Source: a virus
Lineage: Duplodnaviria > Caudoviricetes
Virus record (IMG/VR): IMGVR_UViG_3300028833_000053
Length of the DNA stretch: 64,000 bases
Direction: 5' to 3' (one strand)
How positions within the stretch are numbered: the first letter of the stretch is position 1; each line of letters opens with the position of its first letter. The notes beneath the pieces are model-generated. The model did no database searches. It had not been told where the DNA came from and was given only the letters and a program-made list of their open reading frames with translations. Both the position numbers and the translations under genes were made by a program. Shown here one piece after another: positions 1 through 64,000 of this stretch.

Positions 1-187
1 GACTTTTCTATTGAACATTCGGATATATTCTAATCTTTAATGCTTTCAATCTCATACTTTCTATCTATGTTCTATTATTATTTACATAAATAGAAATAAA
101 AACTTTACATACTTTGAGGTATGTTGTATAATATATTTGGAGTAAATAATAATGTAAAACAAACACTTCTAAACGGAGGAAAAGACA

Positions 188-655
188 ATGAACAAGAAAC
201 TGACTATTATGGCACTGACAATGTGCATTGGGCTTGTGGCTTTCGCCCATCATGGCTGGAATCATGCCCTTGGCATTGAGGCAATTCGTGGATTGTCCTA
301 TGTAGTTGGAGGGGCAGTACGTCCCGCTCCGGTGGTTGTGACACCCACGCCGGTTGTCACTACAACTCCGGTTGTTACAACTACACCAGTTGTTACAACC
401 CCAGTTGTAACCACAACTCCAACGTATTCCTATGGGTACTACAACAACGTGTATTGCCCGTATTATGATGGATATTACTACTACAATAACGCATGGATTT
501 GGGGCCGCCCAGGATATGGGCATCGTCCTCCACCTCCTGTGTGGCGTCCGTCATTCCATCACAGACCACCGCCTCCAATCCATCGTCCCGGATTCCATCA
601 TGGCGGTCCAGGACATCATGGCGGTCCGCGTCCAGGTGGACATCATAGAAGGTAA
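188..655 (+). CDS. Secreted-type Pro/Thr/His-rich low-complexity protein
   Basis: RBS GGAGG; signal-peptide-like N-terminus; (P)VVTTT repeats; YYYYNNAWIW segment; HRPPPP tail. Confidence 0.7.
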   Translation: MNKKLTIMALTMCIGLVAFAHHGWNHALGIEAIRGLSYVVGGAVRPAPVVVTPTPVVTTTPVVTTTPVVTTPVVTTTPTYSYGYYNNVYCPYYDGYYYYNNAWIWGRPGYGHRPPPPVWRPSFHHRPPPPIHRPGFHHGGPGHHGGPRPGGHHRR

Positions 656-682
656 GGTTGCTGAGAATCACCGAGAATGAAA

Positions 683-716
683 CAGGTTGTTGGAAATATC
701 CAACAACCTTTCTTTT
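683..716. terminator. Hairpin terminator between convergent genes
   Basis: AGGTTGTTGGA-AATA-TCCAACAACCT followed by T-rich tract. Confidence 0.7.
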
Positions 717-3001
717 TACTTTTTGTTTTCCACTATCCATGACGTGTCCTGAAATGTCATGTCGGGTTTCCCAAATTCCTCATCTACGGCTTTCATAACT
801 CCACCAAAATCTATAGACGGAACATAGTCGTGTCCAGAAGTAAACATAAATTTCAGTTTTTTTGAGTTTTCTATATCGTGTTTAACGCCATCGTGCGTAT
901 GTAAGCCATCAATATAAATCAAGTCGATATTTTTCAAGTTCTGGTTTTGTTCAATGAAAGTGTCCAATGTGCCTTTGTGTTTGACAATCCGGGGTTCGTC
1001 CTTGAAACGTCTGTCAAAGTCTTTTTCAATGCTTGACATTTGGTTGTGTTCAACTTTTCTGCCACCAACCATATAGCTGTAGCCATTTTCCCAGGGGTCT
1101 ATGCAATATATCTTGTCAACTTTTCCCGTATTGAGCATGATTTCTGCTCCTTCCCCACGGAACGTTCCAACTTCCACCACTGTGAGATTATGGTTTGTCT
1201 TTTCATATACATAGTTTACAAGGTCAATCAAACCAGCAACGCTTTTATTTTGTCTACGCATTTGGTGAAGTGGTTTGATTGTGAATATGCCCTTGTATTC
1301 GTTTTCCCCAAGTATTGCATTGACGATGTTCTCGCATGGTGTCTTTCCGTTGGGATAGTTCAAGCAATATTTTTCCCTGTACTCCCGGCGCAGTTCTTTT
1401 TTCATGTCGTTTCCATTCACCACGTTTTCAATGAACTTGTCCAACGTTTCACCTTTTTCAGCCCAGCAAAGTTCATGGCAGTCAATGGCGTCCTTTCCCA
1501 TCTTTGACCATATTTTTGGATTCATGTTGATGGTGTTCGCCATATAGCACACCGGTTTGTCCATGTAGAGATATTCGCAACGGAACGAGCCGCAATCATG
1601 TATCATCGCATCTGACCATTTCATCAACGGAACGTAGTCGTCTTCAGTTGATATGGTAAGCTCGTTGAACAACTTTATCACATAGGAGTTTTCCAATTTG
1701 CCACGCCTGTATTTCATATACAGATTTGGATGCGGACGCCATATGAATTCAACTTTGTCCTTCCATTTCTATACAACGTCATAGACCATCTTTGCGCATT
1801 TCATGAAACTGGAATAGTTTCCATATTTGTTCTTCTTATCGACCGTGTGGTGGAATGACAGAAGTATTCGTTTCTTCCCGTTGCTTTTCCATGGATCGTT
1901 GAATTGCTCCTTTGGCGTATTCAAATATTCTTCCTGTGGGTGTCCAGTGAATATGTCATTGACATTGACGCATACATCTTCTGAATCTTCGCAATTGATG
2001 TATGCTTGATCATACTGTTTTCTTTGGGTGATGTTGTGCCACGCCAAGGTGTATCTGACGTTTATCAGTTTGAAGTTTTCAACGATGTTCTTCTTTATGG
2101 ATTCATCGCGCAAGAACAATTCATTCTCATACTGCATTGGGGGAACAACTAAATCCGCTTGCTATATGTTTCTCCTCACCTCTTCAACAGAGTCTGCCAG
2201 GATTGTTTTGAATCTTCCGTCTTTGTCCAGGAAATCCCGGAGTATCCATGTCTTGTCCTTCGTTGTAATCAACTTTGCGTTTGGCAACTTTGGTTCAGTT
2301 CTAAATATATTTCCTGAAAAGAACATGACCTCAATTGGAATTCCATCTTTCACCTTTTGCCGCAAGGCTTCTTGTTTGTCAATTCGCGTTCTCTTAAGCA
2401 GAAAGGTTTCTATGTCAGGCATTGTCGCTTGTGTTCTATAGTATGGTATGCCCAGTTTTCTTCTATTGATTAGTTTTACCTTGTTGGGGTAGGGTGTTTT
2501 CATGGTTTCTCTTGAAATCACAATTCGTTTGAACCTGCAATCGCAGTTCGCCAAGTCCTGTAACGTCACGTTCTGGGATTTTGCATAACTCGCTGGACTG
2601 AGCAAAAACACTGGCTCCTCGTGTGATTCAATCATTCGCCTTACTCGCAAAAGATATTTTTCCTCCACTATTCTGGAAATGTCGTTGGAAATGTGTTCAT
2701 ACGGCCATTTCCCATCTGGATATGTATCGTATGACGTATGAGTTTCAGTCAGCTTCTTGTCTTCCTTGTGGTGTACATAATGGATTTCTATGTTCCCTTT
2801 GTCCACTTTCACAACGAACGTGTTCGGGCGTATTGTGCTTCTTTCCACAGCATAGTCCATCCAATTGATGTGTTCCCAGTTTTTCATTATATAAAGAATG
2901 GAATGATACGGGCATATCATCCCGCAAAAGGGGTTGTTGTATTGAAGATGCTTGAATCGGTACACCCAAATACCACAACAGTTGTTTGAAATCAATAACA
3001 T
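716..3001 (-). CDS. Multidomain surface-glycan modification protein (DUF1919-like + CDP-glycerol glycerophosphotransferase-like + class I SAM methyltransferase), 761 aa, 2 in-frame TAG
   Basis: Three in-frame ORFs joined at TAG 2164-2162 and 1771-1769; the RPHP motif lies in the gap just after a TAG; ISNNC..Y..PF at the N-terminus; VEVGTFRG / YIDGLH / GHDY at the C-terminus. Confidence 0.75.
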
Positions 3002-3011
3002 GGTTGTCTCC

Positions 3012-3761
3012 TTAAAGTGAATTTCCATATCTGCGCAAGAAGTCCTCTCTTGCCGCTTGTTGCATTTCCATCATCTTTTGCTGTTCATCCGTTTGCGGCA
3101 ATGGGGAATTGATTTGGGATTCCAATCCGCTTCTATCCAACAACACGAAATGGGAATAGGCGCATGTGAATGAGTGCTGGATTTCATCCGCTTCCGAATA
3201 GGACAACTGCAAGTCGGAGAAAGCCTTTATCCATGCGTTCTTGAAGCGGAATCCCACAATGGGCTTCTTGTATGGTGAAAGCAATGTCACGTCGATGTCG
3301 CAGGCGTTTATGAGTCCGTCGGCGTTCACGTTTCCAGTGTCAAGGGCGTTTGCTCCCTTGTTCACGGGGGCGTTGTTCATACACCAGTTGTACAAGGCAC
3401 GGTAGTCTGTCCAATCCGCCGACACGAAATAGTTGAACGTGATTTCCTTTGAGCCCGGGCTCATGGTATAGGTTGGTCGTTCAATCTCGATTGAGCGATA
3501 CATTACCTTGTCAGTACCCATTTCAATTGAAGGTATGGTGAAGGTGGAAAGGCGAAGATTCACGTTTTGATATGCAGTACCCAATACCAAGTAAAGGGGA
3601 ATGTCCGCAATCCACTTGTTCTTCGCGGCATATGTGTTTTGGTTGGAAATGCCGTCGTTGGCGTTTACGTTTATGCCAGGATAGACAAGTTGCTAATCCC
3701 TATTCAGATTTCTCGTCTGATGGGGATGTTGGAAATGATTTATGCCACTCGGAACTGCCAT
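3012..3761 (-). CDS. T4 gp3/gp19-like tail tube terminator or tube-fold protein (1 in-frame TAG)
   Basis: FTIPSI / F.VSADW.DY..LYNW / FRFKNAW...SDL pattern; ATG 3761 in frame through TAG 3695-3693. Confidence 0.65.
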
Positions 3762-3772
3762 TACCCTTTACC

Positions 3773-3937
3773 TCAATTGCTTTCCGTCTTTTTCTCTTCA
3801 ACAAAGAAAATGCCATGTTCCAGTTCGCGCTTTCTTTGTTCCGCTTCCTCAGAACCATCTACGCCCTGTTCAAGTTGCTTGCGCATTCTGTCATATTCCT
3901 CCGGAGTCACGGAGTAGAATTTCACTGGAATTGCCAT
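3773..3937 (-). CDS. Small hypothetical protein (54 aa)
   Basis: RBS GAGG; ATG..TGA; downstream of a GTAAATA motif. Confidence 0.5.
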   Translation of the reverse strand: MAIPVKFYSVTPEEYDRMRKQLEQGVDGSEEAEQRKRELEHGIFFVEEKKTESN

Positions 3938-4026
3938 TGTCTTGTTATCCTCATTTACGTATCAATATTTACCATCTGAAGGTTGGAATGGTAAATAACT
4001 GTAAGGACAATAAACACACAAACTAT

Positions 4027-4227
4027 ATGAACAGCAATCCAGCAAAAGACCATGTATATCATTACTTGAAGGAACTTTCAGATGCAATCAACTGGGATTC
4101 CTTCAACTTGACACGTCATCAACAGGATTCCCTGCAATGTAAATTGAATCTATTTAAGGAGGAACTGGACAAGGCATATTCACGGGAAAAATCTGAACAG
4201 CCCCTTGACAACGGAGCGGGTATTTGA
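4027..4227 (+). CDS. Small hypothetical protein
   Basis: AAGGA RBS; downstream of GTAAATA at 3991. Confidence 0.5.
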   Translation: MNSNPAKDHVYHYLKELSDAINWDSFNLTRHQQDSLQCKLNLFKEELDKAYSREKSEQPLDNGAGI

Positions 4228-4239
4228 TATACTGTCGTC

Positions 4240-4326
4240 GTTAAATGAATTGTTCTACTCATTTGACTCCTTTCTTGGTTTGTGAATAACAATGAAGACC
4301 TCCCGTTTGGGAGGTCTTCTTGTTTA
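4240..4326 (+). ncRNA. Candidate sRNA with exposed anti-SD sequence
   Basis: TTGACA-17-TATACT promoter at 4205-4233; terminator hairpin 4294-4319; CTCATTTGACTCCTTTCTT inside. Confidence 0.45.
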
Positions 4327-4344
4327 ATCTGTCCTTGACGTGGA

Positions 4345-6366
4345 TTATCTGCGCTTCACGTCCTTTGACATTGGATAGTCGTGATCCTCAGGATATTCTG
4401 CAATCTGAAGGTTCTCGGCCCAGATGTAGTGCGGCTTTTGCGCTCCCTCGGTTGTTGCATCAACGTAGGTGAACGTCTCTTGGAAGTATGGGTGTTCCTC
4501 GGCCTCTTGCGTGTCTGCCGCGTCACCATCACGAACAAGTTCTTCAAGATAGTCGTTTGCGGAATCGTCGGTCATCTTCAAGATGTCCGGGTCGGTCTTC
4601 TCGATGTACGCCACAACGTAGTTCAGAGCCTCTTCGGCGCTGAATGCGTATGCGTTGTAGTTGTCGGTCATGTAGCCAGAACCCCACCAAAGTTTCACGA
4701 TGTAGAGTTTGTCACCGTCGGATTCTGAATTCACAAGGGTCAAGTCCTCGTCTTCCAGCTTCCAACCTGAAACCTCGTTCACAGGTTCTTCTTCATCTTC
4801 AAGTTCTTCCTCATCTTCTCCCTGGTCAAACGTGCTTTGGTATCCGCAGTTCACGGCGTCGGCCAAGTCTGGGGCATTGAGTTCAATCTTGTCAATGCTG
4901 CCATAGAACTCGCTGTTCTCAACTTCAACATGGTCTGCTTCAATCTTGTCCCTTGAAAGGTCTGCGTGTACCCAACCATGTCCATAGTCGAAGCAAATGT
5001 CCATCGTGCGTCTTGCAACTTCGTGTCTCAGCTCCTCTTCGGCCTCGTCCTCGTCATAGCTGTTCGTTGAATATGAGATAGTGGCAATTCCACCATCAAT
5101 CTTCGCCGTTGGGGTTTCGCCAAACTCATGTTCTTGCCAGAAGAAGTCGTTGTAGTAGTCCTCTGCGGCAATTTCATACTCACCTGGCATGATTTCAACC
5201 TGGCACTCGTAGTAGCTCTCATAGTCCTCCTCCATCTTGACATACTTCTTTTCCAAGATGCTTCCGAACTTCAAGTCCTTGATGTGGACGGTATAGCCCG
5301 CACCGGCTCCTTCCTTCACAAGTTTCCTGGATTCGGCTGCCATCAACGGAACCTTCTCGCCAATTTCCAACATCTTCAGTTTCTTCGCAGGAATGTCCTC
5401 TTGCTTGTGGCTGATGAGGAAGCTGTGGATATGGTTCATAGTTGTTCCTGACAAATAGTCGTTCAAAAGCCAGAAGTCAAGGTGAGAACCATCCTCGCTT
5501 CTTTCAAGCCTTGCAACGGGAGTGTTGTAGGAGAAGAGCGTGAAACCATCATCGTCCTCTTCCTCTGATGCCTTATGCCCAAATGACTTGCGTCCATTCT
5601 GTGGCACAAGTTCCTTTCTGATACCACCCTCGGCGTAGTAGTCGTCGCCCTCGTATTCGTCATCATAGCTGGCAAGATGCTCCAACTCACTCTTAATCAA
5701 GTCCGTATTCTTCCAGCACCAATCGTCAAAGCCCTTGTGGTTGGTGTCTTCCGGGTGTTCCTCGTCATAGAGTTCCCCAAGGTTGCCATAGAACTCGGTT
5801 GGTTCAATCTTGCATCCCTTGTAGAGAATTGCCCAGTCAACGTCCTTTGCTCCCTCTATTCCATAAAGGGATTCGTTGACAAACTTCAACACCTTTCCCT
5901 TATTGGTCTTGAACAGTTTTCCGCTCTCGGAAACGTATTCAAGTTTCCCGTATTTGTTTTGGAAATAGTTTGAGCGGTTGAACTATTCCTTGGTGATGTT
6001 TAGCTTTTTCATTGTCTTTTTGCTCTCGGTAAAAGTTGGATCTTCATTCAAGATGAGTTCGCCTATTCTGACAAGTCCATTCAAGTATCTTCCAAGTCCC
6101 CCAAGATGGGTTCTCTTTGCGCGTTCAACGTCTTTCTTCAACGCAGCTGTTGCAGGGTAGTCCCCTTCCCATGCGTCAAGGATTTCTTCGCATAGATCGT
6201 CCAAGATTGCGGCGTTTTGGATACCCCTTCCGGTTCTCAAACAGAATTCATGCCAACGTCTGACGGAATCTATGGTTTCTTGGTTGAGTTCAAGCCTCTC
6301 CGGTGGAACCTCGTAGAAATGGAACTCCGATTCCCGAATAACTTGTCTGGATTTGTTTTTCTTCAT
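4345..6366 (-). CDS. Acidic multi-module hypothetical protein, possibly virion-internal (1 in-frame TAG)
   Basis: ORFs 5983..6444 and 4345..5892 are in frame via TAG: KKLNITKE*FNRSNYFQNKYGKLEYVSES; GTAAATA at 6399-6393. Confidence 0.7.
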
Positions 6367-6415
6367 AGGGCAAATAACCTTCTCTTTTTGATTATTTACC
6401 AAATCAGCCCATAAA

Positions 6416-7420
6416 TCAGAACATGGCTGCGGCCTTTGTGCCAATCACGGTGACGTAAATTTCGCTCTTGGCGTTGGCAGAGGACATTTCCAGGTTCATG
6501 TGCATGAGGTTTGGCTTGGAAATGACAATCTCGATGTCCTTTGCCTTTGACGCCGAAATGAAGCTGCGGCAAGTTGACGAGAGCATGTCAAGGATTGCCT
6601 TGTTGCAGAGGAACACGAAATTCTGCGTGGTGGAGGTTGTGCAGCAAATGTCCTTGTAGTTTTCCGCAGCGAAGGTTATTTTGCCAAACTCCACCGACAC
6701 CTTGTTGCCAATGTTTGACCTCACAAGTTTCTGGTTGTCGGATATGGTGGCGTAGAGGGTGTTGGGCAAAGCCTCGGAAGTCACGTCCTCTTCAATCTTC
6801 GCCTGTTCGGGGATTTGGATTTTGATGGAACTTTCGGTGGTCTCCGATAGGGTTGTCATCAAGTCGTTTATCTCAGTGAACTTTCCAGCCCCAATGTTCG
6901 CCGTCAAGAGGAAATTGGATTGCAAGTCCTCCGGGTTTGCGGAGTGGTGAAGGACATCACCGTACCTTGAAGGGACAAGCACTTTCTCAATGTTTCCCAT
7001 CTGCGTTTCCATGATGGCGTTGGTGGAAAGTTGGAACTTTATGTTGTACTTTGGCGACGCAATCCTGATATGGGAATTGCACACAAACAGCTTCACCTTT
7101 CCTCCAGTGAATATGGAGGTGTCCTTTATGTCATAGTATTTGCCGACGTTCTTCAACACCAGAATCAGCTTCTTGACGTTGGGGATGAACAGCGTGATTC
7201 CATCGGGAACAACCGTCCCTTCTTCTTGCTCATCGTCAATGCAGATGGAGTTCGTGAAAAGGTCCGACTTTCCCGTAGCCCATTTGTTGAACATCGTGGT
7301 TTCCACCTGCGTTATGGTGGCTTGGCAGCATGACTGCTCCAATGTGGTGTCAAATGTTGTGAGCATCCCCACAAATTGCTCAAAGTCCTTTATCTTAAGT
7401 CTGTATTCTTCGTTTGTCAT
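6416..7420 (-). CDS. Hypothetical protein, possibly sliding-clamp-like
   Basis: Long ORF near the helicase; no diagnostic motif recognised. Confidence 0.55.
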   Translation of the reverse strand: MTNEEYRLKIKDFEQFVGMLTTFDTTLEQSCCQATITQVETTMFNKWATGKSDLFTNSICIDDEQEEGTVVPDGITLFIPNVKKLILVLKNVGKYYDIKDTSIFTGGKVKLFVCNSHIRIASPKYNIKFQLSTNAIMETQMGNIEKVLVPSRYGDVLHHSANPEDLQSNFLLTANIGAGKFTEINDLMTTLSETTESSIKIQIPEQAKIEEDVTSEALPNTLYATISDNQKLVRSNIGNKVSVEFGKITFAAENYKDICCTTSTTQNFVFLCNKAILDMLSSTCRSFISASKAKDIEIVISKPNLMHMNLEMSSANAKSEIYVTVIGTKAAAMF

Positions 7421-7431
7421 TGTGTTCCCTA

Positions 7432-8130
7432 TCAATATGATGAAATGAGCCAGACGCGGTCGCCGTCCTGGATGCCGTTTGCGACGGTGTTCAAGGAACG
7501 TCTGTAGTATTCAAGGGCGTAGAAATCCACGAAATCGTCCTTCAACCCCAAGTCCTTGATTGCGTCAAGACGTATCCTTTCGCCGGTTTCAGGAAGGAAG
7601 AACCCAATCCATTTCGCAAAACCCGTCTTAAGCACAAAACTCCACTTGTTCCACTTCTTCGCAAGTTCCTTCACCTTCGCGGGGTCAAGTTCCATAAGGA
7701 AATCCCCATTTGGATTGGGATTGGGGTTCTTGTCCGACGCGCAGTCGGCAAAAAGGTCGTGCAAGTTCCAGGAGATGCCATCAAATAGGGAAACGCCAGG
7801 AAAGAGGTCTGGGTCGAAGAACAGATGCGTATTTCCTTTCTCGTGTTTCTTCACGGAACCCACAACCCAGGCAAGGCTCAGGGCAAATTCGTTGGAGTTC
7901 ATGCCATTGAGATAGTCCACAAGTTCCTTTGGTTCGGTAACCGTATCCAACACCTTCTGCCTGTTCAAGCACAGAACTTTCTCGCGCAGTTCCTCATATT
8001 TTTCCTTGCGCTTGTCCTCGTCATCCCCCAAGTACCAGTTGAAGCCCTCTTCAACAGCATTGTGGATTGCGTATATTTGGTGAAGGTCAAATACCTTTGG
8101 TGTGCGCACTACTGATATGTCAAGACCCAT
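7432..8130 (-). CDS. Hypothetical phage protein (MGLD N-terminus)
   Basis: RBS AGGAG; minus-strand sigma70 promoter at 8192-8164. Confidence 0.7.
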   Translation of the reverse strand: MGLDISVVRTPKVFDLHQIYAIHNAVEEGFNWYLGDDEDKRKEKYEELREKVLCLNRQKVLDTVTEPKELVDYLNGMNSNEFALSLAWVVGSVKKHEKGNTHLFFDPDLFPGVSLFDGISWNLHDLFADCASDKNPNPNPNGDFLMELDPAKVKELAKKWNKWSFVLKTGFAKWIGFFLPETGERIRLDAIKDLGLKDDFVDFYALEYYRRSLNTVANGIQDGDRVWLISSY

Positions 8131-8163
8131 CGTCTGTTTCTCCTGTGAAATTTCCTCTACCCA

Positions 8164-8223
8164 ATTATACACCTTCCGAACTTGCTTGTAAAGGTTTACA
8201 TAAACGCCCATTAGTGGTATAAT
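8164..8223. promoter_or_regulatory. Back-to-back sigma70-type promoters
   Basis: TTTACA-17-TATAAT on + (8195-8223) and on - (8192-8164). Confidence 0.75.
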
Positions 8224-8251
8224 TGGGTATGACGATTTAGGCAGATAGAAT

Positions 8252-9763
8252 ATGGCAGATACCAGAAAAAACGATTTTCCAAGAGAAGAGTTGTCGGACA
8301 AGACGCTGGAGTTGATGTTGTTCAAGGAAATGATAACAAACCAGGAATTCCTCAGCAGGCTCATCACTGTTGTTGACATGCGTTGGTTCCGTACGCCACA
8401 TATCCGATTGATGGCGGAGTTCGCGGTTGTATACTACAAGAAGTATGGCGGGTTGGTCACACGCGACTTGATGGAATCGGTCATCCAAAGAAGGAACGAG
8501 ACCCAGTTGCTTGAGGCGAACAAGGTTGACATCAACAGGGCTTTGCTTGACTTCAACAAGGCGAAGGAACTTGACCTCGGCGCGATGGATGAAAGCACCA
8601 AGATAGAGAAGATACAGACCTACGTCAAGCAGGAAGCCATGAGAAACGCCTTGCTTGATTCCGCGACCGACCTTGAAAAGACGAACACCGACGGCATAAT
8701 AGAGAACACGCTGAACAAGTTCGAGAACATTCAGAAAATTCTCTTTGAGGAGGTTGACCTTGGCGTGGAGATGTCAAAGGACGAAGTTGACGATTCCATG
8801 GCGGAGCACATAGAATACCTCACAAACCCATCGGCGAGAATAGCGACAACCTGGAACTGCCTTGATTCCATAACACATGGCGGGTTCTTGAAAGACGGCA
8901 AGTTCCTTGGGGTGTTTATGGCGCAAGCCGGTCTTGGAAAGTCCAACATCCTCGCAAACCTTGGCTACAACTTCCTGCGCCAGAACCTCAAGGTTGTGGT
9001 GATTTCAATGGAAATGAGCCAGAACGTATACCTTCGCAGATTCGACTCCATCATATCCAAGATTGACATCGACGACCTTGGCATTTCAAGTATGGCGTTG
9101 CAGTTGAAGGACAAGATTGAACGTTTCTACAAGTTCGACTATCCCGATGCAAGGTTGGTTGTGAAGGAGTTTGCGCCTGGAAGCAAGTCGGCAAAGGATT
9201 TGCAGCAATTCGTGGAGAAACTTCAGGAACGCAAGGGGTGGAAACCGGATGTCCTCATAGTTGACTACTTGAACCTCATCAAGCCAAACGGGGGTTCGTC
9301 AAAGGGTGATGCATCCCTGTACGAGGACGGCAAGATTGTTTCGGAGCAATTGAGAAAATTGTCCTATGACCTTGCCATTCCAATCATAACGGCGGTGCAG
9401 TGCAATTCAAGCGGCTTTAACACGGCTGACATTGGAATGCAGAACATTGCCGAATCAAGGGGAATCGCGCACACCGCCGATTTCATAGCGGGGCTTTACC
9501 AGACGGAAGACGAGCAGGACAACGGCACGTTCCACATGAAGATATTGAAGTCAAGGTTGGGGGACAAGGGCAACTTGAAGTTCGAGTTTGACCGTCACAC
9601 CATGGAGTTCCGCGACATCAACGACGTTGAGGGAATTGGTGGAACTCAGGACAACGGTGGAACGAATACCTCCACGTTGGATTCAAGCAAGACCAACCTT
9701 GGACTGCCAAGATGCCAAGTTGACGATTCGGACATTTTCAGGGATGTCACGGGAATGGGTTAA
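8252..9763 (+). CDS. Replicative DNA helicase, T4 gp41/DnaB family
   Basis: Walker A AQAGLGKS; ISMEMS; Walker B LIVDYL; TAVQ; AESRG; ILKSR. Confidence 0.92.
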   Translation: MADTRKNDFPREELSDKTLELMLFKEMITNQEFLSRLITVVDMRWFRTPHIRLMAEFAVVYYKKYGGLVTRDLMESVIQRRNETQLLEANKVDINRALLDFNKAKELDLGAMDESTKIEKIQTYVKQEAMRNALLDSATDLEKTNTDGIIENTLNKFENIQKILFEEVDLGVEMSKDEVDDSMAEHIEYLTNPSARIATTWNCLDSITHGGFLKDGKFLGVFMAQAGLGKSNILANLGYNFLRQNLKVVVISMEMSQNVYLRRFDSIISKIDIDDLGISSMALQLKDKIERFYKFDYPDARLVVKEFAPGSKSAKDLQQFVEKLQERKGWKPDVLIVDYLNLIKPNGGSSKGDASLYEDGKIVSEQLRKLSYDLAIPIITAVQCNSSGFNTADIGMQNIAESRGIAHTADFIAGLYQTEDEQDNGTFHMKILKSRLGDKGNLKFEFDRHTMEFRDINDVEGIGGTQDNGGTNTSTLDSSKTNLGLPRCQVDDSDIFRDVTGMG

Positions 9764-9981
9764 GCCTTTTCCCATATTGCATATAGCGTCAAGTCGCTGG
9801 CAAACCAACTGTTGATTACTTGCTCGTCTGTATATCTTGTCCCAGTGCCCATGGGGTCGGTGTTCCATTCCTTGAACTTATAGCCTGAAATGTAGCCATC
9901 CACCAGTTTGGGCGACATGTCGTTAGTAGATTTCAAGTTAACCCTTTTTCCAGCTTCCTCTGTTTGTTCACCAACTTTCAT
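9760..9981 (-). CDS. Single Listeria-Bacteroides (InlB B-type) repeat protein or fragment
   Basis: GYKFKEWNT...LTLYAIW. Confidence 0.55.
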   Translation of the reverse strand: MKVGEQTEEAGKRVNLKSTNDMSPKLVDGYISGYKFKEWNTDPMGTGTRYTDEQVINSWFASDLTLYAIWEKA

Positions 9982-9983
9982 TT

Positions 9984-12900
9984 TCAACCCTCCCCATTTA
10001 TGGTGTAGATTATGTTTCCAGATTCATCCTTGAAGTCCACCTTGAACTGGAACGGCTCTTGGTTCGTGTTGTAGCCAGTTCCAAATTCGGCGTTTGCAAC
10101 CAAGGAAACGATTTGACTGCTCGTCTTTCCAATAATTGTCACTTCCCTCAAGAGGTTGCATCCGTCAAATGCCAAACCTCTAATCGTTGAAACGCCACTT
10201 GGTATGGTTATTGTCGTCAAGGACGAGCAGTTTCTGAACGCCAGTTTTCCAATTGTTGTGACTGTGCTTGGGATAGTCACGGATTCAAGCTGTGTGCATC
10301 CAAGGAACGTGCTGTCGCCTATTTCCTGGACTCCTTCAGGTATTGAAATTTCCTTGAGGACACTGCATCCATAGAACGCATATATTCCAAGTTCGTCCAA
10401 TCTCACGCTTGGTGCTATGGTTATCGTGGCAAGTGTTGAGCAATCCTGGAATGCGTTGTTTCCAATCCTTCTCACGTTGGTTCCGACGGTCACTTCCTCC
10501 AACTTGCCACATCCCATGAACGCCTTGTCGCCGATGTACTTGATGTTGTTTCCGGTTATCACCTTTGTAATGCGCTTGTTGTTGGTGAACGCCAGGTCGC
10601 ATATGCCTCTTGCACTGGAGAGGTTGATTGTTGTAGACGTGCCACTTGGACCGACAACCCATCCATCCACGGACTCCACGCCACTGATTGTTGTTTCGTA
10701 TAGGGACGTGTTGCATTCCGCGAACGCACCGGAGCCTATTCTGGTAACGCTGTCAGGTATCGTCACGCTTGTCAAGTTCCCGCATCCATAGAACACTTCG
10801 TTTCCAATTGTTTCAACGGTGTCTGGAATTACCATTGACGTTATCCCAGTTCCCTCAAAGGCGTTGTTCTTGATCTTCGCTATTGGAAGCATTTTGCTTT
10901 GCTTTATCATTATTGAAACAACGTCGGATGCGGACAATCCCAATGCACCCAATTCACCCGCCAAGTAGTTTTCGGGGATTACTCCGTCTGGCAAGTTTCT
11001 TCTCTAATATGTTCCGTCTCTCATCTTCCATATCAAGTTGTAGTCGTTGTCGTCAAATGTCACAGTGCCAGTCCAATGAGCGTAGAAAGTTGGGGAATAG
11101 TCCTTGCTGTTTCCAGTGTTTCCAGACCCCATTTCATACACATTGTTTTCCAACTTTGTTCCACCAGACGCCGCCGTGTACCAACCATAGAATGTCTTTC
11201 CCGTGTATTTCGGCGTTTCCACGTCAGTGTTCTTGAATTTCGTTCCATGATTGTATTTCTTCGTCTTTGTGGTGCTGTTGTCCGTGAATTTCCCACCGTT
11301 TGCGTTGAACTTGACGTTGTATTCATATATCTTCCAGTCGGCCTTCAAGGTCACGTTGGACGTTGGATAGAACGTGTCGTCTTTCTGTCCCACGTTTTCT
11401 GTTTCATTCAGCCATCCGAGGAATTCGTGACCAGTCCTTCTGGCTCCAATCAACGTCACAGGCTCTTTACTCCACTGTGCGTAGATTGTGAACACGTCTC
11501 CTTCTGTGTTCTTGAGGTTTTTGACAACTTGGCCGTCGGAATAAGCCGTTCCGCTTCCATTTATCTTGGTGTTCCATCCTTCAAAGTCATGTGTCACCGA
11601 TGCGGTGTCGGAGCCAATGGTTTCTCCTCCGTTTGCGTCGAATGTCACCTCGGAAACCTTGCCATAAGCGTTTGTTGTCAATGCCGTTCCTGGATTGGAT
11701 GAATTGTGTATGTACTGCAACTCCTGACGTTCCATTCTGCCAGACGTGCTTCCATTTCCCATGAAAGCAACATAGTATTTTATTGGTCGCCATTGTGCAT
11801 ACATATCTTCATTTGCATACACAATGTATGTATCGCCTATGTCGCTCTTCTTTGTTCCTCCAGTCGGGGCAGTGAACCATCCCGTAGGGCAATAGGTTGG
11901 TCTTATCGGAGCGGGAAGTATTACATGGCCGACATCTGCCCACTTTGCGTACAGGTCTATTGTGTCGTTGTTTGTACTGGTCAAGTTCTTTACGTATTGT
12001 CCATCTGAAAAAGCAACATCTCCAGCCGCGGACCTTGCCCAACCCAAGAAGTCCATGGCAACATCCACAATGTTTTGATCCCCCTCTATTCTAGCACCTT
12101 CGCCATTTGGATACAGGTGTATGTGGTACTTGTGGTTTATGAATTCATTTAAGCTCAATGGCTTCTACTCATCGTAGTCGTATGAGGAATTTTCCATTGC
12201 GCCATAGGTTGCCCCATTGCCATTGTACTTGATGTAGTATTTGACCGCAAGTCTCCAAATGGCATAGTACGTTATGTCCCTTGTTATCGGAGTGGAAGTT
12301 GTGAGCTTGTTTGCCCCGGATGCAAGGGAATCATACCATCCAACAAGTCCATATCCCGTTCTGGTCGTTGTTGGCAGGGAATCTATCGTATGCCCGTATA
12401 TCACATGGTCTTCGGTCCTGGGGGATGGCTCTGTGCCGCCATTGGCGTTGTAGAAAACAGTCAACGTGTTTATTTGCCAGTCGGCAATCATTGCAACAAG
12501 ATGGTTTGCCTTTGGGGTCAAGTTCTTGAAGTACAAGTCCCCGTCCGCGCCATTTCGGCATTTGTGCAGACGGTCCGGTATGAATTGGTCTTGCGCTCCT
12601 GAACTTATTCCGTATCTTGCTGTTTCGGGAATCAATCCCCTGGCAACGTTCCAACCCATGAATGTATGCCCTTTCAAAACCGGCGATACGAGCTTGAACG
12701 CCCTGTCATAAGTGGCGTTTGTCAAGAACACTCCCCCCTTTGAAACGTAATTTGACCTCAACAAATCGTCCATTGGCATATACATCACTCGGTAGGTGTT
12801 CGCAGTCCAGTGGGCATGGTATGTCACGTTTCCAGTTATTGCCTAATTGGGGTTTATCTTGCTTCCGCCTGAAGCCGCAGTGTACCATCCTGCAAGTTTG

Positions 12901-15365
12901 TAGCCCTCTTTTTCCGCAGGGGGCAACACGCCCAAGGTCTCGCCATGTTTTCTCTTGTATTCCTTGACCTCGTTGCCGCCATGGGAGTTCCATGTCACGG
13001 TATATTCGTTCTTGTGCCACATTGCGTGGAATATGGAATCGTGTTCAACAACGGTTTCCTTTGAGACAACTTCTCCGTTTTCGGTGTACCACCAAGAATC
13101 AACGTCAAGGTAATATCCTTCCCTTGTTCCAGGACTGTACATTTCAGTCAAACCACTCTCTTCCAATGTCTGTCCCGGAACCACAAGCGTTTCCGTTGGG
13201 GTGAGGCTTCCTCCTTCGGAGTCCCATTTTACAACGCAAAATTCTTCCTTGTTTGCAGCAGGCTCTCCCGACAAGTCCCTCTCGTAATCGGAAACCTCCA
13301 TACATTCCCATATGTACACTTCCATCATTGGGGGCATGTTTTCGTGTGGGATTGTCACCGCGTCCTTCACCTGGTATTCCAATGGGCTTATTTGGTAATT
13401 GAGGTTTTCGTTCTTGACGCCGTTTACAATTTCGCCTTGTTCGGTTTCGTTTTTGTCCGCATTCACCAACTGAGGTGTTGCCCCTCCCGTGTTCGCGCAC
13501 GTCCAAGATGCCTCTTCAGTTGTTTCCTGCGAGGAAACTTGAATCTTGTGCGTGTGTGTTGGAATGTTGGATTCACGCAAGCAAACATATTCCTCTCCCA
13601 ATTTCCTTCCCAACACCTCGTCCGTCTTGTTTTCGTTGTCGGATTCAACTCCCCTCAAGAAGTTCATAACCCTGCGCCAACGTGTTCCGCCGTATTTTTG
13701 TATGACCTTTTGCTCAATGTCGTCCGTTGTTGAAATGATGATGCGTCCAACGTATGTCATGGGCTTTACGGATTGCAAAAGTTCCTTCAATGTTTGCAAC
13801 TTCGCTATTATTCTGTCCAAAACTTCAGTGCAGTGGTTGTACCACGCCATGAACTCGCTTATTGGTATCAATTCTCGGTCCAACTTGGGCTTCATTATCT
13901 GCGCCAACGTGACGAATTCCTTGAGGTTTTTCACTTCAACGACGGTTCCTTCTGAATCATCATCCGGATCGTCAGAATCCTCGTCAACCAAAACCCAACT
14001 TCCATCGTCAAAGGTTTTTATCTTGACCATTTCCCACCCAGCCTTCGTGGGGTCGTACTTCACTTCCTCGCCAAGTGTGTTTGCGGTGATGTCCGCGTAG
14101 ATGTCCAAGAATTGTTGGATTGTTTGCTTCATCAAGGAAACACTTTTGCTTCCGTCATTTTCCTCAACAAGCAATCTCAACAGATAATCGTGCGTGGTGA
14201 GGTCGTCTTGCTTGAATTCATCCAAGTGTGGGTGTGGCACAATATCCGAAAAGTACTGGGCTTCTGCGGTATTCCATTTCTCTTCCGCGTCCCGTGCTTT
14301 CTGCAGTTCCCATTCTTCCTCTTCAACAGTCAATATCCTGCGTTGGACAAAAGAAACGTCAAGGTCATCCTGGTATGCCCTGTATCGTACATACACATTC
14401 AAGGACGGCGGCTTGTTGTTGTGCTTCTTCTTCCTGTTTCTCCAGTTTATGACGTTTTCGCCATAGAGGGGGAAGGTTATTGCATCGGCTCCGGTTGCGG
14501 ATGGATTTGTCACTATCTCCAATGTCTTCTCTTCAAGCCGTCCATAGTTTGCGTCATAGGACACTATGGCTTTGTGGCCCGCAGTGAAGTCCCCCACCAA
14601 CTTGCTTCCCCCCTTTATGGAGCTGAAAGATGAAGTCATCGTTTCCGCTTTTGTGTCCTTGTGGGTGTGCAAAAACGGCTTGTCCCCTATTTCAACTTCG
14701 TCAAATCCTTCCTTTAGGTTCTTTCCTTGGTTGTAGCACCATATCCCACCGGGCCCATACAAGAAATCATGGTATATGACTGCATCCATGCTGTCAATCC
14801 TGCCAACTATTATGACTTCTTTCTGTGAATTCAAGGCATATTGGGAGGTTTTCCAGGTATAGTGCTTTTTCATCGTCTTTGATTGGATGTCAACAGCACC
14901 TGGATAGTTCAACTTTGCATGGGCTTTCAAGTAGTTTATCTTGTCGTCTATGCCCTTTTCCAAATCCCTTGTTTTTATGTTGAAATAGTCTTTGTATTCT
15001 TCCCATACATAGCGTCTTTCATAACGTTGGAATTGGTCATCGGTAAGATGCACCAACTTCGACCACTTCCAATCGTCAAGACGTTCAATCAAAATTTGAT
15101 CATCTGGAGTTTCATCACCAACCTCCGTATTGGAAGAGGGAATGAGCGCAAAACGGAAATTGTCCTCGTCACCTTCAATCAAGAACTGGAAGATGGATTG
15201 GTTCAACGCCCAAAATATCGTCTTTTGCATGTACACGACATATCCATCTGTTTCGTTATCGTTTCCAGGGAAGCATAGAAAACAATCCTTCGCGTCTTCG
15301 GAGATGGTCAGTTCGTGGACGGAAATTGGATTTATTCTGAGATATTCGCGTACATCAATGTTCAT
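9984..15365 (-). CDS. 1793-aa putative virion/adhesin protein: tail-collar-like segment + InlB-B repeats + BspA-type LRRs (3 in-frame TAG)
   Basis: Four ORFs in frame via TAG at 12845, 12167 and 11006; repeats continue across TAG (NPN*AITGNVTYHAHW); IP.SVT.IG..AF..C LRRs; NIPTHTH and HENMPP motifs. Confidence 0.8.
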
Positions 15366-15474
15366 GGTAGAAATATTTACCATTCTTGGAAGCAATAATG
15401 TTTTTGTTCCAAAAATGGTAAATACTGATGCCCCTTTGGGGCATAACATACACACAACACAACGAGGTGCTAAC

Positions 15475-16116
15475 ATGAAAAAGGCATTGATTATGCTGCT
15501 TGCGGCAACTTTGTCTGCCTTTACGGCACTTTGCCAAACGGTAGACACGTACAAGTTCACAATGAACTTGAAAGTCCCGAGGATTTACGACAACATGGCA
15601 TCCAAGGGATACAGGAAACTTCAACCCCAGCGACTGGTTGGAGAACTTCAATTCGTTTACAAGGATAATGGTGACGTGAAGGTGCGCGTCAAGAACCTTG
15701 TCAACAAAACGCACAAGATAAACGGGATTCCCATATCCTATGTTTGCTATGAATATCCCTATGAGTACCACAATCCGTTGGTAGTTGGAATAGGAAGCAA
15801 CAAGACTGGAAAGTTCAAGCAAGGGGGAGCGGAATTTGCTTTTCAGGCAGACCCTTCATACAACATTGGGGCGGTTGACGAGGACAACACGTTGCTTCTT
15901 GAACTTTCCGGCTATGGAACTCTCAAGGGTGACGTTCTGAAAAACTTGAAGGGAGCCGTAAAAGGACGGATTGGATGCGGATGCATGGCATACGGCCATA
16001 TATCCCCAACACGTCTGTTCCTTGGATGGTTGACTAACATAGTTTGGGATGTTGCCCCTCTTTACGGCACGTTCAACGCGCATTTCAAGAGCAGGCATTA
16101 CGAAAAAGACGAGTGA
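15475..16116 (+). CDS. Secreted or outer-membrane-like hypothetical protein
   Basis: GAGG RBS; signal peptide MKKALIMLLAATL; terminator at 16140-16165. Confidence 0.75.
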   Translation: MKKALIMLLAATLSAFTALCQTVDTYKFTMNLKVPRIYDNMASKGYRKLQPQRLVGELQFVYKDNGDVKVRVKNLVNKTHKINGIPISYVCYEYPYEYHNPLVVGIGSNKTGKFKQGGAEFAFQADPSYNIGAVDEDNTLLLELSGYGTLKGDVLKNLKGAVKGRIGCGCMAYGHISPTRLFLGWLTNIVWDVAPLYGTFNAHFKSRHYEKDE

Positions 16117-16196
16117 CGTAAACTTTCATATTGAAACTTGGCGGGTCTTTTGGGCCCGCCTTTTTGTATAATTCAATGTGAAAGGTTTATAGTCAA

Positions 16197-17876
16197 ATGG
16201 ATAATTACTGCACCAAGATAAACGAAAAGACAGACGAGGTGCTTCTTGCCATAAAGAAGTCCTCGCAAAAGATAGCCGACATCGTATCACAAACGGCTGG
16301 TCCGTATGGGCATAACGTGATGCTCATCAACGGGAAATCATGCAGAATCACGAAGGATGGAATTTCGGTTCTGCGTTCAATCACCGAGCCGGAAACTGAA
16401 TCAGATTTCATTGCGTTGAGCGTCATTCGCTCCGCTTCCGACGAGACGAACAGAAAGGCTGGTGACGGAACAACGGCAACCTGCATTCTTGCGAACGAGA
16501 TTTTCCAGCAGGGCTACAACTTCCTCACAGCGGGCTGCAATGGCAACTTGTTGAGGAACGGCATTACAAAGGCTTCTGAAATTGCACAGAAGTTGGTTGT
16601 TGACAATTTGACTACGCCTGTAAAGGATGACAAGGACATCTACAACGTGGCGAAGATTTCATCAAATGGTTCCGACGAAATTGCCAAGATTCTCACGGAC
16701 GTGTTCTCCAAGATTGGCAAGGATGGCATGGCGCGTGTGGAGCTTTCCAACACTGACAAGACCACCTCCAAGATTGTGTATGGCATGACCATTGACCGCG
16801 GGTATGAGTCCCCCTATTTCGCAACAAATACGCATGGCGAGGCCGTCCTTGACAACCCGGTTATTCTTCTCATCAACAAGAGGTTGTCCGTCCTTGGCGA
16901 ATTGCTGAAGCCGTTTGAGACATTGGCGAAGCTCAACCGCCCGATTCTTGTTGTGGCGGAGGGATATGATCCCGACATTCTCAACACGTTCATCCTCAAC
17001 AAGATGCGTGGTCTGCCAATTTGCGCGATTCTTGCCCCGAACTATGGGGAGCACCGCACGAAGATGATGGAAGACCTTGCCGTTGTCACCGGTGGCAAGG
17101 TGATTTCCCCCGCAACGGGAATCACTTTGGAGCAGATTACAACAGATCCAACCATCATGGGTACGGCAAAGCAGGTTATCGTGAACACGGATTCCACGTC
17201 CTTCATCGCCGACACGACAAAGATTCAGAAGGACAGATTCGACGCCCGTGTTGCCGAAATCAAGCATGAGTTGGAGGAAGAGAAGCTGGCCGACTATGAC
17301 AGGAACATTCTCAAGACAAGAATGGCACGTATGGTTTCGGGCATTGGCATCATCAGCGTTGGTGGTGCAACCGAGGCCGAAATGCACGAAAAGAAAGACT
17401 TGGTTGACGACTCTTTCGCGTCCGTGTCAAGTTCCCAGAAGAAGGGCATTGTATCGGGTTGCGGCTTGACCTACCTTGCAATCCACGATGCCCTTTATAC
17501 TTGGTTGAACGATCACTTGGCCGAACTTTCATCCGAGGAGGCAAGCGGGTTCAAGGTGTTTGCGGATTCCCTCACAAAGCCGTTCTTGACGATTTGCGGG
17601 AATTCCGGACACCAGAATTCTCAGTACGCCCTTGGAATCGTTCAGACCACCAACCGCGACGAACACGCCAATGACACCGCAATGAAGAACTGGACAAAGT
17701 GCGTTGATCTTGGAACCGGTGAAATGATTGACGTAATGGAGAAGGGAATTGTGGATTCTGCGGCCGCCGTCATCGAGACCATGAAGAATGGTGCCGCAGC
17801 GGGTGCGCAGTTGCTTTCTTTGAGTGGTGTTGTCAATACTCCGCCAAAGCCATTGCCCGTTCCGCCCCAGGCGTAA
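16197..17876 (+). CDS. groEL: Phage-encoded chaperonin GroEL
   Basis: GPYG; ITKDG; AGDGTTAT; DRGYESPYF; VGGATEAEMHEKKD. Confidence 0.95.
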   Translation: MDNYCTKINEKTDEVLLAIKKSSQKIADIVSQTAGPYGHNVMLINGKSCRITKDGISVLRSITEPETESDFIALSVIRSASDETNRKAGDGTTATCILANEIFQQGYNFLTAGCNGNLLRNGITKASEIAQKLVVDNLTTPVKDDKDIYNVAKISSNGSDEIAKILTDVFSKIGKDGMARVELSNTDKTTSKIVYGMTIDRGYESPYFATNTHGEAVLDNPVILLINKRLSVLGELLKPFETLAKLNRPILVVAEGYDPDILNTFILNKMRGLPICAILAPNYGEHRTKMMEDLAVVTGGKVISPATGITLEQITTDPTIMGTAKQVIVNTDSTSFIADTTKIQKDRFDARVAEIKHELEEEKLADYDRNILKTRMARMVSGIGIISVGGATEAEMHEKKDLVDDSFASVSSSQKKGIVSGCGLTYLAIHDALYTWLNDHLAELSSEEASGFKVFADSLTKPFLTICGNSGHQNSQYALGIVQTTNRDEHANDTAMKNWTKCVDLGTGEMIDVMEKGIVDSAAAVIETMKNGAAAGAQLLSLSGVVNTPPKPLPVPPQA

Positions 17877-17937
17877 AAATTCTGAAAAATTCTGCGAAAA
17901 GCACTTTACAAGATCCTGGTTTTCGCGTATAATGTAA

Positions 17938-18030
17938 GTGTTGTTTGTGGTGATGTGAAAGATACTTCGACGAACAATGAATTAAGGAAATTCACCAAAC
18001 CTCTTTCACAAGTTTTCCCAAGCAACACTT
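17938..18030 (+). ncRNA. Candidate Y RNA 1 (Ro60 ligand)
   Basis: Own promoter TTTACA-17-TATAAT at 17905-17933; stems GTGTTGTTTG/CAAGCAACAC and TGTGAAAGA/TCTTTCACA around a TGGTGA/AGTTTTCC loop; TACTTC motif. Confidence 0.7.
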
Positions 18031-18060
18031 CAATTTATCAACAGAGAAAGGACATTGGCG

Positions 18061-19719
18061 ATGAGCAAGTTCAATAGCAAGAAGCCGGGAGTTCAAATGG
18101 CGAAGAACTTCATGGGTGAGGACGCATATGTGTTGTCTGACAAGGAAGCCTTGACTTCCATGGTCATGACCACGTTCCTTTCGGATTCCTATTATGTTAC
18201 GGAAAGCGACTTGGTTAACAACATCCTGACCCTTGTTGGGAAGTGCGGCAACGAGTTCGCCGCGAAGTTGGCTCTTTATGCAAGGACGAAGGGAAACATG
18301 CGTTCGGTGAGCCATTTGCTTGCCGCCATTGTCTGCAGGGATTCAGACCATCCATCATGGCTCAAGTCCTTCTACGAGCATATCGTGAACAGGCCCGATG
18401 ATATTTCCGAGATTCTGGCTTGCTATGGCAAGTTGAATGGCTTTGACCTCACTTCGGGAAAGCTGCGCAAGATTCCAAACTCGATGAAGAAGGGCTTTGC
18501 CACGGTGCTTTCGGGTCTTTCCCCCTATCAGATTGACAAGTACAAGATGAATGGGAAGTCATTGTCGTTGGTGGACATCTTGAACCTTGTTCATCCTACG
18601 CCGACCGACAAGAACAGGGAAGCCTATCGCAGGCTGATGCATGGGGAGTCCCTTGATGGAACTTACGACGCCAAGATTCTTGAGAAGGAAATGGCCGAGA
18701 CGGGCAAGAACGCCAGCAACGAGCAGGAACTGTTTTTGGCAAAGCACGATGCCATCAAGTCCGTCTTGGATTCGGGAATGCCCATAATGAACCTTCTCCG
18801 CAACCTGCACAACATCATGATTTACGCCCCAGACCTTGTGGAAGAGGCTATCAAGCAGCTCACGAACCGAGACAAGATTGTGAACAGCAAGTTGCTGCCA
18901 TTCCGCTTCATGTCTGCCTATGACGTTGTAGACAAGATGGAACTGTCGGACTACATTGTTTCTGAAACTCCAAACACCGCGATAAGGTTTGAGTCGGAGG
19001 TTGCCCGCATGGACTACAGCCAGCTTGAAACAATCAAGGCGAAGGTTCTGAAGGCAATTGAGGACGCCATGTCCATTGCCTGCGAGAACGTCCCAGACCT
19101 TGAGGGCAACTGCGCAATCCTTATCGATCATTCAGGTTCCGTGCGCGGTGACTGGGGTGGAGATTCCAGGGTTTCGCCTTGGAGCAATGTACGTACCGCC
19201 CATATCGGGAACCTGTTTGGCTCCATCGTGGCTTTCAAGCAGAAGGATGTCTACATTGGGATGTTCGGCGACAAACTCATTTCACCGAAGATGGACCGCA
19301 GCGTTGGCTTGCTTGAGTTCAACAAGAAGTCCTACGACGAGGGTGACAAGTGTGGTGGAGCGACCGAGAACGGACTGTACAAGTTCTTGGAGAATGTCAT
19401 CAAGGAAAAGAAGCACATTGACAACTTCATCGTGTTCTCCGACATGGAAATCGGCAATGGTGGCGAGGGTGGATGGGACCGCACAAGCACTGCAAGGTGC
19501 AAGTTCCAGGACTTGTTCAAGGAGTTCCGCAAGATAAACCCCAACTGCCTCACTGTGTGCTGCAACATCCGTGGTCAGAGTGGAACTTCCGTGTTCAATC
19601 CCAACCTCAAGATTCTGAACGTCTCAGGGTGGTCTAACAACATCTTTGACGTGATTTCCATGTACAAGACCGGCAAGTTGAAGTCAATGGTTGAGGACAT
19701 CGAGAAAATGAGCATTTAG
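18061..19719 (+). CDS. Ro60/TROVE domain RNA-binding protein with vWA domain (Rsr-like)
   Basis: ALYAR...MRS; NLLRNL; LLPFRF; MIDAS-like IDHSGS; FSDME; SGWS. Confidence 0.92.
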   Translation: MSKFNSKKPGVQMAKNFMGEDAYVLSDKEALTSMVMTTFLSDSYYVTESDLVNNILTLVGKCGNEFAAKLALYARTKGNMRSVSHLLAAIVCRDSDHPSWLKSFYEHIVNRPDDISEILACYGKLNGFDLTSGKLRKIPNSMKKGFATVLSGLSPYQIDKYKMNGKSLSLVDILNLVHPTPTDKNREAYRRLMHGESLDGTYDAKILEKEMAETGKNASNEQELFLAKHDAIKSVLDSGMPIMNLLRNLHNIMIYAPDLVEEAIKQLTNRDKIVNSKLLPFRFMSAYDVVDKMELSDYIVSETPNTAIRFESEVARMDYSQLETIKAKVLKAIEDAMSIACENVPDLEGNCAILIDHSGSVRGDWGGDSRVSPWSNVRTAHIGNLFGSIVAFKQKDVYIGMFGDKLISPKMDRSVGLLEFNKKSYDEGDKCGGATENGLYKFLENVIKEKKHIDNFIVFSDMEIGNGGEGGWDRTSTARCKFQDLFKEFRKINPNCLTVCCNIRGQSGTSVFNPNLKILNVSGWSNNIFDVISMYKTGKLKSMVEDIEKMSI

Positions 19720-19757
19720 GGCTTTACACGGAACGCGGTTTGACGTATAATTAATGT

Positions 19758-19840
19758 AGCCAGTGGTGAATGGATTGTTACTTCTGATCTGTTAAATCAA
19801 CCTAGTTACCCAATCCACGTTTTTCCCTGGCTTTTCTTTT
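19758..19840 (+). ncRNA. Candidate Y RNA 2 (Ro60 ligand)
   Basis: Own promoter at 19723-19751; stems AGCCAG/CTGGCT and TGGATTG/CAATCCA around a TGGTGAA/CG(T)nCC loop; TTACTTC; U-rich tail. Confidence 0.72.
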
Positions 19841-19905
19841 TAACGCGCCTTTACAACGGGCGCGTTTTATTGTATAATAAAACATAGCAACAAAGGAGAG
19901 CAGAT

Positions 19906-20211
19906 ATGCGACATGTAACCGTACCAAACTACACGGTCAACCGCCCCTATGACGGGGGCTTTGGATACCATACCTACAACTTCACCAGTCCGACGAAGGA
20001 CAGGGTTTATGTCAAGGTTCTGAAGTTTGTTGAGAGCCATCCAAAGTGCAAACGCAGGGATATTCAGTTTGGCGTGTGGGGAAACCACAACAAGAGCAAT
20101 TCCACGTTGTTCGCCCAGATGCTCTACCACGACATCCTTGACTACAACAAGAATTTCGAGTACAGGGTCACGCGCAAGGGCAAGAACATTTTGAGGAAGG
20201 TGTTCAAGTAA
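19906..20211 (+). CDS. Hypothetical basic protein, possibly wHTH
   Basis: Promoter at 19850-19878; AGGAG RBS. Confidence 0.7.
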   Translation: MRHVTVPNYTVNRPYDGGFGYHTYNFTSPTKDRVYVKVLKFVESHPKCKRRDIQFGVWGNHNKSNSTLFAQMLYHDILDYNKNFEYRVTRKGKNILRKVFK

Positions 20212-20230
20212 AGACGAAAGGCAAGACCTT

Positions 20231-20422
20231 ATGAAAGCCATTTGCATTGTTCTGTTCGCAATAGCGTTCTTCGCATTCGGAATCAGGTGGATTGCGTCCG
20301 ACCCCAATGTTCCCCTTGTTGGGAGGGTTCTATGCCACACGGCAACCACGGTTGTGTCTGGACTAATGATATTCGCAGCGTATTCAACAAGAAAGAACGA
20401 TGATGAAGATGAGCAGGCATGA
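20231..20422 (+). CDS. Small membrane protein
   Basis: Two hydrophobic segments; ATGA overlap with next gene. Confidence 0.6.
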   Translation: MKAICIVLFAIAFFAFGIRWIASDPNVPLVGRVLCHTATTVVSGLMIFAAYSTRKNDDEDEQA

Positions 20423-21309
20423 AATTCGACCTGGCCATAGGCAATCCACCATATACTTCTGGCGTGGACATTGACGTACACAAGTCCTTTTCGGGCATCT
20501 CGAAGAGAATTGTGTTTGTGCATCCCTCCACGTTCTTGATTTCACACAAGCGCAATTCCTTCAAGAAGCAGATGAAGCGGATTGACATGAGGAAACTGGA
20601 AACCGCCCATCTGTTCTGGGGAAACGCCCTATTCAACATCCAACTTTACATGCCCATTGTCATTTCAACTTGGAACGAGGAGAAAACCAACGAAACAGTC
20701 CATGTGATTGACGATGCCTATAACCACTGCGAATATGACGTTGACTATGACAAGGTTCACCACTACGGCAAGGACTATCCCAGGTTCTTGGATTGGGTGA
20801 ACAAGAACGTCATGCCACTTGTGGAGAAGAATGGTTCTGTTGGAGGACATGGGGCGTATGAAGTGACGGAGCAATTTGGATTCAAGATGTCCACAATGCG
20901 CGGGCATCCCCCGCTTGACGATGGGGATTCTGCTTTGCGTGACGATTTCTACACCATACTTCCACAGTCGGACAAGGTGGTGCGCGAAAACTTCTGCAAG
21001 TTGGGTGATTCAGACCCAAACTACAAGCGCATGTTCTCCTTCAAGACGGAAGAGGAACGCGAGAATTTCCTTTGGTATTTGAAGACCAAGTGCGTCAGGT
21101 TCAACCTATCCATATTCAAGTTCTCCAACATGCTGATGAGGGGAGAAATGACGCAGATACCGTGGATGGACTTCACAATTAGATATTCCGACGCGGATTT
21201 GAGGAAATTGTGGAACATTGACGATGATTTGTGGGCATTCATTGATGGGAAAATCCCGGATTATTATTTTGATTATTCTTATCAAACCCCCTTTACAAGC
21301 AGACAGTAA
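20419..21309 (+). CDS. N6-adenine DNA methyltransferase, catalytic/TRD half
   Basis: Starts MKFDLAIGNPPY (motif IV); no motif I visible. Confidence 0.75.
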   Translation: MKFDLAIGNPPYTSGVDIDVHKSFSGISKRIVFVHPSTFLISHKRNSFKKQMKRIDMRKLETAHLFWGNALFNIQLYMPIVISTWNEEKTNETVHVIDDAYNHCEYDVDYDKVHHYGKDYPRFLDWVNKNVMPLVEKNGSVGGHGAYEVTEQFGFKMSTMRGHPPLDDGDSALRDDFYTILPQSDKVVRENFCKLGDSDPNYKRMFSFKTEEERENFLWYLKTKCVRFNLSIFKFSNMLMRGEMTQIPWMDFTIRYSDADLRKLWNIDDDLWAFIDGKIPDYYFDYSYQTPFTSRQ

Positions 21310-21379
21310 TGTGATATACTGTTGGCGTTCTTTGGGCGCAGAAGGATGCCTGTGAGTTCCTTCAAATGCAAACAGCAAA

Positions 21380-22771
21380 ATGAACATGCATGACAATATC
21401 TGGATCCTCACTGAGGAAAAACCGAAGGTATCTGTGATTCTTCAAATCATAAAGACGTATTGTCAGGACTTTGGTGATTCAATTGTTCAGCAATCTGAGG
21501 AAGTAAAAATCAGACCATTGTTTGAGAATGAAGTTTTTACATTTCAATATGTTGTAGAAGGAATTATCTTGAATAATGTAGCATCTATAATAATAAAGAC
21601 CGTTAGTGGCAATTCTAGTTTTGTTGATTTTCTTTTGTTCAAGCAGCTAAATACACCAGACCCTAAATTAATGGATGATGTTCCTATCATGGCTGTGGAA
21701 GAGACAAAAACTCAAGATAAGGAATCCAGAAATACTAGTGTATATCAACGGGCCACAAAATTTGTATTCATTCACCGATATTACCCAAACGTGAAAACAT
21801 ATATGTTGTATAACAATGAATGTGTTGTTTCCCCAACAAAGGAGCCGAGTCCGACAAACAAATTTGGGATGAATCTACTATTAAGTATTGGTGTGAAAAT
21901 CATTGGGCGTGATATGAAATGGTATAGTAGTTTTTCATCCATAGATGAAATCATTAAGTATAAGTCCACAATGGAAAACCCTCCCAATGGACAACGAACA
22001 GATATAATAAAGGAAGGATCTACAATTTTCATATCTTGCAAGTTGGATAAGAAGCATTATGAGGGAAAAATATCACACGATCCAAACATAGGAATGGTAT
22101 CCCTTCTTGCGTATACATTCAAAACACTTGGGTGGACTGGAGACATAGTAATAACCAACCATAACATTGAACAGAAAAACATTTCCGCAAAAAAAAGCAG
22201 TAATAACAAATTCATGTATGTTTGTGCCTTATTGGGATTGAAAATGGAAGGGCTTTATCTTCCAAATGTTCAACTTCCAAAAAATTACTGGCATTATGAA
22301 GAAAGTTCGGAAAAAATGGCATCAATATTGCTTCATGTTATGTCAGAGTATATTGGATTGGAAGAAGTTTATCAAAATCATGCTGGTTGTGAACGTGGAT
22401 ATTTCAAGACCACATTTGACAATAGGCAGTTGCCGAAGAAATCTGAAGGTAAAAACCTTCTTCTTCCCGATGTTGTCTTACGAGATGATATCACAAAAAC
22501 AATTGTTCTCGTAGAAGGAAAGAAATTATCAACCATAAACAATGGGCTTAAAGAGATAAACGAATACGATGGAATTGAGTTGGAATTTATTCAGAAATTC
22601 TTTCCAACTTATCGCATTGCAAGAGGCGTATCAATCTTTGGTGGAAAGGAAAAATCAATTCCCAAAAAGGGTGTGATATTCTATTTGAATGAGAATGGGG
22701 AAGTGTTTATCTCTGATGATGCACCTGCCTGTATAAAACGTATCATTCAAACTATAAAGAAATCGGTATAA
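21380..22771 (+). CDS. Putative type II restriction endonuclease
   Basis: PD...VEGK motif; AT-rich; directly upstream of two MTases. Confidence 0.6.
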   Translation: MNMHDNIWILTEEKPKVSVILQIIKTYCQDFGDSIVQQSEEVKIRPLFENEVFTFQYVVEGIILNNVASIIIKTVSGNSSFVDFLLFKQLNTPDPKLMDDVPIMAVEETKTQDKESRNTSVYQRATKFVFIHRYYPNVKTYMLYNNECVVSPTKEPSPTNKFGMNLLLSIGVKIIGRDMKWYSSFSSIDEIIKYKSTMENPPNGQRTDIIKEGSTIFISCKLDKKHYEGKISHDPNIGMVSLLAYTFKTLGWTGDIVITNHNIEQKNISAKKSSNNKFMYVCALLGLKMEGLYLPNVQLPKNYWHYEESSEKMASILLHVMSEYIGLEEVYQNHAGCERGYFKTTFDNRQLPKKSEGKNLLLPDVVLRDDITKTIVLVEGKKLSTINNGLKEINEYDGIELEFIQKFFPTYRIARGVSIFGGKEKSIPKKGVIFYLNENGEVFISDDAPACIKRIIQTIKKSV

Positions 22772-22801
22772 TTGTTATAGCGGTAAAGTAGGATAAAATA
22801 A

Positions 22802-23833
22802 ATGAGATACATAGGAAGTAAAATTCTTTTATTGAACCAAATCCAATCAGTTGTTGAACGTCACGCTTCTGGTGCGAAGACATTTTGTGACTTGTTTTCA
22901 GGTTCAGCGTGTGTTGCAAGACATTTCAAACAATTTTTCGAGGTTTACTCAAACGATATTTTGTATTTTTCATATTGCTTGCAGCGAGGAAGTGTTGAAA
23001 ATGATTCTGTTCCAACATTTGACAACTTGACAAAAAAGAAAGGATTTTCCAGTCCCATTGACTATTTGAATAATCTTCATAATAATGAAATGGAGGCTTT
23101 GGACAAAGATTGTCGTTTATTTCAAACTAATTTGTCACCTTCAGCTGGACGTATGTATGTGACGGATGAAAATGCCTTGAGGATTGACTTTGCAAGAAAC
23201 TCAATTGAACAATGGAAATCACAGGGGCTTCTATCAGATGATGAATATTATTATCTTGTAGCTTCTGTCATTGAGGGAATTCCATTTATTTCTAACATCG
23301 CTGGTACTTATGGAGCATTCTACAAAACATGGGATAGACGCGCCCTCAAGAAGTTTGAACTTAAAACAATTCCTGTTGTGTCAAACTTCAAGAACAACAA
23401 GTCATACAACGAAAATGGAATAGAACTTCTCACTAAAATTTCCGGGGATGTGTTATACATTGATCCACCATACAACCAAAGACAATATCTTCCAAATTAT
23501 CATGTTTTGGAAACTGCTGCCAAATACGATTTTCCAAAACTACATGGGGTTACTGGATTGAGAGATTACGAAAAAGAGAAATCAGATTTCTGTCTTTCCA
23601 AAAAAGTGTCAATCGCATTTGACAAGTTGATGAACACGGCCCAATTTTCCCACATCATCATGAGTTACAGCACCGATGGGCTTATGTCTGAAAAGGAAAT
23701 AGAGGAAATTATGAAACGTCATGGAAATCCCGACACGTTTGAACTTATAGAAATTCCTTACCGAAGATATAAATGTCGTACTGGTGCAAAAAAGCCAAAC
23801 CTAAATGAACTGTTATTTTATATTTCAAAATGA
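22802..23833 (+). CDS. D12-class N6-adenine DNA methyltransferase (M1)
   Basis: YIGSK; DLFSGS; YIDPPY. Confidence 0.9.
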   Translation: MRYIGSKILLLNQIQSVVERHASGAKTFCDLFSGSACVARHFKQFFEVYSNDILYFSYCLQRGSVENDSVPTFDNLTKKKGFSSPIDYLNNLHNNEMEALDKDCRLFQTNLSPSAGRMYVTDENALRIDFARNSIEQWKSQGLLSDDEYYYLVASVIEGIPFISNIAGTYGAFYKTWDRRALKKFELKTIPVVSNFKNNKSYNENGIELLTKISGDVLYIDPPYNQRQYLPNYHVLETAAKYDFPKLHGVTGLRDYEKEKSDFCLSKKVSIAFDKLMNTAQFSHIIMSYSTDGLMSEKEIEEIMKRHGNPDTFELIEIPYRRYKCRTGAKKPNLNELLFYISK

Positions 23834-24690
23834 AAAATCAAAAACTTATACATAGTCCATTAAACTATATGGGTGGTAAATACAAAATATTGAAGAATAT
23901 TTTGCCTTTGTTTCCCAATGAAATTAATACATTTGTTGATTTGTTCGCTGGCGGTCTTAATGTTGGAATAAATGTTTATGCAAAGAAAGTTATTGCAAAC
24001 GATCACCTTACATTTTTGATGGACATATATAGGTATTTTCAGAATACGGAATGGGATATTATCATAGATGACATCTACAAGAAAATTGAGAAGTTTTCCC
24101 TTGATATGAACAACAAGGAGGGATACTTGCAGTTGAGGGATGAATACAATGCAAATCACGTTCCTCTTGACTTATTCCTTCTTTCTTGCTATTCATTCAA
24201 TCATCAAATACGTTTTAACTTAAAATACGAATTCAACACACCATTTGGAACTGGTAGAAGTTCATTTAATGAATCTATTAAGACTAATCTTGAAATGTTT
24301 GTAAAGCGGCTTCAAACCAATAACATAGTGCTTGAAAGCAAGGACTTTATTTCAATTCAATTAGATTATCTTACGCACGATGATTTTGTTTATTGTGATC
24401 CACCATATTTAATCACAGATGGAACATATAATAGCAGGCGTGGATTCAAAGGGTGGGCAGAAAGTGAAGAAGTTCAACTTTTGACTCTACTTGATGATTT
24501 GAATGAACGTGGCATAAAGTTTGCATTATCAAATGTCCTTCAACATAAAGGCGAACAAAATAAAATTTTGTCAGAGTGGGCTTCAAAGTACAACATAAAT
24601 TCAATAGATAAGAATTATTCTAATTGTAGTTATCACTTGAAGAGTAGAGATACAAAAACAATTGAAGTCCTTATTACAAACTATACTTAA
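23830..24690 (+). CDS. Dam/D12-class N6-adenine DNA methyltransferase (M2)
   Basis: YMGGK; DLFAGG; YCDPPY; EVLITNY. Confidence 0.92.
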   Translation: MKNQKLIHSPLNYMGGKYKILKNILPLFPNEINTFVDLFAGGLNVGINVYAKKVIANDHLTFLMDIYRYFQNTEWDIIIDDIYKKIEKFSLDMNNKEGYLQLRDEYNANHVPLDLFLLSCYSFNHQIRFNLKYEFNTPFGTGRSSFNESIKTNLEMFVKRLQTNNIVLESKDFISIQLDYLTHDDFVYCDPPYLITDGTYNSRRGFKGWAESEEVQLLTLLDDLNERGIKFALSNVLQHKGEQNKILSEWASKYNINSIDKNYSNCSYHLKSRDTKTIEVLITNYT

Positions 24691-24745
24691 GATGTATGAT
24701 ATATTTACGTTCCAATCTTAAATTGGTATAATGTGACGTGTAGAT

Positions 24746-25387
24746 ATGTCTGAAGAGAACTCCATAAGAACTATTGATGAAATTGAATCCCGTTTCAAGG
24801 AAGTGACAGGTCTGACCCATCTTGACCTGTCAATTCCTCATTTTCAGAAAGGCGACAATCAGCAGCAGGCTACCACCAAGGAGGAATACAAGAAGTTCGG
24901 ATTTGTCACAACACCCCTTTGGTTGGTTGACGAGATGCTTGAACCTCAGATTCCAAATCTCACGTTGACTTCCACCACTTGTGACGCATGTTCCGGTTGC
25001 GGCCAGTTCTCAATCAGACTTATGCGCAAGTTGCATGACAAGTTCGTGACGATGGGTGTTCCGGAGGAAAAGGTCAATGCTTGGATCACAAAAGTTTGGT
25101 TGCCGAAGCAGCATTGGTTCACTGAATTCCAGTTTTCCAACGTGGCGAAACTCGTTTACATTTTTGGTCCGAACATCAACGTGTATGCCGGAGATTCCCT
25201 GAACATGAGGTTTGCTAAAGCAAACGAACAAGGTCTGCTCTTTTTCAACGAGAAGCGGAAGACCTGGCTGAACATCCCAAATCTCCAACCCGAAGTTGAG
25301 AAGCGCAAGGACGACCTCGACGCGCTTGTGACGCTGTTCAAGGTGCTTGAAACCAACTGGAATCTCATAAACCACATGAAGAACTAA
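24746..25387 (+). CDS. N6-adenine methyltransferase SAM-binding half
   Basis: FVTTPLWLVDEML (motif X) and DACSGCGQF (motif I); no NPPY. Confidence 0.65.
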   Translation: MSEENSIRTIDEIESRFKEVTGLTHLDLSIPHFQKGDNQQQATTKEEYKKFGFVTTPLWLVDEMLEPQIPNLTLTSTTCDACSGCGQFSIRLMRKLHDKFVTMGVPEEKVNAWITKVWLPKQHWFTEFQFSNVAKLVYIFGPNINVYAGDSLNMRFAKANEQGLLFFNEKRKTWLNIPNLQPEVEKRKDDLDALVTLFKVLETNWNLINHMKN

Positions 25388-25438
25388 ACATTTTCGGGAA
25401 TTGTCGTATAATGGTACTGAAAGGATAAACAAACTAAA

Positions 25439-26341
25439 ATGATAGTTGATGACAATAAGAAGAATTTCGCCCAGTTCCGGAAGGAACTTTTGAGCCTTTG
25501 CCCGAGAATGGACGAGCAAGAAGTATACCGCAATTGGTGGGCTTACCAAAGTCCCCATAACGATTGGAAAATCCAGCAAGAGCCTATGTGGGGCTTTGAC
25601 AAGAAATACCACATGGTGTATCTCACAAAGACCGCGTTGGGTGAAATCTACGTCGGGATGCATTCCACCTCCAGCTTGGATGACAACTACCATGGATCGG
25701 GCGATGAAATCCGCAAGTTGAGGGAAGAGGGCGCGTTGCTTGAAACCACGCCACTTGAGTTCTTCCGCACAAGGGGCGAGGCGTTGGCTATGGAGGCGCA
25801 CATTGTCAACCGCGACTTCATAATCGCCGATGGGGTTTTGAACCAGACTCCAGGAGGTGACGATACAAGGCACAACGCCGTGGACAACACCAATGACTTT
25901 GACTTCAAGCCGAGGTTCCAGCCAAAGGTCGTCCAGAGGGAAATCTCCCCCTTGTTGAAGGGTTCCGCTCCCGCGTATGAACTTCCCAAGGCGGCTTGCG
26001 ACATCATTGACTCCTTTGGGGCGGAAACCAAGCCAACGGAAACGAAGAACAAGACCGTGACCAAGAAGGACGAGAAAGGCAAGGGGACGTTCTGGCCGTT
26101 CAGTGCGTTGGACGTGGAAATCGGAGACATCCTGACGTTTGCAAAGGACGATTCCATAACGTGCAAGGTTCTGAATAATAACTGCCTTGTGGAGTACCAG
26201 GGCAAGGCGTGGAAACTCACCGAATTGACAAAGCACCTTATGACGGGCAAGAAGGGCAAGTACACAACACTGGGGTTCTGGAAGCACAATGGCAAGTTCC
26301 TTGCGGACATTGCCAAGGAAAAGGAACGCAAGGCGGCGTAA
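25439..26341 (+). CDS. GIY-YIG (Seg-like) nuclease domain protein
   Basis: VYLT...IYVGMHST...YHGSG...E...LN. Confidence 0.7.
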   Translation: MIVDDNKKNFAQFRKELLSLCPRMDEQEVYRNWWAYQSPHNDWKIQQEPMWGFDKKYHMVYLTKTALGEIYVGMHSTSSLDDNYHGSGDEIRKLREEGALLETTPLEFFRTRGEALAMEAHIVNRDFIIADGVLNQTPGGDDTRHNAVDNTNDFDFKPRFQPKVVQREISPLLKGSAPAYELPKAACDIIDSFGAETKPTETKNKTVTKKDEKGKGTFWPFSALDVEIGDILTFAKDDSITCKVLNNNCLVEYQGKAWKLTELTKHLMTGKKGKYTTLGFWKHNGKFLADIAKEKERKAA

Positions 26342-26463
26342 ATTGAATTAACAATGCAGATTGCCCCTTCTGACCTCTTGATGAAATATTTTCAAGGGGT
26401 CATTGACATTCAGAACCCGATTTGGTATACTGTAAGTGTTCTGAGGAAACAAGGAGAAGTTTG

Positions 26464-28107
26464 ATGAACAAGTACATTCAGAAGATTGCGAATGACCCGC
26501 GCCCCGAGTGCAAGGTTCTTGGGCACCGCGTCCACGTCACCATGAACGCCAACGATGAACGTTGGCCGAGCTGGGGCCGTTGCGTCCTTGGCATTGGTGG
26601 AGGGTTCATCCACTTTGAGAACGAGAAGGACTTCAACGATTGGCGGGCTTGCCAGAACAAGCCCAATGAGGTTGATGAGACCCCGGTGGTTCTGGAACAG
26701 GATGTTGGAGGCCGTTGCGTTCCCGAGTGTGGACCGATTGGTTTCCGTCCAGTGATGGCAGCTTAAAAAGGAGAAGAAGAAAATGAGAAACGTTGTTTGC
26801 TGGCTTGAGATTTGCGTCGATGGCTCTACCCAGTGGGAGATGGTTGACCCGCTCAATGGCGAGTGCATCGAGTATTTCCACAACAAGCTGGACGCCGAGC
26901 TGTACGCCGTGCAGCACGACATCAACATCACCGAATGGATTGAGGACTGAACATGTACGAAAAATTCAAGAAAGAGATTGAGCATATCCTGGACTTCTAT
27001 TCCATCGTCCATGACCGCGAGGAAATAATGAAAGACCTTTCCGAAGTGGTGAACGAGGCGTATGAGAAGGGACGTGAAGATGCCGAGGAATATTACTGAT
27101 TCATGAACAAGGAACTTTGAAAATTGTATGCGGGATAATGGAAATTGGGCGGAGGATTGAACATGCATACCAACAACAAATTCAGCGAAGACGAGAAGCA
27201 GAAAATCGTCATGTGCCTTGACATGGCTGGATGAGAACAGCAGGGCAAGGGGTTGAACTTCTACAATCCAAACCTGGATTCCGTCAAGAACTTTTCAACG
27301 TGGTACGAGGCTTACAAGTTTGTCCTCAAAATCTATGGGAAGGAGAATTGAGAAATGCAACTGACACCGAAGCAGCGCAAGAAAGTGGATGCGGCGTACA
27401 TCGCCGCCAAGGCGCGTCAAGATGAAATGTGGGAGCAGATTGACAGGTTGGAAGCAGAACTCTCAAACATGAAGGACATTTGCGCACGGGCAAAACGTGT
27501 GGAGTGCTACGCCGTGAACATGATGAATGGCGTTGAACCGTTTGATGAAAAGAACCTTGAATTGAAGTAATGAGGTGAAACATGCTGAAGAGTTACGAGG
27601 AAATCAAGTCCGAGAGGAATGGTCTTGGCAATTCCAAAGAAGAGGCTATGTGGAACATAGCAAGGGAGTTGAGCAGGAAGAACGATCTGCTTGAGATTGA
27701 CATGCTCTGCAAGACTGCCGAAACCCTGAAGTCCGTTGCAAAAGGCTCTACAAACCTTCACTATGATGGTTGGCTGATGGCGGAGGAACTGGTTTGCATG
27801 GCGCACAAGAAAATCTGCGCAATCACGAAAACCCCAGAGGGTCTTTCCGAGGAAGGAGAGAAGGAAGATGAGGCTTAAGGAAAACGAGGTCAAGGAAACC
27901 ATCAAGAACCTTGCCGAGACCATAGCAACTGGAAGATGGGGCGCGTGGCAGTGTTCGTTGGGCGCACTTGTTGCCCTTGTGGAACTGACCAACAAGTTGG
28001 AACTTGGAGACGATTTTTGGGGTGAAGTTTTTGACATCAAGGAGAAGTATTCCCAGCAAGTAAAGTCCGTGGTGGCTGCAGACCCAAAGGATTTCTTCAA
28101 TAGATGA
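26464..28107 (+). other. Cluster of small early hypothetical genes (e.g. 26464-26766, 26783-26950, 27355-27570, 27582-27878, 27868-28107)
   Basis: TTGACA-17-TATACT at 26404; strong RBSs; tight packing. Confidence 0.65.
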
Positions 28108-28128
28108 GTAAATACTATTATAAACCAA

Positions 28129-28509
28129 ATGAGGTATTTTGACATGTGGAAGAAAATCATGAAAGAGTCCAATGGACCGATGATTGCAACAATTGAACTC
28201 CCCCAGTCGGAGATTGACAAGTGGGATGACTTGACCGAGAATGGTGGAGACTTCGAGGAACTTGGGGTTGACCCTGGTGGCTTGGGGTTGTACGAGACCG
28301 CGGAGTTTGAAGATGGTGTTGTGGCTGCGTTGTCAGTGACGGCAAGCGACGATGAGGAATCTGGTCAGTTCTACTCCGAGGTTGGATTATATGACAGCAA
28401 GGGCCGCGAGCTTGTCCTCCCGGATTCCGCAGATGGAATTGGAATCTCCGGCGATTGGGAATTTGACGTTGATGGAAAACAGTACATCGTGAAGATTGTG
28501 GGGGTGTGA
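28129..28509 (+). CDS. Acidic hypothetical protein
   Basis: ORF downstream of GTAAATA at 28108. Confidence 0.7.
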   Translation: MRYFDMWKKIMKESNGPMIATIELPQSEIDKWDDLTENGGDFEELGVDPGGLGLYETAEFEDGVVAALSVTASDDEESGQFYSEVGLYDSKGRELVLPDSADGIGISGDWEFDVDGKQYIVKIVGV

Positions 28510-28513
28510 AACA

Positions 28514-29215
28514 ATGAAGTTCTTGAAGAAAGGAAGCAAGGTTTCCGTTGAGGAAGTGAAGACCTCATCCGGACTTGAATATGACATCAAGTTTGACGCC
28601 GGCGGACAAGCTGGTGAAATCACGGTCGCAAAGTGCTGGGACTATCTTCTTGCCGAGAAACTTCGTGACGCCGTTTCCGAGTACATGGCCGAGGAATACA
28701 AGGTTGTGGGGCAGGAGGACGCAGAGATGCTTGAAGAGAGTCTTGACAAGCCAATCATGCCTGACACCGCTGTTGCTGGAAAGCCAATCGCCGTGAAGAT
28801 GGTACGCACCGAAGATCCAAAGGAGGCGTTTACGCTTCACAGTCTGAGGGATTGCATTGACGATTTTGAGAAGGAAGTGTTCACCAAGGTGATGACAACC
28901 GGCAAGCCCTATGATGGTTATGACACGGTTGCAGTTCCAGTTCTTCAGCGTGGAGTTCCAAAGAAATACCAACCATTGCTCAGCAAGTTCAGTGAATCCA
29001 AGAAAGTGAACGAGTCGGTTGATGGCGAGCCTTGGCCCGAGGAAGAGCTGAAGAAGCTTGACAACTACATCGTTGACGCGAAGCTGGCTATTTCACAGGC
29101 AACAAGTTTCATTGAGGGCAACGCATCTTCGGGACTTGATTCCATGGAAGAAGTTTGGACGCACCTTAACAGCACCTACAATGACCTGGATGACATTCAG
29201 GACATGTTTCACTGA
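28514..29215 (+). CDS. Hypothetical protein
   Basis: ORF with codon usage like its neighbours. Confidence 0.7.
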   Translation: MKFLKKGSKVSVEEVKTSSGLEYDIKFDAGGQAGEITVAKCWDYLLAEKLRDAVSEYMAEEYKVVGQEDAEMLEESLDKPIMPDTAVAGKPIAVKMVRTEDPKEAFTLHSLRDCIDDFEKEVFTKVMTTGKPYDGYDTVAVPVLQRGVPKKYQPLLSKFSESKKVNESVDGEPWPEEELKKLDNYIVDAKLAISQATSFIEGNASSGLDSMEEVWTHLNSTYNDLDDIQDMFH

Positions 29216-29229
29216 AAGGAACACTCCTA

Positions 29230-30132
29230 ATGGGAAAGTACGAATTGACCGACCAAGGCATTGAGACAATCAATGACAACATGGTAAGGGCGAAGGAACT
29301 TCTTGAAACCGCGGCCCAAATCATCCACGATGCTTCCGATTGGTCTCCTGAAATGCAGGAGATTTGGGAATACATCGACAATTCCTCCAAGGACGTTGGC
29401 GATCTTGTTGACGCTTGGCAGAAACTTGTGTATTGAAAGGACAACAAGTGAGAGACATCGAAACCATAAAGGAAATTGCACGTAAGCTCCATGCCGCGAA
29501 GGAACTTCTGCGGGAAGCATCCAAACTTGCAAGCACCATAAAGGACGCGGAGTTTGAGTGGGATGCTATGACGATTGACGGGCACTATGAAGACGTTTCC
29601 CATACCCTGATTGACGTTGCGGGTTTGGCTTATATGGAGGTATGACAATGGCTTGGCACAAGATTGACCAATCAAGAGTGAAGATGCGGGCTCAAAGAGC
29701 GGCAAAGGCTTGGAACAACTTCATGGAAGAGTTGGAACAGGTCACGATGGAAAGCAACCACACCCAATGCGAGGAAATCTACAAGAAGCTACAAGCACTT
29801 CAGGACGAGGTTGGTGACAATCTCAGAAAGGCATACAAGGGGGCTTGAAGATGTCATATCATAGAAACGACCAGTCGAGCATACCCTGTTCGAGGATATC
29901 TACAATACGATGTCCAATAATGGATAACAAGGAATTGCATAAGGTTCTTCTCAAGATGAGGAACCGCGTCAAGAAGTTTGGAGACTTGATGCGCGAGTGC
30001 TTTAGTCGGGACAGAGAGGACAATATATCTGAAGGGTGGTTGTCCAAAGGTGAAATAGCCTTGTTCGAGGATGACATGAAGAATCTTGTGGATGAGGCAT
30101 TGAAGATTGAAAGGAAGTCTGACAATGGATAA
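29230..30132 (+). other. Run of four small helical hypothetical genes, two sharing an AKELL motif
   Basis: 29230-29436, ~29430-29645, 29642-29848, 29919-30132. Confidence 0.55.
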
Positions 30133-30634
30133 CAACAAGTATTTGTTCCTCATAACGGGTGCTGCGGGTGCTGGAAAGTCCACCCTTGCAGAGAAAATCC
30201 AAGACAACGCCATCGGACTCATAGAGCCGATTGCCGAAATTTGCGAGGCCGACGAGTTCTGGTACATCTTGGGCAAGGGCAAGTACGCTTTCAACCCAAA
30301 GCTGCTCTGGAAAGCGCACAAGTGGTGTCAGGACAACGCCAAGGAACTGATGGCTATGGGGCTGAACCTCATCGTGTCCAACACCAACATCAAGCCCAGC
30401 GACCGCAAGCCCTATTTCGACATGGCGAAGGAGTACAACTATAAAGTTGTATACATCCACCTCACAACGCAGTTCCAGAACCAACATGGCGTTCCTGACG
30501 AGCATGTGAAGAGGATGCGCGATAACTACGTTGATTTGTCTTCCGACGAGAAAGCCCTTGTTGTGAAGTCCGAGGAAATGTCCGATGAATTGGCTGAACT
30601 CTTGAAGAAAGCTGGTGTGAACTATGAATACTGA
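30125..30634 (+). CDS. P-loop polynucleotide kinase-like protein (AAA_33/N4BP2-like)
   Basis: GAAGAGKST; EADEF; AHKWCQ; VSNTN; NQHGVP. Confidence 0.8.
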   Translation: MDNNKYLFLITGAAGAGKSTLAEKIQDNAIGLIEPIAEICEADEFWYILGKGKYAFNPKLLWKAHKWCQDNAKELMAMGLNLIVSNTNIKPSDRKPYFDMAKEYNYKVVYIHLTTQFQNQHGVPDEHVKRMRDNYVDLSSDEKALVVKSEEMSDELAELLKKAGVNYEY

Positions 30635-30926
30635 GAAAATCGTCATTGACACGAAGGAGACAGTTGCCAAGTTGAGTTTTCTCATTGGCAAGACCATTTT
30701 AATGAGGACTGCCGAGGGTGATGCCAGCGTTGCCGCAAGAGTTGAGGCGGTGATGGTTGAAAACACCCCCGGAATGGAAGGTCATCCAGTGGTTTCCCTT
30801 TATACCACCATTGGAGTCAAGCGCATAGCCAATTCATCCCAGTTCGACGACATTTTGGTTTTGGAATCCGACAATTCGTTTCTCAGACTTCGCCTCCACA
30901 CGGATATGGAAGGTATCGTGTTCTGA
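30624..30926 (+). CDS. Hypothetical protein
   Basis: Overlaps the previous gene. Confidence 0.6.
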   Translation: MNTEKIVIDTKETVAKLSFLIGKTILMRTAEGDASVAARVEAVMVENTPGMEGHPVVSLYTTIGVKRIANSSQFDDILVLESDNSFLRLRLHTDMEGIVF

Positions 30927-30978
30927 GCCTTTACTTTCAACCCCAAATGTGGTATAATCTGGTGAAAGGACTTCCCAG

Positions 30979-31500
30979 ATGAAGGTCAGACTGGATTTCA
31001 TAAGCAATTCAAGTTCAAGCTCGTTCTTGATGATTGGACGTGACTACACGCCCAATGACGGCCACACTCTGACCATCGAGGACTTCGAGAATCTGAGGGA
31101 TGGCGAGAGGTTCTTCTTGATAGAGCCGAACATGGGTGAAGGTCATTATGTCATTCAAATAACACCAGACATGATGCTTGACTTCGACATGCAGGAGAAC
31201 CGCATAGTTTTGGACACCCACAAGTTTTCATCCTACTTCAGGATATTCAGAAAGTTTTGCTATAGTGAATCCGAGTATGGGGACAACGAGAAGGTGTATG
31301 ATTCCGAGTTTTGGGGGCACCGTTACAATGTGATTTTCTCCAGTGGTTCGGGAAAGGAAAAATCCATACGTGAATTTCCCCTGTGCAAAGATGAGCGTTT
31401 GATTGACATTGACGTTGAGGATCACTGCCCAACCGCGCACAAAGACGTTATGAAATGGCTTAAGGAAAGGTATTCATCCATAAAGGAGCAAGAACAATGA
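30979..31500 (+). CDS. NSSSSSF-motif family protein
   Basis: MKVRLDFISNSSSSSF; sigma70 promoter just upstream. Confidence 0.75.
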   Translation: MKVRLDFISNSSSSSFLMIGRDYTPNDGHTLTIEDFENLRDGERFFLIEPNMGEGHYVIQITPDMMLDFDMQENRIVLDTHKFSSYFRIFRKFCYSESEYGDNEKVYDSEFWGHRYNVIFSSGSGKEKSIREFPLCKDERLIDIDVEDHCPTAHKDVMKWLKERYSSIKEQEQ

Positions 31501-32480
31501 AAGTGAGAAACGATTACGTTAGCAACTCCAGCTCGTCCAGCTTCATTCTGGCCGACCATGAGATTTTCCACCACTTCAACATAACCAAGTACGACATCAT
31601 GAATGCCCTTGTTGAAATCTATGGCAGGGAAAGGCACAAAAACGAAGTCCAGCGCAAGCGGGAGTACATGGCCGCGCATCCTGAATACTTTGAGAAGAAG
31701 GAGCGCAAGGACGGAAACGTTGGTCCGTTCTGGGTCTATGACATGACCGACAAGAAGGACAGGAAGGAAGCCATTTCACGTTGGGGAAGTCTTCTTAAAG
31801 GTTGGGACGCGAACAACTGCCATTTCGTCTACGAGAAGGGCAAGGGTTGCATTGCCACAGGTGGGGAGAACAGCATCCGCTATCAGTCCATGATTGACAA
31901 CATCGCGGAGATCTATGGGATGCACCATTGGGACTTGCGCGAACACGCCGTGAATCCGAAGGAGGAAGTCACGCGCTGGGTGAGTTCCAACAAGAAAGAC
32001 CCCAAGACGGGCTGCTATGGTCACGATGAGCCCGCCGATCCAACTACCGTGGCGTTCGCCGACCGTCTGCGCAAGGACTTGGGAATCATGACGAACCTTG
32101 AAGCCATCAAGTGCAAGGCGGCGAGGTTCTTCATCCACGCGGACGACAACGAGTTGTGTGGAGACGAGATTTCGGAATCCGGCGCAAAGGACAAGGACTA
32201 CAACAAGAAGACGGACAAGTGGGAGCCGGGAAAGGCGAAGTGGGACACCCAGTCCTACACCTATGACCGAGTTTGCGAGGTTCTGCTTGACCATCTTGTG
32301 AAGGATGGGCGTATCAATCTAACGGACCCGAAGTTCCTGGAAATGATGAAGATTGACGAAAAATATCTGAGCGAGTGGGACAAGAAGCATGAGCAATTCT
32401 ATGATTTCCACAATGGCAAGTCTTTCACTTGGCAGGACTTGAAGTTCAATTCGCTTGCCTGGAATCTGCATGAGGGTTGA
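31497..32480 (+). CDS. NSSSSSF-motif family protein
   Basis: MKVRNDYVSNSSSSSF; ATGA overlap. Confidence 0.8.
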   Translation: MKVRNDYVSNSSSSSFILADHEIFHHFNITKYDIMNALVEIYGRERHKNEVQRKREYMAAHPEYFEKKERKDGNVGPFWVYDMTDKKDRKEAISRWGSLLKGWDANNCHFVYEKGKGCIATGGENSIRYQSMIDNIAEIYGMHHWDLREHAVNPKEEVTRWVSSNKKDPKTGCYGHDEPADPTTVAFADRLRKDLGIMTNLEAIKCKAARFFIHADDNELCGDEISESGAKDKDYNKKTDKWEPGKAKWDTQSYTYDRVCEVLLDHLVKDGRINLTDPKFLEMMKIDEKYLSEWDKKHEQFYDFHNGKSFTWQDLKFNSLAWNLHEG

Positions 32481-32751
32481 TGTGAAATCAGACAACGAGA
32501 TTCTTCTGCTTTGCGATTGTTCCTCTTGCGAGCATCAGTTGATTGTCTCTTGGAACAACGATGACAAGGAAGTTTATGTTCAGGTGCATCTTTCAACCTA
32601 CAAGGGTTTTTGGAAACGCCTTTGGGGTGGATTGAAATACGCATTTGGGCATAGGTCCCGCTATGGGGATTTTGACGAAGTTATCTTGCGCAAGTCCGAC
32701 GCGGAGAATCTGCAAAAAGTTGTTGACCATCTTAAATCAAAACCTCAATGA
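32470..32751 (+). CDS. Hypothetical protein
   Basis: CDC..CEH; followed by bidirectional terminator at 32753-32789. Confidence 0.65.
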   Translation: MRVDVKSDNEILLLCDCSSCEHQLIVSWNNDDKEVYVQVHLSTYKGFWKRLWGGLKYAFGHRSRYGDFDEVILRKSDAENLQKVVDHLKSKPQ

Positions 32752-32821
32752 AAAGAGGAGGCTGTGGTTCAATCCGTCAGCCTCCTCTTCAATTTTGGAT
32801 TCGGGAAAGAACACACTTGAC

Positions 32822-33058
32822 TTAACGCGCATACGAAAAGCCGTCCTTGTATTTCTGATCTTCTTCATAGTGCGCCCCGTCCCATGTGGAATCCCCCGTC
32901 TTCAAGAGGTTCATAAGCCTCTGCGTCCAATATTTGAGTGGGTGCTTTGACCTGAACAAAATCTCGTCGGCAAGAAGTTCAAGCATGTGCCTGTACTCCT
33001 GTTCGCCGGCGGGCGTCAGTCCATGGCAAAGTTCCAATGTCTTTGTCTCGTATACCAT
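32822..33058 (-). CDS. Hypothetical protein
   Basis: Downstream of GTAAATA at 33097-33091. Confidence 0.55.
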   Translation of the reverse strand: MVYETKTLELCHGLTPAGEQEYRHMLELLADEILFRSKHPLKYWTQRLMNLLKTGDSTWDGAHYEEDQKYKDGFSYAR

Positions 33059-33161
33059 GATGTTGTGTGTATGTTGTGTGTTCTTGAATATATTTACCAT
33101 TTACAAGACAAGTGAAAAGGGGTATAATACACTGACGCAAACATCAACAAAGGCTATTGAT

Positions 33162-33392
33162 ATGGACAATGAAGGTTATACTGACGAGGAACTTGAGCAA
33201 ATGTTCAAGGAACGCGAAGAGGCAGAGGCTTCTGGCTTGTTTGACACCATAGAGGAACCCGACAAGGTGTTGAAGTTGACCGAGGAACAGGAATATGACT
33301 TGTGGATGGCAACTTCCTATTTGTCAAGATTGGCGCAACAAACAAATTCCTCGATGTCGGACCTATTGAAGGCTGGTGGATGCCAAGTCTGA
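33162..33392 (+). CDS. Hypothetical acidic protein
   Basis: Promoter TTTACA-17-TATAAT at 33100. Confidence 0.6.
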   Translation: MDNEGYTDEELEQMFKEREEAEASGLFDTIEEPDKVLKLTEEQEYDLWMATSYLSRLAQQTNSSMSDLLKAGGCQV

Positions 33393-33427
33393 AACGCATA
33401 TAATTCTAATGAAGGAAAGACAACGGA

Positions 33428-33724
33428 ATGAATCTACATAGACTATTCGCAGTGCATTGGTGTGATTTCACAACAAACGCCAAAACCATCCTTGGAGTGT
33501 TCAGGGACGAAAACAACGCAATCATGTTCAAGAACGACAAGGAGAAGGAACTTGCGGAAAGCAATGGCAACAACCTGCCTGATGGCAGGTATGAGATATG
33601 GCAGTTGGTCACGGACATTGACGTAGATGACATTATAAACCAAATCGTGAAGATCAACAGACTCAACAGACTCAACAGCATGACAAGCCACAACTACAAG
33701 ATTGGTGGAGTCACGAGGCATTGA
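33428..33724 (+). CDS. Hypothetical protein
   Basis: ORF with RBS. Confidence 0.6.
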   Translation: MNLHRLFAVHWCDFTTNAKTILGVFRDENNAIMFKNDKEKELAESNGNNLPDGRYEIWQLVTDIDVDDIINQIVKINRLNRLNSMTSHNYKIGGVTRH

Positions 33725-33747
33725 CAATTTGAAAGGACAAAACAACT

Positions 33748-34728
33748 ATGTCAGAAGATACAAGCAACGAAGAGCATAATGAACTCAACGCCCAGTACGA
33801 TGAGTTGAAGAAGGTTATGGACGATGCCGCACGAATCAAGACGGACATCAACTCCAACTACAAGGAAACACTTAAGAACATGAAAAGGGAATTCTCCGAG
33901 TTCATGTTTGACAACATCGACCAGAACTTCAGGAGAACCGCAGAACGTCTTGGACTGTTCAATGGCTTTGCGGACGTTGAGGACAAGAAGAAGCGCGAGA
34001 AGAAAGAGGACGCCGCGCTCAAGTCCTTCTTTGGCAAGATGTTCATGAAGTCAAAGGAGTTCGAGTACCTCAAGAAGGGTGGAAAGCCCAAGGAGACAAC
34101 TCCGCCAAAGTGCGATTCCTACGTTATGGACATCATCGCAAGCATCTACGCTTCAAGGTTGATTCCAGAGGTGAAACGTGCATTGGACACCGCCGGGGTT
34201 GAAATCAACTTCACCAAGCCGGTGACGCAGCTTGACCTTGAAAACAACGAGGACGATCAGAAGACCATAAAGGACTACATTGACCGCGGAGCGAACATAC
34301 AGAACGAAATCTTCGAGAAGAACGCGGAAATCGAGGATGTCATCTTTGAGAACATTCCCGACAGGATGAAGTTCTCGGAGACCAATCCAAAGGGTATCAA
34401 GAAAGCGCAGTTCAGTGCATTGGCGGAACTTCAGGCGAAGTCCGACGAGCTTTCCATGAACGGTGACGCCGACAAGGCTTCCGACATCGTGGAGAAGCAA
34501 TGCGACAAGCACCACGAAAACTCCAAGAACCAGGAAATGCTGGCAATCGTCACGGAACTCATCCTCACGCCAAATGGGGAATCTGGTCCGAAAGAACCAA
34601 TGAACTACGAAGAGGCTCTTGGTGGTACGGAGGAAGTTGAAGAACCAGAAGAGCATGAAGAGCGGGAAGTTGAGGAACAGAAGCCGGCAAAGAACCTCGA
34701 CAAGCTCGTTGGAGAGGACATGGACTGA
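33748..34728 (+). CDS. Hypothetical coiled-coil protein
   Basis: 326 aa; AAGGA RBS. Confidence 0.8.
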   Translation: MSEDTSNEEHNELNAQYDELKKVMDDAARIKTDINSNYKETLKNMKREFSEFMFDNIDQNFRRTAERLGLFNGFADVEDKKKREKKEDAALKSFFGKMFMKSKEFEYLKKGGKPKETTPPKCDSYVMDIIASIYASRLIPEVKRALDTAGVEINFTKPVTQLDLENNEDDQKTIKDYIDRGANIQNEIFEKNAEIEDVIFENIPDRMKFSETNPKGIKKAQFSALAELQAKSDELSMNGDADKASDIVEKQCDKHHENSKNQEMLAIVTELILTPNGESGPKEPMNYEEALGGTEEVEEPEEHEEREVEEQKPAKNLDKLVGEDMD

Positions 34729-35069
34729 TGGGCGAGTCCTATTCAACATTGGTTGTGCAGCCAATCGACTTGGTGCGGGCGTTCAAGCTGGATTTCTGCT
34801 TTGCGTCCGTAATCAAGTGGCTGACGAAGTGGCACATGGAGAAGAAAACGGAATACTTGACAAGGGCGAAATACTACATCAACCTTTGCGACAACACCGA
34901 AAATCCAATGGGGCTTCTCTTTTCGCTTCGTATGTACTGCATATTGAATGGCTTTATGAAGAAGGATGCGCAGTCTTGTTTCTTGATGGATGTATGCACT
35001 CTCATATTGAAGGGCGACAAGGACAGTGCCAACTTCCTTTTGCTTAAGGGATGGGCCGATGAGCATTGA
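34728..35069 (+). CDS. DUF3310 (SaV-like) protein
   Basis: QPID...DFC...VIKW...L.RAKYYI. Confidence 0.65.
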   Translation: MGESYSTLVVQPIDLVRAFKLDFCFASVIKWLTKWHMEKKTEYLTRAKYYINLCDNTENPMGLLFSLRMYCILNGFMKKDAQSCFLMDVCTLILKGDKDSANFLLLKGWADEH

Positions 35070-35778
35070 TTAGCAATACGAAGACGCAATCCTCGCCGGA
35101 AACAACTACCTTGGGATTTAGCTTGCCTTGAAACAAGCTGAAAGCCAAGGTTTTTCCGTTCCAGCATACCACGGTACGTACCAGACCTTTGATGAATTCA
35201 AGGAACATGACATCGGGTTCCATTTCTCAAAGGACATAACGATTGCATAGAACCGCCTTGACGATAAGTTTGACGAATGCGACTACACCAATCCGGAACG
35301 TATACTTCATGTTGCACTGTCCATACACAATCCAATTGTGGTAAAGGCGGACATTGGATCTTGGTCTGCGAAGGACATATTGGACGCAGCATCGTACAAA
35401 TACACCAAAACCCCATTTATGTCTCAAGACAGTATGTATTTGTATGAGCAGAAAGCCTGGGCATAGGCGGCGCACAAGGTGTTGAAATCCATTGGCATAG
35501 ACAAGGAAACGGCGCTTGAATTGCGTTCGGGATTAAATACCAGTCCCAAATTGAATTCAGAATACACAGACCATCTGAGACAAAAGTGCATTGAAAGCAA
35601 ATACGATGCCATAATATATCCAAATGATTTTGAATTGCAAGAGGGATTTGACCCTACTTGCTACATCGTTTTCCAGCCAAACCAGATAAAGAGCCTGGAG
35701 CCAACGTATCTCGGCGATGGGAGTCTAATGAGACTGTCAGACAGGTTCAACATCAACTCCCCGTTTTTGAGCCATTGA
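35059..35778 (+). CDS. ADP-ribosyltransferase-like (ART-PolyVal-like) protein, 239 aa, 4 in-frame TAG
   Basis: AYHGT...GFHFS...L.I.NP...YDAIIY.N..E...YIVF.PNQIKS; open only if TAG at 35071, 35119, 35248 and 35464 are sense. Confidence 0.72.
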
Positions 35779-35885
35779 AGGTAAATATATCTTGACACCA
35801 ACATTCCCCTTACGTGGAATGATACATAAGTCAAAATGTAAAACCAACGATACACACATCAAGGTTTCGGAGATAGAGGCACAAA

Positions 35886-36575
35886 ATGGCAGACATCAAC
35901 ATACCAGTGACGAATCCATCGTTGAACGCAAGTCTGAGCGATCAATCGAAGGTAGACGACTCCATCAAGCAGGAGAGCGTGGTGATAAACGCATCCAGCG
36001 GGTCCACAATCAACAACAACTCCGGAAACAAGCATGGGGAACTGACAAGAAAGACCTCTATGATTATAATGATTCTTCTGTCTGCCTTATGCGACTGCGG
36101 ACTTGGGTTCATTCTCTACAACCACCAGCTGGAGATACGGTATCAGTCCAAGTAGGAGCAGTAGACACTCTCGCATCAGATAGCAGATACGAACAGGGAA
36201 CTAAAATAGGCCATCAAGGACGCCCAAGCCGCGCATAAGTGTTTGCATGACGAGACATAGGCCGTAAAGAAGCAGACCGAGTTGATGAAAAATGAGACGA
36301 AGACCCAGACCGAGATTGTGAGGAAGGAGGCGAAAGAGGGGACGATATGGTTGTTGCGAGACGATATCATCAAGACAATAGATATCCATGAAGCCATGAA
36401 GAAGATAACTCCCAAGCAGTACAAGCGGTTGAAGGACGAGTTCGATTACTACACCTCAATTGGCGGCAACCACGATGTAAAGGAAAGGTTTGACGATTTC
36501 ACGACCAAGATTTACGGCACGGGCGAAGTCAAGATGATCAATGAAATCCAACTTCTACAGGAAGAAAAGAAATAA
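35886..36575 (+). CDS. Holin-like/lysis-associated membrane protein, 229 aa, 4 in-frame TAG
   Basis: TM segment + coiled coil + LLRD.I...Y...Y..IGGNH; TAG at 36153, 36162, 36207 and 36258. Confidence 0.65.
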
Positions 36576-36587
36576 GGGGAAACAATC

Positions 36588-36992
36588 ATGAAGAAACTCA
36601 TATACGTTGCGTCAATTTGCCTTGCACTTGTTTTGTGTGGATGCTTTGCCAAGGTCACGGTGAACAAGCGTCCAAACGTGGCACTTCCAATATACGATTC
36701 CTACAGCCAAATGTACTACCCCACCAACAAGCCAGTGATTGTCAACTACATGATTCTTGACCAGGGATATGAAGTGCAATACCGCAAGTTTGGATTCAAC
36801 ACGGACATCCAGTCAATGTCCGCCGAGATCACAACCAACAAGACCGTGAATTTCCAACTTGGGGGACTTCATTCAGTTTCTGCAACCACCAACAACATCA
36901 GTATAAAGTTGGATGAGATATTGAAGATTGCCCAATTGTTCAGGGATTCCACCAATGACGTAATTGTTATAGACCGTCAGGAATTGAAGTAA
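36588..36992 (+). CDS. Lipoprotein, possibly spanin-like
   Basis: Lipobox-like LCGC after a hydrophobic signal; next to the holin-like gene. Confidence 0.6.
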   Translation: MKKLIYVASICLALVLCGCFAKVTVNKRPNVALPIYDSYSQMYYPTNKPVIVNYMILDQGYEVQYRKFGFNTDIQSMSAEITTNKTVNFQLGGLHSVSATTNNISIKLDEILKIAQLFRDSTNDVIVIDRQELK

Positions 36993-37336
36993 AAATTTCC
37001 CAACATAAAATATTTTTCGTAACGCATATCGGATTTTCTCTTGATTTGCGTAAATATCCTTTGATGAAATGATGGAAGATTGGTTTTTCCACTTTATTTC
37101 TGACGCGAAAAGCTGTATAATTGAAAACGACATGAAGCATTGCAATACATATTGTGGATCAAGTTATTCCGCATCCCAAGTTTGGGGCGCGGAGAATGGA
37201 TCCATTTTGTTTGGCAACGCCGACCGTCGAGTGATCCTTCCCGCGCTGGAAAAAGAAGCAAAGTGGAATAGGAAGAAGAGGTCTACCATCATCTGAAGCG
37301 AAGAGAAGTTCAAGATAGACATAGGAAAGCAAGGAA

Positions 37337-37378
37337 GATGGGATGACCTGGAAGGAAAAAGGTCATCCCAAAATTTTT
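37337..37378 (+). terminator. Intrinsic terminator before the RNA region
   Basis: TGGGATGACC/GGTCATCCCA stem + T tract. Confidence 0.6.
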
Positions 37379-37401
37379 CTGAAAAATATTTTGAAACCCC
37401 C

Positions 37402-37562
37402 TTTACTTTGGAAACCGGATGTGATATACTGTGTGTGTTCTCTGCGAGAGGAAGGCTGATGAAACGAAGCCACCTCTGGCAGGTGAACGCGAGAGCCTGA
37501 GAAGCTGGGTAGAACCAGTGAGAAAGGCATCGTTCTTTGACAATTGAATGTTTTGACGTTTG
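37402..37562 (+). promoter_or_regulatory. RNA-operon promoter P1 + boxA + processing-stem leader
   Basis: TTTACT-17-TATACT; GTTCTTTGACAATTGAA at 37532; 37544-37562 complementary to 51986-52004. Confidence 0.7.
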
Positions 37563-37679
37563 GTTGTTCCCCCGCAAGGGGGAATGAACCAAAGCGATAA
37601 AGGAAAGACTAGGCTTTGTTGTGCGAGTCTCCCCTTTGGCGGCGAACGTCCAGAGGTCTAAAGCAAACATCCTTGCTAT

Positions 37680-37754
37680 CACGGTGTAGCAAAATGGTCT
37701 TGCAACGGACTTTTAATCCGTGAGATGCGGGTTCGAGTCCCGTCACCGTGACCA
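37680..37754 (+). tRNA. tRNA-Lys(TTT)
   Basis: Cloverleaf; ACGGA-CTTTTAA-TCCGT; CCA. Confidence 0.9.
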
Positions 37755-37803
37755 AATCAAGTGAAACGCCTAAAAACTTTTTTCAGAATTTTCCGAAACC
37801 CCC

Positions 37804-37942
37804 TTGCTTTTGGGGAACGGATATGGTATACTGTGTGTGTTGACGCGAAACAAGGTTTCCACGCGAAACAAGGTTTCCATCAACGCCGCTCTTTGAAGGT
37901 TGCGCGAGCAACCGGCAAGAACAAAGCTCTTTGACAACTGAA
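37804..37942 (+). promoter_or_regulatory. Promoter P2 + 18-nt tandem repeat + two boxA-like motifs
   Basis: TTGCTT-17-TATACT; ACGCGAAACAAGGTTTCC x2; GCTCTTTGA at 37888 and 37926. Confidence 0.65.
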
Positions 37943-38197
37943 TGATTCAATGTAGGAAAGACTGTTCCGCTTGGCGGAACATTCATCACGCAAGTCACCC
38001 CTTGGAGGAAACTCATAAGAGAACCTTGGGTCTAGCGCGGATGGTTCTACGATTTCAAACGATTCTTAAATTGGGCCGAAGCATCGGGCCCAAGCCAACG
38101 CGAGGCGATCAGTCCTTATCCACTGGCGTGGTTGCATACGAATGTGTGCAATGCGGGTTCGACTCCTGCGGTGGGATAGATGCTCCAATTTCAAGAT

Positions 38198-38273
38198 TGC
38201 GGGACGGTGCATCGGTTGCATATCGGGTTCATACCCCGAAGATGGTTGGGTTCGACTCCCACTCCCGCTACCA
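38198..38273 (+). tRNA. Initiator tRNA-fMet(CAT)
   Basis: 1:72 mismatch; GGG/CCC anticodon stem; CCA. Confidence 0.9.
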
Positions 38274-38881
38274 ATTTGGAATGACGACGTGAAGTTCTCT
38301 GGCAAGAGACGCGAACATACTGGACCGATAGTTCCCCAGAACGGGTCAAAGTTCATGATACTGAAGGTATGGGCGTTCCAATTCCATTTGAATCAAAGGT
38401 AAGGCGAATTTGCTCTGTGGTGTAAGCAAACACACCTCCTGACAATAGGAGGAATTGGCCTGCGATTGGTCTGGAGCAACCGTGGTATGAAAAATCCACA
38501 CCTCATATTAAAGGACAAAACGTCATTTGGAGTAATTGACCAGTTGGCGCCGAGAATATGATAGATTGCCTTTGAGAACGACCTTTCAAGGTCGTAAAGA
38601 ACGACCTTTTCAATTTGCGCAAAAGCCCAGACGTGGGCAAGGTTGTACGGTGAAGTACGTTATACCTGCGTTATAAAGGACATGAGCATCCGGACGATGC
38701 CGCCCCGAGAGTAAAATGGGGAAAGACCAGGGGTTCAACTCCCACATGTCCCAGCGAAATTTCAAATTGGTTGCGTTGCGCAACCTTGACGCGAATGGAA
38801 GCTGAAGAAGGTTTGAAATCGTAAGTTCAAATAGCGTTCAGCCCTTGGTCCGATTCCAAGGCGCGTCTTTACAATTTAGAT

Positions 38882-38969
38882 TCGGCAATACCCGAGTTGG
38901 TAGCAGGGGAGGGACTGTTAATCCCTTGGCGAAAGCCCGTCGCTGGTTCGAGTCCAGCTTGCCGAGCCA
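38882..38969 (+). tRNA. tRNA-Asn(GTT), long variable arm
   Basis: AGGGA-CTGTTAA-TCCCT; GGC-GAAA-GCC arm; CCA. Confidence 0.85.
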
Positions 38970-38976
38970 TTTCAAT

Positions 38977-39052
38977 GCTCCAGTAGCTCAATCGGCAGAG
39001 CATGGGACTCTTAATCCCGGGGTTGTGGGTCCGATTCCCACCTGGAGTACCA
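38977..39052 (+). tRNA. tRNA-Lys(CTT)
   Basis: Cloverleaf; CCA. Confidence 0.92.
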
Positions 39053-39055
39053 ATT

Positions 39056-39144
39056 TCCTTGCTGTTGCTGTTGGTTCAAATCCAACCTGGTCTGAAAGGC
39101 ATTGCCAGGACCGGAAAGCGATGCGATTGGTTTCAACAGCGGGA
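39056..39144 (+). ncRNA. Circularly permuted tRNA-like (YrlA-like) RNA
   Basis: Closing stem GCTGTTG/CAACAGC; order T arm, closed acceptor-like hairpin, D-like arm. Confidence 0.5.
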
Positions 39145-39403
39145 TTCTTTTCTTCAAACATTGAACGCCACACCTTTCGTATTAGTGGCTAGTACGCCCC
39201 GTGGCAGACGGGGAGAGGTTGGTTCGAGTCCAACAAGGTTAAAGCTGGCTTTCAATGTTTCGCGCCTTGCATCGGGCGCAGGTTGGCAAGGTGCGTGTTC
39301 TAGTTCGCGCAGTCCCAACTGAAACGTCCATATACGGCCTGAGTGATGATCACCACTCGTGGGTTCAACTCCCACTATGGAAGTAGATGCGGCCTTTCTA
39401 AAT

Positions 39404-39482
39404 GGTTCCGTAGACCAATTTTGGCAGAGTCACATGCTTGAGGTGCATGACAGTATGGGTTCGAGTCCCATCGGAACTACCA
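39404..39482 (+). tRNA. tRNA-Leu(GAG), short variable loop
   Basis: CATGC-TTGAGGT-GCATG; CCA. Confidence 0.85.
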
Positions 39483-39484
39483 AT

Positions 39485-39561
39485 GGATGCGTAGCCCAAC
39501 GGCAGGAGGCAAATGACTCAAAATCATTACAGTGTGGGTCCGAATCCCACCGCATCTACCA
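39485..39561 (+). tRNA. tRNA-Leu(CAA), short variable loop
   Basis: AATGA-CTCAAAA-TCATT; CCA. Confidence 0.88.
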
Positions 39562-39570
39562 TTTCAAACT

Positions 39571-39649
39571 GGTGGCGTAGCCCAATTTGGCAGGAGGCAG
39601 CGGTTTCAAACTCCGCGTAGTATGGGTTCGAGTCCCTTCGCCACTACCA
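39571..39649 (+). tRNA. tRNA-Leu(CAA) second copy, short variable loop
   Basis: GCGGT-TTCAAAC-TCCGC; CCA. Confidence 0.78.
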
Positions 39650-39667
39650 CTTTGTATAATTGGATGT

Positions 39668-39958
39668 ATGGAAAACGATATTGTTCTTGACTTCATACAT
39701 CGCAGGTTTCCAGACGATTGCCGTTGGCTCAATGGAAACTGCTACTTCTTCGCGTTGATTCTCCGCGAACGTTTCCCATGCGGGAAAATCCTCTATGATG
39801 TCATAGACGGGCATTTCGTTTGCGAGATTGATGGAAAGAAGTACGATTGGTCTGGAATCGTGAATGAATCTGGTGAACACCAATGGGTTGAATGGGACAG
39901 ATTCTACGAATACGACAATCTTCAATTTGAACGTGTGGTGAAAGACTGCACGATGTGA
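39668..39958 (+). CDS. Hypothetical protein (GNCY.FA..L motif)
   Basis: TATAAT directly upstream; near-leaderless. Confidence 0.7.
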   Translation: MENDIVLDFIHRRFPDDCRWLNGNCYFFALILRERFPCGKILYDVIDGHFVCEIDGKKYDWSGIVNESGEHQWVEWDRFYEYDNLQFERVVKDCTM

Positions 39959-39995
39959 AACATCGCATGATGCAGAGCATCACACGTTATGACAT

Positions 39996-40074
39996 GGCGG
40001 TGTAGCCCAACTTGGCAGGAGGCAGCACGTTCAGGGCGTGTGTAGTGTGGGTCCGAATCCCACCATCGCTACCA
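39996..40074 (+). tRNA. tRNA-Leu(CAG), short variable loop
   Basis: GCACG-TTCAGGG-CGTGT; CCA. Confidence 0.85.
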
Positions 40075-40076
40075 AT

Positions 40077-40154
40077 CAGTGAGTAGCTCAGTCTGGCTAG
40101 AGTGCCGGGCCCGGAACCCGTAGGTCGCAGGTTCAAATCCTGCCTCACTGACCA
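40077..40154 (+). tRNA. tRNA-Pro(CGG)
   Basis: Cloverleaf; unusual C33; CCA. Confidence 0.8.
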
Positions 40155-40169
40155 TTTTCAATTTCACAA

Positions 40170-40244
40170 GTCGGGATAGCATAATGGTGGTGCTAGGGAA
40201 TCATAATCCCTCGGTTGTGGGTTCGAGTCCCTCTCCCGACACCA
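40170..40244 (+). tRNA. tRNA-Met or Ile2 (CAT)
   Basis: AGGGA-ATCATAA-TCCCT; CCA. Confidence 0.85.
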
Positions 40245-40253
40245 AATTTCAAT

Positions 40254-40329
40254 TGGAGTATGGCGAAGTGGTTAACGCACTGGTCTGATACACCAGCATA
40301 CGATGGTTCGATCCCATCTACTCCAACCA
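40254..40329 (+). tRNA. tRNA-Ile(GAT)
   Basis: CTGGT-CTGATAC-ACCAG; CCA. Confidence 0.9.
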
Positions 40330-40339
40330 ATTTTCAAAA

Positions 40340-40427
40340 CGTCAGGTGCAGCTGAGTAGCGAAGGCCTGTGACTGTAAATCACAGACATTGGAAACAACG
40401 TAGGTGCGAGTCCTACCCTGACGACCA
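40340..40427 (+). tRNA. tRNA-Tyr(GTA) with C1:G72
   Basis: TGTGA-CTGTAAA-TCACA; long variable arm; CCA. Confidence 0.85.
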
Positions 40428-40476
40428 ATTTCAAGTAGTTCATTAGATTTACACTGTAAATCTTGTAAATACTATT

Positions 40477-41151
40477 ATGAACTACAATAAGATTTATAAT
40501 GATTTGATTTAGAAGCGAATTGATCATCCTCTTGAACGAACCTATGACGCTTCAATTGAGGAACATCATATTATTCCTCGATCATTTGGTGGTACAAATG
40601 ACAAGACTAATTTGGTCAATCTGACTTTACGAGAACACTTTGTTGCGCATCTCCTTCTATGGCGCATAAACAAAAATGATTATGTGAAATGTGGTAAAAT
40701 GATAAGTGCGTTATTCTTTATGATGAAGAGGGCGCATAAACTATCATCCAGATTATATGAGAAATTGAGAGTAATGGGTGGTTCTTGGAACGGAAGACAC
40801 CATTCTATTGAAGTGCGTGAAAAAATAAGAATGTCAATGACACCATCTGAATCTTCAAATCCCAGAGTTTGGGTATGCAAAAATGGCATGGTAAAATACA
40901 TACCCAAGGAAAAATTGAATGACTTCTTATAGAAGGGGTGGATTAGAGGTAGAATGGGATATAAACCAAGGAAAAATAAATAGGGAACGATAATAGAAGA
41001 TGGCATAACAAAGGCATTCTATAAAACATGTGAAGGTAGGGTTTATATTCATAACGAAATCTTGAAATAGACCAAACGAGTAATAAAAGACGATGTTTCT
41101 GAATTTTAGAGAAGTGGCTGGAAACTCGGAAGAAAAATATACAACAAATAA
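40477..41151 (+). CDS. HNH homing endonuclease (Mob-like), 224 aa, 5 in-frame TAG
   Basis: MNYNKIY...EEHHIIPRSFGG...NLV.LT.REHF.AH; NUMOD3-like segment; GW..GR repeats; TAG at 40510, 40930, 40981, 41068 and 41107. Confidence 0.85.
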
Positions 41152-41154
41152 TTT

Positions 41155-41331
41155 GAGAGGTAGCAGAATTGGCAGACGCGCCACCGCTGATGGTGGTAGC
41201 CCTTGACGATAACAAGCGGTTTTAGAAAACTGAACGCCCATGGGTTTTCGCTAGTTGGCAATGAAGGTAGCTCCTTCTGGTTCTATCCAACTGTTCGTCC
41301 TTGGCAGTGGTGGTTCAAGTCCACCCCTCTC
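41155..41331 (+). ncRNA. tRNA-like RNA with 112-nt variable-arm insertion
   Basis: GAGAGG/CCTCTC acceptor; D arm; CCACC/GGTGG; T arm GGTGG-TTCAAGT-CCACC; no CCA. Confidence 0.6.
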
Positions 41332-41472
41332 TTTCACTTTCCAAATGGCTTGATACTCAGGTAATTGATCCTGGCCCGTGCGTAAAACGGGTTCCCTGAC
41401 ATAATGAGTTGATGCATCGCTCGTTGGGGAGATAGCGGAGTAGATACCCGCAAGACAGCCACCAATTTCAAT

Positions 41473-41546
41473 GGACGGGTCGTAGAACGGTAATACTCCT
41501 GATTGAAGCTCAGGCATTGTTGGTTCGACTCCAACCTCGTCCACCA
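41473..41546 (+). tRNA. tRNA-Phe(GAA)
   Basis: CCTGA-TTGAAGC-TCAGG; CCA. Confidence 0.9.
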
Positions 41547-41552
41547 ATTTAC

Positions 41553-41626
41553 GGGCCGATAGTTCAACGGTAGAACGTCTCAATGGCATTGAGAAGATGG
41601 GAGTTCAATTCTCCCCGTGTCCACCA
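41553..41626 (+). tRNA. tRNA-Ala(GGC)
   Basis: G3:U70; CCA. Confidence 0.85.
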
Positions 41627-41770
41627 ATCTATGTTCAAGACCGCTTGACAGGGAGTTCCTTGGTTCGCAAGAACCTGAAAGCATAATACAGTAAATCCAT
41701 TGGCAGCAATCGCAAGGCAACGCGAGGTCGACCGCGTCCGAGGATGATGGAGGTCAAGAACGCCATTTAT

Positions 41771-41844
41771 GGGCCGCTAGTTCAGTGGTAGAACATCTGT
41801 TTCGCAGACAGAGGACTTGGGTTCGATTCCCAACGTGTCCACCA
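41771..41844 (+). tRNA. tRNA-Ala(CGC)
   Basis: G3:U70; TCTGT-TTCGCAG-ACAGA; CCA. Confidence 0.85.
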
Positions 41845-41887
41845 TTTATGGTACGTATCGCACAATGCGATACTTCCACCAATTTCA

Positions 41888-42133
41888 TGTCGCATAGTTC
41901 AAACCAAAAGAGAACAAAGGGACGATTGCATTGGGAACGATGCATTGTTAGTGTCACAAAAGCCGGGTTGGTTTCTTGCAGAAACCCTCCTGGTGAGGCA
42001 GGTGACCGCGTAGGGGTTGTTGATTGAGGTTGTCTGGAACTGCAAGAGCCCGGGCAATCTGACAAGAGCCTTCAACAGTAAGTCCCGGAATCCCCAAGAG
42101 ACAGTGGCGGTGAGACCCCGTCCGGCGACACCA
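41888..42133 (+). ncRNA. tRNA-like RNA with 158-nt domain replacing the anticodon loop
   Basis: GTCGC/GCGAC-ACCA; D stem GTTC/GAAC; GGGAC/GTCCC; T-like arm. Confidence 0.55.
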
Positions 42134-42349
42134 ATTTTGGCAATATGATGTAATCCCCGAAGGAGTTAAAGGAAGTGAATTCACCTTGCTCCGAAACAAG
42201 GGACATGGTTTTCTGACTCTAGATAGGGAAACCATATGAGCATGGCAGCAGGTGAGCTGTTTATTCCGTGGAAATCGGATGTTGCCGACAACTTCAATTT
42301 GGTCAAGCACCTGACCTGGGGCGAGGAAGTACAACTCAATTCCCCAAAA

Positions 42350-42421
42350 ACGTCTGTAGTTCAATGGTAGAAGCATTGGGTCAGAAAAACCCAAGATGTT
42401 GGTTCGACCCCAACTGGACGT
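42350..42421 (+). tRNA. Atypical tRNA-Phe-like gene lacking CCA
   Basis: Cloverleaf with TTGGGT-CAGAAAA-ACCCAA. Confidence 0.5.
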
Positions 42422-42772
42422 AAGGTGCCCGGTTTAGTTCCCTAGTACATTCATATTGGGGATTAGTTGGTTCCTGGCACACCATAAGACCAGGTGGTTT
42501 GTGTGTTTCATGGGTCAGCGGCATTGGCTTTGTAGATGTCCACTCTCCAACATCAACTTCCCAGACAGCTAATGGGAATGTCAAAAACACTCAGCTCTTT
42601 CAGAAGTTGACATCCATTCAAGTCGGAACTTTCCACCATAGTTAACAAATGACAAACTGGCTACGGTTGCATGTTCACAACCATGGAGCAAAGTTCATTG
42701 GGTTTCTTTGAATCTAATCCTGCCCAATGAAGCCAGAGGGCTGGGCCCGATGATGCCAACTTCTTTTTCAAT

Positions 42773-42850
42773 GGGACTGTGGCAAAATTGGATAACGCGC
42801 TTCGCTACGAACGAAGAGAATTGCGAGTTCGAGTCTCGCCAGTCCTACCA
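42773..42850 (+). tRNA. tRNA-Arg(ACG)
   Basis: CTTCG-CTACGAA-CGAAG; CCA. Confidence 0.92.
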
Positions 42851-42948
42851 TTTCAAGCCTTGCATTGCGTGAAGATGTTCTTTGGTGAGGGGAATTTAGC
42901 AGTGGATTTTCCAATACCACTTGCGTGAATGCAAGCAACCATTTCAAT

Positions 42949-43020
42949 AGGCGAATGATGTCAATGGTAGCATGAAGGTCTCCAAAACCTTATGTGGTGG
43001 TCCGAATCCACCTTTGCCTG
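42949..43020 (+). tRNA. tRNA-Trp(CCA), no encoded CCA end
   Basis: AAGGT-CTCCAAA-ACCTT. Confidence 0.85.
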
Positions 43021-43030
43021 AACTTTCAAT

Positions 43031-43109
43031 GGGCGAGTTCTCGATATTGGTACTGGGCGTGGTCTGCAAAACCTCGATAATGTGGGTTCGATTCCCACCT
43101 CGCTCTCCA
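43031..43109 (+). tRNA. tRNA-Cys(GCA)
   Basis: CTGCAAA loop; U73; CCA. Confidence 0.8.
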
Positions 43110-43382
43110 AATGACTTGTTCATTTATCCAGCTTGCAAGATGGTTCGGGCAATTCCATGACTAATGTTCTTACTCTGGTGAGAAGTAAGACGATAGGCAA
43201 AAATGGTTCGATTCCCCCTCGGAACATTAGTTGAATATTGCCAAGTTTTTCAATTTGTGCCACAAAGAAAACTCACTTCACACAGGAGGATCGTGTGACC
43301 ATCAATGATGGGTAGAGATTTTGCGCAACGTCTCTACATATTATGTTGAGCGGTAAGAGTCCGTATGTCCTCCTCCATTTAT

Positions 43383-43456
43383 GGCTCTGTAGATTAGAAG
43401 CAGATCGCCTCCCTCTCAAGGAGGAGAACACGGCGCGATACCGTGCAGAGCTGCCA
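43383..43456 (+). tRNA. tRNA-Glu(CTC)
   Basis: CCTCC-CTCTCAA-GGAGG; CCA. Confidence 0.88.
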
Positions 43457-43463
43457 TTTCAAC

Positions 43464-43538
43464 GGCCCTGTAGATTAAAAGCTAGATCGGGTGGTTTTCA
43501 TCCACCAGAACACGGAGCGTTACCGTGCAGGGCTGCCA
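43464..43538 (+). tRNA. tRNA-Glu(TTC)
   Basis: GGTGG-TTTTCAT-CCACC; CCA. Confidence 0.88.
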
Positions 43539-43539
43539 A

Positions 43540-43615
43540 CGTCCTATAGGTCAAACGCATAGACCGCATCTCTCCTAAAGATGACATCCCCGTTGGATTC
43601 GGGGTAGGACGACCA
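43540..43615 (+). tRNA. tRNA-Arg(CCT)
   Basis: CATCT-CTCCTAA-AGATG; CCA. Confidence 0.85.
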
Positions 43616-43734
43616 ACTTAATGTCCCATTCCATCATGGTTTACGGCCAACATAGGTCTGGGACAATTTTTCGTATAATTGTAAATAGGTATGACGTTAC
43701 CGTAAATAACGTCTCTAAACTAAAGGCAAAAATT

Positions 43735-44508
43735 ATGATATGCGAACAATGTAGAAACGAGCATGATGGCTCGTATGGGAGCGGAAGGTTCTGCTCAAAA
43801 AAGTGTAGGTATCAGTACCACATAAAAAACGAACAATCACCACTTGGTACTTGGACTTGTAGATATTGCGGTCTGGTATTTGAGACAAAACATAAATTGT
43901 GGGAACACTATCATTCAGTCCACGAATCAAGTCTCGGAAAACCACATAACAAAGGTGGACGAGCTTGGAATAGAGGACTGACAAAGGAAACCGATGATAG
44001 AGTTAAATTAGGCACTGAAACTTATAAAGCACGAATAAAAAGTGGTGAAATAACCCCATCATTTCTTGGGAGACATCATTCCGAAGAAACAAAAAGGAAA
44101 ATGTCAGACTTCCATAGTCATGCTACTTTTCAACGTGTATGTAAGAAAACACAACCTTATACAAAAAAGGATGGAACCGTTGTGATGTTGGATTCGTCAT
44201 GGGAAATCAAATTGGCTGAAATATTGGATGACCTTAATATAAATTGGATTCGTCCAAAACCTGTAGAGTGGTATGACCAATCTGGAAAACTTCACCACTA
44301 TTTTTCGGACTTCTTTTTAGAAGACTACAATTTGTATCTTGACCCAAAGAACGATTATTGTTTTGTTGCCCAAGCAGAGAAAATAGAGTATGTAAGAACT
44401 CATTATGACAATGTTCTTTTCATGCACAAAGACCAAGTAACAAAGGAATTTGTTTTGAATTTGATAAATGAACGAACAACTTTACACGTTGGGACGGAAC
44501 TTGTATAA
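43735..44508 (+). CDS. Zn-finger + NUMOD3 + PD-(D/E)xK-like putative homing endonuclease
   Basis: CEQC..EHDGSYGSGRFCS..C; C2H2; HHSEETKRKMS; DSSWE; YFSDF...LDPK. Confidence 0.75.
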   Translation: MICEQCRNEHDGSYGSGRFCSKKCRYQYHIKNEQSPLGTWTCRYCGLVFETKHKLWEHYHSVHESSLGKPHNKGGRAWNRGLTKETDDRVKLGTETYKARIKSGEITPSFLGRHHSEETKRKMSDFHSHATFQRVCKKTQPYTKKDGTVVMLDSSWEIKLAEILDDLNINWIRPKPVEWYDQSGKLHHYFSDFFLEDYNLYLDPKNDYCFVAQAEKIEYVRTHYDNVLFMHKDQVTKEFVLNLINERTTLHVGTELV

Positions 44509-44530
44509 TTGGATATGTGATCTTTGACAG
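44481..44530 (+). promoter_or_regulatory. Promoter P3 + boxA-like motif
   Basis: TTTACA-17-TATAAT; GATCTTTGACA at 44519. Confidence 0.65.
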
Positions 44531-44535
44531 ATGAT

Positions 44536-44887
44536 TATGTGAATCAGATGGGGAGTGAAACCCAGTATGCTTAATGCTTCAACGGCTGCCTTGTGTGGTG
44601 TAATTGTCAGCCATATGCCATCTTTGAATGGCGGGCCCATAGGAAACCACTGGGCGTGTAGGTTAGAGTCCTGCCACAAGGTGCATACCCGAAATAAAAT
44701 CTACCCGAAATCCACGTCAAACACATTGAGGTTTCGCTATTGGGGGCTGGAATGCCCCGGTGGACACGTAGGATGAATGATAAATGGGATATGTTGAAAA
44801 TTCGTGGGATGTCCCGCGATGGTTGCCTACCTGCCGTGGTGTAATAGCCATGTGAGCGGGGCAACTCTCAGTCGGATGGTTCACATA
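44536..44887 (+). ncRNA. ~350-nt structured RNA with embedded tRNA-like module
   Basis: Closing helix TATGTGAATCA/TGGTTCACATA; cloverleaf at 44588-44685. Confidence 0.5.
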
Positions 44888-45085
44888 TAGAAGTTCCCAA
44901 CCTAATGGGACGACTTCTGCTGCGGTGGAATGTTCGAGGGGTGTGATGCTTATAATTTTCCCAGTATGAAACATCACTTGTGCCAATCCTGCACAATGGG
45001 CTAGGTTCACCAACGAACCGGGTATGTCCGCCAGAAATACAGCTGGTTCTGGTTACGAAGGGCATAATGGATTTTGATTTTCAAG

Positions 45086-45162
45086 CGGAGTGTAGCGCAG
45101 CCTGGTAGCGCACTTGCCTTGGGCGCAAGCCGTCGGGGGTTCAAATCCCTCCACTCCGACCA
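45086..45162 (+). tRNA. tRNA-Pro(TGG)
   Basis: Canonical cloverleaf; CCA. Confidence 0.92.
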
Positions 45163-45652
45163 ATTTGTTGACCGTAGGGAAAAAATCTAAACTCCCGCCC
45201 CGTGAGAGGGTGGCGAAACGGACCTTGAACTGCAGCAAGACAATCCGCCAGCTCTGGTGGTGGAAATCCACCCGGTCGACGCATTTATGGGAGCATGAAA
45301 CCGAACTGGAAAGGAATCTGCGGCAAGTGGATGGGTGGAATCCCCAATGTGGGTCCGAATCCCACTGCTTCCATCATTTCAAACGAATTCTCTTTGTCCC
45401 TGTATTCTCTCTCGGTGAGCAGCAAATAGGGAGGCTTGACGGCAAGCCTAAAGGTGAAAACGGTTACGCTGGAGGTGTTAAACAGGCGAACACATAAAAC
45501 TTCCGGAAGATGTTACCAGCCTCTCACCAAGTAACCTGCGAGTCCATGACATTCAAGGCTCATAACCTTGTGAAACCGGAACGCCGTATTCTTCAATTTC
45601 CGTATAATTGGTTTGTGACGCTGAGCAATTCAGCGAAAGGATAAAAGCAAAC

Positions 45653-46243
45653 ATGGCAAAAGCAAACAAGACGAAAAACGACGACAAGGTTCTTCTCTAC
45701 GAGAACACTGGAAAGAAGGGAAAGAAAACCCTAATCTCCGAAATGGTGAAACTCTCAAATCCGGTCACGGAGACTGCGAGAAAGATTATGGCTCTTCTTT
45801 CATATGACTCCAGGGTTCTCACGGAGTTTGACTTCAACAAGCACACATTGTGGGTGTACGTCAGCGATCCTGACGTGTGCGAGGCTTACAAATTCTTCCT
45901 CAGGCGCAAGTACGATTTGGGCGGTCTCACGCTGGACGTGAAGCTGATTGCGACCTATCAGGGGGAGGCCGAGGAAGTCGGAGAGGCAACCTACAAGGTA
46001 ACGGATGACGAGAAGCTTCGTCTCTTCAAGCTCCTGTTCAAGGATGGTCTTGAGCCGAAGTATCAGAGCGCGGTTGACCAGTACAACACACGTTGGGACT
46101 TCTTTGAGTTCCCGCCAATGGCTCTTACCTATCAGGCCGACGACCTTCAGAACATCAAGGGCTTCAAGTCTGTTCTTCTCACGGACGCCGTGAAGGAAAC
46201 GTTTGACGTTGGTTTTTACCATATCTCCTCATTGGCTTTTTGA
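45653..46243 (+). CDS. Hypothetical protein
   Basis: 196 aa; AAGGA RBS; phage-like codon usage. Confidence 0.8.
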   Translation: MAKANKTKNDDKVLLYENTGKKGKKTLISEMVKLSNPVTETARKIMALLSYDSRVLTEFDFNKHTLWVYVSDPDVCEAYKFFLRRKYDLGGLTLDVKLIATYQGEAEEVGEATYKVTDDEKLRLFKLLFKDGLEPKYQSAVDQYNTRWDFFEFPPMALTYQADDLQNIKGFKSVLLTDAVKETFDVGFYHISSLAF

Positions 46244-46316
46244 TAGGCCGATGATGGATGGAAATAAGGGGACGTTCTGCCATTCGGAGGAAATGGCAGA
46301 ACTTTCATTTTACATT

Positions 46317-46410
46317 GGAAGCGTAACCCTAAAAGGAAGGGAGTGACCTCGAAAGTCACGAGTAGCGGGGGAAACTTCGCGTGGGTTTGCAAGACACCCC
46401 GCTTCCGCCA
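46317..46410 (+). tRNA. tRNA-Ser(CGA)
   Basis: Long arm; G73; CCA; atypical T arm. Confidence 0.82.
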
Positions 46411-46421
46411 AAAGATTTCAT

Positions 46422-46513
46422 GGAGGCGTAAGCCTAAAGGAAAGGCAGCGGCTTTGAACACCGCTAGTAGCGTCTAAAAACGTGTGGGGTTTCAAGATCC
46501 TCCGCCTCCGCCA
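46422..46513 (+). tRNA. tRNA-Ser(TGA)
   Basis: Long arm; G73; CCA. Confidence 0.85.
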
Positions 46514-46518
46514 TTTAT

Positions 46519-46614
46519 GGAGCAATAAGCCTAATCTGGTAAGGCCGCGGTTTGCTAAACCGCCAGTAGGGGTCGCAAGGTCTCGTCCTGATTCGAGTTC
46601 AGGTTGCTCCGCCA
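46519..46614 (+). tRNA. tRNA-Ser(GCT)
   Basis: Long arm; G73; CCA. Confidence 0.88.
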
Positions 46615-46619
46615 TTTAT

Positions 46620-46712
46620 GGATAGGTGCTAGAATTGGCAAACAGCTTCGCTTGGAAAGCGAATGGGCGGGCGAAAGCTCCCATGGGAGGTCGGGACTCC
46701 CCCTATCCGCCA
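46620..46712 (+). tRNA. tRNA-Ser(GGA)
   Basis: Long arm; G73; CCA. Confidence 0.82.
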
Positions 46713-46719
46713 TTTAGAT

Positions 46720-46797
46720 GTTGGCATTAGTTCAGTCTGGTAGAACGGTGGATTGTGATTCCATATGTCCTGGGTTCAAATCCCAGATGTCAACCCA
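46720..46797 (+). tRNA. tRNA-His(GTG)
   Basis: G-1:C73; CCA. Confidence 0.92.
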
Positions 46798-46798
46798 A

Positions 46799-46876
46799 CG
46801 TTTCCTCGCCCAATTTGGTTAGGGCATCTCCTTCACATGGAGAGGGTTCTGGGTTCGAGTCCCAGGGAAACGACCA
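46799..46876 (+). tRNA. tRNA-Val(CAC)
   Basis: TCTCC-TTCACAT-GGAGA; CCA. Confidence 0.9.
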
Positions 46877-46882
46877 TTTGAA

Positions 46883-46958
46883 TCCCGCATGGCGTAATGG
46901 TTAGCGCATCACCTTGACATGGTGGTGGTTAGTGGTTCGAGTCCACTTGCGGGAACCA
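46883..46958 (+). tRNA. tRNA-Val(GAC)
   Basis: TCACC-TTGACAT-GGTGG; CCA. Confidence 0.9.
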
Positions 46959-46959
46959 C

Positions 46960-47063
46960 TTTACATTTGGATGTGATTAGTGTATAATTATGTATGCTCT
47001 TTGAGGGATACCAAGGTATCCAGAAGGTGCTTTGTTCCTTGACAACTGAATGTTTTGACGTTT
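46960..47063 (+). promoter_or_regulatory. Promoter P4 + two boxA-like motifs + processing-stem leader
   Basis: TTTACA-17-TATAAT; TGCTCTTTGA at 46995; GTTCCTTGACAACTGAA at 47034; TGAATGTTTTGACGTTT at 47047-47063. Confidence 0.7.
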
Positions 47064-47234
47064 AAGAAGGGAGACCCTTGAACCGCCCCTTCGTATACGA
47101 AAGTGAGGTGGATATACCACCAAGCATGGTTCAAGAATGAGTCACACGCAACGGACAAGGCTTTGGCGGCGAAATGGCAACAAAGTAACCGGTGGGATGC
47201 GCGTGGTTGACCAGTGTGACTTCGCTATTTCAAT

Positions 47235-47308
47235 GGGGTATTGGTGAAAAGGAATCACAGATGTCTGTCTAACATCAGTAGGGGGATCGTTACCCCCATA
47301 CCCCGCCA
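47235..47308 (+). tRNA. tRNA-Asp(GTC)
   Basis: GATGT-CTGTCTA-ACATC; G73; CCA. Confidence 0.88.
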
Positions 47309-47889
47309 TTTCAAGTATCTTGTAAAGCAAGGTAAACTCAGAAAGGTTCGCTACCACATGAGTCGGTTTTTGGTTTGTTTAGGTGCTCTGCTAGGCTTGC
47401 CCGGTTCGCCTTATTGCAAGAGGTGATTCAAGAGACTGCAAAACGGGATTAAGCACCACCACCAAGGTGTTCCCATGGAACAACGAGGCCGCGATGGACA
47501 GTCTGCGAAAAACAAACTTGTGATTTGTTCCTAAACCCCCGAATAGATTTCGCGGAGTGGACACAATAAGCGTTCGGGGTTTTGCATAATGCAGCATAGG
47601 ATTCAGGGGTCGGCTTGTTCTTTCCTGGTCCGAAAACGCGGTGGCTTTGCTTGGTACCGGGCATCCACAAGCAAACTCCGCTTCATCAATTTCATTTTTC
47701 AATCCGATATAAACATGCAGTGCAGAATGGTGATTGCGTAAGCAGCCAACCACAAGTAAAGTACACTTGGTTGACGGGTTCAGACAGAAAACCCAGAAAA
47801 TGCAACGAGTACGGGAAGAGTACGTCTGGTGTTGCAAGCCCACGGATACAAGATCGAAACACGTTGTGGTCGGATTGAAACCCTTTCAT

Positions 47890-47963
47890 TGGGGATTGTT
47901 GTAGCGGCAGCAAATCGGTTTTTGATACCGAGAGTGAACGTTCGACCCGTTCATCCCCAGCCA
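47890..47963 (+). tRNA. tRNA-Gln(TTG)
   Basis: U1:A72; CCA. Confidence 0.88.
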
Positions 47964-47973
47964 AATGCTTTAT

Positions 47974-48048
47974 TGTTCCCTGGGATAATGGCAGTCCAGC
48001 TCCCTCTGAAGGAGTAAGGTGAAAGTTCGACTCTTTCGGGAACAACCA
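47974..48048 (+). tRNA. tRNA-Gln(CTG)
   Basis: GCTCC-CTCTGAA-GGAGT; CCA. Confidence 0.88.
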
Positions 48049-48153
48049 ATTTCGGAATCCAGCGCACGTTGGATGGGTGTTCCAACCACCAAGGAGGTGC
48101 AAGCGACGGCTGGAGTGGTTCGAGTCCACCGCCTGGTTCCTTTTCAATTTCAT

Positions 48154-48228
48154 GCATCCGTGGGACATCAGCCGTCCGTCAGCCTTCCAAGCTGAAGTAG
48201 GCCAGGGCAGCACTGGTCGGATGCTCCA
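48154..48228 (+). tRNA. tRNA-Gly(TCC)
   Basis: TCAGC-CTTCCAA-GCTGA; U73; atypical T loop. Confidence 0.85.
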
Positions 48229-48482
48229 TTTTCAATCGTTGGAAAGCTCAGGTACCGGGCTTCCATCGAGAAAGCATGTGGGTAGGGCAGTTTCCCACGC
48301 AAAAGTTAGGGTAAGAGTCCTCAAATGACTGCCGCCAATTTCAATGTTAGGGTCGCTCTCTAATAGAAAACTATTCCTGATGCCGGGGTCAGTAAGACAC
48401 ACAAGGGAAACGAATGCAGGATATCATGCTCGTTTCAGATAATGTCAATAGGGGTAAGAGTCCTCATCCCATTTATTTCAAT

Positions 48483-48557
48483 GCGAACGTGGTACATCAG
48501 CAGTACACCAATCTGCCAGGTTGGATTAAGTGGGGGCAGCACCCATCGTTCGCTCCA
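48483..48557 (+). tRNA. tRNA-Gly(GCC)
   Basis: CCAAT-CTGCCAG-GTTGG; U73; atypical T loop. Confidence 0.85.
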
Positions 48558-49624
48558 ATTTTCAAGTTCCCAATCTTTGTGGGATTCTGATTGGGTTGCC
48601 TGTGGGCGTGAAAAAGTCTTAAGAACCCCGATGGTTTCCAACGATGGTTCTTGAGTACATTCTTGTGGATAATTGAGTGAAGTCTATGGCTTGTCTGGTC
48701 AAACTCAAATGACTGAACAAACATAGTCCTCGAATGGAAAAGTCTCCTGAGTTGGAAACTTTCACTTTGACGTATGATTGAATTTGTTGCAGCAAGCGCA
48801 GACCGGTGAGTCCGTATTTCACAATATGTTCAATGTTATTTGAACCCGGGTAGCACCCAAAATACGAAACTCCATATCCAATGAACCTTGGGCTACGGCT
48901 GGCAAGGGCAGTTGGAAGTAGTTGCCGGTTGCGTCCCATGAAGACGGTGTACAATCGCCCGAGGATGGAAACGATGTCACTATGCAGTGGGTTGGTGGGT
49001 AGGAAGAAGAATGGGCCGCGCCACCGTAAAACGGGTCCACCATTTCATGTGCAAGAAAAGCTACTTGCGCAGAAGACAGTACCCCATGTGAGTGGGGCTA
49101 GTGGTGTAGAAGAGGTGGATGCATTTGACCAGCGCTGGGATCGCCACTGATACTTCATGACATGACTACGGTAAAAGTCCGCATTCTCACACCGATTTCG
49201 GCGTTCATCGCACAATGGCTAGACACAAATAGTTCAAAAAGGCAGAATACACGAAGAGTGAGACAGTGGTCCGAATCCCGATGTGTTGGTTGAAACCAAA
49301 GTGCGGGAATTCATGAACGCCATTTGCAAGCCAACGGCACGTAGACGAATCGGGCGTTGGTGAAGTCCCAAGAACGTGTTGGGCTGAGCTGGGGGAACAT
49401 CAAACCCAGGGAACAACGGAGCCTACTCCGCGTAACGCCATGTCAAAGGATGTGCCATACGTGAAACAAAAACCTGTTCGCAGGTTATGGTTGTTGGGAA
49501 ACTGGCAGAGAACCGCGTAAAACAACTTCTGCTACCATTTTTCGGAAAACGGAAAGTTGGGATTCATCCGCCAACTAGGGATTCCGTAAAACCGGAAACC
49601 TCGATGTAGGAATCATCAGGATGA

Positions 49625-49756
49625 ACGCGCATAATTGGGTTGTTGCCGGCGTACTGCGCATAAGTTGGCAACAGTAAGAATCCAATCGGGGGTCCGAATC
49701 CCTCCATACCACAGCCTGTGGTATCGTGGCAGAGGCTGGCTGAATGCACTGCGCGT
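49625..49756 (+). ncRNA. Circularly permuted tRNA-like (YrlA-like) domain
   Basis: ACGCGCA/TGCGCGT closing stem; long variable hairpin; T arm; ATACCACA-GCC-TGTGGTAT closed acceptor; D arm. Confidence 0.7.
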
Positions 49757-50002
49757 GAGGAAACATGGGAAATTCAAAGTCAAAATGTCTAAACGGCGGA
49801 GAGAGTTCATTTTGAGCGGGAAGACAACCCGTTGTTTTGGTTCTCCTCCCGTGTTTCCTTCGATTTCATTTTGCGCAAAACCTCGTTGATGGCGCATGTC
49901 CCTAACAAGGCATCTTAATGTGTTGGCCGTGCATGGCATAATCCCTGGGTTGAATAAATCTTGCCACTGTGAAAACTGCCATTTCAACGAGACCCTTTTA
50001 TT

Positions 50003-50078
50003 GGACCGATATGTCAATGGTCAGACGAGGAGTCTCATAATCTCTAGGTTGCAGGTTCGAGTCCTGCTCGGTCCACCA
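50003..50078 (+). tRNA. tRNA-Ile2 or Met (CAT)
   Basis: CTCATAA loop; CCA. Confidence 0.85.
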
Positions 50079-50088
50079 ATTTTTCAAT

Positions 50089-50181
50089 GGGAGCGTAGCG
50101 GCCCCGTCTTATGAGCGGGAGATACCGTAGTGGTTCTTGAGATAACTTCAATCGTGGGTTCAAATCCTACCGCTCCTACCA
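50089..50181 (+). tRNA. D-arm-less tRNA-Ile(TAT)-like gene with long variable region
   Basis: GGGAGCG/CGCTCCT-ACCA; 7-nt linker; CCCGT-CTTATGA-GCGGG; T arm. Confidence 0.6.
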
Positions 50182-50189
50182 ATTTCAAT

Positions 50190-50270
50190 GGGTCCGTGGC
50201 TCGAGTGTGATAAAGGCAACCGGTTTGCATCCGGTACAAATAGTGGGTTTAACTCCCATCGGATCCACCA
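50190..50270 (+). tRNA. tRNA-Ala(TGC)
   Basis: G3:U70; CCA. Confidence 0.88.
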
Positions 50271-50370
50271 ATTTTAGAACCTGTAGCTCAGAAACTTAGA
50301 GCAAGGGAAACGGCCGGCTTAGTTGTCCCGCGCGAAGGTTAAAGCCCTTCCAGGTTCTGCATTTCAAAAA

Positions 50371-50461
50371 GCCACAGTCGCATAGCCTGGTCGATTGCAC
50401 TGGTTTTGTAAACCAGTATCCGATAAGGGTCGCGTCCGTTCAAATCGGACCTGTGGCTCCA
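50371..50461 (+). tRNA. tRNA-Thr(TGT), long variable arm
   Basis: CTGGT-TTTGTAA-ACCAG; CCA. Confidence 0.85.
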
Positions 50462-50467
50462 GTTTTT

Positions 50468-50558
50468 GCTGAGGTCGTATAGTCTGGTCGATTACAATGG
50501 CTTCGTAAGCCATTATGCTTCTGGCATCACGTCAGTTCAAATCTGACCCTCAGCTCCA
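50468..50558 (+). tRNA. tRNA-Thr(CGT), long variable arm
   Basis: ATGGC-TTCGTAA-GCCAT; CCA. Confidence 0.85.
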
Positions 50559-50562
50559 TTTG

Positions 50563-50645
50563 GCTAGGGTGGCTGAGAGACCGAAAGCGCGTCCATGGTA
50601 AGGACGTATTCCACATCGTCAGTTTGAATCTGACCCCTAGCTCCA
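50563..50645 (+). tRNA. tRNA-Thr(GGT), enlarged variable loop
   Basis: CGTCC-ATGGTAA-GGACG; CCA. Confidence 0.85.
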
Positions 50646-50654
50646 ATTTGAATT

Positions 50655-50684
50655 AGACCATAGGTGACAGCCTATGGTCTTTTC
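50655..50684 (+). terminator. Hairpin after the last tRNA
   Basis: AGACCATAGG/CCTATGGTCT + TTT. Confidence 0.55.
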
Positions 50685-50762
50685 ATTAAATTTATGTATA
50701 ATTTATAGTAAATACTTTTATGGAGTCACTGTCATGACTTCAACAACAAAAAGGTAAAAACA

Positions 50763-51545
50763 ATGAAATGTGAAAAATGCGGTAACGAACATGATGGTTC
50801 TTATGGAACAGGTAGATTTTGTTCAGAAAGTTGCAAACAAGCATATGTTGCTGGTAAAGTAAAACATAGAAAAAGTGGATTTGCAATAAATAATCCAAAC
50901 CCAAAAGCAAAGTATGGAACGTGGAAATGCCGACTTTGCGGAATCATTTTCAATACACGGGCAACCTTAAAACAACATATGAATTTGGAACATCCATATG
51001 ACAAATCTCATGCGTGGAATTATGGAAAGACAAAAGAATCAGATAAACGTCTAAAAATCGCATCGGAAAAACTTTCAATAAACATGAAACGTTATTTGGC
51101 TTCGGGAAAAGTACGCAAACACATATGGAATGATTCTGAACGTAAAGCCCAATCTGAACGAGCAAAGAAAAACAAAATTGGAGGCTATCATAAACATGGT
51201 GGACGTGGAAAAAGAGGATGGTATAAAGGATATTGGTGCGATAGTTCATGGGAACTTGCTTATGTCATATACAATCTTGAACACGATATACATTTTGTCA
51301 GAAACAGAGTTGGATTTGAATATGAATATGGAGGAATGATTCGGAAATACTATCCCGATTATATTCTTGATGATGGAACTTATGTCGAAGTAAAAGGATA
51401 TGAAGACGAAAAGGTTAAAGTAAAACACAAAACATTTATTTCATCTGGACACATATTAAATGTCATAGGAAAAGAGGAGATAAAACCATACCTTCAATAC
51501 GTCATCGAGAAATATGGAAAGGACTTTACAAGGCTATATGAATGA
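50763..51545 (+). CDS. Zn-finger + PD-(D/E)xK (TnsA-like) putative homing endonuclease, paralog of 43735
   Basis: CEKCGNEHDGSYGTGRFCS; DSSWE; YYPDY...VEVKG. Confidence 0.8.
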   Translation: MKCEKCGNEHDGSYGTGRFCSESCKQAYVAGKVKHRKSGFAINNPNPKAKYGTWKCRLCGIIFNTRATLKQHMNLEHPYDKSHAWNYGKTKESDKRLKIASEKLSINMKRYLASGKVRKHIWNDSERKAQSERAKKNKIGGYHKHGGRGKRGWYKGYWCDSSWELAYVIYNLEHDIHFVRNRVGFEYEYGGMIRKYYPDYILDDGTYVEVKGYEDEKVKVKHKTFISSGHILNVIGKEEIKPYLQYVIEKYGKDFTRLYE

Positions 51546-51558
51546 TGTATAATATCAT

Positions 51559-51780
51559 ATGACAAACAAAGAATTAATAGCCAAACTTTCTGAATTTCCC
51601 GAAGATTCCGAAGTTGATTTCTGTCTGTTTTCAAACTTGACACCAAGGCGTTGTGACGTTAAGGATAACCACGTCATGATTAGGCGGTCGCCTCATACGG
51701 GATTGCTCTACATCATGCTTGACCTTGAACCCTATTGGGAAGAGGACATCAAGCGTTCCTTGGCAAGGAATTTTAATTAG
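51559..51780 (+). CDS. Small hypothetical protein (ends at TAG)
   Basis: Leaderless after TTTACA-17-TATAAT at 51524; MTNKELIAKL..FP.D. Confidence 0.6.
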   Translation: MTNKELIAKLSEFPEDSEVDFCLFSNLTPRRCDVKDNHVMIRRSPHTGLLYIMLDLEPYWEEDIKRSLARNFN

Positions 51781-52037
51781 CTTCCCAATGCGCGTTCGGA
51801 CGTCTAGCCACGTTTCTGCAGAATCTGTGGCGGCTCCGTCCAACTGCCTTTGGGGTGTGTCCACGCAGGTTAGCGGGTTGGCGTGGACTTCATACGGTCA
51901 GCACAGACTCCCAAATCCAACAAACCCAACATAGATGAGTGTGCGTTCTATGCTTGGCTGGATCCAAAAACCCGCGACCATTTATCAAACGTCAAAACAT
52001 TCAAGCGAAACGGCGCCGGAAAACCGGCGCCGTTTTT
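51781..52037 (+). ncRNA. Structured RNA with trailer helix strand and terminator
   Basis: GCGGGTT/AACCCGC pseudoknot potential; CAAACGTCAAAACATTCAA at 51986-52004; AAACGGCGCCGG/CCGGCGCCGTTT terminator. Confidence 0.5.
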
Positions 52038-52115
52038 GTTGTTGTCCACCATCTGTCAGCAAACTGAATTCAATTTGGAACTTTACGGTTTTCCTTCTTT
52101 CTGGTATAATATGGT

Positions 52116-55100
52116 ATGACAAACATTGACGATATAATGCACCAAATCGGCTTCATATCCGGGAAACTGGACGTGGTTGGTGGAAATGCTGAATCCTTGG
52201 TTGAACTTTGCCAAGAATGCAGCAAGGAACTTTCTGAAATAGCCGAAGAGTATTGGAAAGGTAAAGACGAAAATGGAAAACGAGACATCGAGCTTTGATG
52301 CTTTCTTGAAGGAGCCCGTTGACAAGATTGACGTTCTTCCTGCGAACATTGCGGTGGAGACTGTTGGAAAGCAGGTTCCAAGGGAGAGCCTTGAACGCAC
52401 AATGCGCTCCGCGATGGAAAACTTGGTTGAGGCCGGCATAGGGGATTCCAACACAAGCAAGCTGGCGAACGACACGAGGACGCTCCTGGTTTTCTGCCAG
52501 ATGATTTGGAACGAGAAGGAAGAGTGGAAACATCATTTCCGCCAAATGGCCGACAGGTACAACAAGCACCTTGACAATGAAATATCCCAATACAAGAGGA
52601 TGTTGGGAAAATGAGAAAAGAGAAGCGCGAATGTGACGTTGCCAACAGCTCCCAGGAATTGGTCAAGGCGTTTGTGGAACATTGCAACTATTGTGAACAA
52701 GGGTGTCCAATGGGATGCATTCGGCGAAGGGGCGAGATAATCGACTTGTTGGATTTTGACAGTTGGAAGTGTGGAAACATACTTCAATGCTTCGCCGAAT
52801 TCTGCATGTCAAGGGTAAGGGGTACTTGACTTTCCATTTGGATTTTGATATACTGGTTCTGCAAAAGAAGAAAGGCTTTTTATGAGCAAGAGCAGACATC
52901 AAAGGCACATCCGAACGTTGGACTCCCTCAACAAGAAGGGATGGCATGTCATAGCGGCATGGAACGCCAACAGGAGCATGGCTTGCAGTGGCAACATACA
53001 CTGGTCATTTCCGGGTTGGCATTATTTCCATTTGTTCAACGGGAAGTCTGATGGCTACTACACGCCACCGTTTGTCCAGATGCCCTATACCGTGTTCGTG
53101 GTGAAGAAGCAGTATGAAAAAGAACGCGAGATTGTCCTTCATGGGTGGAAGGAACTGCGGGAGTTCACGGCGGGTCCGGAGAGGTGGATTGAGAAAGAAG
53201 GAGGCAAGTGATGGAAAACGCAACGCCGGAGACCCTAGTTGTTGACAAGAACAAGTACGAGCAGATGGTAAAGCTGCTCAAGATGATATACAAGGCCGCC
53301 GAAACAGTCAATGGAAACTCAAGACTTGAAATCAACGCCGATGCGCTGAAGGAGACCATTGAGAAAGTCCTGCACATGGAGGTTGACGCGAAAGCGAAGC
53401 GCAACTGCGAAGTCTACAAGACACGGGACGAGGCTTGGAAAGCGTTTACGCACACAAGTGGATACATCATCAACGGCAACGGGTGGTTCAGCACCTGGCT
53501 TTTCAGGAAGTACAACCCAAACGAATACGAGGCGTGGTGAAATGAAATTCAAATTCAAGAAGTGGCATTGGCGGGACATCTTGTGCTGGATTAGACTCCA
53601 CGTCTGGGGCTTGTCAAAGGGATATACCCTGAAGCAGTTTTGCGGCGATTGCAAGAAGTGCAATGGCTTGTTTGGATATTGTGGCTGCATTCCCTGTCCC
53701 CTGAGATTCCCCATTGACGGTTCCGACTACACGAAGAAGGAACCCGACGAAACACCAAGCACATTGGGTTCTCCGAAGGAGGGTGAGTGATGCAACGTCA
53801 ATGCGAGATTTGCGGGAAGTTCCATTACAGGGTTTATGACGCAAGGGAACTGGCCAAAACCCTGAACTTGACACCAAGGGACAATTCAACGAACGATCCC
53901 GGCAAGTTCACCATCTGCATTGACTGCTACAACGACATTGAACGCGCCATTGCAAACGCATGGCTTACACCGATAAAGGACTGATAAAATGGATACCGAC
54001 AAACTGAAGAAGATAGCCGACAGGCTTTTGTACACCGCTCAGGTGAATGGCGGGACGATGGGGCATGAAATGCACGTATGCGCCACCCAAATAAACGAAG
54101 TTCTGGCTAATGAGAACACCTCCTATGTCAAGAACTGCCACAGGTTCAACAACTCCGAGGAAGCCCAAATCGCGTTTCTCAACGAGCGTTGGCTTACGTC
54201 CGTTGATGACCTTAAGGAGACTCCGTTTGACGATTGGACGGAGGAAATGAAATCCTGCTATGCCAAGTGGCTGATGAGCCCGGTTGACCCCAAGGTTTCG
54301 GAGTGCAAGTTGCGTGGGGAGATTGTGCGTCTGAACACGATATTGAAAAAGGCGAAGTCCATCGTGATTCAGCTTCTTGACGATTGGGACGATGAAGCCG
54401 ACCGCAGGTGGAACTGGGGACGTTTGTTTGAGGTGCTTGACATCAAGCGCGATACGGCAAAGGAAGAACGGCAAGCTGAAAGGGAACCGACAGATGAGTG
54501 CTGCAAAACGGAATTCCACCTTCCGCGGGGTCTTGACTGAAATGGGCGTTGAAGCAAGATGGAGATTGAAGTAAACAGAAACGAAAAGTGGGTGAAGGTG
54601 AAGCCCGAGGAACTGACAACCTACGAGCTTTGCGACTGCCTTTCACGCATCATGCTGGATTCTGACGAGTTCATTCCCCAACAGGAGATTGACGAGGGCT
54701 ATGCCGCAATCCAAGAGGCTATTCGCAGACTTGAAAAGAATGGAGAAGACGGAAATGGCTGACGCATTTGGAAAGAAGTTTGAAAACGGCGACATTCTCG
54801 CCCTTGTTGACGACTATGTTGGCATTGACAAGGACAAGATGGGCTTGGTTCGCGTGTACGAGGCGAACAAATACGTCATGCTCTACGTTCTGACGGGGAT
54901 GGATGGCAAGGGCCGATACCCAATGGAAAATGTGTTAATTGACAAGCACTACGAGAAGATTGGAGAATATTCCCCCGGCTCTTCCGATGAACTCCTTTTT
55001 TCCGGGCATGTCACGTTTGAGGAGGATGTATGAACATTGACATGACAATTGACTACGACAAGCTGCTTGAAGAGGCGAAGAAGAGGTACGAGAAAGTTCT

Positions 55101-58100
55101 CAAGCTCGATAGGAAAGCCACGAATCTGTTCATCAACGGCGTCCCGGGGAAGAAATACTGGCCCGTCCAGGAAAAGTTCCTCGCCGCGAGAGACGAATAC
55201 CGTAACTGGGAGAAGAACAACATTGACAAACTTGGGGTGAGTCTCATAACCAATTTTGAAAACGGAACCCCAATCGGGATTGACGCGGTGATTTCTGGAC
55301 ACGACAACTGGGGTAGAGGGAAGCATTGATGACAATTGACGAGAGAAAGATGGCAATTGCCTACGCGGACTTGCTGAACATACAGGAGCTTGTCCAGCAC
55401 ATCATGCGGATGGACGTAGACGATCTTATGGACGAGGACACGAGGCTCGCTTTTGTCAAATTGACCTTAAACTTGGACAAAGTTGCTTCCAAGGTTGGAA
55501 AGTACATGTCAGAGCATACAGACTTCAACGAGGAGAAAACCAATGACGATTGACGAATCGCGGAAGCATTATCCATTCATTTCATACGGTTCAGAGTACG
55601 ATCTGTGGGAAAAGACGGGGAAGTGGTACAAGTGGCTCCTGGACAGGATTCTGTCCGAGCGGCCATCTGAGGGAACTGACCATGACTGGAACAAGCTTGC
55701 GATATGGCTCCAGTTTGAGTTGAAGGAACGCAACGCGCTGTTCAGGCAGTTGCCAAAGCCCACGAAGGAACAGTACTCTGACAAAGACGACCCTGATTAC
55801 CCCTGGACTACCGGCAAGTGGCCCGAGGATGCAATGCCCGCAATCAGGACATTCGCCGAGAAGGAGGCGAAATGCCACGATGTTGGTGAGAAGGTGGCAG
55901 CGATATTGACGAAGAACGAGTACTGCAAGAAGGTGTTGAAGCAGAAAACCTACAAGTCCAGAAATCAGGAAGAGAAAGCGAGGAAGAGGAAATGAAATTG
56001 ACAACCAAGGAAGCCGTTGAGAAAATACGCGACCACATTCTTTGTGGAAACCACAGCGATGGCATAATTGCCCCGATTCTGAATTGGTGCGACAAGGCTC
56101 TTGCCGACTATGACGCTTCCGAGGATGAAAAGAAGCCCGCTCCCGTTGTGGAATCCCCCAAGAGGAAGGAAGCAAGGGAAATACGGGAAATGCAGTTGAC
56201 CTCGCCAATGGCAAAGATGTTTCAGGAAGCCCTTGCATCAGACCTTGACCACGAAGCCGACATGGAAGAGCGGAAACTTTCCCTTCCAAAGCGGAACTGC
56301 GACAGGGCAGACGCATGGACGTACACGGACGCCATTGACCTTTTCCTCAAGGAGAATCCCAAGGTTGATCATCGTGTCAACATTTGGAATTGGAACGAGT
56401 GGCACAAGTTCGTCCAGTGGATTTTCAAGAAACCGCCGGCAAAGAACTAACCAGAATCGTTCATTTCTGGTATAATAATGTGAGGAGAAGTTTGATATGA
56501 GAGTAAAGGAATTCATAGCCGGGCATTGCAAGTACTGCGATGACTTCGATTCTGACCTTGGATGCAGGGCGTATCTGAACGAGGAATGCGATGAAGCACA
56601 CGCGGAGCCGAAGTTCAAGGGAAAGACCATGCGTTTGCGAATTGACGAATACTGCGCAAAGCAGGGAATAAAGTACCTTACGAAGCTGCATGACGATTGG
56701 AAAGAGGAAACCAAGAAAAAGGCTCCGAAAAAGGCTCCGAAAAAGAAAACGGAGTTGATGACCCCCGGTGAACCCCTTGACGACATCATCCTCCAGATTT
56801 GGAATGACGGGGCCGAGTACATCATCTACGATGATTCGGACTTGAAGCATTTCAGAAAGCGCATCAGAGAAGCAGTATTGAATGAAGAAGCAAAGAAAGG
56901 AAAGAAAGGAAAGAAGTAAAATGTACAGTCCATCAAAGAAGAGAATCTGGGCAAAGAGGTTTGTCATGTTCTGCATTGGCGTTGCCATTGGCAGCGTTGG
57001 CATCAACATCTGGGAAGGGAAGTGGGTAGACGTTTGCACTTGGGTCACCGCCTTGCTCTGGGCAATTGGCTGGCGAATGGAGATGCAGAACTCCGATGAG
57101 GACAGGGCCGACGCGGACTATTGGAAGAACCTTTGGCTGAACAGTGAAGCCACAAAATCCTACGAAAACTCATTTTCAAACAGTGAACCACCGGTTCTTG
57201 ACGATCCGGAGAAGAAAGATGCCTGACGAAGAACGCATAACCGGGATTGAGGTGGATGGTGACATGTACGATGCCGTCAGATATGGAACTGGGAAATCCA
57301 TTTGCTGCAACTGCGATTTCCTGTTGTGGCGCATGGTGTGTCCGTTCAAGAATCCCGAAACGTGCAGAAACGTCATTGGCGAAAGAATCCTTGTGAAGAG
57401 AGAGGTGAAGTAAAATGAATTGGATAACTATAACTTGCATATCGGTGTACGTTGCCGGATTGATCATCATTCCAACTGTGATGGGAGTCCTTCAATCACG
57501 CGAAATCAGAAGGAACTTTATGGAGTGGGACGACTATGTTATACTTCTGATTATTATGCTCAGCTGGCCGGTTGTGCTTGGATTGGTGGCAATTTGGGGT
57601 ATTGGCTATGTCATTGGATATGTTCCGTTCACCCTGCTCAAATGGTGGATGAAGAAATGCGCCAGGTGTGCAGAATGGTGGGAGGAACGTCAAGTGAAGA
57701 AGCGCGTCCTTGAAAACCTGATGAAGGAGAAAAAGCAATGAGAGTTAATCTGTCCCCAGAAGTTGCATGGACTATCTATGGAATCGGAGTTGTCGTGTTC
57801 CCGATTCTTGTTGGCGCGATGTTCAAGGAAAAGAAGTTCAGTGTGATGGACGATGGCGTTCCGGTGTTTTTCCTGTCACTGACATGGCCGATTGTGCTTT
57901 TCCTTGTTGCAATAGTATGGTCCGTGATGGTGGCGTGTTTCATTCCTGGCTGGGTGTGGAACGGTCTTCTGCACCTTGGCGGAGAGATTGGATGGCGTTA
58001 TGGCATGTGGAAGGAAGTCCGTAACGCGAAGAAAAAGGCGAAGGAACGCGAGAGGAAAGAACGCGAGGAACGCGAACATGCAAAGCGGGTGTTGAACGCG

Positions 58101-58398
58101 AAGCCCGGCGACAAGGAATACTTTGATTATGTCTGCGATTGAAGATTTCAATTGAAAAGAAAGGAACATGGAAATGACGTGGGTTGAATTGGTGGCTGTC
58201 ATGTATGTCATTGGGTACGTCTGCACCCTTTACTACTTCATGCGTTTCTTTAATGATTTGCGTGGGCGTGAAGCCTCAGCTGGGATAATCACTTCACTTT
58301 TCATTTCGGTGTTCTGGCCGATCTTATGGACGTACAGGTTGATTGTGGAGACATTCTGCAAGGATAAGGATGACGAGGAATATGGATCAAGAAGTTAA
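52116..58398 (+). other. Array of about 20 small tightly packed early/accessory hypothetical genes (e.g. 52273-52614, 52882-53211, 53208-53540, 53989-54540, 55543-55995, 55992-56450, 56497-56919, 57415-57741, 57738-58142, 58168-58398)
   Basis: ATGA/GTGA overlaps; RBSs; sigma70 promoters at 52082 and 52826. Confidence 0.75.
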
Positions 58399-59899
58399 AC
58401 TTCCCTATGGCGTGTTGAACGCAGACTGTCTGGAGGCAATGAAGAAGTTTCCGGACAACTTCATCGACGCGGTTGTGACCGACCCGCCCTATGGGTTGTC
58501 GTTCATGGGCAAGGACTGGGATCATGGCGTTCCGGGTGTTGCATTTTGGAAAGAGGCTCTGAGGATAACGAAGCCCGGTGGTCATATCGTGGCGTTTGGT
58601 GGTTCAAGAACTTACCACCGCTTGACTTGCGCCATTGAGGACGCCGGCTGGGAAATACGAGACTGCCTTGGATGGCTGTATTCATCGGGTTTTCCGAAAT
58701 CCATGGACATTTCAAAGGCGATTGACAAGAAGTTGGGGGCGAAACGCGCCGATCGGGGTGGTGTTGGCGACCACGAAGGAACCGTTGACTTTGGAATGAA
58801 GAACCGCTGTCCCAAGTGCGGCAAGCCCTATTTCTCCGCCAATCCCTGCACATGCCCACGGGATGATCTTGTTCCAATAACGGACGAGGCGAAGAAGTGG
58901 AGTGGTTGGGGTACTTGTCTCAAGCCGGCGTTTGAGCCTATTGTGCTTGCAAGGAAGCCGTTGGAGGGAACTGTTGTCGAGAACGTGATGAAGCACGGTG
59001 TTGGTGGATTGAACATAGACGAGTGCCGCGTTCCCTATGAAGAAGGTGGAACGGCTGCGACAAACCCGTTGATTAGGGAGCTGCGTGGATGCAAGAACAA
59101 CCATGGTGCGGACACGGGTTCAAGCTGGAGAATCACCGGGGAAGAGGGTAAAGTGGGTCATGCCAACTTGAAGGGACGCTTCCCCGCCAACATCATCCAC
59201 GATGGCTCCGATGAAGTCATTGATGCGTTCGACAACAAATTGACGCCGGACTTCACTCCCATTGTACTTGCCAGAAAACCAATTGAGGGAACTGTCGCGG
59301 ACAACGTGATGAAGTATGGGGTTGGAGGCTTGAACATTGACGAATGCAGGGTTCCGTCCGACGAGCCAGTTGTGGTGCATTCCCCTGGGAAGGAGACCTT
59401 GTATGACAGCGGCCACGGTGACATGGGTACTTGGGTTGACAACCGAGGAAGGTTTCCCGCGAACATCATCCACGATGGTTCCGAAGAGGTTCTTGAAGTG
59501 TTCCCGGACAACGTAAAAGGTGGAACGTGGAACAGGACAAAGGGGGCGAGACCTTTCAACAACAACGGAAAGGACACCGAATACACCAGTGGCGGTTCGG
59601 ACAAGTCCGTGGGTTCCGCCGCAAGGTTCTTCTATTGTCCCAAAGCCAGCAAGAAGGAAAAGGGCAAGGACAACCCGCATCCAACCGTGAAGCCCATAGC
59701 CTTGATGGAATACCTTGTCAAGCTGGTTTCCCCCGAGGGATCGAAGGTTCTTGACCCGTTCATGGGGTCTGGGACAACCGGAGTTGCAGCCATCAATCTT
59801 GGGCGCAAGTTCATTGGCATCGAGAAGGAACCTGAATACTTCGAGGTTGCGAAAAAGCGCGTTGAAGAAGCTTTCCAAAAAACGCAAAAAGTGGTATAA
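58382..59899 (+). CDS. Beta-class N4/N6 DNA methyltransferase with internal duplication
   Basis: TDPPY; GFPKS; HPTVKP; DPFMGSGTT. Confidence 0.92.
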   Translation: MDQEVKLPYGVLNADCLEAMKKFPDNFIDAVVTDPPYGLSFMGKDWDHGVPGVAFWKEALRITKPGGHIVAFGGSRTYHRLTCAIEDAGWEIRDCLGWLYSSGFPKSMDISKAIDKKLGAKRADRGGVGDHEGTVDFGMKNRCPKCGKPYFSANPCTCPRDDLVPITDEAKKWSGWGTCLKPAFEPIVLARKPLEGTVVENVMKHGVGGLNIDECRVPYEEGGTAATNPLIRELRGCKNNHGADTGSSWRITGEEGKVGHANLKGRFPANIIHDGSDEVIDAFDNKLTPDFTPIVLARKPIEGTVADNVMKYGVGGLNIDECRVPSDEPVVVHSPGKETLYDSGHGDMGTWVDNRGRFPANIIHDGSEEVLEVFPDNVKGGTWNRTKGARPFNNNGKDTEYTSGGSDKSVGSAARFFYCPKASKKEKGKDNPHPTVKPIALMEYLVKLVSPEGSKVLDPFMGSGTTGVAAINLGRKFIGIEKEPEYFEVAKKRVEEAFQKTQKVV

Positions 59900-59922
59900 T
59901 ACAGTAGAACAAAGGAAACGCA

Positions 59923-60171
59923 ATGTCAAAGCTCAGTAAACTCGTGGACAAGTATTGCTTATTCAGCTTCTTCATCATAGCCGTGTGCGAAGCGGTGCAG
60001 TGCTATTGGATGTCGGCCCTTGGTTGGTTCATGGCCGGTCTTGGTTGGTATGCCTGGGAAGAGGAAAAGCAATTCTACGACATGCTTGCCGACTTGTACA
60101 GGAAACACCTCAAGGAGTGCAAGTGCAACAACGAAACAAAAGACGAAGATGAGAAGAAAGACAATGATTGA
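59923..60171 (+). CDS. Small membrane protein
   Basis: Two hydrophobic segments. Confidence 0.6.
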   Translation: MSKLSKLVDKYCLFSFFIIAVCEAVQCYWMSALGWFMAGLGWYAWEEEKQFYDMLADLYRKHLKECKCNNETKDEDEKKDND

Positions 60172-60346
60172 GTTGAAGAGATGTCCGTTTTGCGATGGGG
60201 AGCCCGAAATTCGCCACGGTGGATTGCCTTGGATGGCAACCATTGCATGTCCAGATTGCGGCGCGGAGATAAAGGTCATCAACGAGGACGTGAGCATGGT
60301 CGTCATTGACGCAATAGAGAGGTGGAACAGGAGGGTAAACGGATGA
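60164..60346 (+). CDS. Lar-family (restriction alleviation) Zn-ribbon protein
   Basis: LKRCPFC.G...CPDCGA...AIERWNRR. Confidence 0.75.
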   Translation: MIELKRCPFCDGEPEIRHGGLPWMATIACPDCGAEIKVINEDVSMVVIDAIERWNRRVNG

Positions 60347-60660
60347 ACGTGTTGGCTTTCATATTTGGCTACTGCCTTGTTGGGTGGATTGTCATGCTGA
60401 TAATGGGGTGGTTTGACGAGGACAACACCTGCAACGCGGATTTGATTTGGACCGCGGGACTGATGTGGCCGCTGTTCCTGGCTGTCCTTTTTGTGTGGAA
60501 AACACTGGAGTGTTTGATTGCACTTGGAGAAAGGTTCCAGTGGATTGGAAAGGTTCTCCACTGCATTGGAATGGTGTTCCGTCCATATTCACTTGGGCAG
60601 GAAATTTACGAATTGTTCAAGAAGAAAAACAAAAAGGAATCTGAAGATGATGACGATTGA
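60343..60660 (+). CDS. Small membrane protein (WP motif)
   Basis: Hydrophobic segments; LMWPLFL. Confidence 0.65.
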   Translation: MNVLAFIFGYCLVGWIVMLIMGWFDEDNTCNADLIWTAGLMWPLFLAVLFVWKTLECLIALGERFQWIGKVLHCIGMVFRPYSLGQEIYELFKKKNKKESEDDDD

Positions 60661-61117
60661 GGACATGAAGGAACTCTCAAAGAGAATTTACGCAGAGGCT
60701 TTGAGGTACAGCACGATAAGCCAGGTGTACCATGACCTTATGGATGCCTGTGCAATCATAGACCACTACGTTAAACTGGTGGAATCCAAAAGCCTTGGGA
60801 AAGAAGATGATGGTGAATAGTTGTTCAGCCCCGAATTGCCGGTTGACCAGGTGTTGAAGATTGGACGCGACTTCCAAAACCAGGACAGTTGGCATGGTGC
60901 GCATTACGACACCGCGAGGTTGCTTTGCGACACCATAGAGAGGTTGAATGGAGAGTTGAAACGGAAAAGGGAAACGTCAAAGGACATTACGTCCGCCATC
61001 GAGGAACTTATTCAGATGACCTGCTCGTTGTGCAAGTATAAATCCTGCGATGGCAAGGGAGACTGCTCCGGAATAGACAACGCAAGGAAAGCACTTGCTG
61101 AACTGAAAGGAGAATGA
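60647..61117 (+). CDS. Hypothetical protein (1 in-frame TAG at 60818)
   Basis: Two adjacent in-frame ORFs separated only by TAG. Confidence 0.55.
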
Positions 61118-61118
61118 A

Positions 61119-61616
61119 ATGACTTACGAAGAGTACAAGAACATCCACAAGGAATGGGTGGAGACGGACTCCATCAACCGGAAGAAGGAAATAGAGGAAA
61201 CCATATTCAACACAGCCTATGACCTGTTCCGGAAACTGCATGAGGTCTACAAGATGCGCGGCAAGAAGTTCGTACAGGACGACGAATACAGTGAAGTCAG
61301 GGGACATTACACGCTTGACATCGAAGACCTTGATCTTGATTGGAATGGCGACAACGTATACTTGCGATACGAGGACAGTTGGGCGTATGGTGGATATTGC
61401 GACATCACGATAACCGTCCCCATGAAGTATTTGGATGAAGGGAAACTTGCGGAACTTGACCGTCAGTTGCTGGAGGAGCGCATTGAGGAACTGCGCAAGA
61501 AGATAGACGATTCCAACGCGGGAATCCGCAGACTTGAGGAATACAAGCTCATCTGCTGCAATGATCTCAACGCCTGCAACAAGGAACTCCGCAAACTCAA
61601 TGGAGAGAGGGAATGA
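61119..61616 (+). CDS. Hypothetical protein
   Basis: AAGGAG RBS; coiled-coil C-terminus. Confidence 0.75.
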   Translation: MTYEEYKNIHKEWVETDSINRKKEIEETIFNTAYDLFRKLHEVYKMRGKKFVQDDEYSEVRGHYTLDIEDLDLDWNGDNVYLRYEDSWAYGGYCDITITVPMKYLDEGKLAELDRQLLEERIEELRKKIDDSNAGIRRLEEYKLICCNDLNACNKELRKLNGERE

Positions 61617-62049
61617 CCATATACGAGACAAACGCCGCTTTTGAGAAGAAGTACAACTACCGCCTTGCGGAGAAATGTTGCTTGAACTGCCAGTGGGGAA
61701 ATCCAGAATACGAGGGTGAGGCGACTTGTTGCCACCCAGAACGTGAAGTGCCTGTTGAGGAAACCGGTGAGACCTACATTGACCGACACAACACATGCGA
61801 ATGCAATGTCTGCGATGCATGGGAGAAGAAAAAGGAAATCAAGAAATGAACACCGAGAATATCACAACCGTTGGGGAACTCATTGACGCTCTCAGGGGGA
61901 TTCCACAGAACATGCGGATTTGCGGTTCAAAGCCAAACGGGCATGACGAATACGATTGCGAGGAAAGACCTTTCTGGGTGAAGAGGTACTATGATGGAAC
62001 CGAAGATGGTGTCATCTACATTGGCATCGACTACAAGCACCCAAACTGA
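61613..62049 (+). other. Two small hypothetical genes (61613-61849 Cys-rich; 61846-62049)
   Basis: ATGA overlaps. Confidence 0.6.
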
Positions 62050-62523
62050 AAAGGCAAGGGCGTTTGTCTCTACAGTGAAGAAGCTGGCCGAGAGGCAAAA
62101 CCTAAACGTGTTCATAGTGACCGATGGAGCGTCCGCAACGTTGAACAAGGGAAACCGGGCCGTGAGGAACGCAAGGGAAGCACATATCAAATGGGAACTT
62201 GAACATGGGTTTGATCCAAACGAGGAATACTGAAATGGATGGAAAATACGAGAAGTTTGTGGTTATGTGGAACAAAGGCAACGTTCCTCCAAATGCGATG
62301 CCCTGGACGGGAATTCATCAGGTGATGGCGTTCATCCAAGAGAAGCTTGAAGAGGGTTGCAACGTCCAAGTCAAGCCATTTACCAGAGAGGAATGGGCGA
62401 ACAAGGGTAAATAAATTGAATTTATTTTACAAACCCCATTGACTTCCGATGGGGGATATGTTATACTGTAGGTGTTCTGAGGGAAAGAAGCCCCCTACGA
62501 GTGCTTCAACAGGAGTAGTCAAG

Positions 62524-63141
62524 ATGGAGAAGTTCGTTGCTGTGAAGGTTGTCAAGGGTCGCAAGTTCCGTGGCGAGGCGTATGACATTGGGGCGCGGGT
62601 CTACACGTCCACCTTCAACATCTGGGGTCATGGCAAGGGTGGCTGGCGTTCCTGCGAGTCCATCAAGCTGTGGTCTCCCGACAAGGGCTATGTCTGGTGC
62701 AACCCATCCTATCTGGAGGAGCGCGAGGTGGCTCCCGAGGTGGAGCAGGCCGACTACGCCAAGTATGTCGATTTCCTCTTTGAGGACACCCTCAAGTTCT
62801 GCCGTTCCCGCTCCGCTGGCAAGCCCGAGAGCGAGGTGATTCGCTTCGCCAGGGCCTGCATCCGCAAGCACCACCCGGAGATTCTCGCCCTTTTTGACGA
62901 GAAGAACGGCTACCACGAGGACGTTGCCACCGTGGTTCAGTCCACCCTTGACTGGGCGTTCAAACTGGGCTATTCCAACGCCAAGTGCGTCCGCATCGCG
63001 CTCAAGGCTCTGCGCAAGAAGGGCGTGTTCGACAGCCCCGCGTTTGTCCCCGCCTGGACGATTTACCTTGACCTCCGTGGTCTGGGACATCTCGTCACCA
63101 AGTATTTCGCAGACTATGGCATCGTGGATTGCGTTGCCTGA
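62524..63141 (+). CDS. Hypothetical protein
   Basis: Promoter TTGACT-17-TATACT at 62439; AGGAG RBS. Confidence 0.75.
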   Translation: MEKFVAVKVVKGRKFRGEAYDIGARVYTSTFNIWGHGKGGWRSCESIKLWSPDKGYVWCNPSYLEEREVAPEVEQADYAKYVDFLFEDTLKFCRSRSAGKPESEVIRFARACIRKHHPEILALFDEKNGYHEDVATVVQSTLDWAFKLGYSNAKCVRIALKALRKKGVFDSPAFVPAWTIYLDLRGLGHLVTKYFADYGIVDCVA

Positions 63142-63423
63142 TTGGTAAATGAAGAGGTATGAAAATAGTGAAGTGCATAAAAGGATTCTTTGGTTGGGTA
63201 TACAACAGCTTTGCCCGTATTGTGTTCATGACGGTGTTCCTTGCCGTTGAGGCGTTGTGGATTTGGTTCTTGTACAAGGTTGGAAAGTTTCTCGTACTTG
63301 GCTTGATAAGCTTGTTCTGAGGTCGAATTCCCATTGATATTACAAGGGAATTAAATGAAGATGGGTGATTGGATAATGCCAACCACCCGTTTTTATTGTT
63401 CTCAAACACCATTGATATTATTA

Positions 63424-63993
63424 TCAAATGGAACGTAGAAACCTGTCAACAGCGCCCTTCATCTTCATGAACTTTTCGGCCTGGTCATTTGGTAGCGTTT
63501 TCAACGCATTCTTGAACTGGTCAACTGCCCTTGACTCCACTATGAGACGGTTGGAGTCCACAAGGTACTCAATGGATTCAAGTATGCCATTCACGGCCTT
63601 GCTTTCCTGCTTTGCATCGCAGAACCTTCCAATAGAGGGGTCGCAAACAAGGTCAATCGTGATAAGCTGATAGTCCCCAACGTAGGTGTTGCCCTCTTCA
63701 TCCTCTTCCGGGTTCCCAAGTCCACGGGTGGAGAATCCCATTCTTGTGCCATATTGCAGCATTGAACCAACGATTGTTCCACAAGGGGTTCCGGGAATAC
63801 CTGCCTTGGGGTCTCCCTGCATGATGATGGCTTCACCCAAGAAGGTCTTTTCATCGTGCGGGTCTTGGTAGAACTTCGTGATTCTTGCGCAAACGCGGTC
63901 GGGATTGATGTTGATGTCATCTGGATGTTCAAGTTCACTTAACGCACGGTGGGCGTTGATAACCTCTTGAAACTTCTTGCACTCCTCCACCAT
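63424..63993 (-). CDS. Prohead core protease, T4 gp21 family (5' end outside the window)
   Basis: ALSELEHP; TPCG; GFSTRGLG; DLVCDPS. Confidence 0.93.
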   Translation of the reverse strand: MVEECKKFQEVINAHRALSELEHPDDININPDRVCARITKFYQDPHDEKTFLGEAIIMQGDPKAGIPGTPCGTIVGSMLQYGTRMGFSTRGLGNPEEDEEGNTYVGDYQLITIDLVCDPSIGRFCDAKQESKAVNGILESIEYLVDSNRLIVESRAVDQFKNALKTLPNDQAEKFMKMKGAVDRFLRSI

Positions 63994-64000
63994 TTCCTCA

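What the first reader, a model, noticed from the sequence alone, without database searches (positions are those of the whole stretch)
17905..19840. Phage Ro60 gene bracketed by two promoter-driven Y-RNA-like genes
Seen: two RNAs (17938-18030 and 19758-19840), each with its own perfect TTTACA-17-TATAAT promoter. Their stem sequences differ completely but the architecture is the same: terminal helix, internal loop TGGTGA / G(T)nCC, second helix, then TACTTC. Conserved loops with covarying stems point to a protein-binding site. Known: bacterial Y RNAs are encoded beside Rsr/Ro60 and bind through the 5'/3' stem. These two lack the YrlA tRNA-like domain, so they may be a distinct minimal class. RNA 2 instead displays TGAT-CTGTTAA-ATCA, the same 7-nt loop as the tRNA-Asn anticodon loop.
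Basis: partly seen in the sequence, partly recalled or inferred. Interest (0 to 1): 0.8.

Follow-up and report, generated by a model that had tools for sequence, protein, structure and literature searches.

The report
Phage Ro60 with two minimal Y RNAs
A 434-kb gut or rumen phage encodes the ring-shaped RNA-binding protein Ro60 flanked by two small RNAs that share a conserved "handle" found beside Ro60 genes in many unrelated phages. They are very probably its partner (Y) RNAs, stripped of the usual tRNA-like domain, and one displays only a copy of the tRNA-Asn anticodon arm.

Summary
Two structured RNAs of about 80-95 nt (17936-18030 and 19756-19834) flank a TROVE/Ro60 gene (18061-19719). Each follows an exact TTTACA-N17-TATAAT promoter.

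Both RNAs share one handle:
- a terminal helix
- a bulged U
- two GG:CC pairs
- UGA opposite a U-rich strand
- a second helix
- UACUUC

In 13 related megaphage loci the helices covary while the loops stay fixed. A covariance model built from the handle hits only these two sites in the 434-kb genome. It also finds members beside TROVE genes in crAss-like phages (including cultured crAss001), phage G, Atuin, CcrColossus, Thermus phage phiLo and a 635-kb phage. It finds nothing in T4 or KVP40, which lack TROVE.

In relatives the same handle carries YrlA-type permuted tRNA mimics or whole tRNAs. Here it carries only a small hairpin (RNA1) or an Asn anticodon-arm copy (RNA2). That loop is invariant in 12 homologues.

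Ro60 binding is inferred, not shown. RNA1 is also the leader of the Ro60 mRNA.

Phage Ro60 with adjacent Y RNAs is already known, so this is a new variant of a known kind. Earlier notes of this scan describe the same handle family on other DNA.

The parts
17905..17933 (+). Promoter P1 (TTTACA-N17-TATAAT) driving RNA1 and the Ro60 mRNA
   Evidence: The equivalent promoter is present in all 13 related loci.
17936..18030 (+). RNA1: handle plus a small apical hairpin (17978-17994) and an A/C-rich tail. It is also the 5' leader of the Ro60 mRNA.
   Evidence: Fold. Covariation. Model R1 75 bits. No terminator before 18061.
17948..17968 (+). RNA1 conserved 5' strand of the handle: bulged U, GG, UGA, helix 2, UACUUC
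   Evidence: Invariant columns in A1. The same layout recurs in phages of other lineages.
18061..19719 (+). Ro60/TROVE protein gene (552 aa), ending in TAG. A Shine-Dalgarno-like AAAGGA sits 7 nt upstream.
   Evidence: Pfam TROVE E 3.7e-17. PHROG 850. PDB 9KOP/9L5Y E 2.7e-10. It is the only TROVE gene in the genome.
19723..19751 (+). Promoter P2 driving RNA2
   Evidence: A promoter at this position precedes every RNA2 homologue except L003, where it is missing; most copies keep TTTAC in the -35.
19756..19834 (+). RNA2: handle plus a tRNA-Asn anticodon-arm copy
   Evidence: Fold. Covariation. Model R1 73 bits.
19785..19799 (+). Anticodon-arm mimic: 4-bp stem and 7-nt loop CUGUUAA
   Evidence: The loop is invariant in 12 distinct homologues. 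Two stem pairs change on both sides. The module 3' of the hairpin varies freely. The loop is the same as in tRNA-Asn at 38882-38969.
19832..19866 (+). U-tract and G+C-rich terminator hairpin ending RNA2. Its loop holds the -35 of the next promoter.
   Evidence: z -5.0 with the hairpin included.

Best explanation
The two RNAs are phage-encoded Y RNAs, that is, dedicated partner RNAs of the Ro60 protein encoded between them.

Expression. Host sigma-70 RNA polymerase transcribes both from strong early-type promoters. RNA1 is made as the first ~90 nt of the Ro60 mRNA. It is then either cut off or acts in cis. RNA2 is a separate transcript that ends at the U-tract and hairpin.

Ro60 docking. In each RNA the 5' and 3' ends pair into a handle: helix 1, bulged U, two GG:CC pairs, UGA opposite a U-rich strand, helix 2, then single-stranded UACUUC. 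The fixed bases of this handle are most likely the Ro60 docking site.

Displayed module. The apical part is the variable effector module that the particle presents.
- In related phages this module is a YrlA-type permuted tRNA mimic or a whole tRNA.
- In RNA1 it is a small hairpin.
- In RNA2 it is reduced to a faithful tRNA-Asn anticodon arm.

Likely role. By analogy with Deinococcus, Salmonella and Thermus phage phiLo, the RNA would tether Ro60 to another factor or gate its RNA-binding cavity. For RNA2 that factor would be something that reads the Asn anticodon loop.

What is shown: the sequence features, the covariation and the genomic association with TROVE genes. What is inferred: expression, Ro60 binding and any partner.
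For: 1. The structure is under selection. Pairing is 96.9% and 91.6%, with 14 of 21 and 19 of 20 compensatory pairs and 0 of 500 shuffles as good. Slid controls pair at only 37-50%. RNAalifold finds the same handle on its own.

2. The handle is specific to the Ro60 locus.
- Model R1 at E<=10 hits only the two flanking sites in the 434-kb genome.
- Model R2 at E<=1 hits only the two flanking sites in each of two complete relatives of 414 and 418 kb.

3. The handle is associated with TROVE genes in unrelated phages.
- Eight crAss-like or large contigs have 1-4 hits each, on the Ro60 strand.
- cr111_1, csAssE-Sib, LR745206 and phiLo have hits.
- Phage G, Atuin and CcrColossus have hits.
- Among 47 metagenome Ro60 loci there are 56 hits, all on the Ro60 strand.

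4. A prediction held. R2 hit crAss001 at 96600-96775 before I knew that phage had a TROVE gene. A Pfam search then found gp96 (TROVE) ending 95 nt upstream of the hits. T4 and KVP40 have neither TROVE nor hits.

5. There is a link to a bona fide Y RNA family. The same handle encloses RNAs that match Rfam YrlA: L006 at 34.5 bits and CcrColossus at 42 bits.

6. The literature supports the kind. Y RNAs lie within a few kb of Ro60 on the same strand and bind it through the 5'/3' stem (PMC4201824). A phage Ro60 binds phage-encoded Y-like RNAs (PMC12135203). TROVE is an early gene in crAss001 (PMC8375218).
Against: - No transcript, RNA end or binding data exist for this phage.
- No Rfam Y RNA or YrlA model matches either RNA, even at E<=10.
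- The published bacterial Ro60-contact motif GNCGAAN0-1G is absent from RNA2. In RNA1 it is present only in partial form (GACGAA) and is not kept in all relatives.
- RNA1 has no terminator of its own, so it may never exist as a free RNA.
- In some crAss-like contigs handle RNAs lie up to 20 kb from the Ro60 gene, so linkage is not always tight.
- The genome has no RtcB, and the neighbouring genes are DNA methyltransferases. Context therefore gives no hint of a partner enzyme.
Confidence: 0.8

Rival explanations
1. RNA1 is mainly a cis-acting leader. Ro60 (or another factor) binds the handle on its own mRNA and tunes translation or stability as feedback. RNA1 would then not be released as a trans-acting Y RNA. 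This does not exclude the main reading for RNA2.
For: There is no terminator between RNA1 and the start codon, only ~30 nt holding the ribosome-binding site. The promoter-handle-RBS-Ro60 layout is the same in all 13 megaphage loci and in L006 and L014.
Against: In M. smegmatis, Y RNAs encoded upstream of rsr are processed from one precursor and bind Rsr as free RNAs (PMC4201824). RNA1 has the same handle as the separately transcribed RNA2. In other phages handle RNAs sit downstream of Ro60 or kilobases away.
Confidence: 0.3
2. The handle is recognised by some other factor, for example a processing nuclease or an unknown phage protein. It would serve to express or mature tRNA-derived RNAs. Its linkage to Ro60 would reflect a shared role in tRNA metabolism, not direct binding.
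For: Several handles enclose RNAs annotated as ordinary tRNAs: csAssE-Sib Tyr and Lys, and cr111_1 Gln. UACUUC directly precedes tRNA position 1 in these. Some members lie far from Ro60.
Against: None of the 34 ARAGORN-called tRNA genes in this window carries the handle, and R1/R2 hit only the two Ro60-flanking RNAs in the whole genome; in cr111_1 only the RNAs next to Ro60 carry it. Presence of the handle tracked presence of a TROVE gene in all 5 extra genomes tested. Handle position and form match the Ro60-binding module of YrlA.
Confidence: 0.12
3. RNA2's anticodon-arm hairpin is a leftover of a handle-borne tRNA-Asn such as relatives still carry. It would have no function of its own, and only the handle would matter.
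For: crAss-like relatives carry a whole tRNA-Asn(GUU) in the same handle (L033 and L034), so descent by deletion is plausible.
Against: The 7-nt loop is invariant in 12 distinct homologues. Two stem pairs covary, and the adjacent 10-12 nt of the module are freely replaced. That pattern indicates selection on the hairpin itself. crAss001 has an analogous minimal RNA showing an Arg(UCU)-type loop.
Confidence: 0.1
4. The hairpins are chance structures, terminators or C/D-box-like sRNAs.
For: There are weak Rfam matches to C/D snoRNA models at 16-20 bits, E 0.6-3. GUGGUGA resembles a C box.
Against: The scores are far below the gathering thresholds. There is no D box (CUGA) on the 3' strand and no tandem G-A pairs. 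Covariation and the TROVE association cannot be explained by terminators.
Confidence: 0.01

Closest known systems
YrlA (Y RNA-like A; Rfam RF02553; Chen et al. 2014, PMC4201824; Wang et al. 2018, bioRxiv 10.1101/312249)
   Same: Both are encoded next to Ro60 on the same strand, with the 5' and 3' ends paired into a two-helix stem that has an asymmetric internal loop. A conserved YUAY-like tract (here UUAC or AUAC within UACUUC) sits where the stem meets the displayed module. In relatives the very same handle encloses RNAs that match the YrlA model.
   Different: There are no T or D stem-loops and no match to RF02553. The GNCGAAN0-1G motif is absent (RNA2) or partial (RNA1). In CcrColossus the Rfam model begins at the position of helix 2 of this handle, so it does not cover the outer helix with its conserved bulge and loop.
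YrlB (Salmonella, M. smegmatis) and Yrn2 (D. radiodurans): second Y RNAs without a tRNA-like domain (PMC4201824)
   Same: Short Ro60-associated RNAs that lack the tRNA mimic and coexist with Ro60 in the same locus.
   Different: [quoted passage not shown] Here both RNAs of the phage are of the minimal type, no tRNA-like partner was found in the genome, and the handle is conserved across many phage lineages.
Thermus phage phiLo Ro60 with Yrl1 and Yrl2 (PMC12135203; PDB 9KOP, 9L5Y)
   Same: A phage Ro60 (the nearest solved structure to this protein) with two phage-encoded Y-like RNAs beside the gene. Binding and a ternary complex with host PNPase were shown in vitro.
   Different: The published Yrl1 and Yrl2 were picked upstream of the gene from CGAA motifs. 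The handle found here matches two other RNAs immediately downstream of the phiLo gene.
Metazoan Y RNAs (Ro60 binds a bulged helix formed by the 5' and 3' ends; cited in PMC12135203 and PMC4201824)
   Same: A terminal stem interrupted by a single bulged base on the 5' strand and extra bases on the 3' strand, with the conserved bases mainly on the 5' strand, and a variable apical module.
   Different: The sequence differs (GGUCCGA there, UGGUGA here). These RNAs use bacterial promoters instead of RNA polymerase III. There is no detectable sequence homology.

Membership tests
Y RNA (functional class: Ro60-bound small RNA) | Physically bound by Ro60 | not testable with these tools
   No RNA-protein prediction or experimental data are available. 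Binding is inferred from co-occurrence.
Y RNA (functional class: Ro60-bound small RNA) | 80-130 nt, with 5' and 3' ends paired into a long stem that has an internal loop or bulge | tested here: met
   RNA1 is about 93 nt and RNA2 about 79-85 nt.
Y RNA (functional class: Ro60-bound small RNA) | Encoded within a few kb of the Ro60 gene on the same strand (bacterial and phage Y RNAs) | tested here: met
   RNA1 ends 31 nt before the start codon and RNA2 starts 37 nt after the stop codon. Both are on the + strand.
YrlA (Rfam RF02553) | tRNA-like domain with conserved T and D stem-loops | tested here: not met
   ARAGORN and the Rfam tRNA and YrlA models find nothing in 17000-21000. The best YrlA score anywhere in the genome is 22.5 bits, inside the tRNA array.
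YrlA (Rfam RF02553) | Score at or above the gathering threshold (69 bits) | tested here: not met
   No match even at E<=10. Nothing at gathering in the whole window.
YrlA (Rfam RF02553) | GNCGAAN0-1G motif near the 5' end | tested here: not met
   RNA2 has no CGAA. RNA1 has GACGAA followed by CA, and relatives have GACGAU or AACGCA at that position.
YrlB / Yrn2-type second Y RNA | [quoted passage not shown] | tested here: inconclusive
   Both RNAs lack the tRNA-like domain and form a long interrupted hairpin. The apical parts are not small pyrimidine-rich loops, and there is no sequence model for YrlB to test against.
Phage 'handle' Y-like RNA family (defined here; not in Rfam 15) | Helix 1, a 1-nt bulge, RG:CY pairs, NGR opposite a U-rich strand, a helix 2 of about 9 bp, then UACUUC at a fixed distance | tested here: met
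   Both RNAs score 73-75 bits against R1 and R2. The same layout appears in 30 representative RNAs from 12 phage lineages.
C/D-box sRNA / kink-turn RNA | C box (RUGAUGA) paired with a D box (CUGA) forming tandem G-A pairs | tested here: not met
   The 3' strand is U-rich with no CUGA or GA. Rfam snoRNA matches are 16-20 bits against thresholds of 42-43.

The most novel reading that the evidence does not exclude
The handle is a portable Ro60-docking cassette that phages use to display tRNA parts: whole tRNAs, permuted tRNA bodies, or a bare anticodon arm as in RNA2. The displayed anticodon is the business end. The particle would act as bait, decoy or sensor for host factors that read or cut anticodon loops, such as anticodon nucleases or tRNA-modifying or tRNA-charging enzymes. 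Supporting hints are that near-identical handle-borne tRNAs in related phages differ essentially only in the anticodon, and that the Asn loop of RNA2 is the only constrained part of its module.
Probability: 0.2. Interest if true: 0.8.

Novelty: new variant of a known kind. Interest (0 to 1): 0.55.

Why it matters
Ro60 and its Y RNAs are conserved from bacteria to humans, where Ro60 is a lupus and Sjogren's autoantigen. What the RNA's variable module recruits is still largely unknown outside Deinococcus.

This locus and its relatives contribute four things:
- A sharply defined Ro60-locus handle. It is not in Rfam 15, and my limited searches of the paper library found no description of it. Its fixed bases can be mutated directly.
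- A natural series of cargoes on one handle, from a whole tRNA down to a lone anticodon arm. This points to the anticodon loop as the functional surface.
- A cultured system for testing. crAss001 and Bacteroides intestinalis have homologous RNAs right after the early TROVE gene gp96.
- A hint that the cognate RNAs of the structurally studied phiLo Ro60 may be two RNAs downstream of the gene, not the published upstream ones.

Tried and rejected
- Rfam at permissive thresholds over the locus gave only noise-level C/D snoRNA and lncRNA matches. I rejected a kink-turn or C/D reading because the 3' strand has no D box.
- I looked for the bacterial GNCGAAN0-1G or CGAA motif. It is partial in RNA1, absent in RNA2 and not conserved. 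Whether UACUUC corresponds to that motif or to the YUAY tract of YrlA is unclear. The Rfam alignments of L006 and CcrColossus place it differently, so I claim only positional equivalence.
- I looked for an RNA-repair or nuclease partner. The genome has no RtcB. The neighbours are a GroEL-like chaperonin, unknowns and DNA methyltransferases.
- A regular-expression and helix descriptor written in Python recovered the family, but it also gave 10 hits in 5 shuffles. I did not use it as evidence on its own.
- I considered an unanchored pattern scan of IMG/VR and dropped it. With 14-17 fixed bases the expected chance matches rival the true ones.
- The Annual Review on bacterial Ro60 (PMC10870794) and the record NC_024711 are not held.
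- No complex prediction was possible, because the tool takes proteins only.
Full report
**What is there**

The window comes from a complete 434-kb phage record with terminal repeats. The window alone carries 34 tRNA genes.

- At 18061-19719 lies a 552-aa TROVE/Ro60 protein gene. Evidence: Pfam E 3.7e-17, PHROG 850 "RNA-binding protein" E 1e-34, and nearest solved structure Thermus phage phiLo Ro60. It is the only TROVE gene in the genome.
- Exact TTTACA-N17-TATAAT promoters sit at 17905, 19723 and 19850. The window has ten such sites against none in 100 shuffles, so this is the phage's strong host-type promoter.
- The first two promoters each run straight into a stably folding RNA with z-scores of -3.8 and -3.6.

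**The shared handle**

Read base by base, both RNAs have the same layout although their helices share no sequence:
- a terminal helix formed by the 5' and 3' ends
- a bulged U
- two G-C pairs
- UGA opposite a 6-7 nt U-rich strand
- a second helix of 7-9 bp
- single-stranded UACUUC

RNA2 then forms a 4-bp stem with the 7-nt loop CUGUUAA, identical to the anticodon loop of the phage's own tRNA-Asn. RNA1 has a small hairpin and an A/C-rich tail instead.

**Selection on the structure**

The viral and metagenome collections hold thirteen loci with a Ro60 that is 79-100% identical to this one. All have the same arrangement of promoter, RNA1, Ro60 and RNA2.

- On ten sequences 96.9% of cells pair, 14 of 21 pairs show changes on both sides, no shuffle out of 500 matches this, and slid controls pair at 40-50%.
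- Adding six divergent members gives 19 of 20 compensatory pairs. This includes the two pairs after the bulge, which switch from GG:CC to AG:CU.
- RNAalifold recovers the handle unaided.
- The loop bases are invariant.

In RNA2 the CUGUUAA loop is invariant in 12 distinct homologues. Two of its stem pairs covary, and the following 10-12 nt are replaced freely. One contig has an identical Ro60 and an identical RNA1 but a different 3' half of RNA2, and it still keeps the hairpin.

**Association with Ro60**

Within megaphage genomes:
- A covariance model of the handle (R1) hits only the two flanking sites in the whole 434-kb genome, even at E<=10.
- A second model (R2, built on 16 members) hits only the two flanking sites in each of two complete relatives of 414 and 418 kb.

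In other phages:
- In eight crAss-like or large contigs whose Ro60 is about 50% identical, R2 finds 1-4 members each, on the Ro60 strand, from 50 nt to 20 kb away.
- In 47 metagenome Ro60 loci with only 1.5-kb flanks, it finds 56 members, all on the Ro60 strand.
- It also finds members next to the TROVE genes of cr111_1, csAssE-Sib, a 635-kb phage (LR745206), Thermus phage phiLo, Bacillus phage G, Arthrobacter phage Atuin and Caulobacter phage CcrColossus. There is a weak hit in the archaeal virus HGTV-1.

An unplanned blind test:
- I chose crAss001, T4 and KVP40 as presumed Ro60-less controls.
- R2 hit crAss001 at 96600-96775.
- A Pfam search then showed that crAss001 gp96 is a TROVE protein ending 95 nt upstream of those hits.
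- T4 and KVP40 have neither TROVE nor hits.

That test is therefore passed.

**Relation to known Y RNAs**

What the literature holds:
- Chen et al. (PMC4201824) showed that bacterial and some phage Ro60 genes are accompanied by YrlA RNAs. These have a Ro60-binding stem with a GNCGAAN0-1G motif and a tRNA-like domain.
- The same paper showed that second, non-tRNA-like Y RNAs (YrlB, Yrn2) exist.
- A 2025 paper showed that phiLo Ro60 binds two phage-encoded Y-like RNAs and host PNPase (PMC12135203).

So "phage Ro60 with adjacent Y RNAs" is a known kind.

How these two RNAs compare:
- They do not match Rfam YrlA or any Y RNA model.
- They have no T or D arms.
- They lack a conserved GNCGAA motif.

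They are nevertheless linked to YrlA through relatives:
- The same handle encloses an RNA scoring 34.5 bits on YrlA upstream of Ro60 in L006.
- It also encloses several YrlA-matching RNAs in a CcrColossus array of at least seven.
- In those alignments the Rfam model begins at helix 2 of this handle, so the outer helix with its conserved bulge and loop is not part of the Rfam family.
- UACUUC sits where YrlA has its conserved YUAY tract or the end of its Ro60-contact motif. The two alignments disagree on which, so I claim only positional equivalence.

**One handle, many cargoes**

In relatives the handle carries three kinds of module:
- permuted tRNA bodies of the YrlA type, some with an added anticodon arm
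- normal-order tRNA-like bodies or complete tRNAs, joined at the acceptor end, with UACUUC directly before position 1
- short hairpins

ARAGORN calls Lys(UUU) four times, Arg(UCU) and Asn(GUU) twice each, and Ile, Gly, Gln, Pro and Tyr once each.

Near-identical copies differ essentially only in the anticodon:
- L011 (GAU) and L015 (UCU) are identical over 126 nt apart from the anticodon.
- L033 (UUG) and L034 (UGG) differ at three positions, one of them in the anticodon.

A crAss-like relative carries a whole tRNA-Asn in the handle. RNA2 of the megaphages looks like that design reduced to the anticodon arm. crAss001 has a comparable minimal RNA with an Arg(UCU)-type loop. In this megaphage both handle RNAs are of the minimal type, and no YrlA-like RNA was found anywhere in the genome.

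**How it most likely works**

Both RNAs would be made early by host polymerase. crAss001 TROVE is an early gene (PMC8375218).

- RNA1 has no terminator before the Ro60 ribosome-binding site. It is therefore the leader of the Ro60 mRNA and must be cut out to act in trans, as happens in M. smegmatis (PMC4201824). Alternatively it acts in cis as a feedback site. I give that rival 0.3, and it is not exclusive of the main reading.
- RNA2 is a separate transcript that ends at a U-tract and a strong hairpin.
- The fixed handle bases are the likely Ro60 docking site, and the apical module is what the particle presents.

I put 0.8 on "Ro60 partner RNAs", about 0.7 on the handle being the direct Ro60 site, and about 0.4 on the Asn hairpin engaging a specific anticodon-reading factor. 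None of these steps has been measured.

**Novelty and earlier scan notes**

- I rate this a new variant of a known kind.
- The handle is absent from Rfam 15.
- I found no paper on Y RNAs in crAss-like phages.
- Earlier notes of this scan describe the same handle family, including anticodon-arm display and anticodon switching, on other phage DNA. They agree with what I found independently here but are not independent evidence.

Noticed in passing
L046 (Thermus phage phiLo, MH673673) 4517-4580 and 4705-4788: Two RNAs with the same handle (helix 1, 1-nt bulge, GG:CC, helix 2, UACUUC, and ACUUUCC on the 3' strand) lie immediately downstream of the phiLo Ro60 gene. They overlap the annotated hypothetical CDS phiLo_25. 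Fold z-scores are -3.7 and -5.7. The published Yrl1 and Yrl2 were chosen upstream of the gene from CGAA motifs, so the cognate RNAs may have been missed.
   Followed up: partly
L011 1375-1500, L015 1461-1586, L013 1663-1789; L033 2264-2400 vs L034 2072-2208: Handle-borne tRNAs in near-identical crAss-like phages differ essentially only in the anticodon: GAU, UCU and UUU in the first set, UUG and UGG in the second. This suggests diversifying change focused on the anticodon.
   Followed up: partly
L058 (Bacteroides phage crAss001, MH675552) 1466-2370, minus strand (record 95,965-96,869): The 900-nt unannotated gap right after the early TROVE gene gp96 holds several handle RNAs. One has a 5-bp stem and the loop CUUCUAA (Arg-UCU type). 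Others carry T-arm-like and D-arm-like pieces. This phage is cultured and has published infection RNA-seq.
   Followed up: partly
L053 (Caulobacter phage CcrColossus) 1810-2916: An array of at least seven handle RNAs lies upstream of the TROVE gene. Each starts with a helix followed by GGUGGCGUAG and ends with UUCCCC plus a helix. Three match Rfam YrlA weakly. One overlaps an annotated tRNA-Gln and shows a CCACCA tail inside its acceptor-like hairpin.
   Followed up: partly
window 19717-19719: The Ro60 ORF ends in TAG at exactly the position where relatives end in TGA or TAA. Earlier notes on this genome call the phage TAG-recoded. Here TAG seems to act as a stop, which would fit early genes keeping the standard code.
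   Followed up: partly
window 19842-19878: The terminator hairpin after RNA2 holds the -35 hexamer of the next TTTACA-N17-TATAAT promoter in its loop. The same nested design recurs in L001, L003 and L004.
   Followed up: no
L059 3195-3273 vs window 19755-19835: A metagenome contig has a 100% identical Ro60 protein and an identical RNA1, but the 3' half of the RNA2 module differs. The handle and the Asn hairpin are kept. This suggests recombination within the RNA gene.
   Followed up: no
L005-L009 and L014, last ~45 nt before the Ro60 start codon: The crAss-like Ro60 genes share a conserved A/U-rich leader (UUUCUUUUAAUAAC ... AAAUAGUGA) behind a Bacteroidetes-type promoter (TAnnTTTG). Its role is unknown.
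   Followed up: no
L010-L013, ~40-260 nt after the Ro60 stop; L007 2790-2950: Further conserved, apparently structured non-coding stretches lie next to Ro60. They do not fit the handle model or any Rfam family at E<=1.
   Followed up: no

Follow-up and report, generated by a model that had tools for sequence, protein, structure and literature searches.

A phage tRNA array with rRNA-type boxA leaders and an rrn-like leader-trailer complementarity

Long arrays of phage tRNA genes raise the question of how kilobases of untranslated, structured RNA are transcribed to their end, folded and processed. The window analyzed here, a stretch of 64,000 nucleotides, is part of the complete 434-kb (433,895-bp) genome of an uncultured, TAG-recoded jumbo phage, and it carries an array whose roughly 38 tRNA genes all lie on the plus strand and are served by four sigma-70-type promoters (Table 1). 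Nus-factor antitermination at boxA and helices between leader and trailer are textbook features of rRNA operons. Outside the lambdoid phages and a handful of autoregulated genes, both have been viewed as reserved for rRNA (PMC5725501). A preliminary description of this locus proposed that the phage hijacks rRNA antitermination and processing. We find that, for its tRNAs, the phage probably borrows the machinery with which the host transcribes and folds rRNA, because boxA follows each promoter and the bases after boxA complement the far end of the block.

Table 1. Features of the tRNA block and its trailer region, in window positions
Feature	Position	Strand	Remarks
Promoter P1, TTTACT-17-TATACT with TG	37402..37430	+	scan score 9/12
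Leader 1 boxA, GTTCTTTGACAA	37532..37543	+	directly precedes helix strand
Leader 1 helix strand	37544..37564	+	19 nt perfect (37544-37562); boxC position of rrn leaders
tRNA array	37680..50645	+	~38 tRNA genes, unassigned structured RNA, endonuclease-like ORFs
Promoter P2, TTGCTT-17-TATACT, extended -10	37804..37832	+	read by eye; P1 paralogue
Leader 2 boxA-1	37888..37896	+	motif read
Leader 2 hairpin, GCGA loop	37898..37913	+	between boxA-1 and boxA-2
Leader 2 boxA-2	37927..37938	+	module 37888..37938
Promoter P3	44481	+	scan score 11/12
Leader 3 boxA, GATCTTTGACAG	44519..44530	+	at +10 after P3 (unit 44481..44530)
Terminator-like hairpin within unit	46274..46302	+	hairpin scan
Promoter P4, TTTACA-17-TATAAT	46960..46988	+	scan score 11/12
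Leader 4 boxA-1	46996..47004	+	module 46996..47045
Leader 4 hairpin	47006..47021	+	between boxA copies
Leader 4 boxA-2, GTTCCTTGACAA	47034..47045	+	motif read
Leader 4 helix strand	47047..47063	+	17 nt perfect against trailer; 22 nt at 91%
Terminator-like hairpin directly after last tRNA (ends 50645)	50655..50680	+	conserved in G001
260-aa ORF, weak zinc-finger matches	50763..51545	+	no ORF of such size in L106 small-ORF region
Strong promoter before 73-aa ORF	51525..51553	+	11/12; 5 nt upstream of ATG; also in G001/L107
Conserved 73-aa ORF ending in TAG	51559..51780	+	kept in relatives; no family assigned
Structured non-coding stretch	51781..51983	+	fold z = -3.2 for 51781-52045
Trailer strand	51984..52004	+	51986-52004 exact reverse complement of leader 1 19-mer
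Final intrinsic terminator	52007..52036	+	13 pairs, 9 G-C, T-run; strongest; 2 nt after trailer

The four promoters previously assigned to the block (37402, 37804, 44481 and 46960) were all recovered, three of them by a promoter scan. P2, at 37804, is absent from the scan list and was recognized by eye and by its repeat relationship to P1, the two regions forming a 73-nt direct repeat of 75% identity (family D16). P1 itself is a member of a conserved class of promoters that have CCCCCTTTAC upstream and that occur in the related genomes G001 and G002 as well. As had been stated, each promoter is followed by boxA: one or two copies of a GYTCTTTGA-type element, amounting to six GNTCTTTGA-type motifs that fit GNTC(T/C)TTGA and lie 10-104 nt after the -10 element. 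This association is specific to the RNA promoters. The same regular expression finds CTTTGA at three of three array promoters (the copy after 37804 being read by eye), compared with 6 of 86 other promoter-like sites within 130 nt genome-wide, which is the chance rate. A boxB-type hairpin stands beside boxA in leaders 2 and 4 and in the relatives G001 and L106, with compensatory changes across leaders in three of the six consensus pairs; leaders 1 and 3 have other hairpins or none.

Promoter-boxA leaders are conserved in the tRNA arrays of G001/L107, G002, L106 and G003, the last being a 291-kb, distantly related jumbo phage that has two flank proteins in common with the window phage (41% and 28% identity) and no more. 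In G004 and L032 (G306), boxA is found at the tRNA array or inside it, and a clear promoter is visible in L032 only. G001/L107 and L106 retain the order promoter, boxA, hairpin, boxA, their hairpin sequences being different, and in G003, GNRA-loop hairpins precede boxA. The published boxA consensus is GYTCTTTAANA in gamma-proteobacteria, with a CTTTGA variant elsewhere (PMC5725501). The Clostridia-class rrn leaders and spacers that we sampled carry a CTTTGA[AC]AA-type boxA matching the motifs of the phage. The exact phage leader, however, matched no rrn leader in any of the species genomes searched.

The preliminary description had also pointed to an exact complementarity between the trailer at 51986-52004 and the sequences at 37544-37562 (19 nt) and 47047-47063 (17 nt), and had placed the trailer directly before the final terminator. 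Both observations are correct, the gap to the terminator being 2 nt. An inverted-repeat search showed that the 19-nt pair is the sole perfect inverted repeat of at least 19 nt with arms no more than 20 kb apart in the genome, and a chance origin is therefore unlikely; the other 31 pairs genome-wide are 21.6-272 kb apart. The 17-mer itself occurs at only three sites in the 433,895-bp genome, and leader 2, in which a trailer complement was also sought, yielded none. If one G-U pair is allowed, the helix of leader 1 extends to 21 bp, with a computed duplex energy of about -25 kcal/mol.

The position of this complement is that of rRNA operons. In the window, the pairing strand lies 9-10 nt from the start of CTTTGA, a placement shared with the leader-trailer helices of the Clostridia-class rrn operons sampled and with 14 other phage units; in these operons, the 12-18 nt directly after boxA pair perfectly with the spacer after 16S. 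To gauge how far the arrangement recurs in viruses, the 40 nt after boxA were used as the query at 99 nonredundant sites on viral contigs. A perfect downstream complement of at least 12 nt was found at 23 of them, and one of at least 14 nt at 12, against 2-4 and 0-1, respectively, in three controls. The distance from CTTTGA to the start of the helix is 7-12 nt for most of the sites with a complement, as it is in the window. G003 shows the same design: two boxA leaders are followed by 17 and 16 nt that exactly complement a site lying 3 nt beyond the final tRNA gene, and the 16-mer occurs at three sites only in that genome. The variable half of its helix differs in sequence from the window helix.

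Conservation among relatives had been set beforehand as a test of the complementarity, and for the nearest relatives the result went against it. In G001, where all leaders were tested, there is neither the 17-mer nor a comparable leader-trailer pair; the one leader tested in G002 gave no 17-mer or leader-trailer helix, and no such helix was found for three leaders in the part of the L106 genome examined. The distant G003 has a counterpart, of different sequence. Within the lineage, strain copies are identical and show no variation in which leader and trailer could covary. The proposed recruitment of rRNA machinery is thus supported by the specificity and conservation of boxA, the rrn geometry and the G003 design, but not by the helix in the nearest relatives.

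We consider rrn-type antitermination combined with a leader-trailer helix in cis to be the best reading of the locus, with a probability of about 0.55. The phage has neither RNase III nor NusB nor NusG of its own, and its promoters resemble those of host sigma-70, a design that points to direct dependence on host factors. In the published model for rrn operons, boxA tethers the adjoining strand at the exit channel of the polymerase, where it waits for the trailer (PMC10250234). By analogy, host sigma-70 RNA polymerase would transcribe the tRNA block from the four promoters, and the boxA copies of leaders 2 and 4 would flank a boxB-like hairpin in the nascent RNA. Host NusB/NusE and other Nus factors would load on boxA to form an rrn-type antitermination complex, which may carry the polymerase through kilobases of untranslated structured RNA and weak internal hairpins as far as 52004. 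If boxA stays bound to the polymerase, the adjoining 19 nt of leader 1 or 17 nt of leader 4 would be held at the RNA exit and could pair in vivo with the trailer emerging 14.4 kb or 4.9 kb later, closing nested loops in the manner of the pre-rRNA leader-trailer helix. The resulting 19-21-bp duplex, 2 nt before the final terminator, would be a plausible substrate for cleavage by host RNase III, its length being near the lower size usually quoted for such substrates. The tRNA genes at 46422-46958 have no promoter of their own and lie downstream of the hairpin at 46274-46302, so that read-through of this hairpin is required. A point against this reading is that in E. coli it is chiefly Rho-dependent terminators that rrn antitermination overcomes, its effect on intrinsic ones being weak.

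The trailer might instead act in trans. The promoter at 51525 is a possible source of a separate RNA carrying the trailer, in which case the mRNA of the 73-aa ORF would anneal through its ~255-nt 3' untranslated region to leaders 1 and 4 after boxA, and cleavage or altered antitermination would provide feedback on tRNA production. The strength of this promoter, its place 5 nt before the ATG and its conservation in G001/L107 are consistent with such a role, as are the prediction that the trailer strand is unpaired between the structured domain and the terminator, the terminator-like hairpin and ORFs that lie between it and the tRNAs, and the fact that a single trailer serves two leaders. The relatives speak against it: the G003 complement, 3 nt after the last tRNA, is promoterless and would be made only within the array RNA, while in L106 the same small ORF sits without a promoter between tRNAs, as part of the polycistron. 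Moreover, the boxA-adjacent geometry is that of the cis helices of rrn operons, and we regard pairing in trans as unlikely.

It is likewise improbable that the boxA leaders work but that the 19-nt complement is a young side product, without a role, of leader copies recombining or of template switching between them, which would explain why relatives lack the helix. Indeed, it is absent from G001 and was not found in G002 or in the examined part of L106, the remaining long inverted repeats of the genome mostly belong to repeated promoter or gene families, and the leaders are plastic: the promoter and boxA that precede the conserved RNA at 48787 in G001 and L106 have been deleted in the window. 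However, identity is perfect within the 19 nt and nil outside on either side, and boxA is not part of the trailer copy. Leaders 1 and 4 share the 17-mer with 100% identity, whereas their adjoining boxA regions differ at four positions (family D18), so that the pairing strand is better kept than boxA itself. The recurrence of the design in G003 and at 23 of 99 viral boxA sites also argues against a by-product.

We think it very unlikely that the GYTCTTTGA motifs are recognized near the promoter by a phage factor, or represent -35-like hexamers, and are not boxA elements bound by Nus factors. Several copies do contain TTGACA, but no usable -10 element lies 16-18 nt downstream, copies reading CTTTGAAGG or CTTTGAGGG lack the hexamer, the motif equals the boxA seen in rrn leaders and spacers of the sampled genomes, and an exact 16-mer recurs in the tRNA arrays of unrelated phage contigs. 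Finally, the presence of the sequence in three exact copies, one of them inverted relative to the other two, could suggest operators or recombination sites, for instance for inversion of the 14.4-kb block, but this is scarcely credible for a nonpalindromic sequence placed in transcribed leaders beside an RNA signal, in a block where no recombinase gene was recognized (its ORFs resemble homing endonucleases) and whose orientation is the same in strain contigs that show no sequence variation.

The reading in cis invites comparison with known systems. As in the rrn leader (boxB-boxA-boxC, with NusA, NusB, NusE, NusG, SuhB and S4), boxA comes just after a sigma-70 promoter (PMC10250234, PMC5725501), with a hairpin beside it and structured RNA that is not translated further downstream. 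Unlike it, the phage unit is a tRNA array with four leaders in 14.6 kb, two of which have boxA flanking a hairpin, and its boxA copies are candidate Nus sites in a phage without a Nus factor of its own. The RNase III stalks of pre-16S and pre-23S RNA also draw their 5' strand from the sequence directly after boxA and their 3' strand from the far end of the unit. The phage helix is shorter, 19-21 bp against 25-40 bp in the enterobacterial pre-16S helix (PMC10250234), joins two leaders to one trailer and is not conserved in the nearest relatives. It encloses some 38 tRNAs, ORFs, internal promoters and terminator-like hairpins where an rRNA stalk brackets one mature RNA, and we therefore describe it as rrn-like in its working and not as a member of that family. 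With the lambda nut sites (boxA-boxB, protein N), the locus shares a putative use of host Nus factors through boxA and, in leaders 2 and 4, the order boxA then hairpin; it differs in that its boxA is of the rrn type and its target a noncoding RNA operon. The rrn-type boxA works in E. coli without a phage protein. Small RNAs derived from 3' untranslated regions similarly offer an unpaired complementary segment beside the terminator hairpin that closes an mRNA with its own promoter, but the target here is a boxA-adjacent leader of an RNA operon, not a ribosome-binding site, and the G003 counterpart is promoterless.

We found no paper in the literature describing boxA leaders and a closing helix on a phage tRNA array. 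If phage tRNA arrays use both boxA antitermination and a leader-trailer helix, this would account for the escape of long untranslated arrays from Rho and for their correct folding or processing. It would also supply a sequence signature for locating where phage RNA operons end in metagenomes, and helices spanning 5-14 kb would be natural test cases for the published boxA-tethered long-range RNA pairing. As a tentative generalization, which we hold somewhat less probable than not, large phages, and many small Firmicutes phages, may generally recruit the host rrn antitermination complex as an RNA-tethering chaperone for their own transcription units, so that tRNA polycistrons, or cassettes of a single gene, are closed into loops and processing or termination is coupled to Nus availability; a mechanism viewed as reserved for ribosome biogenesis would then extend to phage gene expression.

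The architecture of the block is less simple than the continuous transcripts of 14.6 and 5 kb envisaged earlier, the unit being interrupted by terminator-like hairpins, endonuclease-like ORFs and internal promoters. The 260-aa ORF is probably a mobile endonuclease-type insertion. The last tRNA and the trailer are separated by the hairpin at 50655-50680 and by two protein genes with apparent promoters of their own, an arrangement that speaks against the reading in cis and that, like the hairpin at 46274-46302, the preliminary description does not mention.

The two leader strands, 37544-37562 (19 nt) behind the promoter at 37402 and 47047-47063 (17 nt) behind that at 46960, are exact reverse complements of the trailer strand at 51986-52004, as the preliminary description had claimed. 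With one added G-U pair, the helix of the first leader reaches 21 bp, at a computed duplex energy of about -25 kcal/mol, and a terminator with 13 pairs begins 2 nt past the trailer strand. A whole-genome inverted-repeat search agrees with the claim: it returned 32 maximal perfect repeats of at least 19 nt, among which the leader-trailer pair is the sole one with arms within 20 kb. The 17-mer has no further copy anywhere in the genome. Exact-helix counts were used as the statistic; RNAduplex-style energies were dropped, having failed to separate the true pair from background windows, which scored equally low. Between leaders 1 and 4, the 17-mer is identical whereas the adjacent boxA region differs at four positions, a pattern that, judged from sequence, is as a shared pairing partner would impose.

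Each leader strand follows a motif resembling boxA, the antitermination signal of rRNA (rrn) operons. Three of the four promoters proposed for the tRNA block were recovered by a consensus scan, the one at 37804 being a paralogue of the first, and motifs of the GNTCTTTGA type stand behind all four. Genome-wide, CTTTGA lies within 130 nt of 6 of 86 promoter-like sites, which is the frequency expected by chance; the RNA promoters of the block are the exception. Reading the motif as a -35 hexamer was rejected for want of a -10 element downstream. In the rrn leaders and spacers of one Clostridia-class sample (16S loci from 61 genomes), boxA is of the CTTTGA[AC]AA type, and one sampled boxA, CTTGAAAATTGAATAG, comes near the phage version; the gamma-proteobacterial consensus is GYTCTTTAANA (PMC5725501). 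The 17-nt boxA pattern was found in 1 of 301 Clostridia-class genomes, most of which are metagenome assemblies without rrn operons. A search of 185,579 species genomes for the 19-mer spanning boxA and leader gave six exact matches; each lies in coding or unrelated DNA rather than in an rrn leader, and the stalk is thus no copy of a known host leader. The exact 17-mer has nine matches in viral contigs, all unrelated and none in a boxA or promoter context.

The promoter-boxA design is kept in the related phages G001 (418 kb; contig L107), G002, and L106. These phages have tRNA arrays syntenic with that of the window, a small ORF adjoining the array encodes a protein 79 to 85% identical in L107 and L106, and the order is promoter, boxA, and often a hairpin followed by a second boxA. 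The leader hairpins vary in sequence and keep their stem, with 3 of 6 pairs compensatory (four leaders, three phages). The helix itself, whose conservation in relatives the preliminary description had set as a test, did not hold up in the nearest of them: the 17-mer is absent, and no comparable complement was found for all leaders of G001 (array plus 3 kb beyond), one leader of G002 (whole record), or three leaders of L106 (within 10 kb). Complements of 11 and 12 nt to one G001 leader were not counted, since such matches are close to chance and overlap a spacer motif common between tRNAs. Contigs that encode an identical small protein differ from the window sequence at 1 position at most, so they offer no variation among strains.

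A similar pairing recurs in a more distant phage, the 291-kb G003, which is related to the window phage via two flanking proteins only (41% and 28% identity). It carries a 35-tRNA array with two leaders ordered promoter, GNRA hairpin, boxA, in which the 17 and 16 nt after boxA match, without a mispair, the complement of a site 3 nt beyond the last tRNA; the 16-mer has three sites only in G003, two forward and one reverse. The helices of G003 and the window have the boxA-proximal half in common and differ in the distal half, on either strand. Among 99 boxA sites in viral contigs (non-redundant matches to the 17-nt pattern with enough downstream sequence), 23 have a perfect downstream complement of at least 12 nt to the 40 nt after boxA, and 12 have one of at least 14 nt. 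The controls gave 2 (reversed leader), 2 (40 nt upstream), and 4 (segment +60 to +100) at the lower threshold, and 0, 1, and 0 at the higher. In these contigs the helix starts cluster at +7 to +12, or boxA itself lies in the helix. The sampled rrn operons show 12 to 18 perfect pairs between the bases directly after boxA (sometimes boxA included) and the spacer just 3' of 16S, and the window helix, starting 9-10 nt from the C of CTTTGA, has the same geometry.

In many small phage or prophage contigs (L186, L194, L206, L215, L261, L266, and L188), the 13 to 18 nt after boxA are perfectly complementary to the 5' arm of an intrinsic terminator located 0.3 to 2 kb downstream, enclosing one or two unrelated small ORFs. 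There, the leader is a copy of the terminator's 3' arm with a better match, so either the leader-trailer helix or the terminator hairpin can form, but not both at once. This arrangement could be a boxA-tethered long-range antiterminator.

We favor formation of the window helix in cis, with leader and trailer in one RNA, at a probability of about 0.55. In the published rrn model, NusB-bound boxA tethers the adjoining leader segment, which is thereby still at the RNA exit channel when the trailer comes out (PMC10250234); this tethering fits a cis helix. Read-through is suggested by tRNAs at 46422-46958, which lie behind a terminator-like hairpin without a promoter. The interval that separates the last tRNA from the trailer contains a conserved T-run hairpin (50655-50680), a TATAAT element, the ORF of 260 aa, and a 73-aa ORF with a strong promoter, an arrangement that would suit a trailer carried on a separate RNA from 51525 and pairing in trans. 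In the predicted fold, moreover, the trailer strand stays single-stranded, flanked by a structured domain (z = -3.2) on one side and the terminator on the other, which resembles a small RNA from a 3' untranslated region. Pairing in trans nevertheless seems unlikely, as the G003 trailer lacks a promoter of its own and so does the L106 version of the small ORF, which lies among the tRNAs there; both points speak for the cis helix.

The tRNA unit in the window appears to work like an rrn leader with its leader-trailer helix, but its helix does not bracket one mature RNA. Since no NusB, NusG, or RNase III genes were found in the phage genome, host proteins would have to act. Full-text literature searches that paired boxA with tRNA arrays of phages, with jumbo or huge phages, with leader-trailer helices, and with tRNA operons returned matches all on rRNA, lambda, and Nus, and INPHARED phages gave zero matches to the region (megablast) or to a 904-aa window protein (tblastn).

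The phage genome, one contig of 433,895 bp, has direct terminal repeats and a G+C content of 46.6%; the window corresponds to its positions 297268-361267, read on the minus strand. ARAGORN places 34 tRNA genes in 37680-50645, each on the + strand, with about four more from Rfam; over 37300-52100, Rfam at gathering and E-value thresholds gave nothing besides tRNAs and noise. Judged from their sequences, the few genuine ORFs within the block resemble homing endonucleases. The HNH match is seen when TAG is read as Gln, and the first of these ORFs holds seven in-frame TAG codons. The relatives' array content varies at the positions of such ORFs; homologues of the 260-aa ORF are all distant phage proteins, none from close relatives.

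ORFs in and near the tRNA block (window positions)
Feature	Position	Remarks
HNH/NUMOD3/zinc-finger ORF (weak match)	40303-41151	scattered within tRNA array
HNH/NUMOD3/zinc-finger ORF (weak match)	43621-44508	scattered within tRNA array
ORF without family match	45608-46243	within tRNA array
HNH/NUMOD3/zinc-finger ORF (weak match), 260 aa	50763-51545	between last tRNA and trailer
73-aa ORF	within 51559-52119	conserved; stop is TAG

The promoter of the 73-aa ORF ends 5 nt before its ATG, and the mRNA would be nearly leaderless. A 186-aa product from read-through of its stop codon was rejected: it spans the terminator and the next promoter, and the stretch was treated as non-coding. At 50680-50720 and in G001, 3' of the post-array hairpin, a conserved TATAAT is followed by GTAAATAC; this site is a possible phage-specific (late?) promoter driving the endonuclease-like ORF.

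Other conserved elements accompany the leaders. A non-coding element after boxA, common to the window (37950-38197 and 37610-37670) and G001 (leaders La and Lb; contig L042, minus strand), runs GGAAAGACUG, hairpin, CCCUUGGAGG, GGGUCUAG upstream of tRNA-Met and tRNA-Lys, with no Rfam match. A second conserved RNA, unassigned and starting UUGCAGCAAGCGCAGACCGG, occurs at window 48760-49400, in G001 leader Le, and at L106 8537-8800; in G001 and L106 it comes with a promoter and boxA of its own, and in the window the promoter is deleted, leaving the remnant CACTTTGACG. ARAGORN also reports a 97-nt tRNA-like gene (44588-44684) whose two-base anticodon is abnormal; both G001 and L106 keep the motif CUUAAUGCUUCAACGGC that lies upstream of it. 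Finally, one promoter class (window 37367-37439 and 37769-37841, and genome-wide) has CCCCCTTTAC at -35, then GATATACT and GTGTGTGTT. Related -10-plus-downstream words, TATACTGTAGGTGTTCTGA, are repeated genome-wide on both strands and account for many of the genome's long inverted repeats.

What the first reader, a model, noticed from the sequence alone, without database searches (positions are those of the whole stretch)
49625..49756. Clean circularly permuted tRNA (YrlA topology) with a giant variable arm
Seen 5' to 3': ACGCGCA, a ~55-nt variable hairpin, T arm GGGGG-TCCGAAT-CCCTC, an acceptor closed by a GCC loop (ATACCACA/TGTGGTAT), a class II-type D arm TGGCAGAGGCTGGCTGAATGCA, then TGCGCGT. 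Known: this is the arrangement of the YrlA Y-RNA tRNA-mimic domain. Here it lies 30 kb from Ro60, and the Ro60-adjacent RNAs have only the binding stalk. One possibility is a modular phage Ro60 / Y RNA / tRNA-mimic system.
Basis: partly seen in the sequence, partly recalled or inferred. Interest (0 to 1): 0.8.

Follow-up and report, generated by a model that had tools for sequence, protein, structure and literature searches.

The report
Back-to-front tRNA mimic RNA, megaphage
Inside the tRNA operon of a 434-kb phage lies a conserved small RNA built like a serine-type tRNA in rotated order, with its amino-acid end sealed, no anticodon, and a second folded domain attached; its layout matches the bacterial YrlA tRNA mimic, but it failed every family test I could run and shows no detectable tie to the phage's Ro60 protein.

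Summary
Window 49625-49756 (+) reads: 7-bp stem strand, 53-nt structured variable arm, T arm, loop-closed acceptor helix, class II D arm, complementary stem strand.

It is a real RNA gene. A covariance model found four homologs in related megaphage DNA. Sixteen of 33 pairs show changes on both sides, and the elbow pair G19:C56 switches to A19:U56. RNAalifold recovers the same architecture without my input.

It is not a YrlA family member:
- Rfam YrlA gives no match.
- The D arm is class II rather than class I.
- The GNCGAA(N)G Ro60 motif is absent.
- It lies 29.9 kb from Ro60.

The Ro60 link is not supported. Ro60 has two flanking Y-like RNAs of its own that share a GUGGUGA...UACUUC signature, which the element lacks. 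The closest complete relative keeps Ro60 and both of those RNAs but has lost the element.

The element is always fused to a conserved ~115-nt downstream domain found nowhere else in these genomes.

Best reading: a Ro60-independent, two-domain tRNA-mimic ncRNA made from the tRNA operon. Its partner is unknown, and cleavage at the invariant A-GCC-Y acceptor loop is possible.

This scan has noted permuted phage tRNA mimics before on other DNA; the ACAGCAA handle reported there is absent here.

The parts
49625..49631 (+). P1 5' strand. It stands in for the 3' strand of an anticodon stem and pairs with 49750-49756.
   Evidence: Six of eight P1 pairs change on both sides across five homologs. RNAalifold predicts the stem independently.
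49634..49686 (+). Giant variable arm, 53 nt here and 54-69 nt in homologs. It is a bulged hairpin in this lineage and a Y-shaped two-hairpin arm in the G002 lineage.
   Evidence: Five of seven outer-stem pairs covary. Each arm folds closed on its own, with z from -0.3 to -4.8. The inner sequence is not conserved: P1 plus V identity is 29-46% between the W and G002 lineages.
49687..49687 (+). C48-equivalent, the partner of G15 in a Levitt-type pair.
   Evidence: Invariant C in all five homologs, directly before the T stem. G15 is also invariant.
49688..49704 (+). T arm: a 5-bp stem and a 7-nt loop UCCGAAU (UUUGAAU in the G002 lineage).
   Evidence: The same UCCGAAU loop occurs in this phage's own Leu and Trp tRNAs.
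49705..49726 (+). Sealed acceptor-like helix: 9 pairs with one bulged pyrimidine, closed by the loop GCC (49714-49716) inside the invariant C-A-G-C-C-Y-G.
   Evidence: (three pairs change on both sides). The bulge sits one position lower in the G002 lineage (read).
49727..49749 (+). U8 and G9, then a class II D arm (3-bp stem, 13-nt loop with A14, G15, G18, G19, A21), then position 26 plus one extra nucleotide.
   Evidence: The D-stem pair A:U changes to G:C. D-loop position 19 covaries with T-loop position 56 (G:C in two homologs, A:U in three, helix 4).
49750..49756 (+). P1 3' strand.
49757..49872 (+). Contiguous second domain of about 115 nt. It has a long closing stem, a conserved block beginning AAAUGUC, an inner hairpin with a GAAGAMAA loop followed by a U-rich run, and a U-rich tail.
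   Evidence: RNAalifold finds 26 pairs, 9 with changes on both sides. Model R3 finds it once per genome, always abutting the tRNA-like part, in G000, G002 and G010 and nowhere else.
46960..46988 (+). Promoter-like site (TTTACA-17-TATAAT) that probably starts the transcription unit.
   Evidence: 11 of 12 matches. This is a consensus match only.
50655..50680 (+). Terminator-like hairpin that probably ends the unit, after the three tRNA-Thr genes.
   Evidence: an 11-bp stem followed by a T run. This is a consensus match only.

Best explanation
It is a genuine accessory non-coding RNA gene of one clade of ~415-435-kb megaphages, co-transcribed with tRNAs. The RNA has two domains. Domain 1 is a class II (serine-type) tRNA body in circularly permuted order. 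The acceptor helix is sealed by an invariant A-GCC-Y loop. The anticodon arm is replaced by an open 7-8-bp stem with no anticodon loop. The variable arm is expanded to 53-69 nt. D-loop/T-loop elbow contacts are kept, so it should fold into a tRNA-like L shape. Domain 2 is a conserved ~115-nt structure attached directly to the 3' strand of the stem. Shown here: the structure, its conservation, the strict linkage of the two domains, and the lack of any detectable tie to Ro60. Inferred: it works by tRNA-shape mimicry. It would present a tRNA elbow and a long variable arm to a tRNA-recognising factor (RNase P, tRNA-modifying enzymes, a synthetase, or a host tRNA-targeting defence protein) without being able to decode. 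It probably arose from a tandem duplicate of a serine-type tRNA gene: the loop GCC matches the G73-C74-C75 that ends all three serine-type (GCCA-ending) tRNA genes printed from this array.
For: Homologs were found by structure rather than sequence: G002 at 60 bits and G010 at 42.5 bits, plus two metagenome contigs. Covariation is seen in every helix and at the tertiary 19:56 pair. RNAalifold independently gives the same architecture. U8, A14, G15, C48, U54 and A58 are invariant. ARAGORN accepts all five re-permuted cores as class II tRNA once an artificial anticodon loop is supplied and the V arm is shortened. No reading frame survives: all + frames carry stops, and homolog lengths differ by 11 and 14 nt. 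Position is syntenic between tRNA-Gln and tRNA-Met/Ile-Ala-Thr. Domain 2 co-occurs strictly with domain 1. Ro60 independence rests. The phage's serine-type tRNAs end in GCCA.
Against: There are only five sequences from about two to three lineages, so the covariation counts are not independent events. No expression, end-mapping or binding data exist. ARAGORN rejects the faithful re-permutation with the full V arm and 7-bp stem, and its acceptance depends mostly on the T arm (shuffle controls). The element is dispensable in G001. The interacting partner is unknown, so the 'decoy or scaffold' step is inference only. Single-sequence folding energy is unremarkable.
Confidence: 0.55

Rival explanations
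1. It is the tRNA-like module of the phage's Ro60 particle: a YrlA-type Y RNA encoded away from Ro60 that binds Ro60 directly or through the Ro60-flanking stalk RNAs.
For: The phage encodes a true TROVE-domain Ro60 at 18055-19719. The V-T-acceptor-D order on a stem is the YrlA layout, and Chen et al. report a tRNA-like domain in at least one Y RNA of each species (PMC4201824). The two Ro60-flanking RNAs have no tRNA body.
Against: RF02553 gives no match. The stem sequence is not conserved and has no GNCGAA(N)G. The GUGGUGA...UACUUC signature of the flanking RNAs occurs only at Ro60 (plus one isolated site elsewhere in the genome) and not in the element. The element is 29.9 kb from Ro60, against the under-4-kb rule for YrlA. 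G001 keeps Ro60 at 82% identity and both flanking RNAs but lacks the element. Phages with Ro60 at ~50% identity give no convincing match.
Confidence: 0.15
2. It is a precursor. RNase P cuts between the loop GCC and the first nucleotide of the acceptor 5' strand, and the CCA-adding enzyme adds one A. The result is a two-piece, anticodon-less tRNA-like molecule with a free GCCA end that could be charged, most plausibly by SerRS.
For: The invariant C-A-G-C-C-Y-G matches 72-G73-C74-C75 followed by +1. The next pair (2:71 in this count) is an invariant G:C. The phage's serine-type tRNAs end in GCCA. M. smegmatis YrlA is cut by RNase P in the equivalent loop and gains CA in vivo (PMC4201824). From my own knowledge: SerRS uses the long variable arm and ignores the anticodon.
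Against: [quoted passage not shown] Pair 1:72 is U:A or a C/A mismatch, not G:C. The V arm is three to four times longer than that of any tRNA-Ser. No processing data exist.
Confidence: 0.15
3. It is a cis-acting operon element: a tRNA-shaped processing or attenuation signal that sets the ends or level of neighbouring RNAs, with no function as a free RNA.
For: It lies inside a polycistronic tRNA unit. Domain 2 contains a hairpin plus U run that scores as terminator-like at 49815-49833.
Against: The whole module is absent from G001 while the neighbouring conserved blocks and tRNAs remain. In the G002 lineage the module sits among differently ordered neighbours, so it behaves as a self-contained gene.
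Confidence: 0.1
4. It is a decaying relic of a tandem tRNA duplication, or a chance arrangement, with no function.
For: It is absent from one close relative. It has no Rfam match. Single-sequence folding energy is ordinary.
Against: P1 and V arm sequences have diverged to 29-46% identity between the W and G002 lineages while pairing is kept. The T-acceptor-D core stays 72-100% identical, and a tertiary pair covaries.
Confidence: 0.05

Closest known systems
YrlA, the tRNA-like Y RNA of bacterial and mycobacteriophage Ro60/Rsr (Rfam RF02553; Chen et al. 2014, PMC4201824; structure preprint 10.1101/312249)
   Same: Same connectivity: a stem formed by the two ends, then V region, T arm, loop-closed acceptor-like stem and D arm. 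tRNA tertiary contacts are possible (8:14, 15:48, 19:56, 54:58). It occurs in a phage that encodes Ro60. There is a precedent for RNase P cleavage in the acceptor loop.
   Different: No match to the family model. The D arm is class II (3-bp stem, 11-13-nt loop) rather than the near-invariant class I arm. The V arm is 53-69 nt rather than about 4 nt. There is no GNCGAA(N)G Ro60 motif and no conserved stem sequence. It lies 29.9 kb from Ro60 inside a tRNA operon. It is fused to a second conserved domain. It is absent from a relative that keeps Ro60.
Circularly permuted tRNA genes of Cyanidioschyzon merolae and other algae (from my own knowledge; mentioned in PMC4238349, not read here)
   Same: The 3' half comes before the 5' half, and the acceptor strands are joined by a short linker.
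   Different: Those genes carry a complete anticodon loop and mature through a circular intermediate into decoding tRNAs. Here the anticodon loop does not exist, and the stem strands are fully complementary out to the ends.
Two-piece (permuted) tmRNA (Rfam RF04321)
   Same: A permuted tRNA-like domain is followed by a longer 3' domain, and a stem replaces the anticodon arm.
   Different: No Rfam or ARAGORN tmRNA match. G3:U70 is not conserved. It has a true D stem and a giant V arm. The only open frame in domain 2 is not conserved in length or C-terminus.
Handle-tagged permuted tRNA mimics next to Ro60-like DUF2828 proteins in Felix O1-type and other phages
   Same: An acceptor-closed, permuted tRNA-shaped RNA inside a phage tRNA array.
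   Different: The ACAGCAA handle reported there is absent: 10 hits in the window against 9.8 expected, and none on the + strand of the RNA operon. The protein here is a Pfam-recognised TROVE Ro60 with its own, different flanking RNAs.

Membership tests
YrlA (Rfam RF02553) | Scores at or above the family gathering threshold (69 bits) with the covariance model | tested here: not met
   No YrlA match at E<=10 in 49300-50000. A whole-genome search gives only 11-22-bit matches to tandem tRNAs, none at the element or near Ro60.
YrlA (Rfam RF02553) | GNCGAA(N0-1)G motif near the 5' end (putative Ro60 contact) | tested here: not met
   The motif is absent from P1 and the 5' flank in the window. A GUCGAAG occurs only in two homologs, as the 5' strand of the V-arm stem, and is not conserved.
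YrlA (Rfam RF02553) | Encoded within about 4 kb of Ro60 on the same strand | tested here: not met
   It is on the same strand but 29.9 kb away (Ro60 at 18055-19719). The rule comes from PMC4201824.
YrlA (Rfam RF02553) | Order V - T - acceptor-like stem-loop - D, enclosed by a stem of the two ends | tested here: met
YrlA (Rfam RF02553) | Near-invariant T and D stem-loop sequences of the family (class I D arm) | tested here: not met
   The family consensus is printed. The element has a class II D arm and a different T stem.
YrlA (Rfam RF02553) | Bound by Ro60/Rsr | not testable with these tools
   Indirect evidence is negative: no shared motif with the Ro60-flanking RNAs, and the element is absent from Ro60-bearing G001.
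Canonical tRNA (RF00005 / ARAGORN) | Cloverleaf in normal order with a 7-nt anticodon loop | tested here: not met
   Neither tool finds it in genomic order. The faithful re-permutation is rejected. It is accepted only with an artificial loop, a stem cut to 5 bp and a shortened V arm.
Canonical tRNA (RF00005 / ARAGORN) | Elbow-forming tertiary nucleotides (U8, A14, R15:Y48, G18, G19:C56, U54:A58) | tested here: met
   These positions are invariant in the five homologs, except that 19:56 covaries between G:C and A:U and position 55 is C in the window lineage.
Permuted tRNA genes (algal type) | A complete anticodon loop is reconstituted when the transcript ends are joined | tested here: not met
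   The two stem strands are complementary to their last nucleotide and the flanks are not conserved between lineages.
Two-piece tmRNA (RF04321) | Model match, G3:U70, and a conserved tag reading frame | tested here: not met
   No match. Pair 3:70 is U:A, G:U, C:G or U:G. The frame in domain 2 varies in length and C-terminus (read).
ACAGCAA-handle phage RNAs (earlier notes of this scan) | 7-bp stem plus the ACAGCAA motif | tested here: not met
   The motif is not enriched and is not in the element or its homologs.

The most novel reading that the evidence does not exclude
After one RNase P cut at the sealed loop and addition of a single A, the RNA becomes a two-piece, anticodon-less acceptor with a GCCA end, a class II D arm and a huge variable arm. 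The host SerRS could then charge it. This would give the phage either a sink for SerRS or a seryl donor for a non-ribosomal reaction, carried on a ~250-nt two-domain RNA.
Probability: 0.1. Interest if true: 0.85.

Novelty: new variant of a known kind. Interest (0 to 1): 0.6.

Why it matters
Within my searches of the held paper library, YrlA of Ro60 particles is the described RNA with this back-to-front, acceptor-sealed tRNA layout. Here the same layout has been built from a different tRNA class. It carries a variable arm as long as 69 nt and is welded to a second conserved domain. It shows no detectable tie to the Ro60 that the same phage encodes. That suggests the layout is a recurrent solution for presenting a tRNA shape that cannot decode, and not simply a Ro60 accessory. 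It also gives a compact test object for asking which tRNA-handling enzymes or tRNA-targeting defences huge phages manipulate. Finally, it shows that 'non-coding gaps' in phage tRNA arrays hold conserved RNA genes that tRNA finders and Rfam miss.

Tried and rejected
- **Sequence searches:** megablast of 48000-52000 against GenBank phages found nothing. An exact 25-mer scan of IMG/VR found nothing. BLAST of the element against five Ro60-bearing relatives matched only the T arm.
- **Neighbouring ORF as an anchor:** ORF 50763-51545 hits 54 unrelated loci, so I did not use it as a synteny anchor.
- **Pattern scans:** the metagenome scan returned mostly ordinary tRNA 3' ends followed by other sequence; only L097 and L210 were homologs. 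All 18 hits of the bacterial-genome pattern scan failed the covariance model.
- **Weak model hits:** 15-18-bit R2 hits in Ro60 phages at ~50% identity are tandem tRNAs or, at L213:1897-2020, an unannotated normal-order tRNA-like sequence. They are not homologs.
- **Coding explanations:** rejected for the element. In domain 2, a frame starting MSKRRR has two synonymous differences between lineages. However, window against L210 shows four two-nucleotide non-synonymous codon changes, at least two of them compensatory in the RNA stems as I read them, and frame length varies from 26 to 46 codons. I read it as RNA.
- **tmRNA-like reading:** rejected (see membership test).
- **Alternative pairings:** the P1 extension UGGGAG/CUCCCA in the G002 lineage cannot be judged, because the three sequences are identical there. 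The pairing of the acceptor loop with the D loop in the single-sequence fold, and the 7-nt repeat shared by the V loop and the P1 3' strand in the window, are not conserved in homologs.

Full report
**Context.** The window is the minus strand of a 433,895-bp virus record with direct terminal repeats. ARAGORN finds 34 tRNA genes between 37.7 and 50.6 kb, and Rfam finds 30 tRNA matches and nothing else. The finding lies between tRNA-Gln (47974-48048) and tRNA-Met (50003-50078). This roughly 2-kb stretch has no credible + strand ORF under the standard code or with TAG read as Gln. A strong promoter-like site at 46960-46988 and a terminator-like hairpin at 50655-50680 bracket the stretch together with eight ARAGORN tRNA genes.

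**The observation.** I refine three points.
- C49705 pairs with G49726 across a bulged C49725. The sealed acceptor helix therefore has nine pairs and joins the T stem on one side and U8 on the other, as in a tRNA.
- The D stem has 3 bp and is preceded by U8 and G9. Its 13-nt loop reads like that of a class II (Ser-type) tRNA.
- In four of five homologs the outer stem has 8 bp.

**Homologs.**
- BLAST against five Ro60-bearing relatives found only the T arm.
- A covariance model built from the single sequence and my structure found a full-length match in the complete 414-kb relative G002 at 60 bits. It found another in a 201-kb contig, G010, at 42.5 bits.
- A pattern of the conserved core retrieved two further copies from metagenome contigs, L097 and L210.
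- All copies lie in tRNA arrays in the same neighbourhood: Gln upstream and Met/Ile-Ala-Thr downstream.
- The T-acceptor-D core is 72-100% identical between copies. The outer stem plus variable arm are only 29-46% identical between the W and G002 lineages.
- L097 is a mosaic: its core is identical to G002 and its V arm is like G010. The outer stem stays paired through a change on the 3' strand.

**Structure support.** On the five-sequence alignment, 95.8% of cells pair. Sixteen of 33 pairs show changes on both sides, covering the outer stem, the V-arm outer stem, the acceptor helix and the D stem. Sliding the partners by one to three columns gives 37-49% paired and one to three such pairs. RNAalifold, run without my structure, returns the same five helices. 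The sample is small, about two to three lineages, so these are counts and not independent events.

**tRNA-likeness.**
- U8, A14, G15, C48, U54 and A58 are invariant.
- The tertiary pair 19:56 is G:C in the window lineage and A:U in the other three (helix 4). I take this as the best single argument for a tRNA elbow.
- T-loop position 55 is C in the window lineage. The same UCCGAAU loop occurs in the phage's own Leu and Trp tRNAs, so the T arm is of local origin.
- ARAGORN rejects the faithful re-permutation.
- It accepts all five cores as class II tRNA when I supply an anticodon loop, cut the stem to 5 bp and shorten the V arm.
- Shuffle controls show this acceptance rests mainly on the T arm: 9 of about 500 are still detected after shuffling the T arm, against 273 after shuffling the D arm. 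It is therefore weak support on its own.
- The V arms (53-69 nt) each fold closed. They form one bulged hairpin in the window lineage and a two-hairpin Y shape in the other.

**Not coding.** All three + frames of the window copy carry stops, and homolog lengths differ by 11 and 14 nt.

**YrlA membership.**
- Rfam holds YrlA (RF02553, gathering score 69 bits). It gives no match to the element at E<=10.
- Across the whole phage genome it gives only 11-22-bit matches to tandem tRNAs.
- The family consensus has a class I D arm and a 4-nt V region.
- Chen et al. define YrlA by a GNCGAA(N0-1)G motif near the 5' end, by location within about 4 kb of Ro60, and by near-invariant T and D arms (PMC4201824). 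None of these holds here.
- Only the connectivity and the tertiary potential are shared.

**The Ro60 link.**
- Ro60 (18055-19719) is a true TROVE protein.
- It is flanked by two RNAs that are conserved with covariation in four relatives. They share a GUGGUGA...UACUUC signature.
- That signature occurs in the genome only at these two sites, plus one isolated site elsewhere. It is absent from the element.
- G001 is complete and its Ro60 is 82% identical, the highest identity found. It keeps both flanking RNAs.
- In G001, about 95 nt of unrelated sequence replaces window 49441-49867, and neither RNA model matches G001 significantly.
- The 'modular Ro60 system' reading is therefore not supported. 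Binding in trans cannot be excluded by computation.

**A second domain.**
- Directly after the 3' stem strand comes a conserved ~115-nt structure (49757-49872). It follows with no spacer in the window lineage and after 9 nt in the other.
- RNAalifold predicts 26 pairs, nine of them with changes on both sides.
- A model of this domain finds it once per genome, always abutting the tRNA-like part, in G000, G002 and G010. It finds it nowhere else, including G001.
- The unit of inheritance is therefore a ~250-nt two-domain RNA.

**Mechanism.**
- Shown: a conserved, structured, two-domain RNA with a permuted tRNA-like body that cannot decode.
- Inferred: it acts by tRNA-shape mimicry toward a tRNA-recognising factor.
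- Origin: the invariant loop context C-A-G-C-C-Y-G reads as 72, G73, C74, C75 and then +1. The three serine-type (GCCA-ending) tRNA genes printed from this array end in GCCA. This fits an origin from a tandem serine-type tRNA duplicate.
- Possible processing: RNase P could cut at 49716/49717 and one A could then be added. M. smegmatis YrlA is cut in the equivalent loop and gains CA in vivo.
- Against that route: the helix has nine pairs plus a bulge, and Chen et al. name a 7-bp stem as a major determinant of cleavage.
- I rate the closed decoy or scaffold reading at 0.55, the Ro60 reading at 0.15, the cleaved chargeable form at 0.15, a cis-acting operon signal at 0.10 and a relic at 0.05.

**Novelty.** No homolog was found in GenBank phages, in pattern hits from one genome per prokaryote species, or in Rfam. 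My paper searches turned up YrlA and the 2026 preprint on three other tRNA-mimic families, whose members did not match in Rfam. Earlier notes of this scan describe permuted, acceptor-sealed tRNA mimics in other phages that carry an ACAGCAA handle next to Ro60-like DUF2828 proteins. That handle is absent here. I class the element as a new variant of a known kind.

Noticed in passing
window 17940-18040 and 19757-19835: Two independently promoted stalk-type RNAs flank Ro60. They share a GUGGUGA...UACUUC signature and are conserved with compensatory changes in four relatives. They look like this clade's actual Y-RNA candidates, yet they do not match Rfam YrlA or Y_RNA.
   Followed up: partly
window 39485-39561, 39996-40074, 42948-43021 and others: Several of the phage's bona fide tRNAs (Leu and Trp; Lys-CUU has UCCGAUU) have C at T-loop position 55, where U (pseudouridine 55) is almost universal.
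   Followed up: no
L097:830-975 compared with L079 and L083: One homolog is a mosaic. Its T-acceptor-D core is identical to G002, while its 5' stem strand and V arm are 95% like G010. The outer stem is kept paired by a change on the 3' strand. This suggests recombination within the RNA gene.
   Followed up: partly
window 48477-48562, 49220-49468, 50082-50185 against L079 and L083: Conserved non-tRNA blocks of the 2-kb spacer occur in a different order in the G002/G010 lineage. They behave like separate RNA gene cassettes.
   Followed up: no
window 49785-49889: A frame beginning MSKRRR lies inside domain 2. Its first six codons are conserved, with only synonymous differences between lineages. 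The rest is not conserved, and some changes compensate in the RNA stems. It is probably not translated, but this was not excluded.
   Followed up: partly
window 49653-49659 and 49748-49754: The 7-nt string ACUGCGC occurs both in the apical loop of the V arm and at the 3' stem strand. The V loop could therefore compete for the 5' stem strand. This is not seen in L210 and only loosely in the other lineage.
   Followed up: partly
L213:1897-2020 (-), in G005, a phage with Ro60 at 50% identity: An unannotated tRNA-like sequence with a T arm and a D-like arm lies between tRNA-Leu and tRNA-Cys, about 8 kb from Ro60. ARAGORN does not call it and it is not a homolog of the element.
   Followed up: partly
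L226:950-1060 (-), in G001: G001 carries about 95 nt of unrelated sequence exactly where the other genomes carry the ~420-nt block that contains the element and domain 2. I could not tell whether this reflects replacement or insertion.
   Followed up: no
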